Source: Escherichia phage 4MG
Length of the DNA stretch: 64,000 nt
Direction: 5' to 3' (one strand)
Sequence record: NC_022968.1
Shown: one piece after another, positions 1 to 64,000 of the stretch
Layout: every line of letters starts with the position of its first letter
How positions within the stretch are numbered: the first letter of the stretch is position 1
The notes under the pieces: generated by a model
What the model was told of the DNA's origin: nothing
Seen by the model: only the letters and a program-made list of their open reading frames with translations
Databases searched by the model: none
Made by a program: the position numbers and the translations under genes

Positions 1-347
1 GACTGTTTTATTGTATTGCTCTCAGTCTGGATGATTGCGGTAATCATTTTATTGAATACTTCAATATCCACACTGTTGCACCAACTTCTGTTAAGTCTTT
101 TGCCCGTAGTCTGCTCCCGGAAGATGAGCAATGGGAAGTTAAGGAAAAGCTTGACAAAAAGAAGAATAAAATGGTATCATCCAAGTCCAAAGTTAAGATG
201 GACAAAGCCATGATGGTTAAGGCTGTCAATTACGACTGCCCTGGCTGGTTGGATGGTGTTACTCTTGCAGCAGGAAAGGCTGACTATGCAGATGCATATT
301 TGATTGGGAAAAAGTTCTTGGAGGACCTATCCGCAGGAAAAGAGTAA
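1..347 (+). CDS. 5'-truncated CDS running in from the window edge (C-terminal ~115 codons), unknown function
   Basis: Open frame from position 3 to TAA at 345-347 with protein-like composition; absent from ORF track because no start codon lies inside the window. Confidence 0.35.
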   Translation, partial: LFYCIALSLDDCGNHFIEYFNIHTVAPTSVKSFARSLLPEDEQWEVKEKLDKKKNKMVSSKSKVKMDKAMMVKAVNYDCPGWLDGVTLAAGKADYADAYLIGKKFLEDLSAGKE

Positions 348-388
348 AGAGTCCTGCATCTAAACCCAAGGCAAGGAAGAAACCTGTC

Positions 389-877
389 GTGGTGCCATTG
401 ACGGCAGAACTTTGGGTTAAGGATGCAAGACAGATAGCAGCATTCAGGGAGAAGTTAATTCTGGAACAAGGCGGTCTTGATCCTGTACTTGGTGAGCCAC
501 TTCGCAAACCATGTCTCGATCATGATCACTTCGACGGAAAGTGTCGAGGAGTCCTTAGCCAGTGTGTGAATACGTTTGAAGGATATGTCCTGAAGGCTTG
601 GATGAAGTACGTTTCTGCTTACACAGAGACCTCGTTGTCCACAGCGCTTAGAAATCTTGCTGACTACTTGGAACAAGATTTCAGTGGGTATCCTATTCAT
701 GCTGGCTACAAGGACGACATGCTGAAGTTTTTGAGAAGATGTACCAATGAGAAGATCATTGAAAGGGCTGAGTCGGATCTCGGCCTCATCATTCCGAAAG
801 GAACTCAGAAGCATGACAGCATCACACTTTACCTTACGGAGTTTGTCAGACAGACGGAGGAAAGATTTGCTGAATAA
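389..877 (+). CDS. Endonuclease VII-like (T4 gp49 family) nuclease
   Basis: Motif LDHDHFDGKCRGVLSQCVN matches the Endo VII DHDH..G..RGLLC..CN signature; GTG start. Confidence 0.55.
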   Translation: MVPLTAELWVKDARQIAAFREKLILEQGGLDPVLGEPLRKPCLDHDHFDGKCRGVLSQCVNTFEGYVLKAWMKYVSAYTETSLSTALRNLADYLEQDFSGYPIHAGYKDDMLKFLRRCTNEKIIERAESDLGLIIPKGTQKHDSITLYLTEFVRQTEERFAE

Positions 878-878
878 T

Positions 879-1079
879 TTGAGTAAGCCCCTGAAGTTCT
901 ATTACAAGAACTGGCGCGGGGAATACGGTTACCGTACCGTGGTGGACCCGGTGATGTGGTATGGGTCTACAGAGTTTCACAAAAAGCCTCAATGGATGAT
1001 CAAGGCATATGATGTCGAGAAAGATGCCGTGCGAGACTTTGCTGTGAATGATATCGTTGAATTTATCCGAGAGGTGTAA
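879..1079 (+). CDS. hypothetical small protein (start uncertain)
   Basis: Track ORF 747-1079 trimmed to TTG just after the upstream stop; no clear RBS. Confidence 0.3.
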   Translation: MSKPLKFYYKNWRGEYGYRTVVDPVMWYGSTEFHKKPQWMIKAYDVEKDAVRDFAVNDIVEFIREV

Positions 1080-2053
1080 TGCTGAGTGCAGAAGAAATCC
1101 TTGATTTAAAAGCTAAAGGCCTGAGTAACCGTGAAATTGCTCGTCGTTATCTGGGAAAAGAAAGCAAGGAATCCCACATCCGTCTTATTCTTAAGGCGCA
1201 TGAGTATAACAAGGAAGCTGAGAGAGTGATCAGTGATGTTATTGAGCAGCATCCCGGTGCTAAGATCTTCCTCGGTGACGTAGAAGTATCACCAACACTG
1301 GCTTGGGTCTTTAACCGATTCAAGGCGTTTGTAACACCTTCCCACGTAGAGCATGAACCTTACATGTACACATGGGCTGGTAAGTGGTTACATAACCCTG
1401 CGATCATCAGTCGCAAACTTCCTGACTACGAAACGTTCAAAACAGATATCCACGACGACCGTGAACTGGTTGAAGAACTGTGGCATATTTTGGATGAGTG
1501 TGATATCTTCATCGCACACAACGCTCGCTTCGACAAAGGTTGGGCTAACCAGCGTTTCGCGTTCCACGGAATGAAACCGCCATCTCCGTACATCGTGATC
1601 GATACGCTTGCAGAACTCAAGTCAGCATTCTCCTTGCCTTCTAACGCTCTGGAAGCTGCGTGTAATTACTTCCAACTGGACGCTCGTAAGCGCCACCACG
1701 AAGGTATCACGCTGTGGATTCGTTGTTTCCACGGAGAGATTGAAGCATTCGAAGAAATGGAATACTACAACATCGGGGATATCCCGACACTTGAAGGTAT
1801 CTACTTGAAAGTCCGTCCTTTCATGAAGAAACACCCTAACGTGACCCTGTACAATGATGAAGACGAAAACACGGTCCTGCGCTGTGTCCGTTGTAACTCT
1901 GATCAGGTTGTTGAGATGCCGGGTAAGGTCGGTACTACGTACCTGTCTAAGTTCCAGGCATACCGTTGTGAGTGCTGCGGTTCTGTGATGCGTGACCGCC
2001 GTAACATCCGTACTAAGGAAGAAATGGCTAACACGCTTGTGAATATCATTTAA
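1079..2053 (+). CDS. DEDDh-type 3'-5' exonuclease (DnaQ-like)
   Basis: IFLGDVEVS (Exo I DxE) and IAHNARFDKGW (Exo III HxAxFD) motifs; ATG overlaps upstream stop. Confidence 0.55.
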   Translation: MLSAEEILDLKAKGLSNREIARRYLGKESKESHIRLILKAHEYNKEAERVISDVIEQHPGAKIFLGDVEVSPTLAWVFNRFKAFVTPSHVEHEPYMYTWAGKWLHNPAIISRKLPDYETFKTDIHDDRELVEELWHILDECDIFIAHNARFDKGWANQRFAFHGMKPPSPYIVIDTLAELKSAFSLPSNALEAACNYFQLDARKRHHEGITLWIRCFHGEIEAFEEMEYYNIGDIPTLEGIYLKVRPFMKKHPNVTLYNDEDENTVLRCVRCNSDQVVEMPGKVGTTYLSKFQAYRCECCGSVMRDRRNIRTKEEMANTLVNII

Positions 2054-2084
2054 GGGCTTCGGCCCTTTTGCAAAGGAGAGAAGA

Positions 2085-2690
2085 TTGGATATTATTGTTC
2101 TTAACGCCCCGCCACAAAGCGGTAAAGATGAGATCTCTGCGTATCTGTGCAAAGGTAATCCCAACATCAACCACGAAGAGGTAAAGGAACTCCTGTTTGA
2201 GGTTGCTATTCGTTCAGCGGGGATTTCCCGTGAGTTGTGGGATGCAATGTATACTCGTCGGTATAAAGAGATCCCAAGCCCATATCTGATGATTGATGGT
2301 GTGAATGTATCTCCACGTCAGTGGATGATCCATTGCTCTGAGAAGGTTATCAAGCCGTTGTTTGGTAAGTCTGCATTTGGTAAGGCCGCTGTAGAGCACC
2401 TGAAAAAGACCTATGCGAATGATGAAGTCATTGTGTATTCTGATGGTGGTTTCAGGGAAGAAATCAAAGAGTTATCCGATTACGCATATTCAACTGGTGG
2501 TGAATTCTTCCTTGCACGTATCCACCGAAAAGGTTATGATTGGGGTAATGACAGTCGTAACTGGTTGTACCTTGATGGTATCAGAGGCCACGAACGTGAC
2601 TTTGACAACAAAGAGGGCGGCATGATAGACTGTGCTGAAGAGGTTCTCGAATGGGCGAGAACTATTAGCTACGGAGAAGAGAATGCGTAA
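2085..2690 (+). CDS. P-loop deoxynucleoside monophosphate kinase-like
   Basis: Walker A-like LNAPPQSGKD resembling T4 gp1 dNMP kinase (LSGVKRSGKD); RBS AAAGGAGAG upstream. Confidence 0.5.
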   Translation: MDIIVLNAPPQSGKDEISAYLCKGNPNINHEEVKELLFEVAIRSAGISRELWDAMYTRRYKEIPSPYLMIDGVNVSPRQWMIHCSEKVIKPLFGKSAFGKAAVEHLKKTYANDEVIVYSDGGFREEIKELSDYAYSTGGEFFLARIHRKGYDWGNDSRNWLYLDGIRGHERDFDNKEGGMIDCAEEVLEWARTISYGEENA

Positions 2691-3285
2691 ACCGCTAAAT
2701 ATCGGTATTGATGTTGACCTGACTTTTGTCGATTCAGGGTCCCCTTGGATTCTATGGATGGAACAGGTGTATGGTGTGAGTGCTGACTACAAGCTTCCAC
2801 CACCAAACCCACAAGGGAAACTCTACTACAACGTTTCCAAGTATTTTCCACCTGCAAAGGTAAATCAGGTTCCACCATACGAGTTCTGGGAAGACCCATA
2901 CCTCTATGACAAACTGAAGCCTCTGCCTGGTGCAGTTGAAGCAGTAGCGGCTTGGGCCGAAGCTGGACACTTCAACCAGTTTGTGTCTTACTGTAAGAAA
3001 GGCCACTTCTCGTCTAAGGTGCGATTCCTGAAACGTGAAACGGAAGAGTTTTTCAGTATCGAGCCAGGCTCAGGCCACGGGTTCTATGCAACGAAAAACA
3101 AAGCTGGTATCAAACTCGATGTCATCATTGATGACCGCAACGAGTTCCTGAATCAGTTCGGTCCTGAAGTGATCAAGATTAAGTTCAAGACACCTTACGA
3201 TCAGTCCGAAGAACTTCGTGTCTCGATTGACCTTGAGACCGATAACTGGGACGACATCCGGAAGTTTGTTCTGGACATTGCATAA
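2683..3285 (+). CDS. HAD-superfamily phosphatase, probable 5'-(deoxy)nucleotidase
   Basis: N-terminal IGIDVDLTF = HAD motif I DxDxT; start trimmed to ATG with GGAG RBS, overlapping the kinase stop. Confidence 0.5.
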   Translation: MRKPLNIGIDVDLTFVDSGSPWILWMEQVYGVSADYKLPPPNPQGKLYYNVSKYFPPAKVNQVPPYEFWEDPYLYDKLKPLPGAVEAVAAWAEAGHFNQFVSYCKKGHFSSKVRFLKRETEEFFSIEPGSGHGFYATKNKAGIKLDVIIDDRNEFLNQFGPEVIKIKFKTPYDQSEELRVSIDLETDNWDDIRKFVLDIA

Positions 3286-3479
3286 TGAAGAGATGCCCCA
3301 CAGGAGACTTCGTTGTCCACTATGGGGATTGGGTGGAGGTTTTCACCGAGGACGGAACCTTCCTCATATCCTTCAAAGCAACAAGCGACATGTGTCAGGA
3401 CATCCTGACACGTTATCTGGTGTTTAAAGCAGGAATGAACCCTGAGACACCATATCGAATCAAAAGGAGAGGCAAATGA
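3285..3479 (+). CDS. hypothetical protein
   Basis: ORF with TAATG stop/start overlap. Confidence 0.45.
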   Translation: MKRCPTGDFVVHYGDWVEVFTEDGTFLISFKATSDMCQDILTRYLVFKAGMNPETPYRIKRRGK

Positions 3480-3799
3480 CATTAAAACAAGAATCTTTCG
3501 ACATCCTGAAAAATGAATTGCAACGCCGTGTGGATAAGGTTCCACAGGTTATGGGGTTTGATGCCTATGGTATCACCGCCGCAGATATGGGTCTCGATGC
3601 CGATTTCATTAACCGACTGATCACTGAAGCCTACCTTGGTATCTTCACTGCCGAAGAAGCTGAAGAAATGATCGCATTCCAGCAACGCTTTGCTGATCGC
3701 ACCGCGATCCTTGAAAAGGTTGTGGAAGAAGCTGTTGGAAAGGTAATGGAAGCCAACAAAGAAAACATCCTGAAAAAACTGCAAGAAGGGGTTAAGTAA
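3476..3799 (+). CDS. hypothetical protein
   Basis: ORF with ATGA overlap, RBS AAAGGAGAGG. Confidence 0.5.
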   Translation: MTLKQESFDILKNELQRRVDKVPQVMGFDAYGITAADMGLDADFINRLITEAYLGIFTAEEAEEMIAFQQRFADRTAILEKVVEEAVGKVMEANKENILKKLQEGVK

Positions 3800-4764
3800 T
3801 GACAGAAGCTGTAATCGCTCGCGTAGTAGCGGATAGTGTTTCTCCGCAGGGACAACGTATTACAACTTTTGAGCTTGAATACCCGCGTATCATCCACAGT
3901 GAGTTGATGACGCACCGACTATTCAGTCGTAATGCTATGAGTAGCCGTGCAATTCCGATCAAGAAGATGATCGAGCAGGTTCAGCAAAATCCAGCAATGC
4001 CTGTTAAGTTCGGGAAGAACCAGCCCGGTATGCAAGATGCAGGTGACCATAACCAGTTGATCGATGCGGGTTATGAACCCGCAACTTGGTGGGGACTAGC
4101 AGGGCTGAGTGCAGCACGATTTGCTGAGGCATTTGCAGAAGCTGGGTATCATAAGCAGATTGCAAACCGCCTTCTGGAGCCATTCCAGCGTATGAAGACG
4201 GTCCTGACTGCTACCGACTTCGAGAACTTCTGGTGGTTGCGTGTGGATAAGGATGCAGATCCTACCATCTTCGCACTGGCTGAAGCCATGAAGAAGGCCT
4301 TTGATGAGTCCTTACCAGAACTTCTGGAACCGGGACAGTGGCATACGCCGTATGTTGATCACGTCTACGAATACGAAGACATTGACGACAAAGAATGTGT
4401 TGTGTTTGTTGGGTATTGTGTTCTTGACGAGAACGACAAGCCTGTTATGCTTACCGTTGAGGAAGCAAAGGCAATATCTGCCTCGTGTTGTGCTCAGGTC
4501 TCTTACCGTGTCCTGAACAACACAAAAGATAAGGCGCTGGACATTTATGGGAAACTTTTGAGCGGTAATAAGGTTCATGCTTCTCCGTTCGAACACCAGG
4601 CTACGCCACTTGTTCATGCTTCCTGTGATGAACTGGAGAATGGGGCATTCGCTTGGGAAGAGGGCGTTACCCACGTTGACCGGAATGGGATGTTCTGGAG
4701 TGGTAATTTCCGTGGTTGGTCACAACACCGCCAGTTAGTTCCCAACAACGTAGTTTCAGGTTGA
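3799..4764 (+). CDS. putative flavin-dependent thymidylate synthase (ThyX-like)
   Basis: THRLFSRNAMSSR resembles the ThyX RHR-x7-S-x-R signature; sits in nucleotide-metabolism module; 321 aa is long for ThyX. Confidence 0.4.
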   Translation: MTEAVIARVVADSVSPQGQRITTFELEYPRIIHSELMTHRLFSRNAMSSRAIPIKKMIEQVQQNPAMPVKFGKNQPGMQDAGDHNQLIDAGYEPATWWGLAGLSAARFAEAFAEAGYHKQIANRLLEPFQRMKTVLTATDFENFWWLRVDKDADPTIFALAEAMKKAFDESLPELLEPGQWHTPYVDHVYEYEDIDDKECVVFVGYCVLDENDKPVMLTVEEAKAISASCCAQVSYRVLNNTKDKALDIYGKLLSGNKVHASPFEHQATPLVHASCDELENGAFAWEEGVTHVDRNGMFWSGNFRGWSQHRQLVPNNVVSG

Positions 4765-4845
4765 CAAAGGTTCCAGTAATCCGTATCTTGGTTGTATGAA
4801 TTGCGGGGAGAGTTTCTCCCCGATTATAGGCAGAATGGAGAATAC

Positions 4846-5322
4846 ATGAGTAAAACAAAACGCAAACCTACCCAACACATTTCGGTCACTTTGGACTTCC
4901 TGAGAACCGTTCCTGGATTCGATGTGACACAAGAAAGTGGACTCCGCGCTGCCCTTTATGCAGTAGGATTCCAAGTCTCCGACAGTGAGGGTAATCCTAA
5001 GCAAGTAACTATGCTTAACAACAAAAATGTACGATGTGCTAATTTGCCATATTTGTACCGTAAGACCACGATCTTTGTCGGTGACATGCGTCCGGACTAT
5101 CCGTATGCAAAAATTTATAACGGCGTTGACATCCTTGATGTCGGTGTGTATTCAGAGCGCGACATGGAGTTCGTTATCGACTTGCCTTATGACATCCCGG
5201 TAAACGAAAAAGTCAACACCCGTAAGTACACAAAACGCGGTGACCGCCCAGACTCGTTCGATATTACGTTCAATAGTGAAGATGAAGCACGTCTGAGTGA
5301 CGCATTTGGTCTGGGGGACTAA
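4846..5322 (+). CDS. hypothetical protein
   Basis: Track ORF 4792-5322 trimmed to ATG with GGAG RBS; preceded by hairpin CGGGGAGAG-TTT-CTCCCCG. Confidence 0.5.
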   Translation: MSKTKRKPTQHISVTLDFLRTVPGFDVTQESGLRAALYAVGFQVSDSEGNPKQVTMLNNKNVRCANLPYLYRKTTIFVGDMRPDYPYAKIYNGVDILDVGVYSERDMEFVIDLPYDIPVNEKVNTRKYTKRGDRPDSFDITFNSEDEARLSDAFGLGD

Positions 5323-5552
5323 TGAGTAAAGAGAAGACCAAGTGGAAAGACCGTGGCTTTGATGATAAGCATCACTACGCCGGGTGGCTCTACTTCAATG
5401 ATTTGACCGATGACAGTAAGATGTACGATGATGTTTACTATGATCAATATTCTGGTAAAATAATCAATGTCACTGCTCCGTCTGAAGAAACACCTCAAGA
5501 CGAGGAAGTTGACGAAGCCGATAAATATCTTGCTCAATTCGAAGAGAAATAA
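5322..5552 (+). CDS. hypothetical acidic protein
   Basis: ORF; start overlaps upstream stop. Confidence 0.5.
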   Translation: MSKEKTKWKDRGFDDKHHYAGWLYFNDLTDDSKMYDDVYYDQYSGKIINVTAPSEETPQDEEVDEADKYLAQFEEK

Positions 5553-5561
5553 GGAGAAAGT

Positions 5562-7877
5562 TTGATCAATACAGTTGTAAAGAGTGATGGAACAGAAGTT
5601 GTGTTCGAGCCGGAACGTCTTAACAAAGCAGCAATCTTTGGTGATGACGGCAATGGCAACTGGTCACATATCTCAATGGACGCTTACAAGCGTCTGTATG
5701 ACGGTTGCACCACTCGTGAAGTAAACCAGGCATTGATCGACGCTTGTGTAAGTCGTAAAGATGAAGCTCACTCCCGCATGGCTGGACGTGTTCTCATCGG
5801 GCAGATCTACAAAGAGGCGTATGGTGGTTTTACAAAGATCCCTACGCTGTTTAACTTCTACCACTACATGACCAATATCGGCTACTGGGAAGATATGGGT
5901 TATGACTCTTTCGACCTGATTAAGCTGGAAGAAGCTATTGATCACTCGAAAGACCTGAGTTATGGTTATGCGGTTCTGAAACAGTTCCGCGATAAGTACG
6001 GTATCAAGGACAACATCAACGATGTTCTGTTTGAATCTCCGCAGATGATGTTCATGGGTATCGCAATGGCAGTAATGAAACGTATGCCGAAGGAACGCCG
6101 TATCAATGACGTTATCCAACTGTACACGTACCTGTCTGATCTGAAGATCAATGCTCCAACGCCGTACCTGAATGGTCTGCGTACTGGTCGCACTGGCTAT
6201 GCGTCATGTTGCATCATCAAAGCAGACGACACAGCTAAGAGCATCGGTGTTGCTCGTGAAGTTGCGTACACAATGACGGTTGCACAGGCCGGGATTGGGT
6301 ATTACCTGTCCTCCCGTTCAATCGGTGATGGTGTCCGTGGCAATACGATCAAACACATGGGTAAAATCCCATATTACCGTGGGATTGACTCTGGTGTGAA
6401 AGAGAACCGTCAGTCAACTCGTGGTGGCTCTGCAACAGTTTCGTTCTTGGCTATCGACCCACAAGTCGAAGACCTGATGAAGCTGAAGAACCCGCTCACA
6501 GTGACCTCTAAACGCCTGAACACAATGGATTACTCCATCGGTATTAACCAGTCGTTCATGAACCGTGTGGCTAAGAACCTTGACTGGATGCTGGTCTCTT
6601 ACAAGGATGCACCTCAGTTACACGAGGGTATGTTTAAGATGACCATGCAGGAGTTCGATGCGGAAGTTGCTCGTATCGCAGCGGATAAGAAGATCCCTAA
6701 GACTTGGGTTAAAGCCCGTGACTTAGCTCTGGAGATCATCACACAACGAGCAGAAACAGGTCGCCTGTACGTGTACTGGCCTGATGAGATGAACCGACAC
6801 ACGCCGTTCCTGGAGACAATTTACTCCTCTAACCTGTGTCAGGAAATCTGTCTGCCGACCAAGGGCTACAAAGATATGCGTAATATCTTCAACCCTGTTG
6901 CAGACGATGGTGAGGTTGCGCTATGCTTCCTGTCCTCTTTGGTTGCTGGTCGTGTTACTCCTGAAGAGTACGAGGATGTTGCTTACTACACCGTCCTGAT
7001 GATCGATAACGTTATGGATATCATGGAATATCCGTATGAGAACATGAAGCACACAGCCGAATCTCGTCGTTCGATTGGTGTTGGCCTGACTAACCTTGCT
7101 CACTACATCGCGAAACACAAAGTCGCGTATGGTTCTCCGGAAAGCAAGCAGTTGGTTCACGATCTGGCAGAACTGCACAGCTACAGCCTGCACAAGGCAA
7201 GCTTGCGACTGGCGAAAGAGCGTGGTGTGGCACCGTGGATGCATAAGACCAAATACCCTCAGGGTTGGTTGCCTATCGACACCTATAACAAGGCAGTTGA
7301 TAGTGTTGTGAAGAATCCGAGTCTGAAGCAGGACTGGGAAACTCTGCGACAGGAAATCATCAAGAATGGTGGTATTCGTAACAGTGTTCTGGAAGCGTAT
7401 ATGCCGAACGAAAGTTCCTCATTGGCTACCAACACAACCAACGGTCTGTATCCGGTACGTGATCATGTGATCTTCAAGAAATCGCCTCAAGGCTCTGTGC
7501 TGTTTATTGTGCCTGAGTATGAAGAACTGAAGGATTACTACACCTCTGCGTGGGATATCAACACAAACGACCTGATTGACATTTACGCCATCATTCAGAA
7601 GTTCGCAGGCCAGGCAATCAGTGCTGACCTCTACATCGACTACACCCAGTTGAAAGACGGGAAGATTTCGATGAAAGACCAGATTGGTTATCTGATCCGT
7701 GCGACGAAGATGGGGATGAAGACCTGGTACTACCTGAACTCGAAGGTTGGTGCTGGCGACTCCCTCACCGCAGAACTTCAGGCGAAGAAAGAAGCAGAAG
7801 AGGCCACCCGCAAGGATTATCCTCTGATCGCTGACAACTCTGTCGAAGATCCGTACTGTGAAGGTTGTGCATTGTAA
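5562..7877 (+). CDS. nrdA: ribonucleotide reductase class Ia large subunit
   Basis: 771 aa; N-terminal ATP-cone-like segment, SSNLCQEI active-site motif, C-terminal YCEGCAL Cys pair; TTG start after AAGGAG. Confidence 0.9.
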   Translation: MINTVVKSDGTEVVFEPERLNKAAIFGDDGNGNWSHISMDAYKRLYDGCTTREVNQALIDACVSRKDEAHSRMAGRVLIGQIYKEAYGGFTKIPTLFNFYHYMTNIGYWEDMGYDSFDLIKLEEAIDHSKDLSYGYAVLKQFRDKYGIKDNINDVLFESPQMMFMGIAMAVMKRMPKERRINDVIQLYTYLSDLKINAPTPYLNGLRTGRTGYASCCIIKADDTAKSIGVAREVAYTMTVAQAGIGYYLSSRSIGDGVRGNTIKHMGKIPYYRGIDSGVKENRQSTRGGSATVSFLAIDPQVEDLMKLKNPLTVTSKRLNTMDYSIGINQSFMNRVAKNLDWMLVSYKDAPQLHEGMFKMTMQEFDAEVARIAADKKIPKTWVKARDLALEIITQRAETGRLYVYWPDEMNRHTPFLETIYSSNLCQEICLPTKGYKDMRNIFNPVADDGEVALCFLSSLVAGRVTPEEYEDVAYYTVLMIDNVMDIMEYPYENMKHTAESRRSIGVGLTNLAHYIAKHKVAYGSPESKQLVHDLAELHSYSLHKASLRLAKERGVAPWMHKTKYPQGWLPIDTYNKAVDSVVKNPSLKQDWETLRQEIIKNGGIRNSVLEAYMPNESSSLATNTTNGLYPVRDHVIFKKSPQGSVLFIVPEYEELKDYYTSAWDINTNDLIDIYAIIQKFAGQAISADLYIDYTQLKDGKISMKDQIGYLIRATKMGMKTWYYLNSKVGAGDSLTAELQAKKEAEEATRKDYPLIADNSVEDPYCEGCAL

Positions 7878-7914
7878 TTCTTATGGGGCTTCGGCCCCGT
7901 TTTAGAGGGGAATA

Positions 7915-9003
7915 ATGGCTGTATTTAACGTTGAGAACACCGCTCATAAAACTGGTGACTATCCGCTGTTCTTAGGGCAGCAAATGGGGATGTATGACTC
8001 CATCAACAAAAAGTACCCGCAACTGTTCGACCTGTACAAAAAGCAGAAAGAGCAGGACTGGTCTGAAGATGAAGTTGAACTGAACCAATCCATTACCGAT
8101 TTCGCGACCTGTAGCAAATCAACCTACGATGTCATGGTCCAGACGATCATGTGGCAGTGGGAAGCCGACAGCGTTGCAGCACAGGCGATTATTTGTCTGT
8201 TCGCACCATTCATCACCAATAGTGAACTGTTTGCTATGATGATGAAGCAATCTGAGATTGAAGTTCTTCATGCTTTAACGTATTCTGATATTGTCCGTCA
8301 GTGTCTGCCAAACTCACGACAGATCATTGAAGACATTCAGAATAACCAAGCTGTTCTCGAACGCTCTGGTGTAATCGTGAAGTATATGCGTGAACTGGAA
8401 GTTCTCGGTGCAAAATACCGTATCGATCCTGAGTCCGTGGACAAAGAAGAGATTCGCCGTGGTATTCTGCGAGCGCTGTTCTCTCTGCTTGGTCTTGAAG
8501 GTATCGAGTTCATCTCCAGCTTTGCATGTACCTTTGCACTGGCAGAACAGGGTGTGTTCGTTCAGGTCGGTCAGCTTGTCCAGAAAATCATGCTGGATGA
8601 AATGCTGCACACCAAGATGGACTTCGGTGTTATTGACATTCTCCTGAAAGACCCTGTGTGGAAAGATAGTTTCTACGCTATCAAGTCAGAACTGAAGGCG
8701 ATCCTCGATGAGGTACGTACAAACGAGTATGCATGGGGTGATTACCTGTTCAGTGAAGGCCGTGCGATCATCGGGCTTAACGCTCCATTACTGAAGGACT
8801 GGACAGACTGGAACTGCGCCCCGATCTACGATTACTACGGTATCGAACGTGACTTCGAAGCACCAAAACGCGATCCTCTTCCGTTCATGGACACTTGGAT
8901 GAACCCAAGCAAACAGCAGAATGCGAATCAGGAACAAACCAACACCGATTATCGTGTCAACGCGGCAATTGATGACACTGAAGGCGAAACCTGGGATTTC
9001 TAA
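7915..9003 (+). CDS. nrdB: ribonucleotide reductase class Ia small subunit
   Basis: 362 aa directly downstream of nrdA with RBS GGGGAATA; size and position as expected for NrdB. Confidence 0.8.
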   Translation: MAVFNVENTAHKTGDYPLFLGQQMGMYDSINKKYPQLFDLYKKQKEQDWSEDEVELNQSITDFATCSKSTYDVMVQTIMWQWEADSVAAQAIICLFAPFITNSELFAMMMKQSEIEVLHALTYSDIVRQCLPNSRQIIEDIQNNQAVLERSGVIVKYMRELEVLGAKYRIDPESVDKEEIRRGILRALFSLLGLEGIEFISSFACTFALAEQGVFVQVGQLVQKIMLDEMLHTKMDFGVIDILLKDPVWKDSFYAIKSELKAILDEVRTNEYAWGDYLFSEGRAIIGLNAPLLKDWTDWNCAPIYDYYGIERDFEAPKRDPLPFMDTWMNPSKQQNANQEQTNTDYRVNAAIDDTEGETWDF

Positions 9004-9013
9004 GGAGAAAAAT

Positions 9014-9370
9014 ATGACAGTGCAAGACAACGTTCCACTTAAACCGCTACGCTTAGTGGCTTACGACCCACAGAAACTCCATCTTTTCCTTGGTGGCGAA
9101 CGGGTTAGTGGATTCATGCCATACCGTAAGATTTCCTTGCGCCGTGGTCTGAACGGCACGTTTGAAATGGAAATTTTCCTAAGTGGGGTGTCTTCTTGGG
9201 TCCCTAAGTTGCGTCAACTTTTAGGTTATGAAATGGCTATCAGTGTTCAGTATCCAAATGAATTTGCTGATAATCTTGGTTTTGAGGATGTTGGTGTCCT
9301 CTCCGGATTCGACCTGCACTTCACCAACGAAGTTCCGGAAATTGTGTTCTACTTTAAAAATAAGGATTGA
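9014..9370 (+). CDS. hypothetical protein
   Basis: Track ORF 8921-9370 trimmed to ATG after TAAGGAGAAAAAT. Confidence 0.5.
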   Translation: MTVQDNVPLKPLRLVAYDPQKLHLFLGGERVSGFMPYRKISLRRGLNGTFEMEIFLSGVSSWVPKLRQLLGYEMAISVQYPNEFADNLGFEDVGVLSGFDLHFTNEVPEIVFYFKNKD

Positions 9371-9371
9371 T

Positions 9372-9638
9372 ATGAGTATCAAAGACAATACCTTCGTGAT
9401 CTATGGCAAAGATAGCTGCCCTCACTGTGTTCGTGCGAAAGAATTCGCAAAGTCAAAAGGTCTTGACTTCCTGTACATGACCCTTGACAAGAACTATACA
9501 AAGGAAGAACTGGTTGCCAAATGTGCTCCAGTGATCCCGACAACCGTCCCACGCGTATTTATGGAAGTAGACGGTACTGAGCGTTATGTAGGGACCGCAG
9601 ATGAGTTTATCGCATTTGTGAAATCTCATAACATCTGA
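9372..9638 (+). CDS. glutaredoxin/NrdH-like redoxin
   Basis: CPHC active-site motif in an 88 aa protein next to nrdAB; trimmed start. Confidence 0.65.
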   Translation: MSIKDNTFVIYGKDSCPHCVRAKEFAKSKGLDFLYMTLDKNYTKEELVAKCAPVIPTTVPRVFMEVDGTERYVGTADEFIAFVKSHNI

Positions 9639-9716
9639 TTGACAGTCGTCTAAAAACCATATAAGATTAACTAAGCCCATCCTCATGTTGTTGGTGGGCC
9701 ACAAAGGAGAAAAGAA

Positions 9717-9857
9717 TGAGCAAACGTACTCTGCGTAAGGCATATCAAAAGGAACTGGCACTGGAACTGCGTGGTAAAAAGCGTAAGACTAAACGTGCCA
9801 CTGAAGACGAACTCCTGCAACTGGTAGCTGACGCTGCTGCCCGTAGCACATACTGAG
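9717..9857 (+). CDS. small basic protein (46 aa)
   Basis: Below track cutoff; ATG preceded by AAAGGAGAAAAGA. Confidence 0.35.
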
Positions 9858-9864
9858 GTAACCC

Positions 9865-10290
9865 ATGACTGACGTTATCAATGATGAAGGACAAACATTC
9901 GTCCCAATGCCACAATCAGAGCTTGACACTATTCTGTTTGGTGACCACGAGCAACTGGCCCGTGACTTTGTTGGTCTTGTATTCCCACGACTGATTAATC
10001 AGTTCAGTGAACAGACTCAATACCAGATCGAGGCAATGCGCCAGATGAAGTCTAGTTCAAAAGACCCGGCTTTCGAAAAGGAACTGAATGCCGCTCAGGT
10101 TCGCCTGAAAAAGGCTCTTTCCGAAGAGGTTATGCAAAAAGTTATGGATAAGATGGTCTATCTCCTGAAAGAAGAGCTTGCGCCACATGAGCTGGCCTAT
10201 GCTATCTACCAGGAACGTATTACCATCAAGATCTCTGGGATTGCCGCCCAACTTGAAACGGCTTTTGAAGAGGCGCTAGGAGAGGGTTAA
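9865..10290 (+). CDS. hypothetical protein
   Basis: ORF with RBS-like GAGGTAACCC upstream. Confidence 0.5.
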   Translation: MTDVINDEGQTFVPMPQSELDTILFGDHEQLARDFVGLVFPRLINQFSEQTQYQIEAMRQMKSSSKDPAFEKELNAAQVRLKKALSEEVMQKVMDKMVYLLKEELAPHELAYAIYQERITIKISGIAAQLETAFEEALGEG

Positions 10291-10309
10291 TCCGTAAGGA
10301 GGTCTTCTT

Positions 10310-10864
10310 TTGAAACTAACGCTTGAACAACTCAACAAGATTTTTCCAGTAGGTGCATCCGCTGGGCGTAACGCAAAGTTCATTGATGCACTGAACGACT
10401 TGTTTGAGAAGGGTGGTATTAATACTGTCAACCGTATCGCCGGATTCCTCTCCCAAATTGGTGTGGAGTCTGCCGAGTTCCGTTACGTCAAGGAGCTTGG
10501 GAAGGATTCGTACTTTGATAAGTATGATACTGGCTCTATCGCAAAGCGTCTTGGTAACACCCCAGAGAAGGATGGGGATGGGGCCAAGTACAAGGGGAGA
10601 GGCCTGATTCAGGTAACCGGACTTGCAAACTACAAAGCTTGCGGTAAGGCACTTGGTCTGGACCTCGTTAACCACCCAGAATTGCTTGAACAGCCTAAGT
10701 ATGCAGTTGCCAGCGCTGGTTGGTATTGGAACATGAGAAACATCAACGCCGCTTGCGATGCTGATGATATCGTTAAGATTACCAAGCTGGTAAACGGTGG
10801 TACAAACCACCTGGCCGAGCGCACAGCCTATTACAAAAAGGCAAAATCTGTTCTAACCTCGTAA
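10310..10864 (+). CDS. glycoside hydrolase family 19 lysozyme-like endolysin
   Basis: KYKGRGLIQVTGLANYKACG matches the GH19 catalytic signature (GRGxIQ[LV]T..NY); TTG start after TAAGGAGG. Confidence 0.7.
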   Translation: MKLTLEQLNKIFPVGASAGRNAKFIDALNDLFEKGGINTVNRIAGFLSQIGVESAEFRYVKELGKDSYFDKYDTGSIAKRLGNTPEKDGDGAKYKGRGLIQVTGLANYKACGKALGLDLVNHPELLEQPKYAVASAGWYWNMRNINAACDADDIVKITKLVNGGTNHLAERTAYYKKAKSVLTS

Positions 10865-10875
10865 GGAGAACCAAT

Positions 10876-11676
10876 ATGGGAAGAAGCAAAGAGGCTCGTG
10901 CAACAAAACTGAGCGCCCGTCAACAGCAACGTGCTGAACGTCAGGCCGCTAGTCAGGCAAAGCACCACCCGAAATTCGATGAGGAACGAAAAAGCGCACC
11001 ACCGCTAGTTGCTCTGAATGAAAAGCAGCAGGATTACCTTCACAAGTTGCAGACATGCAACATTATCATCGCGAAGGGGATCTTCGGAACAGGTAAAACC
11101 TACCTTGCATCCGCTCATGCTGCCGACTTGCTGCGTAGAAACGAACTCGACAAGATCATTGTCGCTCGTCCATACGTGCAGACGGGTAAAACCTCCGGCT
11201 TCAAACCGGGTACTTCACTGGAAAAGCTGTTCCCTTACGTCCGAAATATGCTGGATACCATCCGTAAGCGTATGGGTGATGGGGCTTACTACAATGCCCT
11301 GAAGGACGGCTTGAATGGGCGTATCGAAGTTCAGGAACTGGAAAGCATCCGTGGTCGTTCATTCGACGAAAAGAGCTTCCTGCTGATCGACGAAGCGCAG
11401 CAGAGCACCCCGGAAGAAATGCTGAGTATCATCACTCGTATTTCTGATAACTGTACGCTCGTAGTCATGGGTGATGCAAGTCAGAAAGATATTCATGGTC
11501 AGTCAGGCCTTGAATGGTTGATCGAGTTCACTCAGCGTCACAATCTTGCAGGCGTGGGATCTGTTTCCTTTGATGACCCGAATGAGGATATCGTTCGTGG
11601 TGGTATGGTTCGCGACATCGCTCTTGGCCTCATGGCTGACCGCGAAGAGAAGCGCTATACCCCGATGGCTTCTTAA
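10876..11676 (+). CDS. phoH: PhoH-like ATPase
   Basis: Walker A GIFGTGKTYLA, Walker B LLIDEAQ, typical PhoH size. Confidence 0.8.
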   Translation: MGRSKEARATKLSARQQQRAERQAASQAKHHPKFDEERKSAPPLVALNEKQQDYLHKLQTCNIIIAKGIFGTGKTYLASAHAADLLRRNELDKIIVARPYVQTGKTSGFKPGTSLEKLFPYVRNMLDTIRKRMGDGAYYNALKDGLNGRIEVQELESIRGRSFDEKSFLLIDEAQQSTPEEMLSIITRISDNCTLVVMGDASQKDIHGQSGLEWLIEFTQRHNLAGVGSVSFDDPNEDIVRGGMVRDIALGLMADREEKRYTPMAS

Positions 11677-11686
11677 CAGGAGGATT

Positions 11687-12319
11687 ATGGCATATTACAC
11701 TGGGGTAGGATCTCGCGAAACACCCCCAGAGGTTATCAGCGTCATGGAAGACGCTGCTTTCCGATTAGCAAGACTTGGATTCACACTGCGAAGTGGAAAA
11801 GCCGGGGGTGCTGATGAGGCATTTCAGGTAGGAATGCAAAAATATTACGAATCTCTTGACAATGGAAAACAAGAAGAGTATCGTACACGCTTGGCAGAGA
11901 TTTACATACCGTGGGACGGGTTTGCAGCAGATAATGACAAGCTCTGGGATTATTGGGATTATCCTTTGAGTTATGTCGATTACCTAATGCCGGAGCAAAA
12001 AGTGGTCAGGGACTCACTGGTCGAGGAAATTCATCCTAATTTCGAGGCACTTAAGAAGAAGCGTGGTGCTTTTGCACTTCACTCTCGCAACGTGCATCAG
12101 GTTTTGGGTGCAAATATTCTTGAGCCGCGCCCCTCTGCGTTTTGCCTGTACTATGCATCCGAGGATAAGCATGGTAATCCGAAAGGTGGTACGGCTACTG
12201 CGGTAAATCTTGCCAAAAAATATGGCGTGAGAACGCTTAATCTAAACACTCCGGAGCGCTTGGCCTTACTTGAGCAGTTCCTGACCAATCTTGAGAGGAA
12301 AAGAGGTGTCCAGGTTTAG
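11687..12319 (+). CDS. Rossmann-like nucleotide-binding protein (SLOG/DprA-like), function unknown
   Basis: N-terminal YTGVGSRETP ... SGKAGGADEAF pattern; trimmed to ATG after CAGGAGG. Confidence 0.4.
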   Translation: MAYYTGVGSRETPPEVISVMEDAAFRLARLGFTLRSGKAGGADEAFQVGMQKYYESLDNGKQEEYRTRLAEIYIPWDGFAADNDKLWDYWDYPLSYVDYLMPEQKVVRDSLVEEIHPNFEALKKKRGAFALHSRNVHQVLGANILEPRPSAFCLYYASEDKHGNPKGGTATAVNLAKKYGVRTLNLNTPERLALLEQFLTNLERKRGVQV

Positions 12320-12614
12320 AGATAAGCTGAATCAGTCCTATTGTCTCGTGAAATATGACAAAAAGGGCTGGGTTCTGGCTAAAAAGACAGGAAAACGGAT
12401 TTATGTCACTGAAAGTAATGGTGAAATCCGCTATATCTGCACCACAGATGATACTGACCAGTTCAAACATCTTACCGAGTCCTTGGAATATGAGTCAAGG
12501 AAGACCCTTGTAGTGGGTGATGTGGTGAGATTGGACAATTTTGGGCCATATCATGTGGTTGATTCCGGTTACCGTGGGGATGACGGTGAAGTGAAATATC
12601 TGATAGCTCGATAG
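12291..12614 (+). CDS. hypothetical protein
   Basis: ORF. Confidence 0.45.
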   Translation: MRGKEVSRFRDKLNQSYCLVKYDKKGWVLAKKTGKRIYVTESNGEIRYICTTDDTDQFKHLTESLEYESRKTLVVGDVVRLDNFGPYHVVDSGYRGDDGEVKYLIAR

Positions 12615-12621
12615 GAGGAGT

Positions 12622-13104
12622 ATGACAGTTAGTATTCATGGGGTTATCTCCCATCGAAAACTGATGGAGTTGAAGAATTGTGGGGTTGTTTCTCCGGGGC
12701 TGTTTGATGCTGAAGCGGAAAGCCTCTTCAATTTTTATCGTAAGGTTGTGGCTCAGTCTCTGTATGAGATGAACGATGGGTTCTTTACCCGAATGATTTA
12801 TAACACTGCCGCAGCAGAACGCGATGCACGGTGGATGTTCCCGGATCGTCGTGATTTGCTGAATCACCTGATCTACCTGGATGGTAAATCCAAGTATGTG
12901 ACTGTCGAAAAGGAAGAACTTGACAAGTTCACAATGCTGCACACCGCAGCCGTAGCCTCTGAAAGGGCGAGAAAAGTTCTCGTGACATTCAAGTACAGCG
13001 ACCAGGTACTTGTCGATGACGAAACAGGGTATTACATCGACTGGCTGATGAAGAATGCATACATTCTGAAAGGCTATATTGCAAACGCTCGTGAGGAGGA
13101 TTAA
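12622..13104 (+). CDS. hypothetical protein
   Basis: ORF after TAGGAGGAGT. Confidence 0.5.
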   Translation: MTVSIHGVISHRKLMELKNCGVVSPGLFDAEAESLFNFYRKVVAQSLYEMNDGFFTRMIYNTAAAERDARWMFPDRRDLLNHLIYLDGKSKYVTVEKEELDKFTMLHTAAVASERARKVLVTFKYSDQVLVDDETGYYIDWLMKNAYILKGYIANAREED

Positions 13105-13105
13105 T

Positions 13106-14029
13106 ATGGAACAGAACAAGAACTTTTTCGGAATGCCGGGATTCAGTGGCAACGTGTACAGCTACCCTGTCCACTCTCACGATCATGTTATCTACATTGA
13201 TGACCTGTCATGGTTAGAAGATCATCAGGACCGCTTGCAGGTAATTCGCCAGGCATCTCCTGATGATACCATTCGTGTGGTAATTAACAGTCCTGGTGGG
13301 GTTGTTTCTATCGCAATGGCTTATGTAAGTGCTATTCGTGAAAGCCAGGCGTCGATTGTTACCCACGCAGAAGGTAACGTGTGTTCTGCTGGTACTGTTC
13401 TGTGGCTTGCCTGTAAGGATCGCACGGTCTCTCCCCTGACTATGTTCATGTTCCACAACTACCAGGGCGGTACGTATGGTGACGGTGCAAACATGTACAG
13501 CCAGATTGCCTTTGAAAAGCACTACTTTGATCGCCTGATGGATACCTTCTACACCGGGGTTCTGACAGAGACTGAAATTGCTACGATCAAAGGTGGTGGT
13601 CAGGTGTGGATGGATGAAGTTGAGATCCTGAAGCGCACCCCAGCGGTTCTGCTCGATGAACGAAACATTAAGCGTATGCAAGAGGGGCAGCGTCCGATCA
13701 TCTCCGGTGAGAAGCCGAAAGAAAAGACCGTGGTCGAGAATGTTGATCTGAATAACCTCCCTGAAGACGGCGTGCCAGAAAGCATTTTCCTGAGAATTGA
13801 AGTTGAGGGTGAGACCTTTAAGTTCGACGTATCGACTCTCCAGGCAAAAGACTTTGATCCTTTCAACGTTGCTGAACTGCAAACCATCTACTCTCAGATT
13901 GGTGCAATCGCCTCAGGGTCAGAGGAAGCCTTGATTGTGAATACTCGAAACCGTCAGGACCTGATCGATGCGATTCTCGCCGCTTCTGAAGAGATTATGG
14001 CTGATGTGCTGGAGAAAATGGGGAAATAA
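13106..14029 (+). CDS. ClpP-like serine protease
   Basis: VINSPGG and GNVCSAGT motifs resemble the ClpP fold; trimmed to ATG after GTGAGGAGG. Confidence 0.55.
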   Translation: MEQNKNFFGMPGFSGNVYSYPVHSHDHVIYIDDLSWLEDHQDRLQVIRQASPDDTIRVVINSPGGVVSIAMAYVSAIRESQASIVTHAEGNVCSAGTVLWLACKDRTVSPLTMFMFHNYQGGTYGDGANMYSQIAFEKHYFDRLMDTFYTGVLTETEIATIKGGGQVWMDEVEILKRTPAVLLDERNIKRMQEGQRPIISGEKPKEKTVVENVDLNNLPEDGVPESIFLRIEVEGETFKFDVSTLQAKDFDPFNVAELQTIYSQIGAIASGSEEALIVNTRNRQDLIDAILAASEEIMADVLEKMGK

Positions 14030-14709
14030 TGTCTGCGCCTTTGAAGAAGAAGGGGGAACGTAGGGATTATGACGTGTATGAGACACCAGAATGGGCTGTC
14101 ACGGCCCTTTTGGATGTTATCCCTATCAACCCACACTGGAAATATTTAGAGCCGTGTAGAGCGTCTGGGAGATTCTACAACCACATGCCAATAGGTTCAG
14201 CCTGGGGTGAAATCCGTCATGGTGTGGATTATCTCAACACAGAGTACAAGCATGTGGATTGTATCATCACAAACCCGCCTTATTCTTTGGCTCAGGAGTT
14301 CGTTACAAAGGCCCTTGAAGATGCGGATGTGGTAATTATGCTCCTCAGGTTAGGATTCCTTGAAAGCCAGATCCGGAACAAGTGGTGGCAGGACAATAAA
14401 CCGTCCAGCCTGATGGTCTTATCACAAAGGCCTTCATTCACCGAAGACGGTAAGACTGATGGTTCTGGGTACGCTTACTTTGTGTGGGATAAGAAGAACC
14501 GCCTTAACCTTGAACCATTCTATTTCTTGGAGGGTCAAAGCGATGAGTGTCGCAAACAAGATGCGAGAGATCGCAAACAACGCAGAAAAGCAAACGCCAG
14601 CAGAAATGAAGGACATCTTCGAACAGATAGTGAGCGGGATAGCTCAGTGTGCGAGGAAGGGGATGTACGGGATGGGACTCTCAATGGACTTCCCGGTGGA
14701 GATGAGTGA
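14029..14709 (+). CDS. N6-adenine DNA methyltransferase (NPPY class)
   Basis: CIITNPPYSL catalytic motif; C-terminal ~55 codons are low-complexity and overlap the next ORF. Confidence 0.55.
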   Translation: MSAPLKKKGERRDYDVYETPEWAVTALLDVIPINPHWKYLEPCRASGRFYNHMPIGSAWGEIRHGVDYLNTEYKHVDCIITNPPYSLAQEFVTKALEDADVVIMLLRLGFLESQIRNKWWQDNKPSSLMVLSQRPSFTEDGKTDGSGYAYFVWDKKNRLNLEPFYFLEGQSDECRKQDARDRKQRRKANASRNEGHLRTDSERDSSVCEEGDVRDGTLNGLPGGDE

Positions 14710-14821
14710 TTACCTGCCTCATATTGTTGGGGATCTTCGTAATGGAGGTTTCACAGTTGACATCATCGGATACCAGCCGACAATGCAAGGCACTTCGATA
14801 AACTTCTTTGTTACCTGGTAA
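14543..14821 (+). CDS. hypothetical protein (overlaps methyltransferase 3' end; boundaries uncertain)
   Basis: Alternative-frame ORF with internal ATG; ends just before a terminator. Confidence 0.3.
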   Translation: MSVANKMREIANNAEKQTPAEMKDIFEQIVSGIAQCARKGMYGMGLSMDFPVEMSDYLPHIVGDLRNGGFTVDIIGYQPTMQGTSINFFVTW

Positions 14822-14826
14822 ATTAA

Positions 14827-14854
14827 CCCGCTTCGGCGGGTTTTTTCGTTTTTG
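14827..14854 (+). terminator. rho-independent terminator
   Basis: CCCGCTTCGGCGGG hairpin followed by TTTTTTCGTTTTTG. Confidence 0.8.
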
Positions 14855-14857
14855 TGC

Positions 14858-14886
14858 TTGACATCAATTTTACCGAGGATTATTAT
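14858..14886 (+). promoter_or_regulatory. sigma70-type promoter
   Basis: TTGACA - 17 nt - TATTAT, about 20 nt upstream of the AAGGAG/ATG of the next gene. Confidence 0.7.
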
Positions 14887-14907
14887 CTACCCAACAAAGG
14901 AGAACAC

Positions 14908-15180
14908 ATGAAATTTTTCATCTATTACCGACCACTGGAAACGATTCGATTCAAAGAGTACATGGGTGACTTGATCCATCTCTCCACTGAAGAGAAAGAA
15001 TATTCCCCGGATGGGAAAGTTTGGAAAATTAGACGTTGCAATCGTCCACAGAGTGTGTATACTCGTTTAGTAAAGATGCTGGCACATGGTGGGATGGAGA
15101 GTGACATGGTTTACCCTCTTGACGGCAAACGGTCAGTAAGAGATCTTGTTAACTACATGAATAAATGGGAGAACAAATAA
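14908..15180 (+). CDS. hypothetical protein
   Basis: Trimmed ORF; AAAGGAGAACAC then ATG. Confidence 0.55.
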   Translation: MKFFIYYRPLETIRFKEYMGDLIHLSTEEKEYSPDGKVWKIRRCNRPQSVYTRLVKMLAHGGMESDMVYPLDGKRSVRDLVNYMNKWENK

Positions 15181-15398
15181 TGTCAAAACGCCTTACGAAA
15201 GAGCAAGCGATTATCATCACCGGGTTTACAGGGCGCACAGCTTGTGGTTTTAGCCTTTTTCACGAGGATGTTGAAAAGCGTCTTGGGCGTCCTGTTTGGA
15301 CGCATGAGTTTGCCAACAAACAATTCTCTGAAGAGCTTCGCGATCTCTATCGTGAAGATTACCTGGCGATCTGTTACAGTGAGGAGGAAGCAGAATGA
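15180..15398 (+). CDS. hypothetical protein
   Basis: TAATG overlap with upstream gene. Confidence 0.5.
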   Translation: MSKRLTKEQAIIITGFTGRTACGFSLFHEDVEKRLGRPVWTHEFANKQFSEELRDLYREDYLAICYSEEEAE

Positions 15399-15784
15399 GC
15401 GAACTGAATGCTCGTGAAAAGCTGTTAGCCATTGCTGACTGGTTGGGTTGGCAGAATGAAGATCTATCTTTCGGCCTGAAGTCTCCTGAAGATGCAGTCA
15501 AGCTGTACAACTACTGGCAGGAACGTGCCGACACCCTACCTGAAATGGCAGACGAGGTAGAGGACGACGAAGGTCGTTATGTGTTCATGTTCCGTAAACA
15601 TGCCTTGGGCTATGACCCGCTTGGACAGGATGTTGAGATCCTTGCAAGCCTTGCACGGGACAAGTATGAAGAGAACAACGAAACACCGTGCTGTGATTTC
15701 AATGGACTCCGTAAACACGTTCGTACAATGTACATGAACGATGCCGAGTGGAAACTGCAAAAGGAGTATGGCCTTGTTCGATGA
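15395..15784 (+). CDS. hypothetical protein
   Basis: ATGA overlap; RBS GAGGAGG. Confidence 0.5.
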   Translation: MSELNAREKLLAIADWLGWQNEDLSFGLKSPEDAVKLYNYWQERADTLPEMADEVEDDEGRYVFMFRKHALGYDPLGQDVEILASLARDKYEENNETPCCDFNGLRKHVRTMYMNDAEWKLQKEYGLVR

Positions 15785-15926
15785 AAAATTTGAAGCGTGG
15801 TTCAATGAGAACTACCCTCATGTGACCGATCCAATCACTCGTGCCATTGCTCACTGTGCGTGGGATGCCCGGTGGGAGCTTCTGGTTGAAGAATTCCGTG
15901 AAGTTCACGGGGAGAAACAAAAATGA
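15768..15926 (+). CDS. hypothetical small protein
   Basis: Trimmed ORF with AAAAGGAG upstream. Confidence 0.4.
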   Translation: MALFDEKFEAWFNENYPHVTDPITRAIAHCAWDARWELLVEEFREVHGEKQK

Positions 15927-16174
15927 ACGGGGTCTCCATCAAGTATCGAGCATACTGGGGTGGGACTCGAAAACAACCGCTCGCAGGGTTCTCTGTAGGC
16001 AACAAACCCTGGGTGACTGTTCGCGAGAACTACGAAAAGCCTCTGCTTGTTCTCTGCACATGTGGGGCAAACGACTGGACCGATAACGGTCGCACAATGA
16101 ATGAATACGAATGTGGCTGTTGTGGCGAATTCGTACTAACAGAACCTAAACAGGAGAAACACAATGACCAATAA
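15923..16174 (+). CDS. Cys-rich small protein, possible zinc ribbon
   Basis: CTCG ... CGCCG cysteine pairs. Confidence 0.45.
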   Translation: MNGVSIKYRAYWGGTRKQPLAGFSVGNKPWVTVRENYEKPLLVLCTCGANDWTDNGRTMNEYECGCCGEFVLTEPKQEKHNDQ

Positions 16175-16475
16175 AACGTACACCGTTGTAAAAGACCAGT
16201 GCCATGAAAACATGGGTACTCCGTCTACCGTGGGTCAGTCAGTGACCACAATTGTGGCAGTTCCTTCTGGAACACAGATCGTGATAGTAGACCAAAACGG
16301 AGCCAAAGGCTTTTCACGGGTTCGTCGTGATGTTTATCTTACTCTTGGCGGTACATCACGAATTGCAGACAGATTCGGAAATGTTTCAGATTGTACATTC
16401 TCTGTGTACATTGGTGGGGTCGCCTATAATGGTAACGATGTGTACACCGCAGAGGAACTGGGGATCACCGAATGA
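16164..16475 (+). CDS. hypothetical protein
   Basis: ORF with AACAGGAGAAACAC RBS. Confidence 0.5.
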   Translation: MTNKTYTVVKDQCHENMGTPSTVGQSVTTIVAVPSGTQIVIVDQNGAKGFSRVRRDVYLTLGGTSRIADRFGNVSDCTFSVYIGGVAYNGNDVYTAEELGITE

Positions 16476-16738
16476 AAGTAACCGCGTTTTTAAAGTACGA
16501 TTTATACCCGTACTACATTGTTCTTGAAGGGGAACTCCAAGAGAACTTTGATGTGAAAACCAGTTGTGGAACCTATTCCCACACAAAAGTTCTGCGTGTT
16601 AAGCCTTTCTCTGAGTACGATTTACACTCTAAAATACACAGAGATATCAAACAACAGCATGATCGTTGTCTTCGTAAATTAAAAGTTGACTTGTTGAAGC
16701 AAAATGGTATAGACTTCATCAACACAGAAAATTTCTAA
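16472..16738 (+). CDS. hypothetical protein
   Basis: ATGA overlap. Confidence 0.45.
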   Translation: MKVTAFLKYDLYPYYIVLEGELQENFDVKTSCGTYSHTKVLRVKPFSEYDLHSKIHRDIKQQHDRCLRKLKVDLLKQNGIDFINTENF

Positions 16739-16747
16739 GGAGAAAAG

Positions 16748-18001
16748 ATGAAAGTATATCTGGTAGGTGGCGCAGTACGTGACGGTTTGCTTGGTCGTGA
16801 AGTTCATGACCGTGACTACGTGGTTGTGGGTGCAACGCACGAAGAAATGATCAATAAAGGTTTCACCCAGGTTGGCGCTGCTTTTCCAGTATACCTGCAT
16901 CCTGAAACCAACGAAGAGTATGCTTTGGCCCGTACCGAGCGCAAGACGGGCAACGGTCATACAGACTTCGAAACATTCTTCAGCCCGGACGTGACTTTGG
17001 TTGAGGATTTGTCTCGTAGAGACCTGACGATCAACGCTATGGCTAAAGATTTGGAAACAGGAGAGATCATCGACCCGTTTGGTGGTCAGTATGATATCGA
17101 AAAGAAAATTCTGCGTCATACAACGCTGGCATTCCTTGACGATCCTCTCCGCATCCTGCGTGTGTACCGATTCAAAGCACAACTGGGCAAAGACTGGGAA
17201 ATCCATGCCGACACTAAAGCTCTGTGCTTTAATAACCGTTATGGGCTGTCCCACATCAGCGGTGAGCGTAAGTGGAAAGAGATGGAGAAAGCCCTTGGTT
17301 CTGACAACTTCCGGGCATATGCTGAAGCAATGGCAGAGCTTGGTGAGTTGCCAGAACTGGATGCCCTGCGTGGAGTAGCACAACCACCAGAACACCACCC
17401 GGAAGGTGATGCTTTCGTTCATACACTGCTGTGTTTGGATGTGGCTGACCTTTACGAGGCTAACCCGTATACCAAATTTGCAGTGCTGTGCCATGACTTC
17501 GGTAAGGCGATCACTTTCCGTAAATACGGCAATCTGATCGGGCATGAAGAGGCAGGTCTGGAACCAGTACGTACATTGTGTGAGCGTATCCGTGTGCCTA
17601 ACGACTTCCGTGATGTTGCACTGTACGTAACAGAGCACCACACCCGTGTTCACTGTATCGCCCCTCGTGGCGGCAATAAGGGTGCAAAGCCACGGTCACT
17701 GATGAAACTGTTTGAGGCAGCAGGTAATGTGGCGAGCGCCAAAACAGCGATGAAGGTTGGTTCTTTGGCAGATGCGTGTTTCTGCGATGCAAAAGGTCGT
17801 GGTCCAACAAAAATTGCAGAGCCGTATCCGCAGGGTTATGTTCTGATGGATGCTTTCCGTTGCATGAAGGCTGTTGACACTAAGGTGATCTCTGCTGAGT
17901 GCCTTGCAAAAGGTAAGAGCGGTATCGAGATTGGTGAAGCTATTCGTGTTGCACGTATTGATGCTATCCGTAGCATCACCCAGCGTGAAATTAAGTGGTA
18001 G
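16748..18001 (+). CDS. cca: CCA-adding tRNA nucleotidyltransferase with HD domain
   Basis: MKVYLVGGAVRDGLLGREVHDRDYVVVG ... RRDLTINAMA ... HD-domain residues; close resemblance to E. coli Cca recalled from memory. Confidence 0.85.
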   Translation: MKVYLVGGAVRDGLLGREVHDRDYVVVGATHEEMINKGFTQVGAAFPVYLHPETNEEYALARTERKTGNGHTDFETFFSPDVTLVEDLSRRDLTINAMAKDLETGEIIDPFGGQYDIEKKILRHTTLAFLDDPLRILRVYRFKAQLGKDWEIHADTKALCFNNRYGLSHISGERKWKEMEKALGSDNFRAYAEAMAELGELPELDALRGVAQPPEHHPEGDAFVHTLLCLDVADLYEANPYTKFAVLCHDFGKAITFRKYGNLIGHEEAGLEPVRTLCERIRVPNDFRDVALYVTEHHTRVHCIAPRGGNKGAKPRSLMKLFEAAGNVASAKTAMKVGSLADACFCDAKGRGPTKIAEPYPQGYVLMDAFRCMKAVDTKVISAECLAKGKSGIEIGEAIRVARIDAIRSITQREIKW

Positions 18002-18009
18002 GAGAGACT

Positions 18010-18471
18010 ATGACCCTATTTGATTTTCCAAAACCGAATGGCAAGACGGTGCAGGAGAAGTACGAATATGCCAAGTTCCTAGTGTTGTGCAAGGAGCCTA
18101 CACTGGAACTTCTGCGATTCCTTGAAAGGGAGAAAGATAATTTTACGTACCGTCATCTTATGGTTGGTGGTTACACGTTTAGCTATGACCTTGTGTGGAG
18201 CAAAGGACTGCTCTTTGATAATCTTTCCCGGCAGGATACTACCTATCCACACTACGGTGTGGGCGGGTATGTAAGCAATGTCACCAGCAGGTACTATGGT
18301 TTTTCGTGGGCGAACCCTTATGAGGCATCTTTGTTGGAAAAGGCTGTTGACAACCTTATATTGTGGTCGGAAGAGCGTACAAGACTGGCAGAGATCCAGA
18401 GGGAAAAGGATATTCAAAATGCTCACCGAACTCGTGTCAAAGAATGGTTGAATACCCATGAAGAAAGCTGA
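18010..18471 (+). CDS. hypothetical protein
   Basis: Trimmed ORF after TAGGAGAG. Confidence 0.5.
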   Translation: MTLFDFPKPNGKTVQEKYEYAKFLVLCKEPTLELLRFLEREKDNFTYRHLMVGGYTFSYDLVWSKGLLFDNLSRQDTTYPHYGVGGYVSNVTSRYYGFSWANPYEASLLEKAVDNLILWSEERTRLAEIQREKDIQNAHRTRVKEWLNTHEES

Positions 18472-18664
18472 CAAGGAAGAGTACACATACGAGAAACACC
18501 ATTTCTACGCAGACAAACATGCAGGGAAGCAGGTCTGCGCCTGGTGCGGCCTTGTAGCCTTGAGAAACAAGGCAAGTGACTGGTGCGTTGACAAGGGGTG
18601 CAACTACAAACTGCACCCGTCTTATCGCAGCGCCATGTACAAATTTACGCAATTCTTCAAATAG
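18458..18664 (+). CDS. Cys-rich small protein
   Basis: CAWCG ... CNYK cysteine pairs. Confidence 0.45.
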   Translation: MKKADKEEYTYEKHHFYADKHAGKQVCAWCGLVALRNKASDWCVDKGCNYKLHPSYRSAMYKFTQFFK

Positions 18665-18672
18665 GAGAGCAT

Positions 18673-18993
18673 ATGTTCTGGTGGATTGATAATGTTGTAG
18701 GGCCATATATGTTCTTCGTGAACGAGTGGTTTGAGTGGCTGACGCTTGGTGTACTGATCGTGTCTTCTGCATTGATAGGTAAATTCTTCCATCCAAGAAG
18801 TTTTGATAGCTGGGAGGACTATTTCTGGCCCGTGTTGTTTATCACGGTGGCGACAGTGCTTATTCCAACTGCATCGGTACTGATAATGTTTATACTTCCG
18901 ATAATCGCCGTTGTCCTCTTGATCGCAGCGGTAGGTGGTGGAATATTCTGGGCTGTGCAGAATAACTTCTGGATAAAAAGGGGAAAACAATGA
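18673..18993 (+). CDS. small membrane protein
   Basis: Hydrophobic segments; RBS AGGAGAG. Confidence 0.5.
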   Translation: MFWWIDNVVGPYMFFVNEWFEWLTLGVLIVSSALIGKFFHPRSFDSWEDYFWPVLFITVATVLIPTASVLIMFILPIIAVVLLIAAVGGGIFWAVQNNFWIKRGKQ

Positions 18994-19208
18994 CTATTGA
19001 ACTTGTAATTTACCTGTGCATCGGTATACTGTGCATGGTCGCTGTAATAGCTGCTGATTGGTTCTTGGCAGATAGATTATCTGGACAAGGAATTGGTATT
19101 GGGCTGCTGGCTGTTGTGTTCTGGCCTTTATTTGGGATTTGCCTTATTGGTGGCCTGATAGCTGCCCTGTTTGAAGAAGATTTTGTAATCGCAAGGAGAA
19201 AGAGATGA
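18990..19208 (+). CDS. small membrane protein
   Basis: Two hydrophobic segments; ATGA overlap. Confidence 0.5.
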   Translation: MTIELVIYLCIGILCMVAVIAADWFLADRLSGQGIGIGLLAVVFWPLFGICLIGGLIAALFEEDFVIARRKR

Positions 19209-19693
19209 AGACACGCATGTACTGCGTAGTAAACCAATATATTGCTGGCATCCATGCCGGGATTCAGTCGGCACACGCGATGTCGGAGATGTTCCTTGAT
19301 TACTCTCAGCGCCGTAACAATGCCGGAAACCTGTTGTGGGACTGGGCTGATCGCGACAAGACCGTAATCGTGCTCAACGGTGGCTACCAGTCTTCATTGC
19401 AGGAACTATGTGAGAAACTGAAGCCTCTGAGCGGCACTTACCCTTGGGCTTCCTTCTGTGAGGAACAGGATGCCCTGAACGGTGCGATGACCGCAGTTGC
19501 TGTTGTGCTGCCTGAGTATATGTACTCACCGCAATACGCAGAAGTTGTTGACTTGGTGAAATTACCAGGTTACAATCCACCACAAGTTGCTAATCAGTAT
19601 CGTGACGAGATGGGAAATACCATCCACAACTATACGCAACCTGAAAAAGACCTGATCACAATGATCAAATCATTCCGACTGAAAGGAGAATAA
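19205..19693 (+). CDS. hypothetical protein
   Basis: ATGA overlap; RBS AGGAGAAAG. Confidence 0.5.
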   Translation: MKTRMYCVVNQYIAGIHAGIQSAHAMSEMFLDYSQRRNNAGNLLWDWADRDKTVIVLNGGYQSSLQELCEKLKPLSGTYPWASFCEEQDALNGAMTAVAVVLPEYMYSPQYAEVVDLVKLPGYNPPQVANQYRDEMGNTIHNYTQPEKDLITMIKSFRLKGE

Positions 19694-19695
19694 AT

Positions 19696-20031
19696 ATGAT
19701 CTACACTATCTTTTTACTCTGGACCCTCTTTGGCCTTGGCATCTGTACATATTCTTGGCTGAAAGGCGAAGATACCGTTGCCGACCCGAAATCGTTTGGT
19801 GTATTCGTTGTTCTGGCAATGGTCGAGGGGCTGATGTTGGTAACAACCCTGATCCCACCAAGCGCGGGTCTGTTTGCAGGGTGCTTGTTTGGTTTCTGGC
19901 TGTTCCGTCACCTGGTGGCAGCAAAAGCAATTCTCACCGGGAAGACCTGCAAAAACAAGAATATGGGTTATGGCATTCTTGTTAACGCCGTGTTCCTTGG
20001 CCTTGTGACCATCTCTTACTTCGGAGGGTAA
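19696..20031 (+). CDS. small membrane protein
   Basis: Hydrophobic segments; RBS AAGGAGAAT. Confidence 0.5.
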   Translation: MIYTIFLLWTLFGLGICTYSWLKGEDTVADPKSFGVFVVLAMVEGLMLVTTLIPPSAGLFAGCLFGFWLFRHLVAAKAILTGKTCKNKNMGYGILVNAVFLGLVTISYFGG

Positions 20032-20032
20032 T

Positions 20033-20209
20033 ATGAAAGTTGAAGAACTGAACCCGGAAATCCTTGTAGCCATGATAAATGCAGCGAGCAACATCGCCGC
20101 TGCTAAAATCAGGACAATTGGTGACGAATTCAACCGTGACCACAACTTTTTTAGCCGGGAATTTGGACGTGTTATCGAAGGCGTAATGAAAGAGGTCAAC
20201 AAAGAATGA
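20033..20209 (+). CDS. hypothetical small protein (58 aa)
   Basis: Below track cutoff; CGGAGGG RBS. Confidence 0.35.
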   Translation: MKVEELNPEILVAMINAASNIAAAKIRTIGDEFNRDHNFFSREFGRVIEGVMKEVNKE

Positions 20210-20547
20210 AAGACGTTCGTGGTGAAACCCTGAATGTTGGTGATGAGGTTTATATCTACTGGGGGTATAACCAATTGCGCCCAGCCGTGGTAAAGCAGAT
20301 CACTAAAAACAAGGCCAAAGTGTTTTGTGACGGGTCACTCTCCAAATGGAAGTCAGGTGAGTGCATGATCAAGGCAGAAGAACCAACAGGCTACTACCCT
20401 GACGAGGTGATCATGCTTCTTGAAGAGATTCGTCGTATTCGGGATGAGGCTCCGATGAATAAAGAGGGTCTTCCAACAAAACAACTGTGCCAGGGGCTTC
20501 TGAATTTTTGGGATATGAAGCGCCCAATGAAACTGGTTACCTCTTAA
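20206..20547 (+). CDS. hypothetical protein
   Basis: ATGA overlap. Confidence 0.45.
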   Translation: MKDVRGETLNVGDEVYIYWGYNQLRPAVVKQITKNKAKVFCDGSLSKWKSGECMIKAEEPTGYYPDEVIMLLEEIRRIRDEAPMNKEGLPTKQLCQGLLNFWDMKRPMKLVTS

Positions 20548-20555
20548 GGAGAGAT

Positions 20556-21629
20556 ATGAAAACTTTTGATATGATGCGATGCTACTCAGGTAGCCTCGCG
20601 TATGGGACTAATCTCCCAACATCGGATGTTGATATCCGTGGTCTGTTCTGTGCGGAACCTAAGTTCATCCGTACTCCATTCTTCAATATCAAAGAGCAGA
20701 CGCTCGCTGATGAAGAGGATGGTAAGATCTACGAACTGACAAACTTCATGAAGTTGTTTGTGGAGATGAACCCCAACATCATCGAACTGATGTTTGTTGA
20801 TGAAAAAGATATCATTTCCAGTTCAGACGCTTACGCATACCTGCGTACAATGGCACCTGAGCTTATGTCAAGTAAGGTTGCATTTAGCTTCTCTGGTTAT
20901 GCTATGGCACAGCTTAAGCGTATCCGTGGTCATGATAAGTGGATCACCAATCCGCAACCGGAGGAAAAGCCAACGCAAAAGGACTTCTTCCGTTTAGTCC
21001 ACAACTACAGTGAGCACCCTTTCCTTGCTGGTGTAATTAAGCACGAACGCTTCATGGAGGCCATGACAAATCTGAACGATATGTGCGTCCTCGTTCCTTA
21101 TGGCAACGACATCTATGGTGTGATGGAGAACTTCAGTAGCTCAGGTATGTTCAACGCAGATGGTTCTATTCGTCATGTTGACTACCAGCAACTGTCTGAT
21201 ACAGACAAGCGCCGGAAACCTGTGTTCATTGTAAAGTATCTGGCAGAAGAGCACAAACAGGCAAAGGAGAAGCACCGTAACTACTGGGCCTGGAAGCAGA
21301 ACCGTAACGAAGTGCGTCATCAGCTTGAAGTGAACTTTGGGTACGACACCAAACACGCCATGCATCTTGTACGTCTGATGCGCATGGCTGAAGAGATCCT
21401 GACTGATGGAAAGGTTCTGGTGAAGCGTCCTGACGCTCAAGAACTCTTAGATATCCGTGGTGGCAAGTGGACTCTTGACGAGCTTCTTAAATGGGCTGAT
21501 GAAAAAGATCATTACATTCGCGAAGTTCTGTACAAAAAGACAGACCTGCCGAAGTACACCGATCTTGAGTTAGCTTCTCGTGTTCTCATGACAGCGCAGG
21601 ATATCTGCTGGGCGAGTATGGATGTTTGA
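20556..21629 (+). CDS. Pol-beta superfamily nucleotidyltransferase (minimal NTase or CD-NTase-like)
   Basis: SGSLAYGTNLPTSDVDIRG = GS-x9-13-DxD nucleotidyltransferase motif; RBS TAAGGAGAG. Confidence 0.55.
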   Translation: MKTFDMMRCYSGSLAYGTNLPTSDVDIRGLFCAEPKFIRTPFFNIKEQTLADEEDGKIYELTNFMKLFVEMNPNIIELMFVDEKDIISSSDAYAYLRTMAPELMSSKVAFSFSGYAMAQLKRIRGHDKWITNPQPEEKPTQKDFFRLVHNYSEHPFLAGVIKHERFMEAMTNLNDMCVLVPYGNDIYGVMENFSSSGMFNADGSIRHVDYQQLSDTDKRRKPVFIVKYLAEEHKQAKEKHRNYWAWKQNRNEVRHQLEVNFGYDTKHAMHLVRLMRMAEEILTDGKVLVKRPDAQELLDIRGGKWTLDELLKWADEKDHYIREVLYKKTDLPKYTDLELASRVLMTAQDICWASMDV

Positions 21630-21834
21630 GGCAATCGTAGGCATAATTGGGGTTGCATATGCTGTGATTGCTGTGGTATACTCCGTGAAGATGGAGAACG
21701 ATAAGGTTCTTAAGCAGGTATATAAAGCAAAGTCAGATCATGACTGGTCAGAAATATGCTTTGCGGTCGGGTTCGCCTGGCCGCTGGCTACTTTGCTCCA
21801 CTATGTTATGAGGAGAAGAAATGCGTCAGCTTGA
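21622..21834 (+). CDS. small membrane protein
   Basis: Hydrophobic N-terminus. Confidence 0.45.
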   Translation: MFEAIVGIIGVAYAVIAVVYSVKMENDKVLKQVYKAKSDHDWSEICFAVGFAWPLATLLHYVMRRRNASA

Positions 21835-21996
21835 ATTTTCAGGAAAAATGCTTGAGCTTGTTGCTGAGTGGATGGATGACTATAAACGTCAACGTAGCTT
21901 CAGCGACGAGCCTGAGAACTGGCCTTATGAGCGCACCCAAGAAGACTGGATGAGTGACTTCTTTGTGTGGCTCCAGTGTAAGGGGTATCCGGTATG
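21821..21996 (+). CDS. hypothetical small protein (58 aa)
   Basis: Below track cutoff; AGGAGAAGAA RBS. Confidence 0.35.
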
Positions 21997-22224
21997 AGCT
22001 TCGGGACACTAACAGCAGAGCAGGCACAGATCCTGCAAGACCGTTATAAAGAACAGCAAGGTATTGAGAAGGTCGTATGGCCCTCACCAGGTAACTCCGG
22101 TGTTATCAAATGCCTGCATGACCAATGTCCTAATTGCGGGGGAACAGGTGTTCGCAAAGACGGCTTAGGACTGTGCTTCCACGGGATAGCCTGTCCTTGC
22201 CCTAAATGCAGTTTTACTTGCTGA
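21994..22224 (+). CDS. Cys-rich small protein
   Basis: CPNCGG and CPCPKC cysteine clusters. Confidence 0.45.
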   Translation: MSFGTLTAEQAQILQDRYKEQQGIEKVVWPSPGNSGVIKCLHDQCPNCGGTGVRKDGLGLCFHGIACPCPKCSFTC

Positions 22225-22231
22225 GGTATTA

Positions 22232-22882
22232 ATGGAAGAGATGCTATTGGTTGGTGGTGGAAAATCACCTGGGGTCACTGTCCTTGATATTGACCCATCA
22301 AAACAAACCCTTGGACAAACAAACCTTGTAGATGTCTACGGGCATCCGTTTACAAAGGTTGGGGCTGGCAATGCCATAATTCAGGATGTCTCTGGTCAAG
22401 GAAGGGTCATGTCCTTCCCAGGATCAGCATACTTCGAGACACCAATGACGGCAGACATAAGCATGGCAGTAGGTAAATTTGAAGTTCGTTCTGAGTTTTA
22501 TCTCAACAATACCGCAACTATGGCAGTATGGGGTACAGGGGATTATGTCTCTACAGGAAATATTGTTGGTGGGGTATTGCAGGTGGCGAACCTGTCTGGA
22601 GGTTCTCAGTATTTTGTTACAGACAATATTGGAAACTTTGTGAGGGCATTCTTCAGTCCGGCTGCTCCGGGGTGGAATGATTTCTCAATGATTTGGGACT
22701 CAACAACCAAAGTTATGAAAGTAGTGAATAACAACAATCCTTTAGCGACACAACAATACATAATTCCATATGGCTTTGGAAACGGGACAAAGTTGAGTGT
22801 CGGGGGAAGCTATCCACGAGGAGTCGGTTCTTATACCCTACAGGGATACCTGAAGCGGTTGCGGATCATTAAGTTATCATGA
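22232..22882 (+). CDS. hypothetical protein
   Basis: ORF. Confidence 0.5.
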   Translation: MEEMLLVGGGKSPGVTVLDIDPSKQTLGQTNLVDVYGHPFTKVGAGNAIIQDVSGQGRVMSFPGSAYFETPMTADISMAVGKFEVRSEFYLNNTATMAVWGTGDYVSTGNIVGGVLQVANLSGGSQYFVTDNIGNFVRAFFSPAAPGWNDFSMIWDSTTKVMKVVNNNNPLATQQYIIPYGFGNGTKLSVGGSYPRGVGSYTLQGYLKRLRIIKLS

Positions 22883-22955
22883 TTCATCCTGTCTCCTATA
22901 TAATATCTTGACTAACCATGATAAAATGGAGGTTAATAATATGATAGGAGGTAGT

Positions 22956-23444
22956 ATGTTTCAGAAATTAGTTCGTGAACACCCTACCCTACAAGAACAC
23001 TGGCAGACCCTGCTGGAAAAGGGGTTCATAGAGAACTCTAAGGGTTGCATCGCGCTTGTACGCAAGTACGCCGCTGATGAAAGAGTGCTTATTATCAGGG
23101 ATGCTAAAAACAGTATCCTTTATACCATTCGTGTAGGGCGATTGGAAGTTACTCGTGGCGTAGACACACAAAACCCGGTGACGTATACATTCCGTGTGGG
23201 TGATATGGGGAAGCTCGACCCAGAGCATCTGGAAGAGGCATTTGACCAATATGAGGGTTTTGAGACTTCCATCCGTGATCTCTATCGTACAATCGACAGG
23301 ATCATTAACGAGTATAAGAAGTCTCTTGGATGGGGATACAGAATCAAAGATTGGTTCAGAAACCCGCCGAACAAGGTGTTCTTTGCTGTATTCGTTATCT
23401 ATGCAATAATTAGCATGGTTGTGTATTTCTATCCACTTTTCTGA
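22956..23444 (+). CDS. hypothetical protein with C-terminal membrane anchor
   Basis: Trimmed to ATG after ATAGGAGGTAGT; hydrophobic C-terminus. Confidence 0.5.
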   Translation: MFQKLVREHPTLQEHWQTLLEKGFIENSKGCIALVRKYAADERVLIIRDAKNSILYTIRVGRLEVTRGVDTQNPVTYTFRVGDMGKLDPEHLEEAFDQYEGFETSIRDLYRTIDRIINEYKKSLGWGYRIKDWFRNPPNKVFFAVFVIYAIISMVVYFYPLF

Positions 23445-23455
23445 GGAGATTGTCT

Positions 23456-23851
23456 ATGAGGGACAGAGGAGATTATTACCGTAAGTACGCCGAGCGGAGG
23501 CGAATGATAGACCGTGAGCGTCGTTCTACGCCAGAAGGAAAGGCAAGGCAGTTACAGATCAGGCTTGAGCGTATCGAGGCTGAGAAACGTGCAACCATGC
23601 ACAGTGAGTGGGACATCTTTGTAAGAGAAGAGGCCAACCATCTTTGCAACGTGAGGATGTGTGAAACTGGCATCCGTTGGGAGCCAGACCACATGCTGCC
23701 CCTCCGGGCAAAGATTGTCTCCGGCCTTAACTGTGGTGATAATATCCAGGTAATCCCTGCAAAGATGAATCGTAGCAAAAAGAACCACATGATTTATACC
23801 AACCGCTTTGAGTGGATTAAGGATTTGGAGACCGTATGCAGGATGAAATGA
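23456..23851 (+). CDS. HNH endonuclease-like protein
   Basis: C-x4-C ... EPDHMLP ... N.Q..P ... NRSKKNH resembles the HNH motif. Confidence 0.45.
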   Translation: MRDRGDYYRKYAERRRMIDRERRSTPEGKARQLQIRLERIEAEKRATMHSEWDIFVREEANHLCNVRMCETGIRWEPDHMLPLRAKIVSGLNCGDNIQVIPAKMNRSKKNHMIYTNRFEWIKDLETVCRMK

Positions 23852-24330
23852 TTAGACTGTTTGTAAAAGACACCAGCCACGAGGTGATAAGCAAACTCCC
23901 CGGAATATCTAGTGCTGTTGCACAGGTAAAGTCCGGGGTTTGTGGGGCAATTGTTTTTGTCGTGAAGTCAAAACACAACATTGATTCTGAAGGCATACTC
24001 AATCCAAGATTGGTTATCACAAAGAGTGCTGGTAAGAATGAGCAGATATTTATGATAGCCACGAGTAAGGATGAGAAGATTTGGATTCATCCGGACGAAG
24101 TTTTCATTGGTAACACCCAGGTCTACAACCGGGACATGTTCTTTGATGCTTCTGCTCCAACTGAGGAAGAAGTCCAAATGCTGAGAATGGCTAAAGGTGC
24201 GGATTTGGATGCCCTTATGAAGGCATTTGGGAAAGTCCCCGGAAGGATTATGGAAAGGATAATGTCCGGGACTTTTGTGGAAGAGTACACAGCGGTAACC
24301 AAAGAAAAGGTAATCGTTTTAATGGGATAA
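23836..24330 (+). CDS. hypothetical protein
   Basis: ORF, last plus-strand gene before a terminator. Confidence 0.5.
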   Translation: MQDEMIRLFVKDTSHEVISKLPGISSAVAQVKSGVCGAIVFVVKSKHNIDSEGILNPRLVITKSAGKNEQIFMIATSKDEKIWIHPDEVFIGNTQVYNRDMFFDASAPTEEEVQMLRMAKGADLDALMKAFGKVPGRIMERIMSGTFVEEYTAVTKEKVIVLMG

Positions 24331-24356
24331 CCCGCCTTGAGCGGGTTTTCTTTTAT
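24331..24356 (+). terminator. rho-independent terminator
   Basis: CCCGCCTTGAGCGGG followed by TTTTCTTTTA. Confidence 0.75.
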
Positions 24357-24667
24357 CTGTCTTTTGACATTTTCTCAATAACGAGCCTGTCAGAATCATC
24401 CAACAGCATGAGGTGCTCTAAAGGAATGTCAATTGTTACTGGCATACCCCTAACGTGACATTCAAACCAGATGTCGTCTGGTGGGTATGGGATACGATCA
24501 GGTCCAAACTTTGATCGTTGGATCACAAAGCATTCACGACCATTAAGTTGCCCGGTAAGAGGGTTTTTAGGGCTGAATCCGTACAGAAGGCAAATGGTGT
24601 CCTCGCGTACACGGTTATCTGGTTCATTGCGGTCTGGACGACCACCCTTATCTTCGAGTAATTGCAT
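24353..24667 (-). CDS. hypothetical protein
   Basis: Minus-strand ORF in a two-gene inverted island. Confidence 0.45.
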   Translation of the reverse strand: MQLLEDKGGRPDRNEPDNRVREDTICLLYGFSPKNPLTGQLNGRECFVIQRSKFGPDRIPYPPDDIWFECHVRGMPVTIDIPLEHLMLLDDSDRLVIEKMSKDR

Positions 24668-24915
24668 TATTTGACTCCAAAGTTGAGTTTGCCATTGAGC
24701 TTCTGCACACGATGCGGCAGTATTTCTTCATACCACCAATCTTTCTCATGAAGACGGTATGATACGTGGGTCCCATAAGTATCTTCCTGACCGTTCTCAC
24801 CCTTGATGCGGTAAGTCCTGGTGAAGATGTCACGGATTGTTGCTTCAAACTGACCATCGATCAAGACGATCTCATTGTATTTGTACTTATCTTGTTCTAA
24901 GATTTCTTGAGACAT
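24667..24915 (-). CDS. hypothetical protein
   Basis: Trimmed to ATG preceded on the minus strand by AAAGGAGAAACATA. Confidence 0.5.
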   Translation of the reverse strand: MSQEILEQDKYKYNEIVLIDGQFEATIRDIFTRTYRIKGENGQEDTYGTHVSYRLHEKDWWYEEILPHRVQKLNGKLNFGVK

Positions 24916-24975
24916 TATGTTTCTCCTTTGTGTTGGTAAGGTAAGATTATCAGTGAAATTATTTTTAGTCAATAG

Positions 24976-25003
24976 TTGACATCATCTTTATTCCTGCCAT
25001 AAT
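24976..25003 (+). promoter_or_regulatory. sigma70-type promoter
   Basis: TTGACA - 16 nt - CATAAT upstream of the GHKL ATPase gene. Confidence 0.6.
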
Positions 25004-25034
25004 GGTTGAACACAAACCGTTTCAAGGAGAAACC

Positions 25035-26183
25035 ATGAAAAGCATTAAACTGAGCATTGCACCAACCTACGTAGCCCATTGGTCATGGTGGGAGGGCGTT
25101 CGTGAACTCATTCAGAACGCCATTGACGCTGGTGACCACGAAGTTGTGTTCATTAAGGACACCATTTCAATTGCATCCTACGGTGGTAAGCTGCCTATCC
25201 AATCCCTCCTGATGGGTAAGACCACTAAGGAAGATGATGATACCAAGATCGGTAAGTTTGGCGAGGGGATGAAGGTAGGTTTCCTGTGCCTGTTACGTGA
25301 AGGTGCAGACATTACCATGTACAACGGTCGAGATCTGTGGAAACCAGAGCTTGCGATGGATGATGTGTTCGACGAGAAGGTTCTCTCTGTCAATATCGAG
25401 GAGGGGCGTTTCCCTAATCGCTCTGAGGATTGTGTTACCATCCATATCAAGAATGTTCCTGAACACGCCATACGTGAAATAAAGAACAACTATGCCCCGG
25501 AACGTGCTAATCTTGAGGTGGTGTTTGAAGCAGAGGGCTATGGTAAGGCCTACGCGAAAAAGAACGAGCGTGATTACAAGGATTGCCGTCTATACGTTAA
25601 TGGCCTGTACGTAACCACCGTTGAGGGTAAGTACAAGTTCGATTATGACTTCCCGGCAGACCGATTCACTCTGGATCGTGACCGTAACCAGGCAAGTGAG
25701 TTCGAAGTTCGCTGGAATGCAACCCGTCTTCTGTCACAATCTGACGATGTGCTTATGCTGGCAGACCTGGGTGTTGGTCAGTACGATGACCTTGAGCACT
25801 TCGATAGTCAGAACGAGTCAAGCTATTATGTTCGTGGTTATGAACAGGACACTCTCGAAGAACGGGCGGTATCCATCTTCCGTGAACAAAATGGTTGGAA
25901 GGCATTCCCTATCAATGCCAATTGGTCTGATAGTCGTAAACGATTAGTTACTGAAATGGCGATCAGCCACGGCAAAACTCCGGTGACAGTCAAGAAAGCA
26001 GCCTACCAGATGCTGAAACACGAGTTTTCTGTGCCTGAGGAGATCAACGAAATGGTTGAATTCAAGGCTCTTAGCTACCTTGAGAAATTCCTTGCAAAAC
26101 ACGGTCGAAAACTGTACAGTAAGCCGCGTAAGGACCTGGAAAAAACAATCCATATGCTAAAAGTGGCTAAAGGGGAAGCATGA
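25035..26183 (+). CDS. GHKL-superfamily ATPase (Hsp90/MutL/MORC-like)
   Basis: N-terminal ELIQNAIDAG matches the Bergerat N-box E-x3-N-x2-D-A; GKFGEG matches the G2 box; RBS CAAGGAGAAACC. Confidence 0.5.
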   Translation: MKSIKLSIAPTYVAHWSWWEGVRELIQNAIDAGDHEVVFIKDTISIASYGGKLPIQSLLMGKTTKEDDDTKIGKFGEGMKVGFLCLLREGADITMYNGRDLWKPELAMDDVFDEKVLSVNIEEGRFPNRSEDCVTIHIKNVPEHAIREIKNNYAPERANLEVVFEAEGYGKAYAKKNERDYKDCRLYVNGLYVTTVEGKYKFDYDFPADRFTLDRDRNQASEFEVRWNATRLLSQSDDVLMLADLGVGQYDDLEHFDSQNESSYYVRGYEQDTLEERAVSIFREQNGWKAFPINANWSDSRKRLVTEMAISHGKTPVTVKKAAYQMLKHEFSVPEEINEMVEFKALSYLEKFLAKHGRKLYSKPRKDLEKTIHMLKVAKGEA

Positions 26184-26327
26184 CATACTCGATCTACGGC
26201 AGAATGTCAAAAGACTCGGCCTCCCGCGAGGGGGCCTGGTACTGTTTGAAAACTAAGGTTTCTGTTGACAATGTTCAGCAGGTTATGGAATACTACGCTA
26301 AGACATGGCGATATGTGGAGAAAAGAA

Positions 26328-26576
26328 ATGAAATTGAGTGAAATCAAAAAGGTCCTTGAGCAGTCCCGCTCTAATGGTATTTATTTTCACGATAAGGGTT
26401 GGAATCAGGACCCAGGAAGTGTTCGTGGACTGGCCTACCTCTCTAAGGATGGTCATTTGTTCATGACCTACTTACACCCACTTAAAAATAGGCGTGTGGT
26501 ACGTCCATTCACGCCGGACATGGAAAACATGCTCAGACCGTCAGAGGGCCTTGTCATCTGGGAGGGTTCTGTATGA
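26328..26576 (+). CDS. hypothetical protein
   Basis: Trimmed ORF with GGAGAAAAGAA RBS. Confidence 0.45.
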   Translation: MKLSEIKKVLEQSRSNGIYFHDKGWNQDPGSVRGLAYLSKDGHLFMTYLHPLKNRRVVRPFTPDMENMLRPSEGLVIWEGSV

Positions 26577-26767
26577 AAATTTCAAGCAATATGAAGAACT
26601 TCCTCATCGGCTTTCCGGTAGTGATTTTCGTTCTGGTAACTCTCGGCTTCCTGATCTCAACTTTCGGCCCAGGCTCCCTATTAATCCTTGGATTTTTGGC
26701 ATTTTTCGGGATGATCGGGATTGTTGTTGGGGATTTTATTCGTGATAAGTTCGGGGTCTGGAAATGA
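26573..26767 (+). CDS. small membrane protein
   Basis: Two hydrophobic segments; ATGA overlap. Confidence 0.5.
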   Translation: MKISSNMKNFLIGFPVVIFVLVTLGFLISTFGPGSLLILGFLAFFGMIGIVVGDFIRDKFGVWK

Positions 26768-26940
26768 CAGAACAAGAACTACGTGTGCAACAGGCAGGTG
26801 ACCTGTTGCATTACATTGAGAAAACGCTGCTGTTTGAGGCGGTTTTTAATTACTGGGAAGACCGTTGTCGGGTTGCAGACAAGATTAAAGAGCTTCACGA
26901 AATGGCTGTAGAGCCACGGGAGCCGTATGCAAAGTCGTGA
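26764..26940 (+). CDS. hypothetical small protein (58 aa)
   Basis: Below track cutoff; ATGA overlap. Confidence 0.35.
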   Translation: MTEQELRVQQAGDLLHYIEKTLLFEAVFNYWEDRCRVADKIKELHEMAVEPREPYAKS

Positions 26941-27175
26941 TTATCGTGAGCTACTGAAAGAGATCCACGGGGATTCTATTGATAACTGGTATCTCCCAGA
27001 AGAAGAGTGGGGAAAGGAGAACGCTATGGGCGGTGAAAATATTCTGGAGTTCATTAACCACGAGGTGTGGAAAGACACCGACACAGGGCAATGGCGATTC
27101 AAGGACAAGCTTTTCAAGCGAGAGGGTCAGGCCCGTAAAGCGGCACGTCTGTACTTTCGCAAGAAATTCTCCTGA
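26927..27175 (+). CDS. hypothetical protein
   Basis: ORF. Confidence 0.45.
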   Translation: MQSRDYRELLKEIHGDSIDNWYLPEEEWGKENAMGGENILEFINHEVWKDTDTGQWRFKDKLFKREGQARKAARLYFRKKFS

Positions 27176-27214
27176 TTTTGTGATAAAATAAAGGTTTACA
27201 AATAGGAGGAAATA

Positions 27215-27868
27215 ATGTTAGAAGCGATGTTAACAGCGGGTAAGAGTGCCCCAGTTGTGGGTAATAAGACTCTTCTTCTGCTACAGGCAGATAAAGGCGG
27301 TGTCGATCAGGCAAAAAGTGACAGGGTGTTCTCTAAAGTGGCGACAGTTAGTACCACAACCACAGCAAAGTTCAACAACAAGCAGTTTGATTGCCTGTCT
27401 GCGGCAAGTTATTTTGAAATAATGGCGGCAAACAAAACAGACCTTGTTTTTGGGTCAACAGATGACTACACTATCGAATTCTGGTGTAAGAACTCCAGTG
27501 TTGCATCCTCGTGGTGGTTGTATTTTGGAACCGGAACACAAAGTTGCTTGAAGGTATATCAGAGCGTTGTCTACTTACAGGATCAACTGAGGTATCTAAG
27601 TTTTAACTCAAACTTCTGGCCTTTATCAACATGGGCGCATATAGCAATTGTTAACAAGGACGGTATAACAAAGCTTTATATCAACGGGTCAACCGCTGTG
27701 ACTGGGGCTGGTTTTGCTTCTGGGGGTTGGAGTCTCCCATCTGTCTATGCGCGAATTGGGTATGGTGAGGCTACAGCGTTTGCATACATGGACCAAATCA
27801 GGATCAGTAAGGTTGCCAGGTATAGCGGTAACTTCTCTGTTCCAACAGCACCCTTTATTCTTGATTAA
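27215..27868 (+). CDS. hypothetical protein
   Basis: RBS AATAGGAGGAAATA; followed by a terminator. Confidence 0.5.
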   Translation: MLEAMLTAGKSAPVVGNKTLLLLQADKGGVDQAKSDRVFSKVATVSTTTTAKFNNKQFDCLSAASYFEIMAANKTDLVFGSTDDYTIEFWCKNSSVASSWWLYFGTGTQSCLKVYQSVVYLQDQLRYLSFNSNFWPLSTWAHIAIVNKDGITKLYINGSTAVTGAGFASGGWSLPSVYARIGYGEATAFAYMDQIRISKVARYSGNFSVPTAPFILD

Positions 27869-27890
27869 GGCCCTTAGGGGCCTTTTTTGT
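27869..27890 (+). terminator. rho-independent terminator
   Basis: GGCCCTTAGGGGCC hairpin followed by TTTTTTGTTGTT. Confidence 0.8.
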
Positions 27891-27948
27891 TGTTGACATC
27901 CAGAAAAATAGCTGGTACGCTCTTGGTAGATAACTAACAGGAGAAACT

Positions 27949-28065
27949 ATGGACACTATTTTAACAATCATCTTCCTTCTTGTGATGGTAGGTGTTGGTT
28001 TACGAGGACTGCCCTTCTGGGCCTGGGTTGTTTTGGCACACGAATCTAAAAGGAGGGATCGATGA
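27949..28065 (+). CDS. small membrane protein (38 aa)
   Basis: Below track cutoff; CAGGAGAAACT RBS; hydrophobic. Confidence 0.3.
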   Translation: MDTILTIIFLLVMVGVGLRGLPFWAWVVLAHESKRRDR

Positions 28066-28256
28066 AGCGAAGATACCGAGTTGTTACAGCAATTTCAGAG
28101 GGCGGCACTGAAATGTTTGTGCTACAGACCCGGAATATCTTCTGGCCCTTCTGGGCTGATGTGAGTCGGCATATGTACGAGGAATATGCTACAAGGGCCT
28201 TAGAGACAGAGAAGAAAAAAGATGCCTACAAGGGACGTGTCGTTCGCTTAGGCTGA
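28062..28256 (+). CDS. hypothetical protein
   Basis: RBS AAAAGGAGGG; ATGA overlap. Confidence 0.45.
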   Translation: MKRRYRVVTAISEGGTEMFVLQTRNIFWPFWADVSRHMYEEYATRALETEKKKDAYKGRVVRLG

Positions 28257-28468
28257 TATTTGCTGCCGTCAGGCAGCGCCGCAAAAATCCAATAGGAGAT
28301 TTTCGTGAAAAGAGGTGTAACTTTTGAGAAAGCGGTAGCCCTCGTTGAGGACACGCTTTCCAAAACAGGGGCCGGAAAATACATTAACGAGTACGTGGTG
28401 AAAATTATGGAGATCACGTATGATATGGGCTTCAAAGCCGGGGCAAAGACCTTAGAGAAGGAGAGGAA

Positions 28469-28714
28469 ATGAACATTTTTATTGACGAGCGTCGTGGAAC
28501 GCCGATCACCCAGGAAGAGCGCGAGTGGATCGAGAAAGAGATCCGTGAACTCGAAGCGTACCGTGTAGATGAGGATGCGCTAGCCGCTGAAGCGCAGTCT
28601 ATGAGGGAGGAAGGCATGTCTGCTTTTGATCGTGACGTGATCATTATGTGTATTGATGCTGATATCTACGGAATGAAACGAACCCTCGAACAGGGTCGTG
28701 TTATTTTGTGGTAA
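28469..28714 (+). CDS. hypothetical protein
   Basis: RBS GAAGGAGAGGAA. Confidence 0.45.
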   Translation: MNIFIDERRGTPITQEEREWIEKEIRELEAYRVDEDALAAEAQSMREEGMSAFDRDVIIMCIDADIYGMKRTLEQGRVILW

Positions 28715-28787
28715 TTCGCTTGACAGCCAGTTAATGCTGGCTTAAAATCACTGCATACAAAACAAATCCATAAAGGAGAAATAAAAC

Positions 28788-28958
28788 ATGCTGTCATTAA
28801 CCACTATCGCTTTTACCCTGAACCTTATCGCGGCGGTACTAAATACCTACATCGGTTTCCAGGGAAAGTCTACGTTCAATCTCGGCCTTGCGATGTTTAA
28901 CTGGCTCCTGACAGGGGCATTTCTGGCTGCGTTGGCACACGAGACAGGGTTATAATGA
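28788..28958 (+). CDS. small membrane protein (56 aa)
   Basis: Below track cutoff; AAAGGAGAAATAAAAC RBS. Confidence 0.35.
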
Positions 28959-29202
28959 AAGCTCATCGCTGGAACGTACCAAAAACGAAAAAGATGACAG
29001 ACATTCAGTACCTGTTCGGCGTTGCCGGGGTGCTTATGTGTGTGGTAGCATTCATTGGTTTTTGGTTGCTCATCCTTGCGGCGCTGCTGTCATGAAGCCG
29101 ATGAGCGAGTACCTGCTGTGCTTCCTGTACTTCGTTATGGTCTTTGCCATTGGAAGCGTTGTCTGGGGCATGTTTATTTTCCTTACCAACTGAGGATAAA
29201 AG

Positions 29203-29385
29203 ATGACACATGAAGATTATGTAAAAGATATGGATGACAAATCCCTGCGACAGCATGTTGAGCATGGAAGACAATTCCTCATTGACCACCCTGAGCCGGA
29301 GGCCCTGAAAGGTCGTAGTCAGGTCCGTAAGTGGGTTGAGTGTGCAGAGCGTGAACTGAAACGGCGATTCCCTGATGAATCGTAG
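29203..29385 (+). CDS. hypothetical protein
   Basis: RBS TGAGGATAAAAG. Confidence 0.45.
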   Translation: MTHEDYVKDMDDKSLRQHVEHGRQFLIDHPEPEALKGRSQVRKWVECAERELKRRFPDES

Positions 29386-29683
29386 CATCACCTATGCCGA
29401 TATCAGCGCGTTGACCAGAGACCTTCTTCAAAGAACCTATCCTAAAGGGAAGGCTCTTTGCATTCGTGCTGACTCTGACTTCTTCCGTGTTGGGGAGTCT
29501 TACGATATCGTCCGTATCGATCACTGGGAAGATACAGTCCACATAGCCACCGGGAATTATTTTGACGATGTTCTGGTCTGCGGAAGAACAATGTACGAAG
29601 GCATTGTTGCGGCTAAGGTCGAGAACGAAGAAAATGTTTACGTGTTTGATATTTGTGAGAGGAGACAAAAACGTGAAAGTTAA
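29375..29683 (+). CDS. hypothetical protein
   Basis: Overlapping start. Confidence 0.45.
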   Translation: MNRSITYADISALTRDLLQRTYPKGKALCIRADSDFFRVGESYDIVRIDHWEDTVHIATGNYFDDVLVCGRTMYEGIVAAKVENEENVYVFDICERRQKRES

Positions 29684-29903
29684 TGTAACACAGAAGAACA
29701 AAGCCAGAGCGATCATTGGTGAACTGGAGGCTGGCGACGGATTCCTTTTTGACGGGTATCCATATATGGTTTGTGAGAACGGCTTGCTGGTGAACTATAA
29801 AGGCTACGTGCCTGCGGTTTGCCTTCGTAATGCAAGAATTGTGACCATCCGATTTGAAACGGAGGTCCAGTTAACGCAGATCGATGTGGAGTACACCGTA
29901 TGA
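29673..29903 (+). CDS. hypothetical protein
   Basis: GTG start after GAGGAGACAAAAAC. Confidence 0.4.
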   Translation: MKVNVTQKNKARAIIGELEAGDGFLFDGYPYMVCENGLLVNYKGYVPAVCLRNARIVTIRFETEVQLTQIDVEYTV

Positions 29904-30292
29904 GTGAAATGCGAATAACCGATGACCCTATCAAGGCCATTGAGGGGACAGTTGGTGATATTACCATCACAGGGACTGGGGTTTACTACCCAGCACACAG
30001 AACGATCAGCATCAGCCAACCGAATGCAAATCGGCCAGACGACGAAGATTTTGTCCTGATGTGCGACGTTTCAGATTTGCCTAAACTGATCGCTGCCCTG
30101 AAAGAAATCCAGAAAGCATATGAGGGGCCGATCTCCTATAGTGGAGAACGATCTGCACACTACGCTAGTGGCTGGGATGATTGCATGAGACATCACAGAG
30201 GCCCACAACTACCAGACGGTTACCGTGGACCCTTGGGTGTTGTAAATAGCGAATATGATGAAGGCTGGAATGATGCCTGGGATTTCTTATAG
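29900..30292 (+). CDS. hypothetical protein
   Basis: ATGA overlap. Confidence 0.45.
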   Translation: MSEMRITDDPIKAIEGTVGDITITGTGVYYPAHRTISISQPNANRPDDEDFVLMCDVSDLPKLIAALKEIQKAYEGPISYSGERSAHYASGWDDCMRHHRGPQLPDGYRGPLGVVNSEYDEGWNDAWDFL

Positions 30293-30300
30293 GAGATGCC

Positions 30301-30720
30301 ATGATTGATTATGATATGCTGAATGAGTATTTCCTCCATGAACGCCATGAGCGGTTGATGGTTGTTTACAAAGAGGGCAGTGTTTCACAGGCAGAGCTAT
30401 ATCGCAGACAAAAGTACCTGAAGGCTTACTACTTCGTCAGTGATAAGCGAGAACTGCGGATGATGATCTGCGGAATCCGGTTCAGTGGTGTCATCATTGA
30501 GCCTGGTGCAGACCTGACCTACGAGAATTTCCGTTACTCGATGAGCCGTATGCGGTCAGAAGATGATGACCTGTTATTTGTGATGGACGATAAACATAAG
30601 GAACGTCTGGACGATATCATGGAAGAGTTCTGGGAAAGTTCCAGCAACAAAGAACTCATGGATAAATTCAAGGAGCGGATCAAGTTTGTAAAAATGGAGG
30701 ATACGAAATGTCAGCATTAA
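30301..30720 (+). CDS. hypothetical protein
   Basis: RBS TAGGAGATGCC. Confidence 0.5.
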   Translation: MIDYDMLNEYFLHERHERLMVVYKEGSVSQAELYRRQKYLKAYYFVSDKRELRMMICGIRFSGVIIEPGADLTYENFRYSMSRMRSEDDDLLFVMDDKHKERLDDIMEEFWESSSNKELMDKFKERIKFVKMEDTKCQH

Positions 30721-30899
30721 TGGTTGTGCTCTGGGTATTGTGGTTTGTGATCGCCGTGCGACTGAACTTCGAATTCGTTGGAATGCGGAGCATGGTTCAG
30801 TTCTTCCCGGAAGGCTGGCGTTGGTGGATGTTGCCAGTACAACTGTTGACACTCTTCAACTTCGCCATGTGTGTACTCTTCAATCCGTTTTCGGGGTGA
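30708..30899 (+). CDS. small membrane protein
   Basis: Hydrophobic; overlapping start. Confidence 0.45.
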   Translation: MSALMVVLWVLWFVIAVRLNFEFVGMRSMVQFFPEGWRWWMLPVQLLTLFNFAMCVLFNPFSG

Positions 30900-30903
30900 T
30901 ACC

Positions 30904-31332
30904 ATGATAAAACATTGCCACAATTGCAGTGCCTGTTGTGAAGTTATCGCTATAGACAACATCACACACGAAGACTTCCACGAAAAGATCAGGACCGGAA
31001 GAATATCCGCTATCCACGGGGAGATGATGAAACCAATCTCCAGGGATGAGGCCTACAAACGGAATCCTCTTGTTGTTACAGGTCGTGAGGAAGTTGGTAA
31101 AGGAACAAAACACTTCACCAGCTACTTTACCTGCACAAAGCTGAAAGACAACAAGTGCTCAATGTACGAGGATCGCCCGTACATGTGCAGCGGGTATCCG
31201 TTCTATGACCGGGAGCCTGTTGACACACAATCCCACGCTTCTCTGTGCAAGACACAGCTACGCAGGAAGGACACCCCGTACTCACCAACATGTACGTATG
31301 TCCCAACACTAATCGCGGTCAGAAATATCTAA
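30904..31332 (+). CDS. Cys-cluster protein (YkgJ-like CxxCxxCC)
   Basis: CHNCSACC near N-terminus plus further conserved Cys residues. Confidence 0.45.
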   Translation: MIKHCHNCSACCEVIAIDNITHEDFHEKIRTGRISAIHGEMMKPISRDEAYKRNPLVVTGREEVGKGTKHFTSYFTCTKLKDNKCSMYEDRPYMCSGYPFYDREPVDTQSHASLCKTQLRRKDTPYSPTCTYVPTLIAVRNI

Positions 31333-31356
31333 CCCACACAATAATGGAGCTTAAAG

Positions 31357-31914
31357 GTGACTAAGAAAAGAACAGAACTCAAGTTGTATAGACTAGTTTT
31401 CATGCTGGACCATATCAAAGAGTGCGATGTTGATGAGACTGGGTATTTGATATATCCAACAACAGACAATAAGTTGTACGACATATACATACTTGCTGAA
31501 AATAAAGAAAGTGTCATATTCAGGGCGGGAAGCTCCATAGCGGATCGCCAATCCTATTTTGGGATTGGTAATTTTTGGGGTGATGTAGAGGTCCTGAAAG
31601 TGGAAGAGATCCCCAGTGAAGACTATAAGGAATATATCATCACCGACACCCCTTTTGAAGGGGGTGGATTAAAGGTCTGGTGTTCAGGACCTGGTTATGA
31701 AAAGAGTAAATGGGAAGAGCTATGCGATGTCAAAGAAGGTACTAATATGCTCCGTGTATCAGACCTCAATGCTCACGCCGGGTGTGGTGCAGTACCTGCC
31801 AAAACGATAGAGGCTGCGCTTGAGAGATACAGGCTAGAAAGGGCAGAGCAAGAGCGCAGACACAAGGAGCGGGAGGAACGGAAGCTCAAGAGGCAGGCAA
31901 AGAAAGTAAAGTAA
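31357..31914 (+). CDS. hypothetical protein
   Basis: Lys/Arg/Glu-rich C-terminus; followed by a terminator. Confidence 0.5.
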   Translation: MTKKRTELKLYRLVFMLDHIKECDVDETGYLIYPTTDNKLYDIYILAENKESVIFRAGSSIADRQSYFGIGNFWGDVEVLKVEEIPSEDYKEYIITDTPFEGGGLKVWCSGPGYEKSKWEELCDVKEGTNMLRVSDLNAHAGCGAVPAKTIEAALERYRLERAEQERRHKEREERKLKRQAKKVK

Positions 31915-31925
31915 CACACAACAAG

Positions 31926-31952
31926 GGAGCCTGAAGAGGCTCCTTTTCTTTT
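31926..31952 (+). terminator. rho-independent terminator
   Basis: GGAGCC-TGAAGA-GGCTCC hairpin followed by TTTTCTTTT. Confidence 0.8.
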
Positions 31953-31977
31953 ATCTAAAGTGGCACATCAATTTCCC

Positions 31978-32006
31978 TTGACCTGAAGTGTCCCGTCGAT
32001 TATACT
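31978..32006 (+). promoter_or_regulatory. sigma70-type promoter
   Basis: TTGACC - 17 nt - TATACT, then GAGGAG RBS and ATG at 32037. Confidence 0.7.
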
Positions 32007-32036
32007 CCATCTATCAATTACACGAGGAGAAATTTT

Positions 32037-32150
32037 ATGACTGGACTTGAATTTTTAGTGCTAAGTGCGTGGGTGTGCTTCATGCTGTTCGGAAGCATTG
32101 GCCTGCTTCTGTGGGTATCTGTTGGTCCAGTGGCTAAGAAGGACGAATGA
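32037..32150 (+). CDS. small membrane protein (37 aa)
   Basis: Below track cutoff; strong promoter and RBS; hydrophobic. Confidence 0.4.
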   Translation: MTGLEFLVLSAWVCFMLFGSIGLLLWVSVGPVAKKDE

Positions 32151-32326
32151 TGGAACTGATTATCTTGTGGGGACTGCTGATCCTCTGTGTTGTCCTGATA
32201 GTGCTTGCTATCTGCGCCATCTTCAGCGATGACGATGACGACACGCCTTCCTCCGGCTCAGGCACTGTTGATACCGCTATGCTGATCACCACACAACAGG
32301 CTATGGTTGTCACCATGATTTTATAA
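32150..32326 (+). CDS. small membrane protein (58 aa)
   Basis: TGATG overlap; hydrophobic N-terminus, acidic DDDDD tract. Confidence 0.4.
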   Translation: MELIILWGLLILCVVLIVLAICAIFSDDDDDTPSSGSGTVDTAMLITTQQAMVVTMIL

Positions 32327-32338
32327 GGAGAACACAAC

Positions 32339-32566
32339 ATGTTTATATTCAGCAAAGAAGTGGTCAACACCCTTCTGAAAGAGGCCCACCAGGAATTAAC
32401 AAGGGTTGAGGATGCCCTGCTTGCACTTCACGACAGGGGGTACGGAATGTGCTCTGAAGAGTTCGTTTCCCTGATGGAGTATCGCAGACTGACAAAGAAT
32501 TCCATTGAAGATCTGGAGAAGAAGTTCAAAAGACTTGGGCTGATTGAGGAGATCCTGAAGAAATGA
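32339..32566 (+). CDS. hypothetical protein
   Basis: RBS TAAGGAGAACACAAC. Confidence 0.5.
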   Translation: MFIFSKEVVNTLLKEAHQELTRVEDALLALHDRGYGMCSEEFVSLMEYRRLTKNSIEDLEKKFKRLGLIEEILKK

Positions 32567-32802
32567 AAGAGCACGAGTTCAAAATACGTTTCGACAAAGC
32601 CACAGGTGAGTGGCGTGTATGGGTGAAGGTTCCGTTCCTGTTCTTCTGGACCTGCTGGCAGGTTGTTTTCAAAACCCAGAATGGCATATACGGAAATCCG
32701 TTCTTTGATAGCGAAAGAGACTGCGAGAAAGGCATCGAGAAGTGGAAGCTGGAAAACGCACCGGACTATGAGCGTTACAACACAACCCACCGCAAACTCT
32801 AA
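32563..32802 (+). CDS. hypothetical protein
   Basis: ATGA overlap. Confidence 0.45.
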   Translation: MKEHEFKIRFDKATGEWRVWVKVPFLFFWTCWQVVFKTQNGIYGNPFFDSERDCEKGIEKWKLENAPDYERYNTTHRKL

Positions 32803-32811
32803 GGAGAACAC

Positions 32812-33099
32812 ATGGCTTTCCACAAGGTTGTAAAAGCGCCTGCGAAACGGGCGCATATAAAGAATTACCCACACAAGAAGTCTGAAGCGAGAGACCGAAG
32901 AGTGAAGTGGTTATGGGACTATACAAAATCACTTCTTGGGGTTATCCTCGTAAACAGCGGCTATCATAAGTTTCACTTCTACGAACAATGGAGTGCTGTG
33001 AAAAAAGAGCTTAAAGAACTCGATGCTTACGATGAGCGAAACACCTGGCTCATTATCTCAGATGTTAAGTGGGAGCACAACAGATTTTATCGGTGGTGA
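32812..33099 (+). CDS. hypothetical protein
   Basis: RBS TAAGGAGAACAC; last gene before the non-coding region. Confidence 0.5.
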   Translation: MAFHKVVKAPAKRAHIKNYPHKKSEARDRRVKWLWDYTKSLLGVILVNSGYHKFHFYEQWSAVKKELKELDAYDERNTWLIISDVKWEHNRFYRW

Positions 33100-33112
33100 C
33101 CACACAAAAGGG

Positions 33113-33141
33113 TTGACGTAAACTGTCAGCCCTGTTATAGT
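33113..33141 (+). promoter_or_regulatory. sigma70-type promoter with no ORF downstream
   Basis: TTGACG - 17 nt - TATAGT directly after the last plus-strand gene; no RBS or ORF follows. Confidence 0.55.
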
Positions 33142-34805
33142 CATTATACGCCACATCTCCTGAAGCGGGAGGATACAATCACCAGACCTGCGTGAAAGGT
33201 TGTACACCCTGTTAACATTCTGTCATGTCGATAAAACACCATTTCATAAACATATACCCCACAACATGTCGATGCTATAAACATGTCTGAAGTGACCCAG
33301 CAAATTAGCCGGGGACTAATCGCCTTGCGATATACCCACCCCTCCCCCGCCCGGAGGGAAACGTAAACAGGCCCCTCTCTTTGTGTTTTCTGGCACGAAA
33401 ATATCCTGAAGAGGCAGGGCCTCGAAGACAGGTGTTTCTGGGCGCAATCTCTATGTCTGATGTGTTAGACGGACAATCACAGCCCCTCCGGGTTGTCAAG
33501 GATCTTTACAAAATATCTGAGAGGTCTGACCACGAGACCCTATCGAGTTTTTGGCACGATGATTGCATGATGATTACGTGGCGCAACTAATGATTACAAG
33601 TGCAACTATTAGCAATGTGACAGTTTACACCTGTTACAGCACGATTTGCTCTTGACTTGCTTATATTTGTGTGAATGAGCCTATTTAACATAATACACGT
33701 TATGCGAACCACAGATCACCGGGAGACAGGCCATATAGTCACATATGTTATCATTGCATCAGTGAACCATACCACAAGGCAACCAATAGCCTGCTACATG
33801 TTACCACCACGACAGTTTCACGCTGTTATTATTCATTTTGTGGGGTGTTTTGTCGATGAGAATACAAATGATAATCATTCTGAATACGATTTCGATTTCA
33901 GTTTCGAAATGAAAACCATTCTCAAATGGAAAATATTTTGTAAATCTGCCATAAAAAGCTTGACACAGAGGGAAAAATGTGTTTAGCATTTAAGCCTATC
34001 TTGAGCATCCAACCGCAATGATAATCATTAACGTTAAGCCTTGCTACGCCTGGCTTTAATAGACTTTTCCTATCAATAAAAAGCTTGACAGTTTACACCT
34101 TTTCATGCTCAAGAAAACCGCTTTTCATCGGGCATCTAGCCCGGTTTACAACATGATTAATCATGATTTGTCAATCATTAAACATGATTAAACCGCTTTT
34201 GATCTTCATAACCTGGCGACACAATAACACGAGGGCGATCATGCGATAGCGTGATCGGTGTTATCGTGGCGAGGTTATAAAATACTTCAACTATGCAATA
34301 GTTGCATTATGAATTATTCATTGTTCTAGTCATCTTGTCTGTTAACGCTTAGGCGCTAACGAGCCACGATAACGCGAACGAAAACGATATTTATTATCGT
34401 TTGAGTTACCCTCGTGTTATTGTGTCGCTCGCTCCGCTCGCGCCACTCACCCCGATAACGCGAACGATATTTTTATTTGACAAAAGATGATTACTATGCT
34501 CAAAAAAGACAGTTCACACAAAGGGTTAGATGAGAAAAGTTATCATTTCAGGGCTTTTGCTTCGTATTCACTCAATTTGCATAAAAACACGGTGTTTATT
34601 CACTTGATAACCTGCGTTATCATTTTTGGGGTGTGAGTGAGTCAAAGGCGGGTAATGATACACGATTAAACGCAATATAACGCGTTTTGAGAGGGTTTAT
34701 CTGTTAGGCTTGCCGTTGTATGGCTTCAAAGAGATCTCTTTAAATTCACTTTTTTGCATAAAGACGGGTAAAGATTTAGTGTTTTGTTTGGGGTGTTGGT
34801 ATGAT

Positions 34806-34834
34806 ATGCAAAAAGCCGGGGATTATCCCGGCCT
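34806..34834 (-). terminator. rho-independent terminator (minus strand)
   Basis: Minus-strand hairpin GGCCGGGATAATCCCCGGC followed by TTTTTGCATAT, just after the stop of gene 34853-35062. Confidence 0.7.
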
Positions 34835-34852
34835 TACTTGGTGTGACTTTGA

Positions 34853-35062
34853 TCAGATAAACATTGCAGCATAATGATCGTAAAGGTCTTGCGCTTGTCT
34901 GGCAGGCCAGCGGCTTTCATCCACCGGGACACGTAGATCAATCGGGCGGCGATCTTTCAATCCGTTAACATGAAAAAATGTTTCACCTGTAAGCTGTACG
35001 ATCTCCAGTTTAACGAGGTTGTCAGAATCTTTTACGGTCTGCTGAATGAGAATAGTAGTCAT
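34853..35062 (-). CDS. hypothetical protein
   Basis: Trimmed ORF; minus-strand GTGGAG RBS. Confidence 0.45.
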   Translation of the reverse strand: MTTILIQQTVKDSDNLVKLEIVQLTGETFFHVNGLKDRRPIDLRVPVDESRWPARQAQDLYDHYAAMFI

Positions 35063-35068
35063 TTGCAA

Positions 35069-35434
35069 TTACTCCACAATTGTGATGGTTTGACCTGGTA
35101 ACAGGAAATTCCCGGTTTTATCGTCAAAAATTCCGGTTGCACTTGTTACGGTGACCGTTTCGCCTGATGTCACGATCATAACTTGGGATTCAGTTGGATA
35201 ATCAAAGGTGTAAAGGCGAGGTGTTAACGGCTTGCCGCTTTCTTTCGAATAGTTAACATCATAATCATAAACGGCTTGACATTTGATCGCTACCGTTTCG
35301 GCCTTGTAATAGTGGTTATCATAGCCATAGCCACGCATAAACGGCGCGGATATTTCCAGGACTTCACACAGCGAACCACGAAACAACATATCGCCTTTTT
35401 TCAGGTCTAAAAGGTTGATTTTCTTAAGATCCAT
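35069..35434 (-). CDS. hypothetical protein
   Basis: Leader hairpin plus AGAGGTAAACAAAATG. Confidence 0.5.
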   Translation of the reverse strand: MDLKKINLLDLKKGDMLFRGSLCEVLEISAPFMRGYGYDNHYYKAETVAIKCQAVYDYDVNYSKESGKPLTPRLYTFDYPTESQVMIVTSGETVTVTSATGIFDDKTGNFLLPGQTITIVE

Positions 35435-35457
35435 TTTGTTTACCTCTCAAAGTGTAA

Positions 35458-35474
35458 CGGGGCGACTAGCGCCC
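35458..35474. repeat. GC-rich leader hairpin (family member)
   Basis: GGGGCG-ACTAG-CGCCCC between two minus-strand genes, about 20 nt upstream of the start codon. Confidence 0.6.
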
Positions 35475-35484
35475 CCGATGATTA

Positions 35485-35862
35485 TTACTGATAAGCGGGA
35501 TCGTTGGTGATGTCGATCCAATGAGTTAAATCAATTTTGCCTTTTTCTTTCATTTTCTCGATCAGGCGGTCGGCTAATGTCTCAGAACGAACATAAACAT
35601 TCTCGCTAAAATCCTGGCCTGTTTCATCGTCGATCATTTCGCAATATTCGATTTTACCGATGAAAGCATGATTCAAGGCGTAAGTTTTACCAGTAAACCA
35701 GTTGTGTAAATGAATCTCGCATTTATAATCATCGCTACGGCCTTCAGTAGTCATAACGTCGATCAGATCACCTTTGAAAACTGAAAGATTCCACATGAGA
35801 TCTTTAGTTTTACCGCCAAAATCTTTAGTTTCTACGGTTGAAGCCAGGTTAATGATCGACAT
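35485..35862 (-). CDS. hypothetical protein
   Basis: First gene of a minus-strand unit; RBS AGAGGTAAATCA. Confidence 0.5.
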   Translation of the reverse strand: MSIINLASTVETKDFGGKTKDLMWNLSVFKGDLIDVMTTEGRSDDYKCEIHLHNWFTGKTYALNHAFIGKIEYCEMIDDETGQDFSENVYVRSETLADRLIEKMKEKGKIDLTHWIDITNDPAYQ

Positions 35863-35899
35863 TTGATTTACCTCTTAGTCTGTTTTGTTTGATTTCGTT

Positions 35900-35945
35900 T
35901 GTTTGCCCTACGAGATAAATATTACTATAGGGGGATCAGCACGTC
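35900..35945 (-). promoter_or_regulatory. sigma70-type promoter (minus strand), conserved family
   Basis: Minus-strand TTGACG - 17 nt - TAATAT followed by conserved CGTAGGGC. Confidence 0.5.
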
Positions 35946-36358
35946 AATAGCTCTTTACATAACTTTACACTATTCACTGTTTGCATCTTTATGCATCGCT
36001 ATGCAATTCATTTCATGGTGAAATTACTTTTTAGGCGTTTTTCCGTGTCAAGCTATTTTTATATAGCCTTTAAACGTCCTGTAACGCGTTTTAAGCGGTT
36101 TTGCGTCCAGGCTGTACCCTAGCCCGTTTTAACGGAGATCTCCCCATATTCACTATTTTGCATAGGATTTGAGGGTGTAGTGATAATCATTCTCATCGCC
36201 CAGCGATTAGCCCCCGGCTAACTATCTAAATGATAGTGATTCTCATTACCGGAATAACAGGCACCTCCGGTGGCTTTCCTCCGGTGTCCATCGTTGCCGC
36301 TTCCACAAAAGAATAACAAAAACCGGGACAGAAAACAAGCCCCGGAATTGTAAAGATT

Positions 36359-36676
36359 TTAGCGGATATTTATCCCGGCGGGTAGCCAGTAGCCAGAATA
36401 ATGATCATGAGGTGTGAACCCGTGGGACGGCTTTATATATGTAACTGATAACCATTCTCGATCATCCAGATAAAGCGCCTCATCTATTGCCACCACAAAA
36501 CACAATTCACCTTCACGATCTTTAACGGTTGCGATAGCGTGTTTTTCTATCGCCTTTTCAAGTGCAGCCAGGCCGCGCCGGAATTGTTCCGGGCGTGTGC
36601 GGTAACCTAAGTTATCCTCAGGGCAAAGTCTGTTTAAGGTAGCCCAGCTAACCGCAATCATTTTTTGAAGTGTCAT
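36359..36676 (-). CDS. hypothetical protein
   Basis: Trimmed to ATG with minus-strand AAGAGG RBS. Confidence 0.45.
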   Translation of the reverse strand: MTLQKMIAVSWATLNRLCPEDNLGYRTRPEQFRRGLAALEKAIEKHAIATVKDREGELCFVVAIDEALYLDDREWLSVTYIKPSHGFTPHDHYSGYWLPAGINIR

Positions 36677-36686
36677 TGTCTGCCTC

Positions 36687-37163
36687 TTATCTGTAACGGT
36701 GCATTGATTCACGATAGACCGATCCGCCGTCGAACTTCTCCGCACTTCTCAGGGCGTCCACTAGCTCGCACATTTTGCGGAGTACATACGAACAATGATC
36801 ATTAAAGTCAATGGCTTTTTTAATCATTTCCTCTTTACTCTCCCCATCAATAAAGACAAGTTGATCAAGGGCGTTATAGTGATCAAGCCAGGCGCGGATC
36901 GCGTCATGCTCCAGGGGGCGATCTGTCTGGCTAAAACTTGACAGGCCGAAAGATTCAAAAGTGTTTACATTGTCCATTAATTCATCATAAGCGGTTTCCC
37001 AGCTACTAGCCCAGAACTCAACCGCATCAGATTGAAAATCAGGATCATCAGGGTCAATAAAACAGATTGAAAAAAGTTGCAGGCCTTCACGCTTTGTTAA
37101 GGTATAGCGAGCACTATCAAGGGCGCGTGTTTTGGTGTCTTCTGGGGTGATTTCATATTTCAT
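36687..37163 (-). CDS. hypothetical protein (start uncertain)
   Basis: Track ORF trimmed to internal ATG. Confidence 0.4.
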   Translation of the reverse strand: MKYEITPEDTKTRALDSARYTLTKREGLQLFSICFIDPDDPDFQSDAVEFWASSWETAYDELMDNVNTFESFGLSSFSQTDRPLEHDAIRAWLDHYNALDQLVFIDGESKEEMIKKAIDFNDHCSYVLRKMCELVDALRSAEKFDGGSVYRESMHRYR

Positions 37164-37305
37164 TCTTTGATACCTATAAACGGAAAATGTGAGAGATCTG
37201 CGGGGCGTAAGTGTTGACTTTGAACCCATTCACCAGACATCAGAGCCAGGACACGGGAACCGCGCCAGCGGTAGCGATTCCCATTCAAAAGGTTAACGTA
37301 AATGA

Positions 37306-37533
37306 TCATGCGCCGTAAAGACCATCACTATTAAAATCATCCTCAAAAGAGGCCAAGTATTCGAAAAATTCAAACTCCATCGCGACAACATGTTTAACCA
37401 AATCAGCATTTTTGTATTCAGCCGGGGACAGGCGGATCGGCGCGTCACTATATAGATCCGTAAGTTCGATGTATTCCCCGACCTTTTGAGCGGTTACCGT
37501 GTTTTTCTTGTTGTCGAAAATTACTTGTTTCAT
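37306..37533 (-). CDS. hypothetical protein
   Basis: ORF with ATGA overlap to upstream gene. Confidence 0.45.
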   Translation of the reverse strand: MKQVIFDNKKNTVTAQKVGEYIELTDLYSDAPIRLSPAEYKNADLVKHVVAMEFEFFEYLASFEDDFNSDGLYGA

Positions 37534-37754
37534 GATATACGCTCAATAATAATGATTGCTTGCGGGATAGAATCAGGAGTAACGATCAGGGCTTTTGATT
37601 GACGAATTTTAAAGCCTAGTTTCGCTTTGCACACCGTGGCGGTCATTTTCCGCATTTCAGGATCTACGTTTGCACCTTCACAGAACCATACAGCCTTTTC
37701 ACCTGCGATAAGGTTGCGTAAAAATTCAGTTTGCCCGGTTTGATTCTTTAACAT
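37530..37754 (-). CDS. hypothetical protein
   Basis: Leader hairpin plus GAAAGGTAAACGAAATG. Confidence 0.5.
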   Translation of the reverse strand: MLKNQTGQTEFLRNLIAGEKAVWFCEGANVDPEMRKMTATVCKAKLGFKIRQSKALIVTPDSIPQAIIIIERIS

Positions 37755-37775
37755 TTCGTTTACCTTTCAAAGTAT

Positions 37776-37794
37776 GCCGGGGACGTTCCCCGGC
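37776..37794. repeat. GC-rich leader hairpin (family member)
   Basis: GCCGGGGA-CGT-TCCCCGGC, 8-bp stem and 3-nt loop. Confidence 0.65.
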
Positions 37795-37801
37795 TTGCTG
37801 A

Positions 37802-38062
37802 TTAGATTGATTTTTCGATATCGGCTAAAATCTCTTTTGCAAGAGTATAGTTTACATTCAGATCCCGCGCTATGTCTTCGGCTAACAGTTTACGACCTAC
37901 GTTACCGAAACTTAACATTCTTTTAACTTCTGGTAACCCTTTGCCCCAATAGTTATAGCAGGAATCACCGATATATTTTGAGTAAAACGCGTTATCGTTG
38001 CGAACTCCACCTAAAACAGCGACATTAACAGAGATAACGTGTTTAAAATTGTGCTTTTCCAT
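37802..38062 (-). CDS. hypothetical protein
   Basis: Leader hairpin plus AAAAGGTAAACAAAATG. Confidence 0.5.
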   Translation of the reverse strand: MEKHNFKHVISVNVAVLGGVRNDNAFYSKYIGDSCYNYWGKGLPEVKRMLSFGNVGRKLLAEDIARDLNVNYTLAKEILADIEKSI

Positions 38063-38082
38063 TTTGTTTACCTTTTCGGCTT

Positions 38083-38103
38083 GCCGGGGAGGTATTCCCC
38101 GGC
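38083..38103. repeat. GC-rich leader hairpin (family member)
   Basis: GCCGGGGA-GGTAT-TCCCCGGC. Confidence 0.65.
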
Positions 38104-38147
38104 CTCAAAAAGATATTAACCGATCCGCGCCTTGCTTGCAAGCGTTT

Positions 38148-38480
38148 TTATTCATCTTCCCCGTAATCATCGCCAATGTTGAAAATGTCCAGCATATCAC
38201 CAGCAGCGATCCACAGCAGGTACATTTCCAGGGTATGGCGATCCATATTATCGATCCCGTCTACCCCTTCACGCTCGATCCCGGTTTCAGCCAGATAATC
38301 CCGGATCATTTGATCGGTGTAGGCGCTAAACTGTAAACCGTCCCGGAAATAGGGCAGGGCTTCAACGGTGGAGGCTTCACAATCCCCAGAGTGGGCGATC
38401 TCTTCTACCTGGTCACGGTCACGGAAAATCAGACACAACCGACCACAGGAGGAAGACCAATAAACGTTTTTCTTTTTCAT
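38148..38480 (-). CDS. hypothetical acidic protein
   Basis: Trimmed start; acidic C-terminus DDYGEDE. Confidence 0.45.
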   Translation of the reverse strand: MKKKNVYWSSSCGRLCLIFRDRDQVEEIAHSGDCEASTVEALPYFRDGLQFSAYTDQMIRDYLAETGIEREGVDGIDNMDRHTLEMYLLWIAAGDMLDIFNIGDDYGEDE

Positions 38481-38482
38481 GA

Positions 38483-38716
38483 TTAAGCCCACACTTTAGC
38501 ATAAGAGAAGAGATCGGAAATATAGCCACGATACCCGCCGCGCTTGTGATTGCTTGCGTTATTCTTCCAGGCAACAACCACAGATCCCGAACGTTTTACA
38601 CCACAGAAGATCCCGCGATCCCCACCTTTTCCGGCTTCTACCCATTGCCCCGGCTGCAATTTTGCAACGTTGGTTTGAGCGTCCCAGATATCCACGGTTT
38701 TAGTGTATCGTGCCAT
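38483..38716 (-). CDS. hypothetical protein
   Basis: Leader hairpin plus GAAAGGTAAATATTATG. Confidence 0.5.
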   Translation of the reverse strand: MARYTKTVDIWDAQTNVAKLQPGQWVEAGKGGDRGIFCGVKRSGSVVVAWKNNASNHKRGGYRGYISDLFSYAKVWA

Positions 38717-38737
38717 AATATTTACCTTTCATTATGA

Positions 38738-38756
38738 CCGGGGACAATCCCCGGCC
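38738..38756. repeat. GC-rich leader hairpin (family member)
   Basis: CCGGGGA-CAA-TCCCCGG. Confidence 0.65.
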
Positions 38757-38768
38757 TGTTAGAATACT

Positions 38769-39110
38769 TTAGCCGATCTGGTTTTCAGAGTCAACCGGGA
38801 AAACATCATTTACAATCTCAACAACTACCGCGAAAACATCCAGAGCATCACGGATCGGCAGGCTATCCGCTTGCTTTACATAGCCTTTCACGCTTTCAAG
38901 CTGATAAGAGATGTAATGAGCTTTGCAGGGTTTTTGTGTGCCGTGATCAATGCTGTTTTCCGTGCGGATCATGATATCCAGGCGATCCCCGTTCACAGCG
39001 TCATTGATATGACAAAAACGCAATAACGTTTTATCATCGAAACGACGAAAATCACATTTTGCTTTGTCAGTAACGCCAGCCAGGAAGAAAAATTTATTTG
39101 CCAGTTCCAT
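38769..39110 (-). CDS. hypothetical protein
   Basis: ORF. Confidence 0.45.
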   Translation of the reverse strand: MELANKFFFLAGVTDKAKCDFRRFDDKTLLRFCHINDAVNGDRLDIMIRTENSIDHGTQKPCKAHYISYQLESVKGYVKQADSLPIRDALDVFAVVVEIVNDVFPVDSENQIG

Positions 39111-39126
39111 TTTTAAAACCTCGTTT

Positions 39127-39243
39127 TAGAATAAAGATAATAACAGCAGGAAGATCACGAAAGACCACACCAGACGACACATGATCCGCGCCTCAGTGTA
39201 AACCGGGTTTTCGGTAGTGTATTCTACTTTGTAACCTTTCATG
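39127..39243 (-). CDS. small membrane protein (38 aa)
   Basis: Below track cutoff; leader hairpin plus GGTGAGGTGAATCATG. Confidence 0.3.
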
Positions 39244-39261
39244 ATTCACCTCACCAGGTGA

Positions 39262-39280
39262 CCGGGAACCGCTCCCGGCC
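39262..39280. repeat. GC-rich leader hairpin (family member)
   Basis: CCGGGA-ACCGC-TCCCGG. Confidence 0.6.
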
Positions 39281-39321
39281 TTGTCTGATAATTATTGATC
39301 AACCGTTCCCCGTTGTCAAAT

Positions 39322-39618
39322 TTATTTTTTGGCCTCTTGTGTGGCGTACATTTCAACCAAACTTTGAGCGCTCAAATTATCCACAAAAAAGGATGTCACG
39401 GCAACCGCCGGATCACCTTCCACGGCTTCACCTTCCGGCATTGGTTCGACTTCCGGCGATGGTATGCAAGCCGGATTAATCCAGCGGCGATCCTCGGAAT
39501 AGCCACGCGCTACAATGTAGCAGGTTAGCGGATCGTCGTATGATTCAACAATAAAATCATCACACTGTTTAAGCGCAAGGGCGCTATAAAAACACATTCC
39601 GGCGAATACTTCAAACAT
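39322..39618 (-). CDS. hypothetical protein
   Basis: ORF. Confidence 0.45.
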   Translation of the reverse strand: MFEVFAGMCFYSALALKQCDDFIVESYDDPLTCYIVARGYSEDRRWINPACIPSPEVEPMPEGEAVEGDPAVAVTSFFVDNLSAQSLVEMYATQEAKK

Positions 39619-39627
39619 GATCTTTAC

Positions 39628-39846
39628 CTACTTTTTGAGGGTGAGGATAGGGCGTTTATCGCCTTCTTTAACTCCGGGATCTAGCTCATCACAGATCCCG
39701 ATCTGCTCGCCTTTGCCTAACGTGTATTCGTTTTCGTACACGTTGCAAGCCTGCTCGGTGGGGAATGTTTTTTTAACATCCCAGCTACATTCTAACTTCA
39801 TTGAAGTTAGCGAGATATGGCAGGCCATAACGATAAACCCGAACAT
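39628..39846 (-). CDS. hypothetical protein
   Basis: ORF. Confidence 0.45.
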   Translation of the reverse strand: MFGFIVMACHISLTSMKLECSWDVKKTFPTEQACNVYENEYTLGKGEQIGICDELDPGVKEGDKRPILTLKK

Positions 39847-40082
39847 TACGCCACCTCTTCAAAAGTCGATTCCCAGGCCCCGTGATAATCAACGCCGTTT
39901 TCGGTGTCCTCATCACAAGAGTGGATATTATCAAAAAGTTCGCCGGATGTATAGCCCTCATTCAACATTTCGAAAATTCTTTCTTGTGCTGATTCTTCTA
40001 AAAAATCCGCGTGGCGGTCTAATACTTCACCGTTATTATCTGACTTTTTCCACCAATAAGAGATTTTGATTTCGCGTTTCAT
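39846..40082 (-). CDS. hypothetical acidic protein
   Basis: Trimmed to ATG (MKREIKISYWW...). Confidence 0.45.
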   Translation of the reverse strand: MKREIKISYWWKKSDNNGEVLDRHADFLEESAQERIFEMLNEGYTSGELFDNIHSCDEDTENGVDYHGAWESTFEEVA

Positions 40083-40189
40083 TTTTCGGACTCCAGAATG
40101 ATATGGATAGCGACAACAGAGCAAGCCGCTACGATGAAAGATACCAGCGCCGCCACACACCAAAGGTTTGTATAATCTAACATTTTCAT
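40079..40189 (-). CDS. small membrane protein (36 aa)
   Basis: Below track cutoff; minus-strand AGAGAGG RBS; ATGA overlap. Confidence 0.3.
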   Translation of the reverse strand: MKMLDYTNLWCVAALVSFIVAACSVVAIHIILESEK

Positions 40190-40259
40190 TACCTCTCTTT
40201 AAGTGGTGGCATTATTGCCGCCTATGAATAAAGATACCATAAGCGGCGCAGATTGCAAG

Positions 40260-40550
40260 TTATTTTTTGATCTGGTTTGTGCGGTTATAGTCCTCATACC
40301 GTACACGGGACACGGTGACCGATTGAGGGAGGAGGCAACGCACACGATCCGCGCGGTTGTCATATTTCTGGATATGTGCCGGGGTATTGTTGCGGGTAAA
40401 CTTCACGCGTAAACGTAATTTTGTTGGATCACGGTCATCGATCCCGGTGACCACACCGAACCCAATTTGACCATAATTATGATAAACCATTTTGCCCAAG
40501 TATTTGTTTTCAAGAGCATTTTTAGTCAGAGCATTCATTACTTTACACAT
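40260..40550 (-). CDS. hypothetical protein
   Basis: First gene after promoter region; RBS AAAAGGTAAATATCATG. Confidence 0.5.
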   Translation of the reverse strand: MCKVMNALTKNALENKYLGKMVYHNYGQIGFGVVTGIDDRDPTKLRLRVKFTRNNTPAHIQKYDNRADRVRCLLPQSVTVSRVRYEDYNRTNQIKK

Positions 40551-40589
40551 GATATTTACCTTTTGGTTGTGTGGGCTTCACTATGTCGC

Positions 40590-40635
40590 CCTACGTGTTA
40601 AATATTAACAGATTCACGCCAGGACGCAAGAAAAT
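40590..40635 (-). promoter_or_regulatory. sigma70-type promoter (minus strand), conserved family
   Basis: Minus-strand TTGCGT - 16 nt - TAATAT followed by conserved CGTAGGGCGAC. Confidence 0.45.
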
Positions 40636-40839
40636 TATTAAATCTTTACAATATTCACTGTTTTGCATAAGTATTCAATGATATGCAAATAGTTTCACGT
40701 TGTTACTAAATTTAAGCCCTTTTGAGCGTGGCGCGGTTTCGTGATACCGCTTTAAAGCTCCTGTAAGCCTCTCTAAGCGCTTCAACGTCGAACCCTGGCA
40801 AGTGCATCACCTCGCGGAGAAGTCCCCAAATTCACTTTT

Positions 40840-40873
40840 TTGCATAGAAAAAAGGCCGGGGATCGTCCCGGCC
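40840..40873 (-). terminator. rho-independent terminator (minus strand)
   Basis: Minus-strand GGCCGGGACGATCCCCGGCC followed by TTTTTTCTATG, just after the stop of gene 40879-41082. Confidence 0.75.
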
Positions 40874-40878
40874 TCTTG

Positions 40879-41082
40879 TTAGTCAGTTTGTACGGCTTGC
40901 CACTGTAAAGCACGTTTGCGATCCGCCAACCGTTTATTGAGATTTGGATCATAACGGTCTGGCGTCCAGGTTTTGGCAACGCGTTCCGGCTTGTGTAATT
41001 TGTCGTTACGTTGGCGGCGCTCGTTTACTTCACCATAAGCCAGGCGATCACGCTTGCTTGTCATCTTCTCAATATTTCGCAT
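40879..41082 (-). CDS. hypothetical basic protein
   Basis: ORF ending at the terminator. Confidence 0.45.
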   Translation of the reverse strand: MRNIEKMTSKRDRLAYGEVNERRQRNDKLHKPERVAKTWTPDRYDPNLNKRLADRKRALQWQAVQTD

Positions 41083-41096
41083 TCTAAACCCTCGTT

Positions 41097-41444
41097 TTAT
41101 TTTCGTTTGTTGTATACATGTTCAATGATCCGGCCTTGCTGTTCTGCTAGCTCATTAGCTCGCCATTCTATGATCTCGGTTATCTGCTCTTTTGTGCCTT
41201 CTTTGTGATACGTGATAAACCCGCCACGCTTTTTCACTTCACACAATAGCCCGTTACCCTCAAGATCATTTAATGCCCCAGATCGCCGGGTGTGGTAGTG
41301 CTTACCGTGGAACCTATATTCAATATAATGATACACTTTCCCGATCCTGTATTCGTAGTAAATCCAGAGCACTCCCCGCCATAGCCTGGCGGGGATCTTC
41401 CAGTAAATAGCAGCAGCAGCTACCAAAAACAGGATTTTAAACAC
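41097..41444 (-). CDS. hypothetical protein with N-terminal membrane anchor
   Basis: Hydrophobic N-terminus. Confidence 0.45.
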   Translation of the reverse strand: MFKILFLVAAAAIYWKIPARLWRGVLWIYYEYRIGKVYHYIEYRFHGKHYHTRRSGALNDLEGNGLLCEVKKRGGFITYHKEGTKEQITEIIEWRANELAEQQGRIIEHVYNKRK

Positions 41445-41446
41445 TG

Positions 41447-42013
41447 TTAATAATCCTCTAACATTTCGCGCAGGGCTTCCAGTTCCTCACCTGTAAAGAT
41501 CTTGCGGAGTTCCTCGCCTGTTTTCTGGCAAGCAAGATAAATCTCTAAACCTTTGCGGCTATCCTCATCATAACCCATGTTAGCGCAAAAATCAGCATGA
41601 GTTTCTGATCCACAATCAGCATCAGCTAGCAGGCAGTAAAGCACGTTTGCGGCGCAAGGTGTCGCAACATATACACGGTAACCGAAAGACATTGCTTTAT
41701 TATTGTTGCGTTTGTAATCGTCGCGTGTCCAGTTTTTCTGATCCACTTGTGCAACTTTCGCGCCAACTTTCGCAAGCTCTCGCGCATCAGTCGGAGTTAC
41801 GCCACCGTTACGGCCTACACGGTGCCCGGTTCCCGTTTTAAATTCAGTGCGGTAAACGTTAGCGCCCTTTTCGAAACTCACAAAAAACAGATCCGCTTCC
41901 CACTTAGGATCATTGTTAACGCCGCCATATTGAGCATTAAAAGTAATGCCCTTTTCTTTCAGGAAGTTAGAAACGGCTACGTCTTGATCGTTGAAAGTGA
42001 TTTTGTTATTCAT
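41447..42013 (-). CDS. hypothetical protein
   Basis: 188 aa ORF. Confidence 0.5.
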   Translation of the reverse strand: MNNKITFNDQDVAVSNFLKEKGITFNAQYGGVNNDPKWEADLFFVSFEKGANVYRTEFKTGTGHRVGRNGGVTPTDARELAKVGAKVAQVDQKNWTRDDYKRNNNKAMSFGYRVYVATPCAANVLYCLLADADCGSETHADFCANMGYDEDSRKGLEIYLACQKTGEELRKIFTGEELEALREMLEDY

Positions 42014-42108
42014 GATATTTTACCTTTTGTTTGGTTTGGCATTATTGCCGGGTTATTTCTCTTACTTGGTGGAGCTATCTTAAAGCCCCACCTATTAAGA
42101 GTCAACAA

Positions 42109-42294
42109 CTATTTAATAATTTCTTTGCCGAAAGAATCAAAAGAGGCGATCACTTTTAGATTATCATCTAACAGCTTGCCGGGGATCTTTAGATTGTTGA
42201 TCCGTTGGCTAGCCTCTTGTTTAACGTCCTCAATAGTGCGGCTTGCCGAATTGAAGATCGTTAAAACTTGCCCGTTATCCATGCTTACAACCAT
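42109..42294 (-). CDS. hypothetical protein
   Basis: ORF. Confidence 0.4.
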   Translation of the reverse strand: MVVSMDNGQVLTIFNSASRTIEDVKQEASQRINNLKIPGKLLDDNLKVIASFDSFGKEIIK

Positions 42295-42295
42295 T

Positions 42296-42691
42296 TCACA
42301 CCGCCTTTAAATAATTGTTAGTTACTCGGTAAACGTGGCGATAAGCTTGTTTTTTGGTGTGCGGCGCATAGGTCATAGACTGATAAGCCAGATCATAACC
42401 GATTTTTTCAAGCCAGTAAAGCGCGGCGCTTTGCCCTTCATTGTGTGATTGTTCCCGGCGGCGTGGCGATTCCAGGACGGTGACGCCGAACCCGGTATAA
42501 CCATTTTGCACGGACAGAAGATCCCCACGGTGAAGCGTGGCGCGGTATTTGTTGATCGTGTTACCGTTGACATCTCGCCCAAAATCAAAGGAATCAATGA
42601 CCACGAAAAAATCCCCGGTTGTCTGGCGTGAAACTTCTTTCAGGCGGTTAACAGCGTCATACAGATTGATTGAGGTTTTAAACTTTGCCAT
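42296..42691 (-). CDS. hypothetical protein
   Basis: Leader hairpin plus TAAAGGTAAAGAAAATG. Confidence 0.5.
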   Translation of the reverse strand: MAKFKTSINLYDAVNRLKEVSRQTTGDFFVVIDSFDFGRDVNGNTINKYRATLHRGDLLSVQNGYTGFGVTVLESPRRREQSHNEGQSAALYWLEKIGYDLAYQSMTYAPHTKKQAYRHVYRVTNNYLKAV

Positions 42692-42711
42692 TTTCTTTAC
42701 CTTTAGTCAGT

Positions 42712-42729
42712 GCCGGGAACCGTCCCGGC
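42712..42729. repeat. GC-rich leader hairpin (family member)
   Basis: GCCGGGA-ACCG-TCCCGGC. Confidence 0.6.
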
Positions 42730-42770
42730 TTGAGTAGAATTATCGGCTTTTCTTGCCGGGGTGTCAATAC

Positions 42771-43064
42771 TTACAGAAGATTTTTTAATTCTTCGTAAGT
42801 GGCGGCGCTAATCTCGGTTACAGATTTAACACGTACAACATGAGCGCCACAATCAGACCAATAACCGCTTTCGTTCACTTCGTCGATATCATCGAAAGAA
42901 TAATGGGCGGCGGCGCAACGGTTTTCCGCTTCGTTGGTTGCATCTTCCAGGGAGTGATCAACAATAAGATCCACGGTCGGGAATTCTTTCCCATCATACA
43001 TGCAATAGATACGGGCAAGGAAAAATTTTGCTGGGGCGGTAGTGGTTTTGTTTGTAGTAGTCAT
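42771..43064 (-). CDS. hypothetical acidic protein
   Basis: Leader hairpin plus AAAAGGTAATACAAAATG. Confidence 0.5.
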   Translation of the reverse strand: MTTTNKTTTAPAKFFLARIYCMYDGKEFPTVDLIVDHSLEDATNEAENRCAAAHYSFDDIDEVNESGYWSDCGAHVVRVKSVTEISAATYEELKNLL

Positions 43065-43085
43065 TTTGTATTACCTTTTTTGTGT

Positions 43086-43104
43086 GGCGGGAACTATTCC
43101 CGCC
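43086..43104. repeat. GC-rich leader hairpin (family member)
   Basis: GGCGGGAA-TAG-TTCCCGCC. Confidence 0.6.
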
Positions 43105-43144
43105 TTGATTTGTAATATAATCGATCTAGCTTAGGATTGCAAAT

Positions 43145-43342
43145 TTATTTTGCAACATAATCCGGGTTAGGTGTACGGCGTTCAATGATCCGGGCTTCGT
43201 ACCCGTTGCGGCGATAATCTTTCTTTGTTGCTCTCGCATCAGACCAATTTGCCTCGGCGCAGGAATCCTCCCAGCCGTTGCAGGTTCTTTCCTGTACGAT
43301 GATTTCATAAAGCCATTTATTAACACGCGGAGCCTTTGCCAT
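43145..43342 (-). CDS. hypothetical protein
   Basis: RBS GAGGTAAACGAAATG; preceded by a hairpin-containing promoter. Confidence 0.5.
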   Translation of the reverse strand: MAKAPRVNKWLYEIIVQERTCNGWEDSCAEANWSDARATKKDYRRNGYEARIIERRTPNPDYVAK

Positions 43343-43373
43343 TTCGTTTACCTCGTTTTGTTTCGGTTTTGGT

Positions 43374-43403
43374 ATTATGCGCCGGATTCCCGGCGCTTGT
43401 CAA
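43374..43403 (-). promoter_or_regulatory. sigma70-type promoter whose spacer is a GC-rich palindrome
   Basis: Minus-strand TTGACA - AGCGCCGGGAATCCGGCG - CATAAT; spacer is a family hairpin. Confidence 0.5.
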
Positions 43404-43405
43404 AT

Positions 43406-43735
43406 TTATTTTCTTGCCATATGAGCAGCAAGCCGGGCGGCAACCTGGGATCGCTTATGCATTACCGGGATCGGCTTGCCGTTTGCGTCGTGTACATAGG
43501 ATACACGGGGCGCTTTGCGGTTGCGATAGCCTGCTTTTACTTCCAGCGTAACAACCGGGGCGCGTTCCATTTCAGCACGTTGATCGGCGGTGTCCTGGAT
43601 TGCTTCAACCATAACGCCGGGGATCACTTGCCAGCGTTTACCAGCAGGGGCGGCGGTGCCGTTGTCGATCACTTTGCCACCGTTAGATTTTGCAGCAGTA
43701 CGGGCAAGGGCGCGAGAATTGAAATAGTTATTCAT
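43406..43735 (-). CDS. hypothetical basic protein
   Basis: Track ORF trimmed to ATG (MNNYFNSRAL...). Confidence 0.45.
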   Translation of the reverse strand: MNNYFNSRALARTAAKSNGGKVIDNGTAAPAGKRWQVIPGVMVEAIQDTADQRAEMERAPVVTLEVKAGYRNRKAPRVSYVHDANGKPIPVMHKRSQVAARLAAHMARK

Positions 43736-43825
43736 GGTGTAACCTCGTTTAGTGTGGTTGTTTGTTTCGCTTGTCAATGTCCGGGAAGTATAACCCCAGA
43801 CATTAACCAGCGTCAACAATTATTT

Positions 43826-44122
43826 TTATTCTTCGGTGTCGTCATCAGGATCACCGTAAGCACTAGGGATCGGGGTGTTACAGTTATCACAAGGCAGATC
43901 CGCGCCTTCCCAGTAGACATCCACGCCAGCAGGCATCCAGGCCGGATCGCATTCGTCCCTTAATTCTTCCAGCAGGCGGGGGAAGTTTTCACGGGTACAC
44001 TTTGAACAAAGGCAACCGCCATCACGCATGATCAAAATTTTCGGATACCCGCCGAACTCATACGGGTGACGGATATAATTTTTTACAGTGCCGATCAATT
44101 GCTTGTTAGCGGAAATTTTCAT
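43826..44122 (-). CDS. Cys-rich acidic protein
   Basis: CLCSKC ... CDNC cysteines; leader hairpin plus GAAAGGTAAAACAGAATG. Confidence 0.5.
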   Translation of the reverse strand: MKISANKQLIGTVKNYIRHPYEFGGYPKILIMRDGGCLCSKCTRENFPRLLEELRDECDPAWMPAGVDVYWEGADLPCDNCNTPIPSAYGDPDDDTEE

Positions 44123-44143
44123 TCTGTTTTACCTTTCGTTAGT

Positions 44144-44162
44144 GCCGGGGCGCGTCCCCGGC
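44144..44162. repeat. GC-rich leader hairpin (family member)
   Basis: GCCGGGG-CGCGT-CCCCGGC. Confidence 0.65.
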
Positions 44163-44195
44163 TTGTTAGTAAGATAGCCGATCCGAACCTGGGGA

Positions 44196-44726
44196 TCAAG
44201 CTACTTTTAAAATATTTTTCAGGCCGTCGATATTAGACAGCAGATCCGCGCCTGCTTTCTTTGCAGCTTCCAGGGCTTCGGAGTCGATCCCGTTTTCCTT
44301 GTAAACATCTTTTGCAGCGTCGATCAATGTTTCATCGTCATCATAGGAATAATCGAAACTACATCCCATCGTTTCGCCGTCCAGGAGTGTGATCCCGTTT
44401 GCGGTAGCAGTTACCACGAAACCATAATCACTAGCGTTTAAATCGCGCTCTAATGCCTCTTGTGCGGCCTTGTAAGCGTTAGCCGATGGATTCTCATCAC
44501 CCTGGCTTATCAGGTGTGCGATCCTTTCTTTCAAGCTGTATTGAAGCGGGATCGCGTACTTGTAAGAGTTTCGGCAGGCTTGCGGATTTTTAACCGTTAC
44601 CCCACCTTCGTGATCGTCGGTCATTTCCCATTGATCCGCGAACCCGGTAAACTCATTAAAGTTAACAACGTTAACAGTAAAATCAATGCCGTTTGAAGAG
44701 TAGTTGAAAGTTTCGATAGTGTCCAT
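44196..44726 (-). CDS. highly acidic protein, first gene of a minus-strand unit
   Basis: 176 aa rich in Asp/Glu; RBS AAAAGGTAAAGCAAATG; directly downstream of a promoter. Confidence 0.5.
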   Translation of the reverse strand: MDTIETFNYSSNGIDFTVNVVNFNEFTGFADQWEMTDDHEGGVTVKNPQACRNSYKYAIPLQYSLKERIAHLISQGDENPSANAYKAAQEALERDLNASDYGFVVTATANGITLLDGETMGCSFDYSYDDDETLIDAAKDVYKENGIDSEALEAAKKAGADLLSNIDGLKNILKVA

Positions 44727-44764
44727 TTGCTTTACCTTTTGTGTGTGGGCGGCGGTGTGTCGCC

Positions 44765-44800
44765 CTGATGAGATGAATAGTAAGCGCTTTACTAATTGCC
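44765..44800 (-). promoter_or_regulatory. sigma70-type promoter (minus strand), conserved family
   Basis: Minus-strand TTGACG - 17 nt - TACTAT followed by CAGGGCGAC. Confidence 0.5.
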
Positions 44801-44850
44801 GTCAATACCCCTGGATGAAAATATTTTAAAAATCTTTTTGCCCGGTGTGG

Positions 44851-44878
44851 TTGCATCCCGGCGGGGATCGTGTACTAT
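44851..44878 (+). promoter_or_regulatory. sigma70-type promoter (plus strand), divergent from the minus-strand promoter
   Basis: TTGCAT - 16 nt - TACTAT, preceded by AAAATCTTTTTGCC element. Confidence 0.45.
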
Positions 44879-44908
44879 ATAAAGACACACACAAGAGAGG
44901 TAAACGAA

Positions 44909-45100
44909 ATGGAAAACGGGAAAGTAGTTGCAAGCGAAACAATGGTAACCCTGTACACCTGGGAGAGTGAGCGCGGAGCGCCCCAGGTTAGGATCGTGCC
45001 TTTGCCGTTTGCAGAACGTGCGAGCGTGTCCGGGTTTTACTATGGCACAAAGGCGGTGAGTGAGTCCGGCGCGGTGTTATGGGATAGCAGGGAAGACTAA
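44909..45100 (+). CDS. hypothetical small protein
   Basis: Trimmed to ATG after AGAGAGGTAAACGAA. Confidence 0.4.
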   Translation: MENGKVVASETMVTLYTWESERGAPQVRIVPLPFAERASVSGFYYGTKAVSESGAVLWDSRED

Positions 45101-45120
45101 AAAATCTTTTTGCCTGGGGC

Positions 45121-45149
45121 TTGCAATCCGTGCGGCCCTGGGTTATATT
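45121..45149 (+). promoter_or_regulatory. sigma70-type promoter with no ORF downstream
   Basis: TTGCAA - 17 nt - TATATT, preceded by a second copy of AAAATCTTTTTGCC; no RBS-led ORF follows. Confidence 0.45.
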
Positions 45150-45475
45150 TATCAGACAGAAGAGAAAACGCCACTCCACGGCGAAAAGGCGGGGCTAACG
45201 TACCGGGCGCGGGTGCCAGGTCGGAAGGTGGATCGCCGGTAGTTCGTCTGAATGACATTTGTAAAGATTTGTAAAGATGGTTGATCCTGGGGTTGGTTCT
45301 GCTATTATTATCACATAGCGGGAACATTGAAACCGGAGTACAAAACACCGGGGGTGCCTGTCATTCTGCAAATGATAATGATTATCATTCAACAAGCTAA
45401 ATGAGAATGCTTCTCATTCCGCATAAAAATTTATCTTGACATCGAGTGTGCTTGTGTGAGAAAATTATTGATCCC

Positions 45476-45681
45476 AAAAAATTTTTTCGCGTCTATAGAA
45501 AAAATACGTTTTTGAAACTGAAAAGTCGATCGAGAACCGGGCGCAAAAATTTTTTCGAGAGCGAGAAAAAATACGATCTCGATTTTGAAAAATCGATCGA
45601 GAACCCAATCTCTACCGAGAAAAATTTTTTGAGCAGTATAGAAAAAATACGATCTTGAAAACGAAAAAGTGATCGAGTACC
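45476..45681. repeat. three imperfect tandem direct repeats (~62 bp unit)
   Basis: Units at about 45476, 45545 and 45621 sharing AAAAATTTTTTCG...AGAAAAAATACG...TCGATCGAGAACC. Confidence 0.7.
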
Positions 45682-45907
45682 TGAAGTTTTACTCCCGAAA
45701 TATTGGAGATAAGTTTTGCAGTTTTTTGAGATATTTGTCCAGATGTGACAGTTGTTTTTGCAGTAAATTCATACAGTTACGTGCATGTTTTTGAGATATG
45801 TGGCAGGTTGTTTTCGAGATCTTTATTCACAAAATATTGGATTTACCTGGACACTTCAGCAGAGGCCGTTTCGAAAACCATTTCGATTTTCATTTTGATT
45901 TCTGGTT

Positions 45908-45942
45908 CAAAATATCCAGGCAAATATCAGGTCAAATATCAC
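45908..45942. repeat. short iteron-like repeats
   Basis: CAAAATATCCAGGCAAATATCAGGTCAAATATCAC (AAATATC three times). Confidence 0.5.
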
Positions 45943-45949
45943 ACGGTTT

Positions 45950-46774
45950 TCATTTCGGTTCCTTACCGAAAATATCTCTCCACATACAAATATCATAGCT
46001 CTTGTGGTGCGCCATCTCATACATCTGAATTTCTTCGTCTGTTGGATGCAAGATATCCATGAAAAGATGCTTTATATCTGAGGTGTTAAACGTTGAAGAA
46101 ACCCCGTCTATGGTGGTATGGATAGCCAGTTCACCATATGCCTTTGTCAGGTGGATACGGTCTTTACCATTCATGATGGTTACACGATCATCTTGCACTG
46201 CAATCCAACTATCCACACCGATAACCATATCACTTGGTGTGCTTGCATGGACCAAAAGCTCTATGACCGTGCTGGTTGGGATGATACTGTTCAGGTAATC
46301 CCTTTGCCACTCATTCCATCCACGCTCCTGGAGGCATCTACGCAATACAAAATCGCATCTAAGCTCGTTAGTGGCATCTCCAACGATATAGTTAAACTCA
46401 TCCGAGATCTCGGCTCTGTCCATTTTGTTGTCGAGGGATAAAATATCTTTTGCCATGTTATCAGCACGGCGAGCAACATTAATCAAGCTCCACGTCAAGG
46501 CCTCTATTTGACGTTCAAGCGCCTCAACGTAGGCTTGGTAATCAGCAATCTCAGAACTCTTTGCATAGGACTTAAGTTCTTCAAGCTCCGACGCGACCTT
46601 GCCCTTCTGCTTATCAAAGTCAGTTTCATCATCTGGATCACTTGAAAACTCAAGATATGATAGCTCATGCTCTGTGCTTTCATAGATCTTTTTCAGGTCT
46701 GTCTCGATGTCTGGGACATCAAACTTCTTTTTGTGGTGTGGGACGATCTCTGTTGTGTGAAATACTGTAGTCAT
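45950..46774 (-). CDS. hypothetical protein
   Basis: 274 aa ORF. Confidence 0.5.
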   Translation of the reverse strand: MTTVFHTTEIVPHHKKKFDVPDIETDLKKIYESTEHELSYLEFSSDPDDETDFDKQKGKVASELEELKSYAKSSEIADYQAYVEALERQIEALTWSLINVARRADNMAKDILSLDNKMDRAEISDEFNYIVGDATNELRCDFVLRRCLQERGWNEWQRDYLNSIIPTSTVIELLVHASTPSDMVIGVDSWIAVQDDRVTIMNGKDRIHLTKAYGELAIHTTIDGVSSTFNTSDIKHLFMDILHPTDEEIQMYEMAHHKSYDICMWRDIFGKEPK

Positions 46775-46896
46775 CTAAAAGCTCCTGTAAGCTCTTCTGA
46801 GCGTTTCTAATCAAAGGCTGTACGTTCGCCTACCTTACATGCTAAAAACCCCGTAGAACTCGATTGGTGAGCTTTACGGGGCATTGTGGTGTCATT

Positions 46897-47046
46897 TTAC
46901 TGACCGTGCTTCTGACTCATCTGATATTTCATCCAAGCCATGTTCATTTTGTGCTTCACATCGTATGTGATCGGGAGATTACCGAATAGAAAATAGCTCA
47001 GGTCATAAAGCTTCTCCCAAAATTTAAATATCAGTTTCTCTTTCAT
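46897..47046 (-). CDS. hypothetical small protein (49 aa)
   Basis: Below track cutoff; minus-strand AAGGAG RBS. Confidence 0.3.
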   Translation of the reverse strand: MKEKLIFKFWEKLYDLSYFLFGNLPITYDVKHKMNMAWMKYQMSQKHGQ

Positions 47047-47167
47047 CCTCGATCTCCTTCAGTAGTCGTTTTGCTTTCGCAAATATGAATCCTCTAGCTG
47101 AACCTCTTGGAGATGCATCGCACAACTCTTTCAGCATCTCATATAGTTTGGTTTCTTTATCTGTCAT

Positions 47168-47512
47168 TCACCCTCCGTTCTTTTCTATACCAAGGATCAT
47201 CCCCTGGAGTTGTTGTTTCATCGGGATCAATGCTGGGAAGTCGTCTACCCAGACATCCGGAACCCAACCCGCTTTTGCACAAACTGTAGCCTTCTGTACA
47301 CCACCACAGTAGATGATGTCAATGCCAAGTTTCTCAGCCCAGTATTCGATGTCTTCATTGCGATCCGTTTCATGTCGGAAGGTAACGAACTTCACCGACC
47401 AACCAGACCCACGAGAACAAAACAGGTGGACAAACTCAGCCCACCGTTGAGGGTCGAGGGTGAAGGTATCATCGAAGTCAAGCGCTATCCGCTTACTTTC
47501 AAATGGCTTCAC
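47168..47512 (-). CDS. small HAD-like protein
   Basis: IALDFDDTFT contains the DxDxT motif; GTG start. Confidence 0.4.
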   Translation of the reverse strand: MKPFESKRIALDFDDTFTLDPQRWAEFVHLFCSRGSGWSVKFVTFRHETDRNEDIEYWAEKLGIDIIYCGGVQKATVCAKAGWVPDVWVDDFPALIPMKQQLQGMILGIEKNGG

Positions 47513-47847
47513 AGCGCCCCCGGATCTGCATTCTCACAACGATCCCACTTGCCACACTTCTTATCAACGTAGTGCTCAAGGCGACGTTGGACTGTTTCTA
47601 CGATTGCTGGCATGTCATCCTCACGAGGATTAATGCAGTCCTGAAGTTCAAGCAGGAAGGCCAGATCGATTACACAGTTGATAACATCAGCAATCTCACC
47701 GATTGCAGGTTCATCGCAACGCCAAGGGCGATTAAGCGCTCTTGACAGTTCACCAACTTCCTCTACGAGATTCTTAAACACTGAATCAACAGTCCGGGCT
47801 TGCGCCCGAACCGAGGACTGGAGTACGCGTTCAGCGATTCCTGTCAT
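47509..47847 (-). CDS. MazG-like nucleotide pyrophosphohydrolase
   Basis: EEVGELSRAL ... EIADVINCVIDLA matches the MazG fold motif. Confidence 0.5.
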   Translation of the reverse strand: MTGIAERVLQSSVRAQARTVDSVFKNLVEEVGELSRALNRPWRCDEPAIGEIADVINCVIDLAFLLELQDCINPREDDMPAIVETVQRRLEHYVDKKCGKWDRCENADPGAL

Positions 47848-48491
47848 TTAGACTCCTTCTCCTTTGCCTTTTCTGCTTCGGCAGCTTTGGCAGAAGCATC
47901 AAGCTCTTCAGTGTACTTCTTGATTTGAGCATCAAGGTACTTGATCGTGCTATCAGCCAGTTGCTGAGTACGAGGTGACTCAACCACGTTCTGACCTACA
48001 TATGCTGCCAGCATCTTGTACGCAGTCTCTTTCTGAGGCATGAAGTTGGCATACAGAATACCGATGAAGCAAACAATCATGCCAAACACAGCGATCTTAC
48101 GTGGTCCTTTGGTCATATCACGCTTAGGAACAGGTTGTTGTTCTTGTTCACGGCGTGGCGGTGCAGTAACTTCGCCAAGAACTTCAAATCGCAGCCAACC
48201 GGAAGTCTCGCCATTTGGATACCGAACTTTCAAAGTTCCATCGTTATCGACGGTTGTGATTACCAGCACATCCCCAGTCTTTAAATTGATCCAGTCCTTA
48301 GTCAGGACAAGGTTCTGACCGAGATAGAAGCCGTAGCTCTCTTTTTTACCGTCAGTCTCTTCATAACATTTCTGGATAGCATACATGATCACATATGCTG
48401 CGCCAGCGATAAACATCAGGAAACCCCAACCGCTGTAAGTACCGTCAGTGGTGAGTACATCAATTAAGTAAATCAGAAAAGGCCATGACAT
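47844..48491 (-). CDS. membrane protein
   Basis: Multiple hydrophobic segments; Lys/Glu-rich C-terminus. Confidence 0.5.
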   Translation of the reverse strand: MSWPFLIYLIDVLTTDGTYSGWGFLMFIAGAAYVIMYAIQKCYEETDGKKESYGFYLGQNLVLTKDWINLKTGDVLVITTVDNDGTLKVRYPNGETSGWLRFEVLGEVTAPPRREQEQQPVPKRDMTKGPRKIAVFGMIVCFIGILYANFMPQKETAYKMLAAYVGQNVVESPRTQQLADSTIKYLDAQIKKYTEELDASAKAAEAEKAKEKESK

Positions 48492-48748
48492 CAGTTATTC
48501 TCCTCTACGTAAGAAACAGTTGTGGAAGGATCATTTTTACTTCCACCGTAATTTGTGTGGGTGGTTGAGTTAGGGCAGCGAACTACGTACAGAGTTCTCT
48601 GTCCACGCTCAGATGAAGACACCCGGTAAATATGACAATCCCGAAGACCATCTGGTAGTTCATAAATTCCAGTTTTTTCCTCTGAAGGATATGGACCACA
48701 ACCAGATAATATCATCGTAACAGCCAGCAATGCAAGAACTTTTCTCAC
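48491..48748 (-). CDS. lipoprotein
   Basis: Signal peptide MRKVLALLAVTMILSGC with lipobox LSGC. Confidence 0.55.
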   Translation of the reverse strand: MRKVLALLAVTMILSGCGPYPSEEKTGIYELPDGLRDCHIYRVSSSERGQRTLYVVRCPNSTTHTNYGGSKNDPSTTVSYVEENN

Positions 48749-48759
48749 TTAATTTCCCC

Positions 48760-48963
48760 TTACGGAATCTCAGCCTTTCGATTATCAACACACATGACAG
48801 TGGGGATAGGTTTGGTAGAGAAATCCTTGATCTTATCTTTGCCGTTGCAAAACTCAACAGCCCACTTGAATGCCCCTTCATCACGGCTAACGCCAGAAAA
48901 GACCACAGCAAAAACAAACAATGAAAGAAAAATACCAACCATAAAATAGTATGGATTACTCAT
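48760..48963 (-). CDS. small membrane protein
   Basis: Trimmed start; one hydrophobic segment. Confidence 0.4.
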   Translation of the reverse strand: MSNPYYFMVGIFLSLFVFAVVFSGVSRDEGAFKWAVEFCNGKDKIKDFSTKPIPTVMCVDNRKAEIP

Positions 48964-49232
48964 GTTGTTGTCGGCTCCGCGCCGCCCCCAGTTGATTCGT
49001 CGCATTTAGAAGCTCCTGTCGCCCATGCCTCCGAGCACATTGAACTTCCACACACATCTGAAGTGACTCACATCACTTCCTCTTGGAACTAACTATACAC
49101 TAACAAATCTTTAGATCAAGTGTTTTTTATAAAGATCTTATTTTTATTTGTTTATATCTTTATTATTTAGTTCTTTATTATATCGTAGGTCGTTTTTGTC
49201 ACCCCTCCACCTACGTTTTTGGCAGGGGTTGG

Positions 49233-49529
49233 TTACTTCTTAATCAGTTCATCAAGAGGAATGTACAGACTGGTTTTGCCGGGTCTTTCTACCACTTCGA
49301 GGTAACCTAGTGCCTCTAAAGTTTTAAGAGACCTCTGTACACTTCGTGGGCTAACACTAGTTGCTTCCGCAATGGTGTTAACTGACTCTACAAACTCTGC
49401 TCCCTTGCTCTGGAAGAACTGCCACCTGAACTTAATATACAGGTAGACCCGGAGGTCTGTTGACGAGACCTCCGGATTTGACAGGATTCCATACGAGCAT
49501 AAAACACTGAAAGACTTATCTATTCTCAT
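49233..49529 (-). CDS. helix-turn-helix DNA-binding protein
   Basis: IAEATSVSPRSVQRSLKTLEALGYL resembles a winged-helix HTH. Confidence 0.45.
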   Translation of the reverse strand: MRIDKSFSVLCSYGILSNPEVSSTDLRVYLYIKFRWQFFQSKGAEFVESVNTIAEATSVSPRSVQRSLKTLEALGYLEVVERPGKTSLYIPLDELIKK

Positions 49530-49912
49530 GCTGTCTCCAGATAGTCTTTCAGATATTCGATGACGTAGCTACGTGCATAGTTCTCATCAGCATCGTTATG
49601 CCACATTTTAGTGACAACACCAGTCAATTTGTATAGTGAACGTTCAAAATGGTTCATCCCCGGAAGAATACTCACCATAAAATCCTCTTCCTCACTAATT
49701 TCAAGAGGATTAACAGTGAAGTCTGGTTGAACTAGTGTCTCCCAGGCTCCATTTTTGAACCGTTTTAAGGTCAAGGCACGACGATTTGAAGAGGTAAGAT
49801 ACTCAGAGTAGTCATCCCCCTGGTGAAAACCGATCCTGACCATAGCCCCACTGTACATAAAATCAACATCCACAGTGAGGCGCTCTACCTTCAGCCTATT
49901 TTGCGTGTTCAT
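49526..49912 (-). CDS. hypothetical protein
   Basis: ATGA overlap. Confidence 0.45.
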   Translation of the reverse strand: MNTQNRLKVERLTVDVDFMYSGAMVRIGFHQGDDYSEYLTSSNRRALTLKRFKNGAWETLVQPDFTVNPLEISEEEDFMVSILPGMNHFERSLYKLTGVVTKMWHNDADENYARSYVIEYLKDYLETA

Positions 49913-51332
49913 CTAAGTCAACAGCCCTCCCAAATGGTGGGTCGTACTTGGATTTGTTACGTCCACACAGCACCCACAACGTATCCCACTTCTTACCCCA
50001 GTCTTTTTTGCGTGAGGTAAGGTCTTCAATGTACCCATCAGTGAAGATTATCACATCTTTTGCATCAGGGATATTCTTTTCGATGTATTCAAAGGCAACA
50101 CCAGCGCGTGTACCACCTGTGGAAGTCACATTATAGTCCAGCATCTCCTTGATGTTATCCTGTGTGTACACTTTCACTTCCCCAACCATCGTAGACCAGC
50201 AGAAAAGTGTTACCCGGAAGCACTTATACAGGGTGCACAGGCCAATAATCTCATTGAATATCCTGGTCATGGTCTGTCTGCTGATAGAACCCGACACATC
50301 GAAGCATACAACGATGTCGATTGTCTCAGATTGCTTCCTTCCCGGAAGAATAATGCTCTGTTTGTGGGTGATTGCCCCATAATTACGCAGTACCTGGGTC
50401 ACCGAGCCAGACCTACGAGCGGGTTTACGGTACGAAAGGTGCGACCTCACACGAGAAACCATACGTTGTTTAATGATTTTCATGTAGTCAATGTGTGGTT
50501 TCCGCATTCTTGCAATCAATTCCCGCGCTTCTTTCGGCCCTTCACCCCCGGCAGCACTCATTGCAGCATCAATCAGCCCAGCAGACCACGCAAGATTCTC
50601 ATCTTTGGCGATTGGGCCGAGGCTTGGGTGCGGGTCTACATACCCAAGGATGTCACGCTCAGGGTCATAATCCCCGATATGTGTACCCATAGGGTTGCCA
50701 GTAACCGCTTTCCCATTGTAGATCATCTCGTAAATTTCTTCTGCTGTCTTGTTTTGGAATGCAAAATCACAATAGCAGTAGGCAAGGAATCCAAATTCTT
50801 TGTCTTTATTGAACTTAGTTTGCGCCCCCAGAGGGAAGAACTTCAGGGTTTTATTCCTTGGCCCCAAGTCTCCAGCCACCAAATCTGTGTTGATGTACTG
50901 ATCCGCTGCGATATTGTACATCTTGGAGTTGAAGCTTTTACCACGGGCCATATGGTCGTTGGTGATATGGCGTATTTCATGCATGAGAATAACCACCACT
51001 TCTTTTGGTGTTTTCTTGCGATAGAATACGTCTACATACGTCTTGTAATCATCCTTCTGTTGTTGTGTCATTGTTGGATGATTGTCAATACGATCAAACA
51101 CTTTCTTTTTGCGCTCTGCTGGCATACCCATAATGAACTCAGGGTTGTAATACAGATTACGATGGTCTGTTGCAGCCGTTGGCAACCAACGCCAGTCAGC
51201 GATGATCGGTAAAGAACTCAGCAAAGTTCCGTAAAATGGGCGATGTTGCAGCAATGCAATACGTGCTGACTGAATTAGTTTTAGCGCTTCATCTTGAAGC
51301 TTAGAGATCATCTCAGATTCATCTTTGTACAC
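49896..51332 (-). CDS. metallopeptidase-like / von Willebrand factor A domain protein (DUF2201-like architecture)
   Basis: HEIRH (HExxH) in N-terminal half; DVSGSI (MIDAS DxSxS) in C-terminal half; start set at GTG with GGAG RBS. Confidence 0.55.
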   Translation of the reverse strand: MYKDESEMISKLQDEALKLIQSARIALLQHRPFYGTLLSSLPIIADWRWLPTAATDHRNLYYNPEFIMGMPAERKKKVFDRIDNHPTMTQQQKDDYKTYVDVFYRKKTPKEVVVILMHEIRHITNDHMARGKSFNSKMYNIAADQYINTDLVAGDLGPRNKTLKFFPLGAQTKFNKDKEFGFLAYCYCDFAFQNKTAEEIYEMIYNGKAVTGNPMGTHIGDYDPERDILGYVDPHPSLGPIAKDENLAWSAGLIDAAMSAAGGEGPKEARELIARMRKPHIDYMKIIKQRMVSRVRSHLSYRKPARRSGSVTQVLRNYGAITHKQSIILPGRKQSETIDIVVCFDVSGSISRQTMTRIFNEIIGLCTLYKCFRVTLFCWSTMVGEVKVYTQDNIKEMLDYNVTSTGGTRAGVAFEYIEKNIPDAKDVIIFTDGYIEDLTSRKKDWGKKWDTLWVLCGRNKSKYDPPFGRAVDLDEHAK

Positions 51333-51344
51333 AGTTATCTCCAA

Positions 51345-51372
51345 ATAAAAAAGGCCATCTATATGATGGCCT
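51345..51372 (-). terminator. rho-independent terminator (minus strand)
   Basis: Minus-strand GGCCATCATATAGATGGCC followed by TTTTTTATTT. Confidence 0.65.
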
Positions 51373-51381
51373 GATTATAAT

Positions 51382-51645
51382 TCACTCTTCTACAGGATGC
51401 AAGAACTTTTGTGGTAAAAAGTGATCAAGCCCTTCTATTCTGAAACACCAGGCCAACTGAGCACCAGGAGCACCGGGGAAATGTGGGATAGCAAACAAGA
51501 CAATCCCATCAACTTTTCCAATTACGAGTCGCCCCATAGAGGTTGTTGATACCTTTTGACCGAACTTGATATCCGGAATAAAGCCTGCATCCAACATTTT
51601 CTTTTCAGGAGCCGACGCGGGTCGGCCCAGCATTTCTTCGTACAT
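51382..51645 (-). CDS. hypothetical protein
   Basis: TAATG overlap with upstream gene. Confidence 0.45.
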   Translation of the reverse strand: MYEEMLGRPASAPEKKMLDAGFIPDIKFGQKVSTTSMGRLVIGKVDGIVLFAIPHFPGAPGAQLAWCFRIEGLDHFLPQKFLHPVEE

Positions 51646-52577
51646 TACACCACCTTGTTGAGCATCGCAGCAATCTTAGGCAGGCCCATCTCTGTCTGAA
51701 TGATCAGTTGGGTCAGCGCCTTTTCCATTTTCTTCGACACAATGATGAAGTTGTCTTTAGCAAAACCAACTTTAAGGTCCATAATCAGGATCGCCTTTGG
51801 TTCACCAGACAGCTTCTCTCCGGTCAGAGAGCAGGTATTGCGAATATACTTCGCTTTGAACTGTGCATAGGTCACAGAAACGTTCATACCAGCGTCGGAG
51901 AATGTCTTGCAGTAGTTGGCGTAGGCCAGCGCTACAGCAACATCATCAGGCAGTTTTTGCTTCTCTTCCGCTGGTGCTGTAGTTTCTTCTGCAACCGGAG
52001 GCTGTTTATGGAAGTGCTGTTCAGCAAGTTCCATTGCGGAAGACGCGGTGCGCTCTTTAGGTTCCGGGTGACGTGGAAAATCTTCTGCAACAACAGGTTT
52101 TTCTACAACTTCTGAAGTATCTACTGGCATTTCTTTCTCCTCTTTTGGAATATATTTGGTTTTCAGTTTTTCCATGTGCTCTTTTGACATGTTGAGCATC
52201 ATTGCTTGTACGATTTCACGGTCAAGTGGCTCAATTATAGTGATTGCCGTCTTCTTGTCAACCAAACAATCTTTCAGTTCGTTAGCACGTTGAAGAACAA
52301 CACAGACGTTACCACGTACATAACCCTTCTTATCGTTGATACGCTCAACGGTTGGGTACAGCGGGTCTTTTTCACCATGCACAGAGCGCATACTGAAGTC
52401 CATATTGGTATAGTCACATTTACCCATACCAAGAAGCTTTTCACCCATCATGAACCAGTCATCAAGGGTCAGACTGAATTCCAGGCCACGTTTCTTTGTG
52501 CGTTCAACCTTTTTACGGTAACGTTCCTCTAGACTTTTGATCTCACTGGCGGTAAATTTCTTTTTCACATCAAACAT
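51645..52577 (-). CDS. hypothetical protein with degenerate HNH_3-like segment
   Basis: ERINDKKGYVRGNVCVVLQRANELK resembles the C-terminal half of HNH_3; minus-strand AAGGAG RBS. Confidence 0.45.
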   Translation of the reverse strand: MFDVKKKFTASEIKSLEERYRKKVERTKKRGLEFSLTLDDWFMMGEKLLGMGKCDYTNMDFSMRSVHGEKDPLYPTVERINDKKGYVRGNVCVVLQRANELKDCLVDKKTAITIIEPLDREIVQAMMLNMSKEHMEKLKTKYIPKEEKEMPVDTSEVVEKPVVAEDFPRHPEPKERTASSAMELAEQHFHKQPPVAEETTAPAEEKQKLPDDVAVALAYANYCKTFSDAGMNVSVTYAQFKAKYIRNTCSLTGEKLSGEPKAILIMDLKVGFAKDNFIIVSKKMEKALTQLIIQTEMGLPKIAAMLNKVV

Positions 52578-52647
52578 TTTCTACTCCTTGGGTTATTCCC
52601 GTTCTTGTTGGGAGAATTATCCTGGATTGTGTCCCCACTGTCAACAC

Positions 52648-52676
52648 TTGATTTCAAAATTTTTACAGTGTATGCT
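52648..52676 (+). promoter_or_regulatory. sigma70-type promoter
   Basis: TTGATT - 17 nt - TATGCT, then GAGGAA RBS and ATG at 52708. Confidence 0.55.
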
Positions 52677-52707
52677 TTCTATACATTCAGTAAGCAGAGG
52701 AATAAAA

Positions 52708-53739
52708 ATGAGTAAGTTTAACGTTGATGTGCGACCCGTGTCTGTCCCAAAAGTGACTGCGGATATAGACTGGAGCCTGTTGAAAGATGACCAAACAACC
52801 CGTGACATGCTGGAACAGCTACAGAGAGAAAGGGAGTATCGACAAATGGCAATGATAGGTATGTGGGAAAACCCACGAGCCAGTAAGGATGAGTTTATCT
52901 CCCGTTTGCAACCCAAGATGGTGGAGGATAATCCTTTCGTAGAACTGCTCAGAGAACTTGTTGATAGGGTTGATGTCAGAGATGGCCCATATTCATGGTT
53001 ATGGGGGACATATGAAGACCGCCGTGGTGGTATGGACAGACGCCAAATGGCAAGATTAGAAGTAGAAATAAGAGAAAGAAACCCTTCCTCAAGCCCTTTT
53101 GAGCGCGCGCCGGGTGAGGATGTATCACGGGGTAGTGTTATCGCTTCTATTCGTGGTCATGGTGATGGTGCAGCGCTTATTGATAGTCATAACTGGCGTT
53201 TGTCTTCACGCACAAGGAACTTTCTCTCTATCTTGAAGCCACTGATCCGGCAAATGGGCCGCTGTGAGCCTGACCTGGTGATAAAGGCAGATTTCAGAAG
53301 GTATAGTGCCAGTACATCGAGCTTTATGCAGCCGCGCTCTGATATCGACCTGCTGGGTATTTCTTTAACCATTGGCGACCTGCTTGTATATTGTGATTTC
53401 AGAGATCGTGATAATTTTGATGTACACTGCAATCACATTGGACACAGTGTTTTCCATTTGCGTGACCAAGGTGTAAGGGTGCAGAATGCTCGTGAGGCGA
53501 TGTTGATTTGCAATAAATATGAAACGCTCTTCACTTTTAAGTGGGACGAACGTCTGAGAAACATGATGGCAGGTGAATCTCCAACGGAAGATGAACTGCT
53601 AATGATGGAAATGGCTGGTTATAAAGATGAATTTTGGCTTGACAAGATAGATTACTTTGATACACTCAAGATCAAACCTTTTAACATGATGGAGCAATCA
53701 CGATGGTACGAACAAACAATTCCTCGATTCCAGTTTTAA
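52708..53739 (+). CDS. hypothetical protein
   Basis: 343 aa, trimmed start. Confidence 0.5.
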   Translation: MSKFNVDVRPVSVPKVTADIDWSLLKDDQTTRDMLEQLQREREYRQMAMIGMWENPRASKDEFISRLQPKMVEDNPFVELLRELVDRVDVRDGPYSWLWGTYEDRRGGMDRRQMARLEVEIRERNPSSSPFERAPGEDVSRGSVIASIRGHGDGAALIDSHNWRLSSRTRNFLSILKPLIRQMGRCEPDLVIKADFRRYSASTSSFMQPRSDIDLLGISLTIGDLLVYCDFRDRDNFDVHCNHIGHSVFHLRDQGVRVQNAREAMLICNKYETLFTFKWDERLRNMMAGESPTEDELLMMEMAGYKDEFWLDKIDYFDTLKIKPFNMMEQSRWYEQTIPRFQF

Positions 53740-54212
53740 CCCCGGCACAAGAACTCGCTTTAGCGATTAAAATTGCAGCAGAAGGCCACCTGAATCAGAA
53801 AGATAAGGGTGGTAACCCGTATATTCTTCACCCGCTGAAGGTGATGCACTACCTGAAGACCGATGATTTTCAGCTTATGGCTATCGCCGCGCTTCATGAT
53901 GTGGTTGAAGACACCGATGTTACCGCTTCGGATCTGGTAATGCTGGGCTTCTCGAATCGTGTGAAGGATGCTGTGGTTCTTCTGACGAAAACCCCTAATC
54001 AGACACCGGAAGAGTATTTTAACCGCCTAGCCCAAAACTACGATGCGGTACGTGTGAAGCTTGCAGACCTGCGCCATAACTCTGATGTTCGTCGTCTGAA
54101 AGGGCTGACGGATAAAGATTTGTTGCGTGTTCGTAAGTATCACGACATGTACCTTCGTCTGACAAAGATGAAAGAACACCATGAAGCAATCAATATGTTG
54201 TCGCAACTATGA
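53703..54212 (+). CDS. HD-domain (p)ppGpp hydrolase-like protein (small alarmone hydrolase)
   Basis: HLNQKDKGGNPYILHP ... AALHDVVEDT ... LADLRHN match the RelA/SpoT hydrolase motifs. Confidence 0.6.
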   Translation: MVRTNNSSIPVLTPAQELALAIKIAAEGHLNQKDKGGNPYILHPLKVMHYLKTDDFQLMAIAALHDVVEDTDVTASDLVMLGFSNRVKDAVVLLTKTPNQTPEEYFNRLAQNYDAVRVKLADLRHNSDVRRLKGLTDKDLLRVRKYHDMYLRLTKMKEHHEAINMLSQL

Positions 54213-54562
54213 ACCTCTTGACACTGCTCCGCACAAACAAGTATACTCAGAAACAGATGGGGTTCCTGCTGGGAATTCCCTCGTGGAAAGTGAGTAAGCT
54301 CGTTCTCAAGCTTGAGAGCCGTGGTTACATACAGGTTAATCGTAGATACAAACTGAGTGGTCCAGTGTCAAGACCTTTTTTGATTTACGATCAGAATCTT
54401 TACAAAGTGACTCTATACAGGAGCAAAGAATGTCCAGAAATCAAGGTTACACCCACAAAGGAACAGTCCAGAAGCCGCGACTCGGTTGGGCGTGGACTGA
54501 GAAACTTCGCGAAACATCTCGTTACTGGATGTCTTACCAGCATTCGGAGACCGGAAAGGTAG
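54209..54562 (+). CDS. hypothetical protein (3' end overlaps next ORF)
   Basis: ATGA overlap with upstream gene. Confidence 0.35.
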   Translation: MNLLTLLRTNKYTQKQMGFLLGIPSWKVSKLVLKLESRGYIQVNRRYKLSGPVSRPFLIYDQNLYKVTLYRSKECPEIKVTPTKEQSRSRDSVGRGLRNFAKHLVTGCLTSIRRPER

Positions 54563-54642
54563 TGAAGTACCGTAAAACTGACGGTAAAGTTGTGGGTGGT
54601 GAAGACTACCTTGATCTCGAATCCATTAAGGAGCTTAAATGA
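54430..54642 (+). CDS. hypothetical protein
   Basis: CAGGAGCAAAGA RBS; overlaps previous ORF in another frame. Confidence 0.4.
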   Translation: MSRNQGYTHKGTVQKPRLGWAWTEKLRETSRYWMSYQHSETGKVVKYRKTDGKVVGGEDYLDLESIKELK

Positions 54643-55127
54643 ATATCAAATCAAGCAAACAGCTTTACGAAGAGCACCTTGAAAAAGGTACACCACTTGA
54701 GAACATCCTCAAGGTTATGGTCAACAGGGCTGATCGTTATCAGAACTATTACAACGATATGAAGATCCGTGCAAAGAACTACGAAAAGCAATATGATGAC
54801 CTGCTTCGTAGTTCTGGACGGCTTATCACTGTTAAGGTTGATCATATAGCACAGGACAACTGGGTGTCATACACCTGGTACAAGCACAACAAATATCGCT
54901 GGAACGGTAAATGCTGGCACAAAACTGATGATAAAGGGCCGCATTACAATGCAAAACACTACCAAGGGAAGTTTACTGTGGATATTCTTCTTTCAGAAGA
55001 AGATATGCCAGAAGTTTTCGTTGGTAAATGCACGGGTAGTGTCTTCGGAGAAAAGGTGATCACAGCCAAAGGGCATATGATCGGGTACGGTGATGAATTT
55101 GAATTGAGGAAAATAACCAATGGCTAA
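54639..55127 (+). CDS. hypothetical protein
   Basis: ATGA overlap. Confidence 0.5.
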   Translation: MNIKSSKQLYEEHLEKGTPLENILKVMVNRADRYQNYYNDMKIRAKNYEKQYDDLLRSSGRLITVKVDHIAQDNWVSYTWYKHNKYRWNGKCWHKTDDKGPHYNAKHYQGKFTVDILLSEEDMPEVFVGKCTGSVFGEKVITAKGHMIGYGDEFELRKITNG

Positions 55128-55500
55128 CTGGAAAACACGGTTTGACATACGTGATGTATGGGGTCAACGAAATGGTGAATGCGGTCCTGAAGAATGGACT
55201 GATAAAACTGTTCATGAGTTGGCAAAAGAGGTTGCTCGTCGCATAAAGCGTAAGTGGCCTCAACACATGATTGACGGTCATGACTGGGACCCTAATCTCA
55301 CAGAAATCTACGACTGGTTTGTGTCGGTTCCTTCTTTGAAAGAACATCGTGATATGCTGGCGCGTCTGATTGCGAATGAGAATGTCAGTGATGATGAGAT
55401 CTGCGATCTTTCAAACAACACACCGATGAAAGAGTTCAATGACGCAATGGACCTTTTCTACGACTGGTGTGATCGTAACTTGGTATGGGTGGAAAAGTGA
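55120..55500 (+). CDS. hypothetical protein
   Basis: ORF. Confidence 0.45.
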   Translation: MANWKTRFDIRDVWGQRNGECGPEEWTDKTVHELAKEVARRIKRKWPQHMIDGHDWDPNLTEIYDWFVSVPSLKEHRDMLARLIANENVSDDEICDLSNNTPMKEFNDAMDLFYDWCDRNLVWVEK

Positions 55501-55713
55501 AGCCTTTAGATTTTAACAGGGACGTTCCTCGTCATCGACACCGCCTTAGTCGTCGTGCATGGTATGTGGTTTTTGGTGCTGGTAGGGTGCATCAAACAGA
55601 TAAGTTATTGCCGAAAGACCTTGCAGAGAGAATCCATACCCTATACAATGATATAGACCCCATTGATATTGAGGGGGTAATTGAAAGTTATCTTGAACAA
55701 AGGAGACAAACTA

Positions 55714-56922
55714 ATGTCGAGTCGTAACATTTTTGATGAGAACCGTATCACACTTCGGGATGTTCCTGATCTGATGAAGTTCTGTCAGCGTCGTGGACGC
55801 GCTTTGATGATGTTTGGTGGTGCTGGTCTTGGCAAGAGCCAGGCAATGAAGCAGGTAGCCAATATGATGTTTGGTGAGCGTGACGACAACCTGATCGACT
55901 TCCGTCTTGCGGATAAAGAACCGTCTGACGTTGTTGGGGTGCAGATCCCCGTTACCGACAACAATGGTATTACACGTACTGTGTACGCTATCCCAAGCTT
56001 CTGGCCTGATGATCCGAACTGGCAGGGCATTGTGTTCCTGGATGAGTTGCTCCATGCGGAGCCATATCTCCAGAAAGTTGCCTATCAGATCATGCTTGAT
56101 CATAAGATCGGTACATATAAGTTCCCGGTAGGCGCGGTGTTTGCAGGTGCAGGTAACCGCCCTGGTGATGGTACTGCGGTAAGTATGCTGGAAGCTCCAC
56201 TGGCTAACCGTATGATCCTCGTTGAACTGGATTACGACACAACTGTTTGGTTACAGGACTTCGCTATGCACAACGATGTTCACCCATCCGTTGTTGGTTT
56301 TGTGAGCGCAAACCCAAGTAAGATCGAAAACTATGAAGAGATGCTGGAGATTAACTCCCCTTCATACGCCACTCCGCGTACTTGGGTCACCGCAAGTGAT
56401 ATTCTGTACGATTATGACGCAGGCCTGCTCTCTGCTCGTCTGGCACTGGCATCGTTGCAGGGTAGTATCGGTAAGCCTCTGGCTAACGAACTGTGGGAAT
56501 ACCATACCCGTATCTCCAAAATGGTCTCTATCGAGGATGTGATGAGCGGTAAACTTACTAAACATACCGGGGCTGACTCATCCGACATCCTGTGGACACT
56601 GGGTTCTCAAGGTTCTATCTGGCTTCGTAAGGCTATCCAGAACAAGGAGTACACTGATGATGAGGTTATCGCGTTTGCTGCTAACTTCCTGAAGTATATG
56701 TATGATAACTTCGGGCAGGATGACACGGCATCCAACCGTGACTTCGTAAGTTCGGTGTTTATGTCCTTCATCCAGGAGAACTCCTTCGGGAAGGCGATCC
56801 TGATGTCGGGTAACCGTGAGCGTTTACCTGCTAAACTACTCCAGAAATACCCGGTGGTTATGGAGATCATCACAGAATACCGTAAGAACTTCTCTGACGG
56901 TGTAGATGCAATCGTGAACTAA
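55714..56922 (+). CDS. MoxR/CobS-like AAA+ ATPase
   Basis: Walker A GGAGLGKSQ, Walker B IVFLDELLHAEP; trimmed to ATG after AAAGGAGACAAACTA. Confidence 0.65.
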   Translation: MSSRNIFDENRITLRDVPDLMKFCQRRGRALMMFGGAGLGKSQAMKQVANMMFGERDDNLIDFRLADKEPSDVVGVQIPVTDNNGITRTVYAIPSFWPDDPNWQGIVFLDELLHAEPYLQKVAYQIMLDHKIGTYKFPVGAVFAGAGNRPGDGTAVSMLEAPLANRMILVELDYDTTVWLQDFAMHNDVHPSVVGFVSANPSKIENYEEMLEINSPSYATPRTWVTASDILYDYDAGLLSARLALASLQGSIGKPLANELWEYHTRISKMVSIEDVMSGKLTKHTGADSSDILWTLGSQGSIWLRKAIQNKEYTDDEVIAFAANFLKYMYDNFGQDDTASNRDFVSSVFMSFIQENSFGKAILMSGNRERLPAKLLQKYPVVMEIITEYRKNFSDGVDAIVN

Positions 56923-56931
56923 GGGGGCGTT

Positions 56932-57621
56932 GTGTCTGGAGATCGCTGGATTCTGTATCGTCAACAGCATGAGCTTGGGTTTTATGAGCTTAAACTCTGC
57001 CTGAACAGTGGTGATGAGTGGGCGTATGCCCCTATCATCTCTCTTGGCTCTGGAAGCCAACAGGCAGATTTTGCTGCTGAGGATTATTTTAAAAGGTCTT
57101 TACCTTTGCTAGGAGAAGAGGGCTACGACAGAAGTATAGACCTGAAGCAGAAGAGAAGCTATGTTGAGGTGGAGACAGACACACAACGCAGACACCTTAG
57201 TTTTATCGAAAGGGGAATATTCCCCTTTGGTGAATGGGCGGGTGTTGCTTTCGAGGACTGTCCCCCACCCCTGCTGTTGTGGTATATCAACGGGGGTGAT
57301 TTTGATAACCTCAAAATTTCTTGCTCTCTGAAGGCAGCGTGTCTTGGTGCGTATCTTTCAATTCAGGATCGTGCTGATTATTACAAACCATCAAGGGACA
57401 AGGTGAGTCTTTCTGGAACCATATTACGCTGTGAAAGGTTCAGAGAGATGTACAGCGTTCATATGGTAACAGAAGACAGGAATTACTTGACCTTCCTGAG
57501 CAAGACACAATACGAATGTGGTGATGAGGCCTGTTTTAATGGCTACATTATTGAGAACATGGAATGGGGTGGTATCTGCTACAATCGTGGTTCTTCTAAA
57601 AAACCTGCTAAAAACATTTGA
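56932..57621 (+). CDS. hypothetical protein
   Basis: GTG start after CTAAGGGGGCGTT. Confidence 0.45.
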   Translation: MSGDRWILYRQQHELGFYELKLCLNSGDEWAYAPIISLGSGSQQADFAAEDYFKRSLPLLGEEGYDRSIDLKQKRSYVEVETDTQRRHLSFIERGIFPFGEWAGVAFEDCPPPLLLWYINGGDFDNLKISCSLKAACLGAYLSIQDRADYYKPSRDKVSLSGTILRCERFREMYSVHMVTEDRNYLTFLSKTQYECGDEACFNGYIIENMEWGGICYNRGSSKKPAKNI

Positions 57622-57646
57622 CAGCCTCTTCGGAGGCTGTTAATCT
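57618..57646 (+). promoter_or_regulatory. sigma70-type promoter whose spacer is a hairpin (may also act as a weak terminator)
   Basis: TTGACA - GCCTCTTCGGAGGCTGT - TAATCT. Confidence 0.4.
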
Positions 57647-57680
57647 TTGTGCATACCAAACAGAACGAGGATAAACTCAA

Positions 57681-58022
57681 ATGCAAATTACTGAAACTCT
57701 GAATGACCAACAACGTCTGATGTCTCTTGGACACAAAGAGGCTCTGCAACAGAACTTCCCGATCTTCAACGAACTGACCACCGATGGTTATGAGGTTGAG
57801 TTCTATTATGTTGATGGTTTTGGTGGCCTGACCATCGTTCCAAGCGTGAAGCGTATCCGCGTTAAAGCGAACCAGGAAGCGCTGTCTGACGTGGACTACT
57901 GCTCTAAACTGGCACATAAGGTCCGTCAATCCTTTGAATCTCGTCTGACAAATCCGAAATTCCTGTCAGGTCAGAAGATCTCCAGTGCATTCAAAAACAA
58001 GAAGGGGAAATACCGTGTATAA
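57681..58022 (+). CDS. hypothetical protein
   Basis: RBS GAGGATAAACTCAA. Confidence 0.5.
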   Translation: MQITETLNDQQRLMSLGHKEALQQNFPIFNELTTDGYEVEFYYVDGFGGLTIVPSVKRIRVKANQEALSDVDYCSKLAHKVRQSFESRLTNPKFLSGQKISSAFKNKKGKYRV

Positions 58023-58206
58023 CTTAACCTGGGAACAAGCAAAGCAGGCAATGCGTGAAGGTAAGCGTGTACGCAACCAATATTTCACCAGCGATGAGTG
58101 GTTTGAAATGGTTGATGGGCGTATCTACGCAGAGGACGGTTGCCCTATGGCAGGCTGGTATCGTGGTGAGGCGTGGCAGGATGAAGGCTGGAGTGTGATC
58201 GAATGA
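58015..58206 (+). CDS. DUF2829-like small protein, possible Thoeris anti-defence (Tad2-like) signal sponge
   Basis: N-terminal YNLTWEQAKQAMREGKRVRNQYF resembles the DUF2829 pattern; GTG start overlapping upstream stop. Confidence 0.35.
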   Translation: MYNLTWEQAKQAMREGKRVRNQYFTSDEWFEMVDGRIYAEDGCPMAGWYRGEAWQDEGWSVIE

Positions 58207-58351
58207 TCTACAAAAACCAATTCTGTAATGTTTGGCGCAAGTTTGTTAACGGTAAAGGCTATGTATCTGGTGACCAAGGCCTTACTTGGACAGAGAACGG
58301 CGCTCCTGAAGACCTGATCAAGCGTTTACCTTACTATGTGGAGAGCAAAGC

Positions 58352-58552
58352 ATGACAACAAAGTGGATCGAGACCCCCAATGGTGTTAATGACATCCCTG
58401 TTGGTTACTGGTGTGTTGTCATGAAAGATGGGAAACCCGGCTTTTGCGAAGCCAGTAAGGGTAACGGTTGCATTCACTACATCATCAACGGGCATTTCTA
58501 TTTCGATATGGAACCTGTTGTTGCGTATTGTAAATTCCCACTTTGGCTTTAG
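58352..58552 (+). CDS. hypothetical protein
   Basis: ATGA overlap. Confidence 0.45.
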   Translation: MTTKWIETPNGVNDIPVGYWCVVMKDGKPGFCEASKGNGCIHYIINGHFYFDMEPVVAYCKFPLWL

Positions 58553-58562
58553 GAGAGAAAGT

Positions 58563-58856
58563 ATGAGCCGCAGACCCGGTTTCGGTTATATCTACATTGT
58601 TGATAAAGAAGGTGATGATCGCCTGGTGCGTCTTGGTTCTCTCGATATCGACTACGTGAAGGACCAGTATGGTCCTGATGCAAAGAACTGCCATATCCGT
58701 GAAGATAGTGGCTTCTGCCAGTCGTCATGGACAGCGGGTGAATCTGCTGGTGCAATTCTGGCTAAAATCTCAGAGCACGATAAAGAGTATGTCCATTTTG
58801 TCCGTGACTTTGCTCAACGGAACCACATTGTCCTGATGAAGGGGGAGTTATGGTAG
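58563..58856 (+). CDS. hypothetical protein
   Basis: Trimmed to ATG after TAGGAGAGAAAGT. Confidence 0.5.
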   Translation: MSRRPGFGYIYIVDKEGDDRLVRLGSLDIDYVKDQYGPDAKNCHIREDSGFCQSSWTAGESAGAILAKISEHDKEYVHFVRDFAQRNHIVLMKGELW

Positions 58857-59047
58857 AATTTAGACCTGTTCCGGATTATGCAGATGTTATGTCAGCGGAA
58901 GATTGGTCAAACTGTGTAAGGGTCGGTGCATTTATTCCCGATGATGGTGATGGGTACTGGTGCAAAAATGATATATCCGAATCCAATATCAGTTGCTGGA
59001 AGCCTAAGCCGGAGTGGGCCACCCATGTTGCGTGGTACAATCGCTAA
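58850..59047 (+). CDS. hypothetical protein
   Basis: ORF. Confidence 0.4.
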   Translation: MVEFRPVPDYADVMSAEDWSNCVRVGAFIPDDGDGYWCKNDISESNISCWKPKPEWATHVAWYNR

Positions 59048-59219
59048 TGGCTAAGTTTAAATTCCAGAAATCCGAACTAAATGAGCGTTGGTGGCTTGAC
59101 ACCGCCAACCTTGTTGTGGGAGGATACACCTACAAAAGGCATCGGGTGTTCGTTGTCTGTGCTAAAACCAAAGCAGAAGCTCGTGAGAGCATGGCTGCTT
59201 TCATTGAGAGGAGTTGTAT

Positions 59220-59732
59220 ATGACGATTGAATTAAAACTGGACACAGCGGCAGTAGAAAAGCTTTTCCCAGAGGGGACAGAACTGCGTGTAAACCTACAA
59301 CAATCTGTGGTGAACAATATCGCCAAGCGGATTCTTGATCGCGATATCTCTGTTCGCCTGGAAACCTTGATCCGTACCCATGTGGCGCATGAGTGCGGCA
59401 TGATGGACCTGAATACCCTGGTCAAGAATGCTCTTGATGCACACCTTGAGAAAACTGGCTGGCATGATCACCGTCTTAAGGATAGCACCACCTCACAGAT
59501 CCGTGAATTGGTTAAGAAAAAGGTGCAACAGCTTGCGGATTCAGAAATGCAAAAGATCATTAACGATACCCTTTCTCGTTCTACCAATACGATGAAGGAT
59601 ACCCTTGATCGCCATATCGACAATGCGCTTCAGGATGTGGAAAAACACATCGCTACACGCCTTAACCAGAAATTCGCTGCGGTTGTTGATGCTGCGATTG
59701 CTGCTAAACTCGGTATGGAGGTGAAGAAATGA
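59220..59732 (+). CDS. hypothetical protein
   Basis: RBS GAGGAGTTGTAT. Confidence 0.5.
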   Translation: MTIELKLDTAAVEKLFPEGTELRVNLQQSVVNNIAKRILDRDISVRLETLIRTHVAHECGMMDLNTLVKNALDAHLEKTGWHDHRLKDSTTSQIRELVKKKVQQLADSEMQKIINDTLSRSTNTMKDTLDRHIDNALQDVEKHIATRLNQKFAAVVDAAIAAKLGMEVKK

Positions 59733-60223
59733 GCTTCAAATACAAAGTTGGTGACCTGATCGAAGCGGTCAAGAATGGTGAGGTTAATGTTTTTGCGCAT
59801 GGCTGCAACTGTTTTTGCACAATGGGTAGCGGTATCGCACCACTGATCAAAGAAGCGTTTCCGAAAATGTACGCTGCGGATCTGAAGACCGAGAAGGGTG
59901 ATAAGCATAAGCTTGGAACCTACACAATGGCCTTCCTGAAGGACGGCGAAGCTGCTGGTTTTAATCTGTATTCGCAATATGGCTATAATCGCCGTAAACA
60001 GGGCCTCAGGGACCTCGATTACAATGCCCTGTATGATTCGTTGGATTTGATGAAGAAGGCCTTACAGAGCTTTACAGACGGTTCTGTGGCTGACTACAAA
60101 ATCGGCTTCCCTAAAATCGGTGCTGGTCTTGCAGGCGGCGACTGGAACGTCATCGAAGCGATGATCAAGTCCGTGTTTTGGGATTGCGATGTCACAATCT
60201 ACATCCTTCCGGAGAAAAAGTGA
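59729..60223 (+). CDS. macro domain protein (ADP-ribose binding or hydrolysing)
   Basis: VFAHGCNCFCTMGSGIAPLI and IGFPKIGAGLAGGDW match the two glycine-rich macro-domain motifs; ATGA overlap. Confidence 0.55.
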   Translation: MSFKYKVGDLIEAVKNGEVNVFAHGCNCFCTMGSGIAPLIKEAFPKMYAADLKTEKGDKHKLGTYTMAFLKDGEAAGFNLYSQYGYNRRKQGLRDLDYNALYDSLDLMKKALQSFTDGSVADYKIGFPKIGAGLAGGDWNVIEAMIKSVFWDCDVTIYILPEKK

Positions 60224-60411
60224 TGTTCGTGATAATCTATTTGGCTATGTGGGTTCTGGCAACAACTGTATTCATCAGGCGCTGGCAGCGTCAGTTTGGA
60301 AGGGTTGATGCCTTTATCTTGGTATCGGCTATCTTTGCAGGGTTCTTTTGGTTCGCATACTTCCCGATTTTGGTAATCCTTCGCTTAATAAACGGAGACT
60401 GGAGATCATGA
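60223..60411 (+). CDS. small membrane protein
   Basis: Two hydrophobic segments; overlapping start. Confidence 0.4.
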   Translation: MFVIIYLAMWVLATTVFIRRWQRQFGRVDAFILVSAIFAGFFWFAYFPILVILRLINGDWRS

Positions 60412-60608
60412 TCGAATTAAAAGATGGTATGGTTGCACATACTAAAAAGATCGACCTTCATGTCGGTAATACGGTGTTCACCTATAACGCCCCTCGTGGT
60501 CAGAGCTTTGCTATCCTACTCCTTGGTGCAGAGAAGCCAAGTGGTGACGGCACTGGTATCCAGATCGATGAGTGGCTGAAGAATCGCGGTTGGAAACTGG
60601 AGGACTAA
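60408..60608 (+). CDS. hypothetical protein
   Basis: Trimmed start. Confidence 0.45.
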   Translation: MIELKDGMVAHTKKIDLHVGNTVFTYNAPRGQSFAILLLGAEKPSGDGTGIQIDEWLKNRGWKLED

Positions 60609-60850
60609 TGTATTATAAACATAAAAGCGCAGACCAGCAGAAAGAATTATTCGCTATTTTGGATACGGATAACAACTCTTTCTGGTTCTCAGGTATGAAT
60701 CGTGTAGCATATTCATCCTCTGGGATTGCAAAGACAGCGTTCTCTTCCAGCGCGAAAAATCCTCTCCGCTGCAAGTTCGGAGAACAGACTCGCTTTAAGA
60801 TTGTTCGCGTAGCGATTACACCAGAGGGGATTATTGCTCATGAGGTATAA
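60608..60850 (+). CDS. hypothetical protein (paralog pair, copy 1)
   Basis: Shares D-T-x-FW-x-G-x-AW/Y-x-S-xG-AK-xA...RxK...Q-TR-x-V-V pattern with next gene. Confidence 0.5.
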   Translation: MYYKHKSADQQKELFAILDTDNNSFWFSGMNRVAYSSSGIAKTAFSSSAKNPLRCKFGEQTRFKIVRVAITPEGIIAHEV

Positions 60851-61088
60851 AAAACGACTTGACACAGTTTTCTTAATCTTCGATACTGAGGACGGTATTT
60901 TGTGGAGTCATGGGCCAAAGGCTGCTTGGATAAGTACCGGGGCAGCAAAGAATGCCTGGAACTTATGCTCTAAGTCATACTATGACGACAAAGGCGACCG
61001 CATAAAACCGAAGTTTGACGATCAAACGCGTTATGTCATCGTTGAAATTCATGAAAATTTTGTTAGAAATCTTGTAGAGGAGAAATAA
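60840..61088 (+). CDS. hypothetical protein (paralog pair, copy 2)
   Basis: Tandem duplicate of previous gene. Confidence 0.5.
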   Translation: MRYKKRLDTVFLIFDTEDGILWSHGPKAAWISTGAAKNAWNLCSKSYYDDKGDRIKPKFDDQTRYVIVEIHENFVRNLVEEK

Positions 61089-61475
61089 ATGACTATGAGT
61101 AAATCTTTGGGCCAAACTACCCCTGCACAGCCTACAGAAATTGGGGGTAAGCGTTTCGCTGGTATCCTGCGTGATGTGGAACCGTTCTTCGGTTTCGGTA
61201 CGCATAAAGAGGTTCGTTGCATCTATGGTATCTTGGGCCGTGACCACAAAAACCGTGGCTTTGATGGTGGGCCGGTCCGTACTTCTGTTGTGCAGGATCT
61301 GATTGTCCATGAAGGTGATATTTATGCTATCACTATGAATAGCGCCTATCTGCTGGAAAGCGTACAGCTTCAGCATTTTATCGCCAGCGATATTTGGCGT
61401 GATGACATTGCCAAGCTCATTGCTCTCGCAATGATTGGTCAGGCAGCAAAGAATGAGGAGTCTAAAATTGACTAA
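61089..61475 (+). CDS. hypothetical protein
   Basis: ORF. Confidence 0.45.
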   Translation: MTMSKSLGQTTPAQPTEIGGKRFAGILRDVEPFFGFGTHKEVRCIYGILGRDHKNRGFDGGPVRTSVVQDLIVHEGDIYAITMNSAYLLESVQLQHFIASDIWRDDIAKLIALAMIGQAAKNEESKID

Positions 61476-62514
61476 ACCTATTAAGTACCCAAGCACCAAC
61501 CAGTTCCGTCAGGTTATTAAGGCGATTCATGATCGCCTGACCTTTGATGGTATTGATGAGAATGGAAACATCAAGCGCAAGGTTGTTGCGCCAGATCAGT
61601 ACCTGATCCCGTACATCGGTACAGTTAAGATCCACGGGACCAACGGCAGCATTGTCTTCCACTCTGAAGATGAGGTTGTTTTCCAGTCCAAAGAGCGTAT
61701 CGTTCAGGTTGGGGATGACAACAACGGCTTTGCTGCGTTCATGACCCGTAAAGATACCAAAGAGCTTCTGGAGCAGGTCAAGTACCTGTGTGAATGCAAT
61801 GACACACCATTCTCTTTCCCAGTTGAGATCGCTGGTGAGTGGGCTGGTCGCGGTATCCAGAAAGGCGTTGCTGTAAGCGAAGTTGAGCCGTTCTTCACGA
61901 TCTTCCGTGTTGCGGTTGGTCGCAATGAAGAGGGAAATTCCCTGAACTGGATGCCACCAAACTTCCAGTACGGCATTGGCCTGCCACAACAGCGGATCTT
62001 CAGTGTTCTTGACTTTGGTTTCTGGTCTGTGCAGATCCCATTCAACGAACCTGAACTGGTACAGAACGATCTGACCACACTGACGATGCAGGTTGAAGCC
62101 TCCTGCCCGGTTGGGAAACACTTCGGCGTTGAAGGTGTTGGTGAAGGCATTGTGTGGTCTCCTCTGCAACCTGAACTGGCTAAAGACTCCGGTCTGTGGT
62201 TCAAGGTGAAAGGCGAGAAGCACTCTGTGTCTAAGGTGAAAACTCTGGCTGAAGTTGACCCAGTACGTCTTCAGAACATGCGTGAGTTTGTTGACTACGC
62301 TGTGACTGAGAATCGCCTTGAGCAGGCTCTTGGTGAGGTTGGTCTCGACCAAACCAAGATCGGTGAGTTCATCGCATGGGTTAGTCGTGACATCAACAAG
62401 GAAGAAGGCGATGTTCTGGAAGCTAACTCCCTGACCATGAAGGATGTTGCGAAGTTCATCAGTAACAAATCTCGTGGCTGGTACATGCAGAAACTGAACG
62501 AGAGTCCACTGTAA
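61468..62514 (+). CDS. Rnl2-family RNA ligase
   Basis: VKIHGTNGSIV (motif I KxHGxN) and AGEWAGRGIQKG parallel T4 Rnl2 EKIHGTNFSL and FGEFAGPGIQKN as recalled; TTG start after GAGGAG. Confidence 0.6.
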   Translation: MTKPIKYPSTNQFRQVIKAIHDRLTFDGIDENGNIKRKVVAPDQYLIPYIGTVKIHGTNGSIVFHSEDEVVFQSKERIVQVGDDNNGFAAFMTRKDTKELLEQVKYLCECNDTPFSFPVEIAGEWAGRGIQKGVAVSEVEPFFTIFRVAVGRNEEGNSLNWMPPNFQYGIGLPQQRIFSVLDFGFWSVQIPFNEPELVQNDLTTLTMQVEASCPVGKHFGVEGVGEGIVWSPLQPELAKDSGLWFKVKGEKHSVSKVKTLAEVDPVRLQNMREFVDYAVTENRLEQALGEVGLDQTKIGEFIAWVSRDINKEEGDVLEANSLTMKDVAKFISNKSRGWYMQKLNESPL

Positions 62515-62699
62515 TGGCGCTGATCGTATGCACCTCACGGCCTGTTAAGGACAGGCCAGTGAAGTCTGAAGTTGATACTCTTATCTTCGAAGATGAAGAA
62601 ATGGGTAGACAATACGTAGAGGAACATGGTACGTTTGTCTTCTCAGTTCAAAAAGCGAGGATTATTCATGCAACAGACAGAGCCGAAGTTCGAAGTTAA
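62514..62699 (+). CDS. hypothetical protein
   Basis: ATGG overlap. Confidence 0.4.
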   Translation: MALIVCTSRPVKDRPVKSEVDTLIFEDEEMGRQYVEEHGTFVFSVQKARIIHATDRAEVRS

Positions 62700-62847
62700 T
62701 CATTTTGTTCGCGATAAGCACACGGGTAGAGTTATGAGAATCACCGATGTGCAATGGCAAGATGGTTGGTGTTATTCTTTTGATATGTTGGGTTGGCGTT
62801 TGTACCCAGAAGAGGATTTAGAGCCAATTGTTCCGATGCGTGGGTAA
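62668..62847 (+). CDS. hypothetical small protein
   Basis: Trimmed ORF. Confidence 0.35.
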   Translation: MQQTEPKFEVNHFVRDKHTGRVMRITDVQWQDGWCYSFDMLGWRLYPEEDLEPIVPMRG

Positions 62848-62875
62848 GCTTAAGGATTTATTAAGAGGAGAAAGT

Positions 62876-63238
62876 ATGGTAAAATCGAATGTTATTACTA
62901 TCAATGGACAGACCATTGTCAATGGTAGTATTAATTTCAATGGTGACCTGAACATCACCTCGAATGGAGATAACGTCTTCATCAATGGTGAACTTGTTCA
63001 CACCACACAGGAAAAGAACATCACTGTCGTTATTAACGGTGACACTAAGGGGATCAGCACAGTCTCTGGTGATGTCAACGTATACGGCACAGTGGCTGGT
63101 AACATCAAAACCACCTCTGGTGATGTTCACGTTGAAAACGGCGCACTTGGTGACGTTACCACAGTGTCCGGAGATGTACGTGCAAAAACAATAGAAGGCA
63201 ATGTAAAAACTGTCTCAGGCGATATCTCCCGCCGTTAA
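62876..63238 (+). CDS. repeat protein with beta-helix-like periodicity (bactofilin-like?)
   Basis: Repeated SGDV/NGxx units; RBS AAGAGGAGAAAGT. Confidence 0.5.
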   Translation: MVKSNVITINGQTIVNGSINFNGDLNITSNGDNVFINGELVHTTQEKNITVVINGDTKGISTVSGDVNVYGTVAGNIKTTSGDVHVENGALGDVTTVSGDVRAKTIEGNVKTVSGDISRR

Positions 63239-63243
63239 TTGAT

Positions 63244-63266
63244 AGCCCCTGCCCTGGGGCTTTTTA
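63244..63266 (+). terminator. rho-independent terminator
   Basis: GCCCCTGCCCTGGGGC followed by TTTTT. Confidence 0.7.
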
Positions 63267-63280
63267 ATTTGGAGCGTAAT

Positions 63281-63811
63281 TTGAAAGTAAAAAATCTGAT
63301 CCTGGCAACCGCCTGTGTGTTTTCTCTAGCCACCACGCCTGTACTGGCTAAAGACAACGCAAAGAAGCCCAAGGTGATTCATCTCTGCAAAAAAGATGAT
63401 TCAGCGGTAAATATCTTGGCATGTAATATGTATCGTGAAGCCCGTGGTGAGAGCGATTCTGGGATGATGTCTATCGCCTTTGTCACCCTTAACCGAAAGG
63501 ACAACGATAAGTTCCCTCACACCGTAAAGAAGATCGTGTACCAGTCCGGGCAATTCTCCTGGACATCTGGTAGTTCTTCCTTCAAAGTGTATGAAAAGGA
63601 GCGTTGGGAAAAGGCAAAAGAGTTTGCCTCGTTTCTAATCAAGGTGCATACCACGAACAAAATTGTGTATGATGCCCTTGACATCACTAAGGGTTCTACG
63701 TATTATCACTCAAAGAAGGTTAAACCATACTGGACGAAAGTTATGATTCGCACTGTAAGGATTGATAACCACATTTTCTATAAAGAGAAGCCTGAATCCC
63801 AGGGAGCCTGA
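63281..63811 (+). CDS. secreted SleB-like cell wall hydrolase
   Basis: N-terminal signal peptide (LILATACVFSLATTPVLA); NMYREARGES ... VTLNR ... YQSGQFSWT match Hydrolase_2/SleB motifs; TTG start after GGAG. Confidence 0.55.
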   Translation: MKVKNLILATACVFSLATTPVLAKDNAKKPKVIHLCKKDDSAVNILACNMYREARGESDSGMMSIAFVTLNRKDNDKFPHTVKKIVYQSGQFSWTSGSSSFKVYEKERWEKAKEFASFLIKVHTTNKIVYDALDITKGSTYYHSKKVKPYWTKVMIRTVRIDNHIFYKEKPESQGA

Positions 63812-63815
63812 ACGT

Positions 63816-63989
63816 ATGAAGAGTATTTTGCTACTTTGTGTTTGCATTATCCCGTATCTTGTGATACTGTCTCTTACTCAATGGATGTTCTGGGAGCAAG
63901 TGTCTGGGGCTTACGCTCTTGGCCTGCTGGCAGGTATCTATATCGTGCGGAAGGCTCGCAAAAGAAACCCCATAAATAACTGCAAATAG
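63816..63989 (+). CDS. small membrane protein
   Basis: Trimmed to ATG after AGGGAG; hydrophobic. Confidence 0.4.
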   Translation: MKSILLLCVCIIPYLVILSLTQWMFWEQVSGAYALGLLAGIYIVRKARKRNPINNCK

Positions 63990-64000
63990 AGGAGAAGCGG

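Follow-up and report, generated by a model that had tools for sequence, protein, structure and literature searches.

GC-rich hairpins fill the spacer of host-type promoters in some short intergenic gaps of Escherichia phage 4MG

Intergenic regions are 40-100 bp long in the 64,000-nucleotide stretch of Escherichia phage 4MG DNA analysed here (NC_022968.1; the window), and in some of these short gaps a GC-rich hairpin fills the spacer of a host-type promoter. This layout was present at 43374-43403 on the minus strand (site 1) and, on the plus strand, at 57618-57646 (site 2) and 28720-28748 (site 4). Another junction, at 4761-4822 (site 3), has its hairpin elsewhere (Table 1). The hexamers match the sigma-70 consensus at 11 of 12 positions at site 1 (spacer of 18) and site 4 (spacer of 17), and at 9 of 12 at site 2, which also has a TGn extended -10. 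The upstream ORF has its stop codon before the hairpin, and at sites 2 and 3 this is a TGA within TTGACA. An AT-rich tract holds the upstream stop at site 1 (GAAAATAAAT, with TAA), lies upstream at site 2 (CTAAAAACAT, with the TGA stop inside the -35), and is weaker at site 4 (TTTGTGGTAATTCGC). At all sites an SD sequence, GAGG or GGAG, is followed by a gap of 7-9 nt and then an ATG. The cassette hairpins had predicted RNA folds of -12.2 to -17.6 kcal/mol (z -1.6 to -5.1).

Hairpins in the window were found in the spacer, upstream of the -35, and downstream of the -10; the hairpin precedes the -35 at junctions 14825, 27867, and 31926 and follows the -10 at others. An Rfam search of the whole window found no known RNA family, and a Pfam search of the ORFs on either side of sites 1 and 2 gave no match. 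We found no paper on transcript mapping in the Vequintavirinae.

Table 1. Promoter, hairpin, and leader features in the window.
Feature	Coordinates	Strand	Remarks
Site 1 AT-rich tract GGCAAGAAAATAAAT, upstream of -35	43404-43418	-	contains TAA stop of upstream ORF (43406-43408)
Site 1 -35 hexamer TTGACA	43398-43403	-	invariant, 8 phages
Site 1 spacer hairpin GCGCCGG-gaat-CCGGCGC	43379-43396	-	100% paired in 8 orthologs; 3/7 pairs compensatory
Site 1 -10 hexamer CATAAT	43374-43379	-	ATAAT invariant; first C is last stem base
Site 1 CA-rich leader, SD GAGG, ATG of downstream 65-aa ORF	43340-43373	-	
Site 2 -35 TTGACA	57618-57623	+	TGA 57619-57621 is stop of upstream 229-aa ORF
Site 2 hairpin ACAGCCTC-ttcg-GAGGCTGT	57621-57640	+	conserved, 13 phages of 3 genera; terminator-like on both strands
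Site 2 extended -10, TGT + TAATCT	57638-57646	+	TA and final T invariant, 13 phages
Site 2 leader TTGTGCATACCAAACAGAAC, SD GAGG, ATG (57681)	57647-57683	+	
Site 3 promoter TTGACA-17-TATCTT	4761-4789	+	TGA 4762-4764 is stop of upstream thymidylate synthase gene
Site 3 hairpin CGGGGAGA-gtt-TCTCCCCG	4804-4822	+	14 nt downstream of -10, outside spacer; stems covary among genera
Site 4 spacer-hairpin promoter TTGACA-GCCAGttaatgCTGGCT-TAAAAT	28720-28748	+	hairpin 28725-28742; ATG at 28788
Early-family hairpin	37776-37794	-	degraded promoter upstream
Early cassette TTGCAA-17-TAATAT (38113-38141), hairpin 38083-38103	38083-38141	-	
Early cassette TTGACT-17-TAAAGT (38766-38794), hairpin 38738-38754	38738-38794	-	
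Early cassette TTGACA-17-AATAAT (39291-39319), hairpin 39262-39278	39262-39319	-	orthologous promoter annotated in PVP-SE1
Early cassette TTGACA-17-GATAAT (42739-42767), 9 nt, hairpin GCCGGGA-cggt-TCCCGGC (42712-42729), AAAGGTAAA-ATG	42712-42767	-	
Early cassette TTGCAA-17-TATATT (43114-43142), hairpin GGCGGGAA-tag-TTCCCGCC (43086-43104)	43086-43142	-	
Early cassette TTGATC-17-TATCTT (44171-44199), hairpin GCCGGGG-acgcg-CCCCGGC (44144-44162)	44144-44199	-	

Spacer hairpins were present in excess over chance. The count was of sites at which an exact TTGACA and a -10-like hexamer are 16-19 nt apart and enclose a perfect stem of 6 bp or more; there were three in the window compared to a mean of 0.115 in dinucleotide shuffles (n=200; maximum 2). 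Thirty IMG/VR matches to the pattern TTGACAAGC-N14-GCATAAT served as a natural control: the stem was fully paired in all six matches on contigs of Vequintavirinae size, and among the remaining 24 promoter-like matches, which are unrelated, not one had a fully paired stem. A narrower IMG/VR scan added close relatives alone.

The pairing at site 1 is under selection. The sequence-only reading had proposed a promoter of the form TTGACA-hairpin-CATAAT at this site, and this was borne out as TTGACA-aGCGCCGGgaatCCGGCG-CATAAT, with an 18-nt spacer and a perfect 7-bp stem (RNA fold of -15.6 kcal/mol, z -4.3). TTGACAA and ATAAT were unchanged in eight phages from two genera while the loops varied freely, and the compensatory changes in the stem were GC to CG (twice) and GC to GU to AU, with G·U intermediates on the coding strand in PVP-SE1/YZU14. 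The observed pairing, types of change, and covariation score were reached in 0 of 500 shuffles. There is no U-tract after the hairpin (AUAAUACC), and canonical intrinsic termination is therefore unlikely at site 1.

At site 2 the stem runs into both promoter elements. The proposed TTGACA-GCCTCttcgGAGGCtgt-TAATCT with its perfect hairpin is real, but the -10 hexamer alone matches the consensus at only 3 of 6 positions. The 8-bp stem (ACAGCCTC/GAGGCTGT; RNA fold of -17.4 kcal/mol, z -5.1) shares ACA with the -35 and TGT with the extended -10 (TGnTAATCT). It was 100% paired across the 13 phages, with a single varying pair (UA, UG, or CG); of the 12 distinct sequences, five have a G·U intermediate on the coding strand. 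The outer stem (ACAGCC/GGCTGT) was invariant in all 13 because of its overlap with the -35 and the extended -10. The formal covariation test, with one variable pair, was weak, the observed score being reached by 121 of 500 shuffles. An independent terminator scan placed site 2 as the top terminator-like call in its region, and the hairpin is followed by a U-rich tail (5 T in 8). At the corresponding position in Av-05 (Avunavirus), after the same ATPase gene, there is a plain hairpin with a T-run and no -35.

Site 4 has the same layout, and site 3 does not. The counterpart of site 4 in GAP31 retained the stem with an altered loop; the sense strand of site 4 has no U-tract. The sequence-only reading had also placed a spacer palindrome near 4804-4835, and there the claim failed: a -35 set 16-18 nt ahead of the proposed -10 would have only 0-2 of 6 matches, and we rejected the proposed -10 (ATTATAGG), which is not conserved among relatives. 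The hairpin itself (CGGGGAGAgttTCTCCCCG, 4804-4822) is real. The -35 at 4761 was invariant in four genera and the -10 was TATCTT in four of five aligned phages (TATTAT in Avunavirus). Because the conserved promoter is the one at 4761-4789, the hairpin falls downstream of its -10.

A family of similar hairpins accompanies promoters of the early region, where seven cassettes lie at 37.7-44.2 kb among hypothetical genes of 60-190 aa. The sequence-only reading had suggested a possible phage-wide regulatory device linked to a hairpin family. The link is real but of another kind: in most members the -10 comes first and the hairpin follows it after 9-12 nt, outside the spacer. The core CCGGG..CCCGG occurred eight times in the early region, and hairpins with the same core are followed by a T-run at 34815 and 40853. 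A sense-strand U-tract is absent at the early-cassette hairpins.

We considered whether GATCGG before the -10 of the early cassettes was a Dam-related signal and rejected this, since the motif was at expectation (16 versus 14.4). GATC was generally over-represented (384 observed, 246 expected), and the motif is most simply explained as inherited among paralogous cassettes.

The edges of the cassettes coincide with gene-module boundaries in at least three genera. Homology with relatives began at the first T of the -35 (57618, for distant relatives, or 43403) or ended at the ATG (57680, or 43335 relative to PVP-SE1-type phages). Since homology starts at the -35 edge or stops just past the ATG, the cassette marks the boundary between modules. 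Breakpoints in the early region were also at cassettes (37794/38055, 42736/43335, and 43826/44116). That at 37794, relative to LNA4, GAP31, and PVP-SE1, was exactly at the edge of the 37776-37794 hairpin, 42736 is in the 42712-42767 cassette, and 44116 is by that at 44144-44199. FENT2 had an extra gene inserted within the leader. We infer that recombination gave rise to these breakpoints. Breakpoints at cassette edges are also expected simply from the intergenic placement of the cassettes.

The cassettes are like elements described in another phage group. PeSLs (promoter-early stem-loops) were described in the T4-like coliphages RB49 and phi1 (Arbiol et al. 2010, PMC2839356), with the stem-loop in any of five positions: most commonly it lies over the -10 or in the spacer between the two boxes, but it can also be upstream or downstream of them (PMC2839356). 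With the stem-loop of one PeSL, lacZ expression fell to a similar degree as with rrnB T1, and ~13,000 Miller units were measured for a clone of a wild-type PeSL promoter (PMC2839356). Reading the RB49 DNA directly, we found an identical spacer-hairpin layout, e.g., TTGACA-GGGGATCggtGATCCCC-TATAAT. In the RB49/phi1 PeSLs and the 4MG cassettes alike, the upstream stop is in an AT-rich tract, the sigma-70 promoter is close to TTGACA-N17-TATAAT, a stem-loop rich in GC is present, and the downstream gene has its SD and ATG; both are in short gaps between small ORFans, near insertions or replacements between close relatives. Krischvirus PeSLs match the 4MG cassettes in layout, in having the -10 and the ATG 37 nt apart, and in a leader of the form CATACC..AAAC..GAAC. 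However, 4MG is a Seunavirus-like myophage of the Vequintavirinae and not one of the Straboviridae; the stems are GCGCCGG, ACAGCCTC, and GCCGGGG in 4MG compared to GGGGATC in RB49; and the commonest hairpin position in the 4MG window, unlike in RB49/phi1, is downstream of the -10. Promoter and terminator or attenuator activity in vivo and mini-circles from recombination between cassettes are further marks of PeSLs, and would be expected of the 4MG cassettes if they work in the same way.

We searched the window using an nhmmer HMM built on six RB49 cassettes. Sites 1, 2, and 4 were not detected, and the only matches were at 52647-52602 (minus strand, E 0.004), 54380-54347 (minus strand, E 0.06), and 43823-43764 (minus strand, E 1.9). 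The leader motif CATACCGAAACGAAC was not above chance in the window (6 observed, 1.72 expected; 57652-57666 with 3 mismatches, and five chance-like occurrences elsewhere). Based on these results, we dropped homology to the RB49 PeSLs and regard the 4MG cassettes as being of the PeSL kind by analogy only. PeSLs in PST/T4 and nt-1/KVP40 are promoter plus stem-loop elements associated with indels in hyperplastic regions, and include 'half' elements (Comeau et al. 2014, PMC4122927). The 4MG window likewise has a 'half' element, at 43764-43789. Unlike in 4MG, the stem-loop in those phages is just upstream of the promoter and more AT-rich, and the promoters are off the sigma-70 consensus (PMC4122927).

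Within the same subfamily, sigma-70-like early promoters were reported for the Certrevirus phages CB7, CR3, CR8, and CR9 (PMC7344957) and are also annotated in PVP-SE1 and rV5. These are of the same type, AAAA..(TG)TTGAC..N17-19..TATAAT, and are concentrated among short early ORFs. A hairpin in or beside the promoter is unmentioned in the Certrevirus reports (PMC7344957), and in the PVP-SE1 record the counterparts of sites 1 and 2 carry no annotated promoter or terminator.

The hairpins have much of the form of intrinsic terminators: a stop codon is directly followed by a stem of 6-8 bp, rich in GC and closed by a 4-nt loop, and at site 2 there is a U-rich tail as well. The Av-05 homolog is a canonical rho-independent terminator. 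Unlike intrinsic terminators, the hairpins of sites 1 and 4 and of the early cassettes have no sense-strand U-tract. Promoters of the coliphage N4 virion RNA polymerase also contain a short GC hairpin, which is extruded in single-stranded form and used by the phage polymerase, with no -35 or -10 boxes. As in N4, early promoters of 4MG include a short GC hairpin, but we rejected an N4-type promoter because the hairpin in 4MG is flanked by invariant sigma-70 boxes. No gene for a phage RNA polymerase was reported in the related phage CB7 (PMC7344957).

We favour the view that the stem-loop is selected as sense-strand RNA, an argument that comes from G·U pairs at two positions. Coding-strand G·U intermediates are A·C mismatches on the other strand, which favours the sense-strand RNA as the form that is preserved. 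The GC-to-CG swaps keep the palindrome in the DNA equally well, and a role at the DNA level (a cruciform, a recombination target, or a symmetric protein site) may therefore also exist. A count of strand asymmetry among near-perfect hairpins of five genomes, in which chance intragenic hairpins predominate, gave 12 GT and 10 CA.

Based on the comparisons above, we think that each site is probably, though by no means certainly, a compact composite cassette of the PeSL type: a promoter with a nested terminator or attenuator for the upstream transcript that is also a recombination joint. Promoter activity and termination or attenuation are both predictions from sequence. A combined terminator and promoter, one of the possibilities raised by the sequence-only reading, fits the hairpin after the stop codon, the compensatory stems with sense-strand G·U, the terminator-like site 2, the terminator in Av-05, and the precedent in RB49/phi1, but not the lack of a U-tract at site 1. 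A GC-rich spacer might weaken the promoter, which also counts against the composite reading. The cassette, ~65-80 bp long, would consist in order of an upstream stop in or beside an AT-rich tract, the -35 TTGACA, the GC-rich hairpin occupying the whole 17-18 bp spacer, the -10, an unstructured leader rich in CA, an SD, and an ATG. As duplex DNA it would act as an early promoter for host RNA polymerase. Sigma-70 chiefly senses the length of the spacer and barely its sequence, which leaves the spacer free for another signal, and the compensatory changes show that what is usually taken for no more than a ruler of length can bear a second, selected signal. Transcripts from the promoter itself would start downstream of the hairpin and hence lack it. 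The hairpin would be present only in RNA coming from the upstream gene, where it could fold as a stable stem-loop and stop or attenuate the upstream transcript, or shield its 3' end. Site 2, with its U-rich tail, may be a partial intrinsic terminator, and site 1, without one, an attenuator or a barrier to exonucleases. The outcome would be that each gene forms an insulated expression unit of its own, with very little DNA between genes. One short cassette lies beside many small genes, and for this reason it could also be a patch of homology for gene swap, insertion, or loss.

The palindrome might instead be an operator at which a dimeric phage DNA-binding protein represses or times the promoters, and we consider this very unlikely. 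The dyad symmetry is at just the position bound by many repressors, a winged-HTH protein is encoded at 49233-49529 (HTH_36, E 8e-9), the outer stem of site 2 is invariant, and the early-region core is repeated. Nonetheless, this proposal of the sequence-only reading found no support. The spacer palindromes of the three sites are unlike in sequence and none recurs elsewhere in the window, and nothing ties the winged-HTH protein to the sites. The stem letters of site 1 change with pairing retained and the loops vary, which is the signature of a folded strand and not of base-specific recognition, and the G·U/T intermediates disrupt the symmetry of the DNA in many phages. The invariance at site 2 is accounted for by the two promoter elements.

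We similarly give little credence to the hairpin being mainly a recombination signal or substrate (the target of a phage recombinase or resolvase, or a replication pause site) that drives cassette shuffling, with no role for the RNA form. The coincidence of cassette edges with homology breakpoints is consistent with this, as is a crossover inside the loop in RB49, for which the authors offered, as speculation, a protein that recognises the GGGG..CCCC stem (PMC2839356). However, most breakpoints are at the -35 edge or the ATG, and only 37794 and 42736 abut a hairpin. The tolerance of sense-strand G·U points to RNA, and the hairpins with the same core and T-runs are ordinary terminators in the same region.

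A supercoil-dependent switch, in which cruciform extrusion at high negative superhelicity inactivates the promoter or alters the spacer geometry, is highly improbable in our view. Early transcription would then depend on the topology of the DNA injected by the phage. Perfect inverted repeats with 4-nt loops lie exactly between the hexamers, and the compensatory GC-to-CG swaps retain the palindrome on both strands. In work by Horwitz and Loeb in 1988, a synthetic E. coli promoter of such a design was reportedly regulated by cruciform extrusion. Arms of 6-8 bp are short for stable extrusion, though, and those here are only that long; a G·T intermediate in one arm means an A·C mismatch in the other. 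Most members of the hairpin family are outside the spacer, and thus placement in the spacer is not required for whatever preserves the hairpins.

That a terminator hairpin and a promoter merely coincide for want of space, the overlap having no function, is equally improbable: 40-100 bp must hold both signals and other junctions have the hairpin before the -35 or after the -10, but the same exact register, flanked by invariant sequence, is found in different genera, the hairpin size is tuned to a 17-18 bp spacer, and three sites were found where 0.115 were expected. This explanation differs from the composite cassette solely by denying a benefit of nesting.

PeSLs have so far been described only in T4-like phages; that large myophages of an unrelated subfamily have this composite element too suggests that the solution is a general one. 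The composite cassette would insulate many small early genes and permit their exchange. We also suggest, tentatively and with more doubt than belief, that the spacer-hairpin cassette is a portable gene-expression adaptor that moves or recombines across genera of the Vequintavirinae, and possibly to or from the T4-like Krischvirus. If so, new ORFans would arrive ready-made with a promoter, an insulator, and a ribosome site. A second tentative suggestion is that the nested hairpin couples promoter strength to DNA supercoiling or to upstream read-through. In practical terms, the orthologous promoters and terminators are absent from the PVP-SE1 annotation, and the cassettes can serve to delimit transcription units precisely and to choose insertion points when therapeutic phages of this group are engineered.

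Three promoters in the window have a hairpin nested within them (Table). The sequence-only reading had listed three promoters with a palindromic spacer; this held for two, sites 1 and 2, and not for the third, site 3, and a scan of the whole window added another, the 28720 site. At site 1, the 18-nt spacer between TTGACA and CATAAT is almost wholly occupied by GCGCCGG-gaat-CCGGCGC. The promoter scored 11/12 in a promoter scan, the best of its region, and the hairpin folds as RNA at -15.6 kcal/mol (z -4.3). At site 2, the 8-bp stem (ACAGCCTC/GAGGCTGT) takes in the ACA of the -35 and finishes with TGT, forming an extended -10 (TGnTAnnnT) with TAATCT; the fold is at -17.4 kcal/mol (z -5.1). Three sites in the window combine an exact TTGACA with a -10-like hexamer 16-19 nt away and a perfectly matched stem of 6 bp or more, compared to a mean of 0.115 and a maximum of 2 in 200 dinucleotide shuffles.

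Positions and composition of promoters, hairpins and related elements in the window
Feature	Position	Strand	Composition
Site 1	43403-43374	-	TTGACA / AGCGCCGGGAATCCGGCG / CATAAT
Site 2	57618-57646	+	TTGACA / GCCTCTTCGGAGGCTGT / TAATCT
28720 site	28720-28748	+	TTGACA-GCCAGttaatgCTGGCT-TAAAAT
Site 3, conserved promoter	4761-4789		TTGACA-17-TATCTT
Site 3, hairpin	4804-4822		
T-run hairpins 8-34 nt upstream of a -35	14825; 27867; 31926		
Cassette hairpin core with T-run	34815-34832; 40853-40874	-	CCGGG..CCCGG (TTTTTGCATATC; TTTTTCTATGC)
Half-cassette	43764-43789	-	TTGACAAGCG joined directly to CA-rich leader AAACAAACAACCACACTAAAC, GAGG, ATG at 43735
Early-cassette promoters with GATCGR(Y) directly before -10	38113-38141; 38766-38794; 43114-43142; 44171-44199	-	GATCGGY in three; GATCGAT at 43114-43142
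Perfect 10-bp palindrome	49449-49475		CCGGAGGTCT-n7-AGACCTCCGG
Promoter at head of leftward block	52616-52647	-	GTGTTGACA-17-GATAAT, A-rich upstream tract
Perfect 12/12 promoter	52234-52261	-	TTGACA-16-TATAAT

The three promoters share a common plan: an upstream stop codon just before or within the -35, an A/T-rich upstream tract, the nested hairpin, and a leader of 31-39 nt, rich in C and A and poor in G (ACCAAAACCGAAACAAAAC; TTGTGCATACCAAACAGAAC; CACTGCATACAAAACAAATCC), followed by a Shine-Dalgarno sequence (SD) and ATG. Their transcripts would begin past the hairpin, so the hairpin could be present as RNA only on transcripts coming from upstream. At site 1, a TAA stop lies 2 bases ahead of the -35. 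At site 2, the TGA of TTGACA is itself the stop of the upstream ORF (57619-57621), as it is at site 3 (4762-4764); gene end and promoter start overlap, as if by design, at these two separate junctions.

The hairpin at site 3 is real but is not in a spacer. There is no acceptable -35 at a distance of 16-18 nt before the suggested -10 (ATTATAGG), which is unconserved in a four-genus alignment. In that alignment, a different promoter, TTGACA-17-TATCTT, is invariant or nearly so, placing the hairpin 14 nt downstream of its -10. In Erwinia phage pEp_SNUABM_01, the orthologous promoter (~168-197 of the segment) has a spacer hairpin, AGCCC-ttcg-GGGTT, in addition to the downstream one; this small hairpin may be a chance occurrence.

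The spacer hairpins are under selection for pairing. For site 1, we aligned the orthologous sequences of eight phages belonging to Seunavirus and Henunavirus. TTGACAA and ATAAT were invariant and the loops were free (gaat, gaaa, gaga, gcaa, aggc, cgat). The stem was GCGCCGG/CCGGCGC in the window, LNA4, and GAP31, GCGCCGG/CTGGCGC (one G·U) in PVP-SE1 and YZU14, GCGCCAG/CTGGCGC in pEp_SNUABM_01, GCGCCCC/GGGGCGC in KE23, and GCCCCGG/CCGGGGC in Hena1. All 56 of 56 cells were paired, with both-sided changes in three of the seven pairs, and none of 500 column shuffles reached the observed pairing, pair types, or covariation score. With the partner offset by 1-3 columns, pairing fell to 25-46%. As a natural control, we took 30 IMG/VR matches to TTGACAAGC-N14-GCATAAT; pairing was full in all six from contigs of 146-149 kb or otherwise related, and in none of the 24 unrelated matches.

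At site 2 (13 phages of Seunavirus, Mydovirus, and Henunavirus), pairing was 100%, with an invariant outer stem and one inner pair that was UA, UG, or CG; further IMG/VR relatives agreed with this pattern. With just one varying pair, the formal covariation test was weak. At both sites the intermediate pair is G·U on the sense strand; the opposite strand, or the second arm of a cruciform, would have A·C there. This modestly favours sense-strand RNA as the selected structure.

The window cassettes resemble the promoter-early stem-loops (PeSLs) of the T4-like phages RB49 and phi1, which lie between ORFans of hyperplastic regions and combine a sigma-70 consensus promoter and the AT-rich tract upstream of it with a GC-rich stem-loop, then SD and ATG (Arbiol et al. 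2010, PMC2839356). PeSLs fall into five subclasses by stem-loop position, most commonly between the -35 and -10 or over the -10; the stem-loop of one PeSL lowered lacZ expression by an amount similar to rrnB T1, a wild-type PeSL promoter clone gave ~13,000 Miller units, and PeSL-PeSL recombination deleted or swapped ORFans and made mini-circles (PMC2839356). PeSLs were later extended to PST/T4 and nt-1/KVP40, with the stem-loop upstream (Comeau et al. 2014, PMC4122927). We examined RB49 DNA directly and found, for example, AAAGTTGTTGACA-GGGGATCggtGATCCCC-TATAAT-GCACACATACCAACGAG..AGGAGAATCAAAAATG, which is laid out like sites 1, 2, and 28720, and every feature that defines a PeSL at the sequence level is present in the window. 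The distance from -10 to ATG is 37 nt in RB49 PeSLs (3675-3742 and 4820-4891 of the segment) and at site 2 (57603-57683). Descent from the RB49 elements was unsupported: an HMM of six RB49 cassettes did not find sites 1, 2, or 28720 in the window, its best match being a generic early promoter (52647-52602, E 0.004), and a similar leader motif (CATACCGAAACGAAC in the RB49 PeSLs, CATACCAAACAGAAC at site 2) was not above chance by nhmmer or mismatch search. From these sequence comparisons, we would say that the window cassettes work like PeSLs and represent this type of element in a new lineage of phages, by analogy rather than demonstrated homology. An N4-type promoter was ruled out by the sigma-70 flanks.

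Papers on Vequintavirinae describe sigma-70-like early promoters and do not mention hairpins (PMC7344957), the sequences orthologous to sites 1 and 2 carry neither promoter nor terminator annotation in the PVP-SE1 record, and our literature search found no paper describing PeSL-like elements in this subfamily. The main value of the finding is better annotation of Vequintavirinae transcription units, together with a clean example of selected structure within a promoter spacer.

The palindromic spacers had been read as operators or as combined terminators and promoters, and the second interpretation was supported but not the first. An independent scan of 52-64 kb placed the site 2 hairpin first among terminator-like elements on both strands. 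In most relatives the MoxR ATPase gene directly precedes the site 2 cassette. After this gene, Escherichia phage Av-05 (Avunavirus; 847-888 of the segment) has AGCAGCC-taat-GGCTGCT plus TTTTCC with no -35, by sequence a plain terminator, whereas the TTGACAGCC..GGCTGT-TAnnnT cassette occupies this position in three other genera. This contrast hints at an older terminator around which the site 2 promoter was assembled, or at the opposite order. Site 1 lacks a U-tract and is therefore not called an intrinsic terminator; more cautiously, its hairpin would be an attenuator or a 3' exonuclease barrier.

The cassettes mark module boundaries. Over the surrounding 4 kb, identity is 92% with Escherichia phage vB_EcoM_LNA4, 91% with Cronobacter phage GAP31, and 79-84% with PVP-SE1, SSE121, and other Vequintavirinae of genus Seunavirus; a 148,567-bp IMG/VR contig is identical to the window at site 1. 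By GAP31 annotation, the small hypothetical genes at 34-52 kb form a leftward block, presumed to be the early region, with rightward transcription on the flanks. BLAST homology of site 2 with Mydovirus, other Seunavirus, and Henunavirus starts at query base 139 (57618), the first T of TTGACA, and in several phages is limited to the cassette alone (57618-57680), with different genes on both sides. Homology of site 1 stops at 43335, just past ATG, in 14 Salmonella and Cronobacter phages, and in Erwinia phages starts with the first T of the -35 (43403). Early-region breaks relative to LNA4, GAP31, YZU14, and PVP-SE1 (37794/38055, 42736/43335, 43826/44116) each fall at a hairpin, a -10/hairpin junction, or SD/ATG. 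LNA4 has 100 extra bases immediately upstream of the site 1 cassette. In Enterobacter phage FENT2 (47-316 of the segment), the site 2 leader contains an extra 62-aa ORF, after which the SD-proximal part (AAAGCGAGGATAAACTCAAATG) is repeated, an insertion inside the cassette itself.

It is possible that the hairpin is purely a recombination signal, but most breakpoints are at cassette edges and not within stems. An operator in the spacer, bound by a DNA-binding protein, is weakened by palindromes that differ and do not recur and by stems that covary; a winged-HTH protein is encoded, yet is unconnected to the spacer-palindrome sites. Short arms, G·T intermediates, and the location of most family hairpins outside the spacer likewise weaken the case for a cruciform switch in DNA.

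The promoter-hairpin cassettes belong to a wider family, in which the spacer class is a minority in the window. At least seven related copies lie on the minus strand at 37.7-44.2 kb. In these early cassettes, a AAATAAAT-like tract is followed by TTGACA or TTGCAA and by a 17-nt spacer whose last bases are often GATCGGY. Next come a TAnnnT -10, 9-12 nt, the hairpin GCCGGGG-loop-CCCCGGC, ~10 nt, and AAAGGTAAA-N-ATG. The hairpin in this arrangement lies past the -10 and would fall at ~+2 to +6 of the RNA that starts there. Elsewhere in the window, T-run hairpins lie upstream of three -35 elements. Hairpins upstream, within the spacer, and downstream of the -10 thus make three positional classes of one composite element. 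Two hairpins with the cassette core and a T-run look like ordinary terminators punctuating the early block. The half-cassette, without a hairpin or a good -10, is kept in LNA4, GAP31, YZU14, and PVP-SE1 and looks like a site 1-type cassette minus its middle.

Four early-cassette promoters have a Dam site at ~-16 to -19. GATC is found 384 times genome-wide (246 expected) and GATCGG matches expectation; the motif before the -10 probably reflects common descent of the cassettes. The longest perfect palindrome of the window falls in the winged-HTH ORF (49233-49529, minus strand), towards its 5' end. It may serve as an origin or in autoregulation; the GAP31 homolog of this ORF carries the annotation "replication initiation protein". 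The promoter at the head of the leftward block is orthologous to an annotated PVP-SE1 promoter and scores highest with the HMM of RB49 cassettes. The perfect promoter ~380 bp further into the block is probably inside a gene.

Follow-up and report, generated by a model that had tools for sequence, protein, structure and literature searches.

The question raised by this locus is what a phage promoter without a gene behind it may be for. The 64,000-nt stretch of DNA that we analysed (the window) belongs to a myophage of the Seunavirus-like (rV5-like) type, and the small DUF7170 gene (phrog_4653; its counterpart in the relative GAP31 is annotated GAP31_044) is the sole plus-strand gene amid a run of minus-strand genes. 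An earlier note had placed one plus-strand promoter before this gene and another behind it, with a shared upstream element, and had proposed that the second makes an sRNA from about 200 nt of GC-rich, structure-prone sequence. Both promoters (P1 and P2, Table 1) lie where the note had put them, the small ORF driven by P1 is a real gene, and the shared element is a 17-mer, AAAATCTTTTTGCCYGG, which occurs exactly twice in the 64 kb, at 44829 and 45101, with only 0.57 matches expected even when up to three mismatches are allowed. The copy at P1, at about -57 to -41 relative to that promoter, is similar in sequence to the distal UP half-site. No tRNA or tmRNA was found in the window.

Table 1 Elements of the control region and of the gene upstream of it
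Feature	Position	Strand	Remarks
A/T-tract upstream element of P1, AAAATCTTTTTGCCCGG	44829..44845	+	exact 17-mer copy
P1, sigma-70-type promoter	44851..44878	+	TTGCAT-N16-TACTAT; serves small gene
Small gene, 63 aa, DUF7170 / phrog_4653	44909..45100	+	Pfam DUF7170 E = 6e-25
Second A/T-tract upstream element, AAAATCTTTTTGCCTGG	45101..45117	+	directly upstream of P2
GC-rich hairpin, then UUAUAUUUAU	45112..45143	+	fold -19.5 kcal/mol, z = -2.4
P2, putative sigma-70-type promoter	45121..45149	+	TTGCAA-N17-TATATT; predicted transcript start ~45154-45156
Module A, conserved, putative non-coding RNA element	45154..45246	+	covariance model, covariation
Module A leader	45154-45168	+	purine-rich
Module A H1	45169-45172 with 45180-45183	+	paired
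Module A pseudoknot	45174-45177 with 45191-45194	+	H1 loop CUCC with GGGG
Module A H2	45195-45228	+	long irregular hairpin
Module A invariant tail, GAUCGCCGGUAG	45231-45242	+	
CpxR-type box, GTAAAGATTTGTAAA	45261..45275	+	exact match to GTAAA-N5-GTAAA
P3, sigma-70-type promoter	45281..45308	+	TTGATC-N16-TATTAT, TG before -10
Module B, second conserved non-coding element, ACAUAGCGGG...GAGUACAAAACACC...UGCCUGUCAUUC	45313..45366	+	
Fur-box-like palindrome 1	45371..45389	.	contains TGATAATGATTATCA
Fur-box-like palindrome 2, AATGAGAATGCTTCTCATT	45400..45418	.	
P4 promoter, extended -10	45436..45465	+	TTGACA-N18-GAAAAT; points into repeats
Three iteron-like direct repeats, ~62 nt	45477..45681	+	spacing 67 and 76 nt

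What follows P2 is a series of elements and not a single GC-rich sRNA. Phage records that match the non-coding stretch 45148-45420 number 361, and in Phapecoctavirus and Justusliebigvirus the alignment is confined to it within a 361-nt query, at about 71-73% identity. The first element of the series, module A, is spread over at least six phage genera and occurs in Aeromonas phages as well, and the covariance model finds it in the window with 96 bits (E = 3e-29), on the plus strand only. One relative (locus L040) holds two tandem copies, the divergent one with its own promoter as read by eye. Bacterial genomes gave a different picture: no match to module A was found in 5,426 E. coli genomes, a plasmid collection gave just two borderline 28-nt matches (E = 0.6), and a scan of 100,044 species genomes for the invariant tail hit at least 120 places, with about 280 expected by chance by our own calculation. 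With the covariance model, 80 of those bacterial loci reached at most 21.8 bits, as opposed to 53-98 bits in the phage copies. A cmscan of 40000-50000 with Rfam 15 (both strands, E <= 1) returned nothing in 45100-45500, and its sole match, at chance level, lies elsewhere (47788-47837). No conserved ORF was found on either strand of 45097-45348, and tblastn matches in the closest relatives switch reading frames, which bears out the earlier statement that no RBS-led ORF lies behind P2. An 83-aa minus-strand ORF and a 54-aa plus-strand ORF over module A were rejected as coding because their frame is not conserved, and we regard the ORFs annotated here in some records (e.g. phAPEC8_00257, FV3_00182) as spurious. 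We also gave up the thought that the locus is a genome end or packaging site, since the few related records that begin near it are, by our estimate, no more than chance would give.

The evidence that module A folds comes from covariation. Ten of its 19 pairs show changes on both sides, two pseudoknot pairs among them, and its covariation score is 0.208 against 0.080 +/- 0.011 for shuffled alignments (0 of 500 reach it), with a slid-partner control at or below 0.063. One pair swaps between G-C and A-U, consistently in 22 of 22 sequences, and both states occur within Mydovirus. The loop of H1 pairs with sequence 3' of it and does so with compensatory changes, as in an H-type pseudoknot: CUCC or CCCC with GGGG becomes CCAA/UUGG in L032 and L040 and, by eye, CCAU/AUGG in the Aeromonas phage L037; a single mismatch occurs in L033, and L039 is at odds with the pseudoknot. 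H1 and most pseudoknot positions are nearly invariant among closer relatives, so that their support comes from a few divergent lineages (L032, L033, L040 and L037). Inside H2, one position has a G·A combination, both in the window and in numerous relatives; the leader and the 12-nt invariant tail are single-stranded in the fold model and conserved. An outer helix, GGCGG/UCGCC, predicted by RNAalifold was rejected, being invariant in the first sequence set and lacking its 5' strand in L032, L033, L037 and L040 though the 3' tail is invariant there. As for the strand, G·U combinations fill nine cells and A·C combinations two, which favours the plus strand. Folding energy is not significant on either strand (z = +0.77 on the plus strand, for 45154-45280, and -1.12 on the minus strand), so that "structure-prone" does not hold in the energetic sense and it is covariation, not energy, that supports the structure.

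Module A is thus probably a structured non-coding RNA, judged from its sequence, and not a classic seed-pairing sRNA. The part of the sRNA proposal that stands is a promoter-led non-coding RNA structure, as predicted from sequence, on the plus strand; the part that falls is its size and its end, since the element measures about 90 nt and not 200 and has no intrinsic terminator. The GC-rich sequence, too, is limited to the first ~100 nt (61%), with 39% GC in 45250-45349. The Rho-independent terminator of an Hfq-type sRNA is absent from module A, and no terminator-like site was found on the plus strand of 45000-46700. Nor does a plus-strand gene follow P2, which speaks against the case, raised by the earlier note against its own proposal, of a 5' UTR for a distant gene: no conserved plus-strand ORF was found within 6.5 kb downstream, minus-strand genes occupy 45950-52600, and the downstream plus-strand ORFs and their homologues in relatives gave no PHROG family match. 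With neither a terminator of its own nor a downstream gene, the sRNA idea is only partly supported. A classic trans-acting sRNA would be a discrete RNA from P2, with the leader or the tail as its seed for pairing with host or phage mRNAs and a 3' end made by processing or at the hairpin over P3, and it would agree with the promoter directly upstream, the conserved non-coding sequence, the purine-rich single-stranded 5' leader and the invariant tail. However, the hairpin over P3, although followed by U-rich sequence, is weak (-9.6 kcal/mol) and does not fold better than shuffled sequence (z = -0.86), the plus strand has no Rho-independent terminator behind module A, and strongly conserved loops and a pseudoknot are atypical of seed-pairing sRNAs. 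We consider such an sRNA unlikely.

The 240-nt span of the earlier note also holds P3, the GTAAA-N5-GTAAA box and the second conserved element, module B, all of which it had missed. The box is identical to the CpxR consensus (tandem GTAAA-N4-8-GTAAA, in the form GTAAA-N5-GTAAA; PMC9603713), lies 6 bp ahead of the P3 -35 hexamer and has its centre about 47 bp before the predicted start of the P3 transcript, so that, at the level of sequence, P3 has the GTAAA tandem repeat upstream of its -35 that marks a CpxR-activated promoter. Two exact sites of this type occur in the window against 0.15 expected, the second (35954-35968) likewise upstream of a promoter. P3 is kept in all aligned relatives and the box upstream of it in most. 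The repeat could also be recognised by a phage-encoded protein. Module B, which has a paralogue on the minus strand (~36303-36250), contains two partly overlapping helices, each with compensatory changes, which would be either alternative pairings or a pseudoknot; RNAalifold finds almost nothing in it (-0.65 kcal/mol).

Behind module B lie the two Fur-box-like palindromes. The Fur core has a 7-1-7 form, TGATAATnATTATCA, and palindrome 1 agrees with it at 15 of 15 positions (45373-45387). Read on the minus strand, the same palindrome matches 16 of the 19 positions of the Fur consensus GATAATGATAATCATTATC (PMC4506495), and by either measure, 19-mer or core, the locus holds a Fur site at the level of sequence. 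Fur-core sites with at most two mismatches number five in the window against 0.45 expected, and sites matching the 19-mer of the locus number six against 0.03. Fur boxes here come after the promoter and form arrays of as many as four, and the box of palindrome 1 sits 6 nt behind module B, an offset that nearly all relatives share. A literature search for Fur sites, sRNAs or transcriptomes in this phage group found nothing relevant. Promoters comparable to P4 were read from the sequences of relatives, and the repeats that P4 points into are followed by more, up to 45976, in an AT-rich stretch (31-38% GC). P2, P3 and P4 are all oriented toward 45477-45976, which is the arrangement of a transcription-activated origin, with promoters reading into AT-rich or iteron DNA, and the region may be a replication origin. 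A literature search found no mapped origin for this phage group; GC skew in the window tracks gene orientation, and readings of the repeats as TyrR, ArgR or DnaA boxes were rejected by eye as poor matches.

This setting also makes it necessary to consider whether the conserved sequence acts as DNA, providing an origin or another control region with binding sites or single-strand hairpins, any transcript being incidental. The locus adjoins AT-rich DNA with iteron-like repeats, the neighbouring Fur-like and CpxR-like boxes are DNA sites, GATC and CCGG sites lie within the invariant tail, and the covariation in module A could equally come from a single-stranded DNA hairpin, as covariation by itself does not distinguish this from RNA. 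Against a purely DNA-level role, every module is paired with a well-placed promoter, including the duplicate in L040 and the rearranged locus of PcCB7V, G·U combinations outnumber A·C combinations (9 vs 2), and pseudoknots with an A-rich linker are a typical feature of RNA. We judge this reading a little less likely again than a trans-acting sRNA.

The Fur boxes suggest a further possibility, namely that the product is a minus-strand RNA of about 200 nt that starts in or near them, is repressed by Fur like the host sRNA RyhB, and ends at H1 and UUUUCUCUUC (45183 to 45160). A terminator-like site is indeed called on the minus strand at 45183..45169, formed by H1 plus UUUUCUCUUC, the H1 stem gains two G·U pairs on that strand in most sequences, the folding z is slightly better there (-1.12 vs +0.77), and by our own reading a -10-like TATCAT lies over Fur box 1 with a weak -35, TTAGCT, 17 nt upstream. 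But this promoter is weak and not conserved, most relatives having TCTCAT in place of the TATCAT of the window; the plus-strand promoters are conserved and near consensus; the G·U and A·C counts favour the plus strand; and PcCB7V and the 36-kb module B paralogue have no module A and hence lack that terminator. A minus-strand product therefore seems improbable.

A different doubt concerns P2 itself. The hairpin at 45112-45143 with its U-rich tail probably serves the DUF7170 gene as its intrinsic terminator, and it holds the P2 -35 hexamer in its loop and the -10 in its tail, so that the promoter look may partly be a by-product of the terminator. The earlier note had overlooked this overlap with a hairpin of -19.5 kcal/mol. 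The P2 hexamers agree with a sigma-70 promoter at 9 of 12 consensus positions. The distal half-site of an UP element has the consensus AAAWWTWTTTT, which AAAAATCTTTT matches at 10 of 11 positions as an UP element would, and an Aeromonas phage locus (L028) carries a similar upstream element, AAATTTTTCTTTGTCTGGGGCTTACAA. Near the locus, promoter-consensus matches are at chance level (6 found vs 5.6 expected in 3 kb), and it is the relatives, not the match itself, that lend P2 its support. Mydovirus, Certrevirus, Phapecoctavirus, ABPH49, KP2025, A73 and 24-2-1 all retain the P2 hexamers with their 17-nt spacing, and in distant relatives the promoter is nearer consensus, usually TTGACA-N17 with TATACT, TATAAT or CATAAT. 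TTGACA or TTGACG exactly 17 nt from TAnnnT or CAnnnT recurs in divergent lineages, the promoter spacers of relatives hold equivalent hairpins (z = -2.7 in L002 and -5.0 in L020), and PcCB7V, which has neither module A nor P3, carries a P2-type promoter fused straight to module B. P2 is thus probably a genuine promoter, judging by these sequence comparisons. The idea that P2 is nothing but the DUF7170 terminator, with incidental hexamers and an untranscribed or P3-transcribed spacer downstream, fits the strong hairpin and U-rich tail immediately after the stop codon and the chance frequency of promoter-like matches, but it does not explain why the spaced hexamers recur in divergent lineages, including Certrevirus phages without any upstream plus-strand gene to terminate, and it leaves the conservation and covariation of module A without reason; we hold it to be very improbable.

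A cis-regulatory leader, a riboswitch or an RNA like HK022 put that controls a downstream plus-strand gene would suit a promoter-proximal structured RNA with conserved unpaired bases at a fixed distance from the transcript start, with the P3 hairpin and the Fur sites as candidate downstream obstacles, but it is very improbable here, as the regulated same-strand ORF is missing (no conserved plus-strand ORF within 6.5 kb, and the next genes are all on the minus strand) and no Rfam riboswitch matches.

The explanation that we prefer, to which we give a probability of about 0.5 as a whole, is that P2 starts a structured 5' RNA domain at the head of non-coding transcripts that run into an iteron origin and are gated by CpxR and Fur. 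P2 would be an early promoter of the host (sigma-70) type, equipped with an UP-like A/T tract and built over the terminator hairpin of the DUF7170 gene, and would produce a plus-strand module A RNA of ~90 nt from about 45154-45156, consisting in order of an H-type pseudoknot with an A-rich linker, the irregular H2 hairpin and the single-stranded tail. Module A would be the first of several tandem cassettes, each a promoter plus a structured RNA, in a 1.2-kb gene-free control region; the second cassette would comprise the CpxR-type box, P3 and module B and be followed by the Fur-box palindromes, after which P4 and then the AT-rich iteron-like repeats would come. Because module A has neither a terminator nor a following gene, it would act as a structured RNA domain that binds a protein or RNA polymerase through its fold, rather than as an antisense seed. 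Most likely it would form the 5' part of rightward non-coding transcripts that activate or prime an origin in the iteron region, and the input to them would be gated by host envelope stress, through binding of CpxR, and by iron status, through binding of Fur. Of all this, sequence comparison shows that the locus is conserved and does not code, that module A has its fold and a preferred strand, and that the regulator consensus sites are there; transcription of the region, its binding by CpxR and Fur and a role as origin are inferred.

Several known systems resemble parts of this arrangement. Origin-associated promoters or primer transcripts are found at T4 oriF and oriG, at the primary origin of T7, where tandem promoters adjoin an AT-rich region, and in ColE1 RNA II. 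Like these, the locus has tandem promoters without a product that face an AT-rich repeat region, and its 5' RNA is predicted to be structured; as at T4 oriE with repEA/repEB, a small early gene adjoins the iterons. Unlike the T4, T7 and ColE1 origins, with which it shares no sequence similarity, the locus would be an origin by its arrangement, it interleaves host-regulator consensus sites with its promoters, and module A has a pseudoknot and an invariant tail that, to our knowledge, are undescribed for those systems. Lambda oop RNA and the PR' 6S transcript have defined terminators and serve as antisense RNA or antitermination substrates. With them the locus shares its place in a phage control region and a short non-coding stretch that immediately follows a sigma-70 promoter, but module A lacks a terminator and an overlapping target gene and has a conserved pseudoknot. 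The put RNAs of HK022 act in cis in antitermination: two stem-loops make RNA polymerase termination-resistant for the benefit of downstream genes. Module A is likewise a structured element of ~70-90 nt just after an early promoter and requires no ORF of its own, but it is set apart, by description, in having a pseudoknot and a hairpin and no downstream genes.

Host-regulator sites are also found in other phages. Cyanophages carry PhoB boxes. In lambda-like coliphages, a Fur box lies upstream of the sit operon (PMC6969025). The present sites resemble both in being host-regulator consensus sites beside phage promoters, but they flank non-coding RNA cassettes of virulent phages rather than auxiliary metabolic genes, they combine the CpxR type with the Fur type, and their Fur boxes, as many as four in an array, follow the promoter. 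Finally, 8,495 anonymous candidate structured RNAs have been bulk-predicted from IMG/VR intergenic regions (PMC10690425), and module A is similar to them as a covariation-supported intergenic phage motif of ~65-150 nt that is absent from Rfam; none of those candidates is described there with its context of promoter, CpxR and Fur sites.

The rV5-like and phAPEC8-like phages are widely used in therapy and biocontrol, although neither their replication origins nor their early regulation have been mapped. The 1.2-kb region, in the records that we inspected, is unannotated or carries small hypothetical ORFs without a conserved frame, and a conserved, promoter-equipped pseudoknot RNA without a database match is a concrete and testable candidate for a non-coding gene. 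From the exact consensus sites for CpxR and Fur it would seem, as far as sequence can tell, that these virulent phages read the envelope stress and iron status of their host. A wider picture, which taken as a joint claim is doubtful, would be a modular non-coding control region shared by large virulent enterobacterial and Aeromonas phages, made of cassettes of promoter, built-in terminator hairpin and RNA that are gated by CpxR and Fur. Modules A and B might then be a new class of phage RNA that licenses iteron replication or captures a host factor, and the Fur-box arrays on replicating genomes might titrate Fur and thereby switch on host iron uptake.

Among the Vequintavirinae (rV5-like myophages, ~147 kb), the phage is Seunavirus-like, and the locus lies in a 1.2-kb gap (44727-45949) flanked by genes that are all on the - strand. 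Over 1.26 kb, it shares 89-93% identity with Escherichia phage LNA4, Cronobacter phage GAP31, and Enterobacter phage EC152, and 391 nt are 100% identical to a 148,567-bp IMG/VR genome. The gap holds a single + strand gene, an ORF of 63 codons (44909-45100) behind promoter P1, and this gene is genuine, as the earlier note had supposed (Pfam DUF7170, E = 6e-25; phrog_4653). That note had described P1 and P2 with a common upstream 17-mer, and behind P2 about 200 nt of GC-rich, structure-prone sequence that lacks an ORF and was suggested to encode an sRNA. The observation was largely right and the sRNA idea partly so, and the region is richer than described: alignment with relatives divided the 240-nt span into separate elements that had been merged. 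We consider one of them, module A, to be probably (roughly 0.7) a transcribed, structured non-coding RNA of the + strand, judging from comparative sequence evidence.

Features of the control region and of related sites in the window (P1-P3, predicted sigma-70-type promoters; P4, a further predicted promoter; modules A and B, conserved non-coding elements)
Feature	Position	Strand	Description
P1	44851-44878	+	TTGCAT-N16-TACTAT
Hairpin overlapping P2	45112-45143		-19.5 kcal/mol, z = -2.4; then UUAUAUUUAU
P2	45121-45149	+	TTGCAA-N17-TATATT
Module A	45154-45246		strong conservation
CpxR-type box	45261-45275	+	GTAAAGATTTGTAAA, GTAAA-N5-GTAAA; 3' of module A, just upstream of P3 -35 hexamer
P3	45281-45308	+	TTGATC-N16-TATTAT
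Module B	45313-45366		3' of P3
Fur-box-like palindromes	45371-45389 and 45400-45418		outside the 240-nt span
P4	45436-45465	+	TTGACA-N18-GAAAAT; outside the 240-nt span
Direct repeats	45477-45681		three of ~62 nt; further repeats to 45976; 31-38% GC
CpxR-type box	35954-35968	-	just upstream of -35 of TTGACG promoter
Fur-like palindromes	33867-33885, 34017-34035, 36179-36197, 36229-36247

The DNA of module A is conserved far past the reach of its flanks: the stretch 45148-45420 matches 361 phage records, and in the Stephanstirmvirinae records the alignment (~71-73% identity) is confined to this stretch within a 361-nt query. The absence of a conserved ORF was confirmed, as the overlapping ORFs on both strands show no frame conservation and tblastn matches to GAP31, KPP-1, and phAPEC8 switch frames. 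Public records carry hypothetical ORFs over modules A/B or the repeats at five related loci (L002, phAPEC8_00257; L003, FV3_00182; L018; L016; L027), but because they have no conserved frame and those in the downstream repeats match no PHROG family, they are probably mis-annotations. Module A matched no Rfam family, no tRNA or tmRNA, and no E. coli DNA, and in plasmids the sole matches were two borderline ones of 28 nt (E = 0.6). Its 3' tail GAUCGCCGGUAG is invariant, Aeromonas phages included, and seems unpaired; bacterial species genomes scanned with it gave chance-level matches only, among the matches listed, and the covariance model scored none of 80 of these loci above 21.8 bits. On the + strand of 45000-46700, no terminator-like site was found downstream of module A, and the hairpin within P3 is weak. 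No conserved + strand ORF follows, 45950-52600 being filled by - strand genes. Thus, module A is neither the 5' UTR of a gene, a candidate we rejected for want of such an ORF, nor a typical terminator-bounded sRNA, and what stands of the sRNA idea is a structured non-coding element on the + strand behind a promoter.

P4 points into the three direct repeats and at least three other repeat families, in DNA with several GATC sites, and similar repeats follow the Fur boxes of relatives; 45436-45976 may be a replication origin. The comparison shows a conserved promoter, a conserved non-coding + strand pseudoknot RNA element with neither a terminator nor a gene downstream, host-regulator consensus sites, and AT-rich downstream repeats, and we infer that P2 would fire early, that module A would then be transcribed, and that transcripts from P2 would run on through P3 and module B and enter the iteron region along with those from P3 and P4. 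Transcript-activated or primed origins include T4 oriF/oriG, the T7 primary origin, and ColE1 RNA II. By analogy with these systems, the role that we favour, though at less than even odds, is that module A would form the structured 5' part of non-coding transcripts by which an origin in the repeats is activated or primed, with modulation by CpxR and Fur. Nearly as likely is a trans-acting RNA, either protein-binding or seed-pairing.

The claimed GC richness applies to the first ~100 nt after P2 but not to the remainder, and folding energy did not support the claim that the sequence is structure-prone, the value for 45154-45280 being no better than for shuffles (z = +0.77 on the + and -1.12 on the - strand). 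The fold model of module A rests on 23 distinct sequences and comprises two hairpins, H1 of 4 bp and H2 long and irregular, and a pseudoknot in which the H1 loop pairs with a G tract. Two-sided changes occur in 10 of the 19 modelled pairs, and the covariation score of 0.208 was reached by 0/500 shuffles (0.080 +/- 0.011), with slid partners giving at most 0.063. One H2 pair switches without exception between G-C (10 sequences) and A-U (12), both states occurring inside Mydovirus, and the Aeromonas-phage copy has compensatory changes at three more H2 pairs. The pseudoknot pairing is CCCC/GGGG in most sequences, CUCC/GGGG in the window, CCAA/UUGG in L032 and the Klebsiella-phage-like L040, and, by manual reading, CCAU/AUGG in the Aeromonas phage L037, for which the scripted analysis took another H1 register; L033 has one mismatch, and in L039 the 5' domain differs. 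RNAalifold also proposed an outer helix, which was dropped because divergent copies do not keep it. A purely DNA-level element appears unlikely. RNA on the + strand is favoured by 9 G·U against 2 A·C cells among the modelled pairs, by the covariance model, whose single window match is 45154-45246 on the + strand (96 bits; Aeromonas-phage copies, 53-65 bits), and by the conserved + strand promoters. The functional RNA could be a - strand transcript ending at 45183-45160 (-), where the H1 complement and the UUUUCUCUUC after it were called as a terminator-like site, but this reading has no conserved promoter and fails for genomes with module B but without module A, which makes it quite unlikely. 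The same site could halt leftward read-through right at the start of the + strand RNA.

The sequences and coordinates reported for P1 and P2 were correct, and the 17-mer AAAATCTTTTTGCCYGG has two exact copies in the window, one upstream of each promoter (0.57 matches expected with three mismatches permitted). Its start, AAAAATCTTTT, agrees with the distal UP-element half-site consensus at 10/11 positions. Promoter-consensus matches as such are at chance (6 seen vs 5.6 expected in 3 kb). The P2 hairpin directly follows the stop codon of the DUF7170 gene, with the -35 hexamer inside its loop and the -10 inside its U-rich tail, and a GC hairpin within the promoter spacer is found in relatives and at other window promoters. 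At the P2 position, Mydovirus, Certrevirus, Phapecoctavirus, Justusliebigvirus, Avunavirus, and several unclassified phages carry TTGACA/TTGACG-17 nt-TATACT/TATAAT/CATAAT with a variable spacer sequence. Certrevirus phages (e.g., PBES02) keep this promoter with no + strand gene upstream, so no terminator is needed there. Pectobacterium phage PcCB7V (L026, about 860-960) lacks module A and P3 and has a P2-type promoter fused directly to module B with the usual spacing, and L040 has tandem module A copies (6298-6384 and 7036-7128, -), of which the divergent one, the copy inspected, has its own hairpin-containing promoter. Thus, each RNA module appears to be a cassette that always travels with a promoter. 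These four observations favour a promoter and make a terminator-only P2 very improbable; on comparative grounds, we conclude that P2 would be both the terminator of the small gene and the promoter of module A.

Module B has two mutually overlapping candidate helices with compensatory changes, and RNAalifold finds little there. FV3-type Vequintavirus lacks module A and has two module-B-like units instead. A paralogous module B, again with a promoter and Fur-like boxes of its own, lies on the - strand at about 36360-36180, in a cassette that sits immediately past the stop of ORF 36359-36745 and contains a terminator-like hairpin in which a weak promoter (TTGTTT..TATTCT) is embedded, the module-B-like element, and two Fur-like boxes, followed by CGTTAAAACG-like repeats, two further promoters, and ORF 35485-35862; Klebsiella phages L007 and L009 have the same second copy. 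The ~1.3 kb at 33500-34850, gene-poor and apparently non-coding, lies downstream of a - strand terminator (about 34830-34808), carries dense GATAAC/GTTATC-type repeats and two Fur-like boxes, and has the appearance of another large control region. Sigma-70-like promoters with GC-rich, often palindromic spacers also occur at 43403 (-), 57618 (+), 44199 (-), 38141 (-), and elsewhere (e.g., TTGACA-AGCGCCGGGAATCCGGCG-CATAAT and TTGACA-GCCTCTTCGGAGGCTGT-TAATCT); these spacers seem to be terminator hairpins nested in promoters, a house style of the phage group.

The E. coli CpxR consensus is GTAAA-N5-GTAAA (PMC9603713), of which the window has two exact copies vs 0.15 expected, and the one upstream of P3 is retained in most relatives. 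The sequence 45373-45387, TGATAATGATTATCA (also given as TGATAATnATTATCA), is a perfect 7-1-7 Fur core and, read on the - strand, agrees at 16/19 positions with the 19-mer consensus GATAATGATAATCATTATC (PMC4506495). Six sites in the window resemble the 19-mer of the locus vs 0.03 expected, all in non-coding regions. The first Fur-type box lies exactly 6 nt past module B in nearly all relatives, and phAPEC8-like phages have arrays of up to four. These boxes are invariant in Enterobacteriaceae and Aeromonas phages alike, which suggests that a conserved host factor, not a phage protein, reads them. Our literature search found no account of module A or of CpxR/Fur sites in this phage group, and module A may be one of the anonymous IMG/VR-derived motif predictions, which number in the thousands (PMC10690425). 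As predicted here, it is a new RNA family among phage non-coding RNAs of control regions, and its context is unusual in being modular, with consensus sites that would tie it to host signals; the Fur-like palindromes could serve iron-dependent control or titrate host Fur.

Follow-up and report, generated by a model that had tools for sequence, protein, structure and literature searches.

The window, meaning the whole 64-kb stretch of DNA that was analysed, comes from a Vequintavirinae myovirus. Around its 45.4-kb mark lies an ORF-free control region, in which two palindromes that resemble the Fur operators of E. coli sit between predicted promoters. The parts are given here from left to right, with scores in bits on an E. 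coli Fur matrix that is described below.

45121..45149, plus strand: predicted promoter P0 (TTGCAA-17-TATATT, from the promoter scan), upstream of element A and kept across genera.
45157..45250, plus strand: element A, GC-rich, about 90 nt, predicted to be transcribed, highly conserved in Vequintavirinae and Stephanstirmvirinae.
45257..45278, plus strand: direct repeat TGTAAAGAttTGTAAAGA (TGTAAAGA), found by Tandem Repeats Finder, abutting the -35 hexamer of P1 on the upstream side.
45281..45308, plus strand: predicted promoter P1 (TTGATC-16-TATTAT with a TG extension, from the promoter scan), which would drive the leader into the boxes.
45313..45370, plus strand: leader (element B), about 58 nt, conserved; it holds CACCGGGGGTGCC and ends in ATTCTGCA directly at box 1.
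45371..45389: box 1, AATGATAATGATTATCATT, perfect both as a 19-bp palindrome and in its 7-1-7 Fur core; 25.3 out of 25.3 bits, no mismatches to TGATAATNATTATCA.
45400..45418: box 2, AATGAGAATGCTTCTCATT, 29 bp after box 1; 19.6 bits.
45436..45465, plus strand: predicted promoter P2 (A-tract, TTGACA-18-GAAAAT with TG, from the promoter scan), 17 bp past box 2 and directed into the iterons.
45476..45690: three iterons of about 65-70 bp, A/T-rich, each ending in the GATC-containing core GATCGAG(A/T)AC.

Over the region tested, identity is 90% with Escherichia phage LNA4 and 87.5% with Cronobacter phage GAP31, and a 148,567-bp IMG/VR contig carries an identical copy of the 45.4-kb locus. Its layout was compared in 12 phages: that of the window, LNA4, GAP31, PVP-SE1, KpS8, CR3, phiTE, pEa_SNUABM_56, rV5, Mt1B1_P17, KKP_3264 and 2L372X. 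Mt1B1_P17 and KKP_3264 are Stephanstirmvirinae, and 2L372X is an Aeromonas Plateaulakevirus. The full order is P0, element A, direct repeat, P1, leader B, box array, A-tract (with P2 in some genera) and three iterons. It recurs in the Vequintavirinae and Stephanstirmvirinae members compared, while the Aeromonas phage keeps the order of promoter, leader, box and repeat.

The direct repeat is present in all Vequintavirinae and Stephanstirmvirinae loci compared, and P1 is kept across genera in both position and sequence. P2 is kept in the Seunavirus/Mydovirus group and is missing from some genera. In each of the 12 phages the box array is followed by repeats equivalent to the iterons and specific to the lineage.

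The array itself holds 1 to 6 boxes depending on the lineage, at a period of 29 bp. This period is kept in LNA4, GAP31, KpS8, rV5, CR3, phiTE and Mt1B1_P17; PVP-SE1 and pEa56 have a single box at this locus. With element A as an anchor that is independent of the boxes, 17 of 17 distinct loci carry a box of 18.4-25.3 bits at a fixed offset.

BLAST with 250 bp of the locus matched 344 phage records. The deepest of these alignments, to rV5-like phages and the Aeromonas phage, shrink to essentially the boxes plus at most about 30 nt of upstream flank. Among 5,426 E. coli genomes no homologue of the module was found, except for short matches to the box itself, and a host origin of the module was rejected for that reason. 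The best match to the box in an E. coli genome is exact; it belongs to an O157:H7 lambdoid prophage and has the lysis genes on one side and the small terminase on the other.

Element A is a candidate structured RNA. RNAalifold predicts hairpins in it with one compensatory pair. In pEa56, CCAA/TTGG stands in place of CCCC/GGGG. Element A matches no Rfam family. Leader B has a weak consensus RNA structure. In both elements G-U pairs favour the plus strand. No Rfam family was found at gathering score, and the sole match near the boxes was a non-significant one to PrrF (E = 9.5), aligned to the Fur-box-like 5' end of that model; a known RNA family at the locus was therefore rejected. A minus-strand arrangement was also dropped, in which a Fur-repressed promoter over box 1 (TTGAAT-18-CAGAAT) would yield an antisense sRNA running to a predicted minus-strand terminator at 45183-45169. 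This promoter is weak and is lost in a paralogous cassette, and the G-U pairs favour the other strand.

The second box locus extends from 33.86 to 36.25 kb.

33861..33885: extended double box AATACAAATGATAATCATTCTGAAT, two 19-mers offset by 6 bp; 16.3 and 18.6 bits (33867-33885 is the 18.6-bit one); kept in GAP31 (19.2 and 18.6 bits) and LNA4.
33908..33926: box AATGAAAACCATTCTCAAA, with the -35 hexamer of a promoter at 33960 following 33 bp downstream; 16.9 bits; kept in GAP31 and LNA4.
34017..34035: box AATGATAATCATTAACGTT, at about +30 from the predicted promoter 33960-33989; 17.4 bits.
34383..34401: box AACGATATTTATTATCGTT, enclosed by the arms of a perfect 20-bp inverted repeat with a 173-nt loop; 16.7 bits; identical in GAP31 and LNA4.
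34529..34547: a weaker box, GATGAGAAAAGTTATCATT, preceded by a TTGACA at 34477; 13.5 bits.
36179..36197: distal box of the minus-strand cassette, from the cassette alignment; 16.7 bits.
36229..36247: proximal box of the minus-strand cassette, AATGATAGTGATTCTCATT; 21.6 bits.
36248..36345, minus strand: paralogue of P1 and leader B, aligned with window positions 45270-45425 and with two rV5 units.

At 33.8-34.6 kb the boxes are again flanked by tandem sigma70-like promoters, which carry A-tract upstream elements. Further along, the cassette of promoter, leader and box is duplicated: the window has a minus-strand paralogue at 36170-36345, and its leader (36248-36305) can be aligned to the one at 45.3 kb. 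In rV5 there are two such units in tandem.

An earlier sequence-only reading of this DNA had listed several of these palindromes, likened them to Fur boxes and described them all as non-coding. The palindromes it quoted are all present, with coordinates within 1-2 nt of those found here; the sites that start at 33861, 33908, 34383 and 34529 are additions from the matrix scan. The non-coding description holds for the listed sites, where the overlapping ORFs are not conserved between the window and GAP31. It does not hold for two extra matches, of which 35045-35063 coincides with the N-terminal end of a small gene on the minus strand and 36444-36462 falls within the ORF 36359-36745.

The matrix was built from the intergenic control regions of 15 classic Fur-repressed E. 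coli K-12 operons (fepA-fes, fepD-entS, fepB-entC, fhuA, fecI, fecA, cirA, fiu, tonB, exbB, ryhB, fhuE, fhuF, sufA and fur). It is 19 bp wide and was obtained by unseeded palindromic expectation-maximisation, with every second 19-mer tried as a start. It converged on AATGATAATCATTATCATT, which is the phage palindrome in the identical register. The 15 E. coli operators score 7-21.5 bits on this matrix, with ryhB the best at 21.5. Box 1 at 25.3 bits equals the consensus, which is the maximum the matrix can give, and so stands above every operator it was trained on. This bears out the likeness to Fur boxes that had been proposed.

Scoring the window with a Fur weight matrix, which had also been suggested, gives ten sites of at least 16 bits, where composition-preserving shuffles lead one to expect 0.01. 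At 14 bits or more the shuffles give 0.17, and 11 are observed. No site of 14 bits or more turned up in some 79 kb of E. coli K-12 sequence that lies outside the training regions. The excess of strong sites and this empty background together place the palindromes beyond chance. Counting by consensus leads to the same picture. At no more than 3 mismatches, TGATAATNATTATCA occurs 19 times in the window against 4.2 expected, and none of 100 dinucleotide-preserving shuffles reaches 19. The classical Fur 19-mer GATAATGATAATCATTATC occurs 3 times at no more than 3 mismatches against 0.02 expected under such shuffles, which means 16 of 19 matches at three window positions. A scan with a degenerate consensus yields 9 sites that match at 15 or more of 18 positions, where 0.2 are expected. 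Chance, or mere A/T-richness, was rejected as the source of the sites on the basis of the shuffles, block shuffles and the real-DNA background.

A matrix can also be made from the phage boxes themselves. Derived from 36 distinct sites, it correlates cell by cell with the E. coli Fur matrix at r = 0.965 and has an information profile that matches, a comparison that is partly circular given that the phage sites were chosen using the Fur matrix and that many of them are orthologous or paralogous and hence not independent. All informative positions of the E. coli matrix agree with the phage boxes. At position 6, G is favoured over T in the phage boxes (0.56, compared with 0.20 in E. coli). This G is the commonest phage substitution, and it is also the second choice of E. 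coli Fur. Pairs of hits 6 bp apart, as at 33861/33867 and elsewhere in the phages, likewise occur in the E. coli fepA, fiu and fhuF operators.

The strong sites of the window all lie at 33.86-36.25 kb and 45.37-45.42 kb. Two complete genomes of relatives show the same: LNA4 (147.6 kb) has 8 sites of at least 14 bits and an rV5-like genome (137 kb) has 5, all in the two equivalent loci, which are 10-12 kb apart in both. These whole-genome scans led to the rejection of a general early-promoter operator. The sites are thus statistically real, Fur-operator-like, conserved, phased and confined to two loci.

The palindromes could instead act in RNA. The boxes are predicted to lie downstream of P1, at the end of a conserved leader, and every one of them could fold as an A/U-rich hairpin, which might serve as a terminator or processing signal at the 3' end of a short leader transcript. 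Such hairpins would have A/U-rich stems closed by loops of 1-3 nt and no U-tract immediately behind them, while an intrinsic terminator has a compensated stem with a U-tract. A terminator scan of the window made no call at the boxes. The half-sites are often unequal, as in TGAGAAT with TGATAAT, so the pairing of a hairpin is not kept; this asymmetry is itself conserved. In most copies the inner pairs are mismatched, and since the outer pairs are invariant there is no covariation. An RNA role is scarcely credible on these counts. By their pattern of conservation the boxes are DNA sites for a protein, not RNA signals.

This leaves the question which protein reads them. At the sequence level their identity as Fur-box-like operators is strongly supported, and host Fur appears to be the most economical reader. 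Across three phage taxa the boxes hold to the Fur consensus while the neighbouring iterons and leader diverge, which fits a conserved host protein. It is likely that host Fur-Fe2+ binds the arrays.

The sequence-only reading had offered a phage regulator as an alternative. Such a protein would resemble or mimic Fur in its specificity, and would switch the non-coding promoters, or an origin, independently of iron. The boxes do lie in phage control regions beside phage-specific iterons, in unusual positions for Fur repression, and no iron-related genes are nearby. The preference for G at position 6 differs from E. coli operators and makes a different binding protein possible. Function has been assigned to only a minority of the ORFs in these phages, which leaves room for one. 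Yet every informative position matches a matrix made from E. coli only, and the top site is its consensus. A tblastn search found Fur homologues in 31 phage records, none of them Vequintavirinae, and a phage-encoded Fur was rejected on this result. The conserved small ORF next to the boxes codes for an acidic DUF7170 protein with no DNA-binding signature and no DNA-binding domain hits; it is an unlikely binder. Together with the constancy of the boxes beside diverged iterons, which would be the likeliest targets of phage proteins, the tblastn result weakens the idea of a phage regulator, which we regard as unlikely.

If host Fur is the reader, it need not act here in the usual way. In classical Fur repression the box overlaps the -35 or -10 hexamer of a promoter. 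The phage boxes do not. They extend from +56 to +103 relative to the P1 start and, measured from the P2 start, are centred near -63 and -92, or some 60-90 bp upstream of P2. The flanking DNA is ORF-free or codes for small proteins without assigned function, the nearest conserved ORF being the DUF7170 one, so no iron-homeostasis gene was found under the control of the boxes, and no iron-related gene lies next to them. A reading of the boxes as classical Fur repressor sites is weakened by their distance from these hexamers, by P2 not being universal, by the lack of an adjacent iron gene and by the excess of G over T at position 6. The proposal that the boxes couple phage gene expression to host iron status also needs rewording, because they are not on promoters of protein-coding genes and lie inside two ORF-free control regions.

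A mechanism that fits this geometry can be outlined. The palindromes would be high-affinity operators for host Fur-Fe2+, kept as phased arrays in the two ORF-free control regions. From P1, sigma70 polymerase would transcribe the leader of about 58 nt straight into the array. P1 and P2 are both predicted to point into the A/T-rich iterons, with the array ending just before the -35 hexamer of P2. In an iron-replete cell, holo-Fur on the array would block elongation from P1 (and P0). It would also cover the A-tract region upstream of P2, and so would gate non-coding transcription into the iterons. At low iron, apo-Fur would leave the array and transcription would pass. As the copy number of the phage DNA rises, the boxes may additionally soak up Fur.

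We infer that Fur is the binder and that it works by roadblock or occlusion, and likewise in which direction iron acts and what the iteron block is. The combined model, in which Fur-bound arrays gate transcription into the iterons by roadblock and P2 occlusion and the sequestration of Fur is secondary, has in our estimate an even chance of being right. The benefit of blocking transcription in iron-replete cells is not obvious, given that the phage needs an iron-dependent ribonucleotide reductase. The iteron block probably serves as a replication origin; a packaging site is the less probable role.

Titration of Fur had also been raised before, and it may be the main function instead of a secondary one. 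Host Fur would then be bound mostly in order to derepress iron uptake and feed phage nucleotide synthesis, and the placement of the boxes in the genome would be incidental. Fur boxes in multicopy are known to relieve repression of the Fur regulon, which is the principle of the Fur titration assay. The phages have roughly ten strong sites per genome, which at 16.3-25.3 bits are in or above the upper range of the training operators, and once a genome replicates, hundreds to thousands of such sites are to be expected. The variation from 1 to 6 boxes per array by lineage is what a dosage trait would predict. A decoy, on the other hand, needs no strict placement after a promoter-leader cassette, no fixed offset of box 1 and no 29-bp phasing, and lineages such as PVP-SE1 and pEa56 retain only one box at the 45.4-kb locus. 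Titration as the main purpose is quite unlikely on this evidence. Rewiring of host iron uptake by a lytic phage does occur: the virulent Pseudomonas myovirus PAK_P4 strongly induces the iron-uptake genes of its host by a mechanism that is unexplained (PMC5563952).

The protein on the boxes, whether Fur or another, might also not regulate transcription at all, and be an architectural accessory for an origin or packaging complex on the iterons. The array abuts GATC-containing iterons, and the GenBank record of the relative EC152 begins just past the last iteron. In the rV5-like genome the second box locus falls within the only multi-kb ORF-free region. This is probably the counterpart of a ~2-kb intergenic region of Bas54 that tolerates no transposon insertions (10.1101/2025.11.20.689424), a link that we draw ourselves. 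In addition, 23 of 128 perfect IMG/VR boxes, in unrelated lambdoid prophages, lie 32-35 bp from the lambda-cosN-like motif GGGCGG[CG]G, the O157:H7 prophage being one example. This is a hint that boxes of the Fur type turn up repeatedly where phage DNA is processed.

Against this, the record start of EC152 may be arbitrary; as a physical terminus it was rejected, with no corroboration from other records. The published description of rV5 says nothing of iron and was unable to define an origin (PMC3606486). GC skew is uninformative here, and mapping the origin with it was dropped because skew is confounded by the direction of transcription and by the start points of records. A purely architectural function is improbable in our view, and we know of no case of Fur in such a role.

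A bolder proposal brings several of these strands together. The phages would make replication initiation, or the non-coding transcription that drives it, depend on host iron by means of Fur arrays at essential gene-free hubs (probably the origin), and would draw Fur off the host regulon as well. The boxes near cosN in lambdoid prophages would then be a second, independent co-option. This is conceivable, though doubtful.

What the arrangement suggests more generally is that virulent enterobacterial phages with such arrays sense or manipulate host iron status. The operators appear to be of the known Fur type. What would be new is their context: seemingly essential non-coding hubs of lytic phages, where they are arranged in phased arrays. 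The literature search found nothing that ties Fur or iron to Vequintavirinae, or to the control regions of virulent phages.

The phages that carry these arrays are common in the gut, infect a broad range of hosts and find use in phage therapy. Should Fur bind, these lytic phages would have a direct route, by way of one of the host's own transcription factors, to sensing or rewiring its iron homeostasis, with a bearing on phage efficacy at iron-limited infection sites. Binding would also offer a mechanism for the unexplained induction of iron uptake by some lytic phages, and a handle on the function of the multi-kb, apparently essential intergenic region of rV5-like phages.

Comparison with known systems begins with the chromosomal Fur operators of enterobacteria, such as those of ryhB, fecI, sufA, fhuF and fepA-fes. 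These have the same 19-bp palindrome AATGATAATNATTATCATT and the same 7-1-7 core as the phage boxes. Variation is tolerated at the same positions, both show overlapping hits with a 6-bp offset, and the scores of the phage boxes equal or exceed the chromosomal ones. Unlike the chromosomal operators, the phage boxes are away from the -35 and -10 hexamers of iron genes and prefer G at position 6. They also form phased arrays of 1 to 6 at 29 bp, between tandem promoters of non-coding DNA in a virulent phage.

Phage-borne Fur boxes have until now been linked to cargo genes of temperate phages, from which core arrays in a virulent group would differ. In temperate infant-gut lambda phages a Fur box controls the cargo operon sitABCD, and Stx1 phages have one at stx1 (PMC6969025 for sitABCD). 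In these systems too the box is phage-borne and links phage DNA to the host iron regulon. There they are single boxes on lysogenic-conversion promoters in prophages, whereas here the phage is virulent and without a cargo gene, and the boxes lie in core non-coding regions that are conserved across subfamilies.

The use of host proteins at origins and packaging sites has precedents. IHF has sites at lambda cosB and P1 pac, and the T4 origins oriF and oriG and the T7 primary origin consist of a promoter plus an unwinding element. The 45.4-kb locus is like the origin and packaging sites of T4, T7, lambda and P1 in that predicted promoters run into A/T-rich repeats with candidate sites for a host protein alongside. 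GATC-containing repeats are shared by its iterons and P1 pac. Where the IHF-type sites bind IHF, the locus here points to Fur as the host protein, for which no such role is known.

The multicopy plasmids of the Fur titration assay (FURTA), finally, resemble the phage in having many strong boxes on a high-copy replicon, with derepression of the Fur regulon as the expected result. Unlike these plasmids, the phage arrays are natural and evolutionarily conserved, and their positions are constrained beyond what a simple decoy would need.

The non-coding control region at 45.1-45.7 kb holds more than its pair of Fur-type boxes (19-bp palindromes that match the E. coli Fur operator matrix). Going from left to right, with one small gene just before it, the other features are:

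44909-45100, plus strand: a lone plus-strand ORF of 63 amino acids (DUF7170 / phrog_4653).
45157-45250, plus strand: element A, GC-rich, about 90 nt, highly conserved in Vequintavirinae and Stephanstirmvirinae.
45257-45278, plus strand: TGTAAAGAttTGTAAAGA direct repeat, abutting the -35 hexamer of the predicted promoter P1 on its upstream side.
45476-45690: three tandem A/T-rich iterons of some 65-70 bp each, with the pattern aaaaattttttcg ... agaaaaaatacg ... GATCGAGaac.

Element A lies downstream of the predicted promoter P0 (45121-45149), from which it is transcribed. Its hairpins contain one compensatory pair, and G-U pairs favour the plus strand. In Erwinia phage pEa56, CCCC/GGGG has become CCAA/TTGG, a pseudoknot-like change. 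As element A matched no Rfam family, it is a candidate for a new structured RNA of phages.

Several of these phages keep the DUF7170 ORF a short distance upstream of the locus; the promoter of this ORF is a paralogue of P0. An Aeromonas phage carries a small plus-strand ORF in the equivalent place. The TGTAAAGAttTGTAAAGA repeat upstream of P1 is likewise kept across Vequintavirinae and Stephanstirmvirinae, and it recurs at 36349-36362. It is possibly the binding site for another regulator.

In every lineage the box array is followed by repeats, which differ between lineages but are equivalent. Here, each of the three iterons has a GATC site. The EC152 GenBank record begins at about 45671, directly past the last iteron. 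The iteron block is a candidate origin or pac site.

The 34-36 kb region also contains palindromes and repeats:

34150-34193: A/T palindromes and 10-bp repeats, ACATGATTAATCATGAT ... AACATGATTAAAC.
34216-34235 with 34409-34428: the two 20-bp arms, GCGACACAATAACACGAGGG / CCCTCGTGTTATTGTGTCGC, of a perfect inverted repeat.
34666-34760 and 36070-36164: two copies of a module of about 95 bp, with identical spacing, 1404 bp apart.

The inverted repeat sits within an ORF-free region of about 1.7 kb; the 173 nt between its arms hold many smaller palindromes and one Fur-type box. The repeat looks like a cruciform or an origin. The palindromes at 34150-34193, downstream of a predicted promoter at 34085, are not Fur-type and form a different, second family. 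The repeated module adjoins a strong predicted minus-strand promoter (about 36047-36052); it suggests that regulatory cassettes have been duplicated in the early region.

The rV5-like genome MG065646.1 has a single multi-kb ORF-free region (24955-28013; loci L139-L141), and its second box cluster (26307-26459) falls inside it. This region is probably the "non-coding" block of the rV5 paper, and probably also the intergenic region of about 2 kb in Bas54 without tolerated transposon insertions. MG065646.1 is one of about 20 GenBank records labelled Campylobacter phage that, by their own taxonomy line and sequence, are rV5-like or phAPEC8-like coliphage genomes. The Campylobacter host labels look wrong.

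Fur-type boxes also occur in other phages and prophages. An E. coli O157:H7 lambdoid prophage (NZ_CP017442.1, locus L158, 1502-1520) has an exact AATGATAATGATTATCATT, with lysis genes on one side and the small terminase on the other. In IMG/VR (loci L016-L135), 128 perfect boxes represent 49 sequence contexts; 23 of the 128 have a lambda-cosN-like GGGCGG[CG]G at 32-35 bp. Finally, an unrelated natural Fur-box array lies at the end of the 11-kb viral contig IMGVR_UViG_3300033068_002045: seven perfect Fur-type boxes in tandem (L073, 10812-11322), most with a period of about 89 bp.
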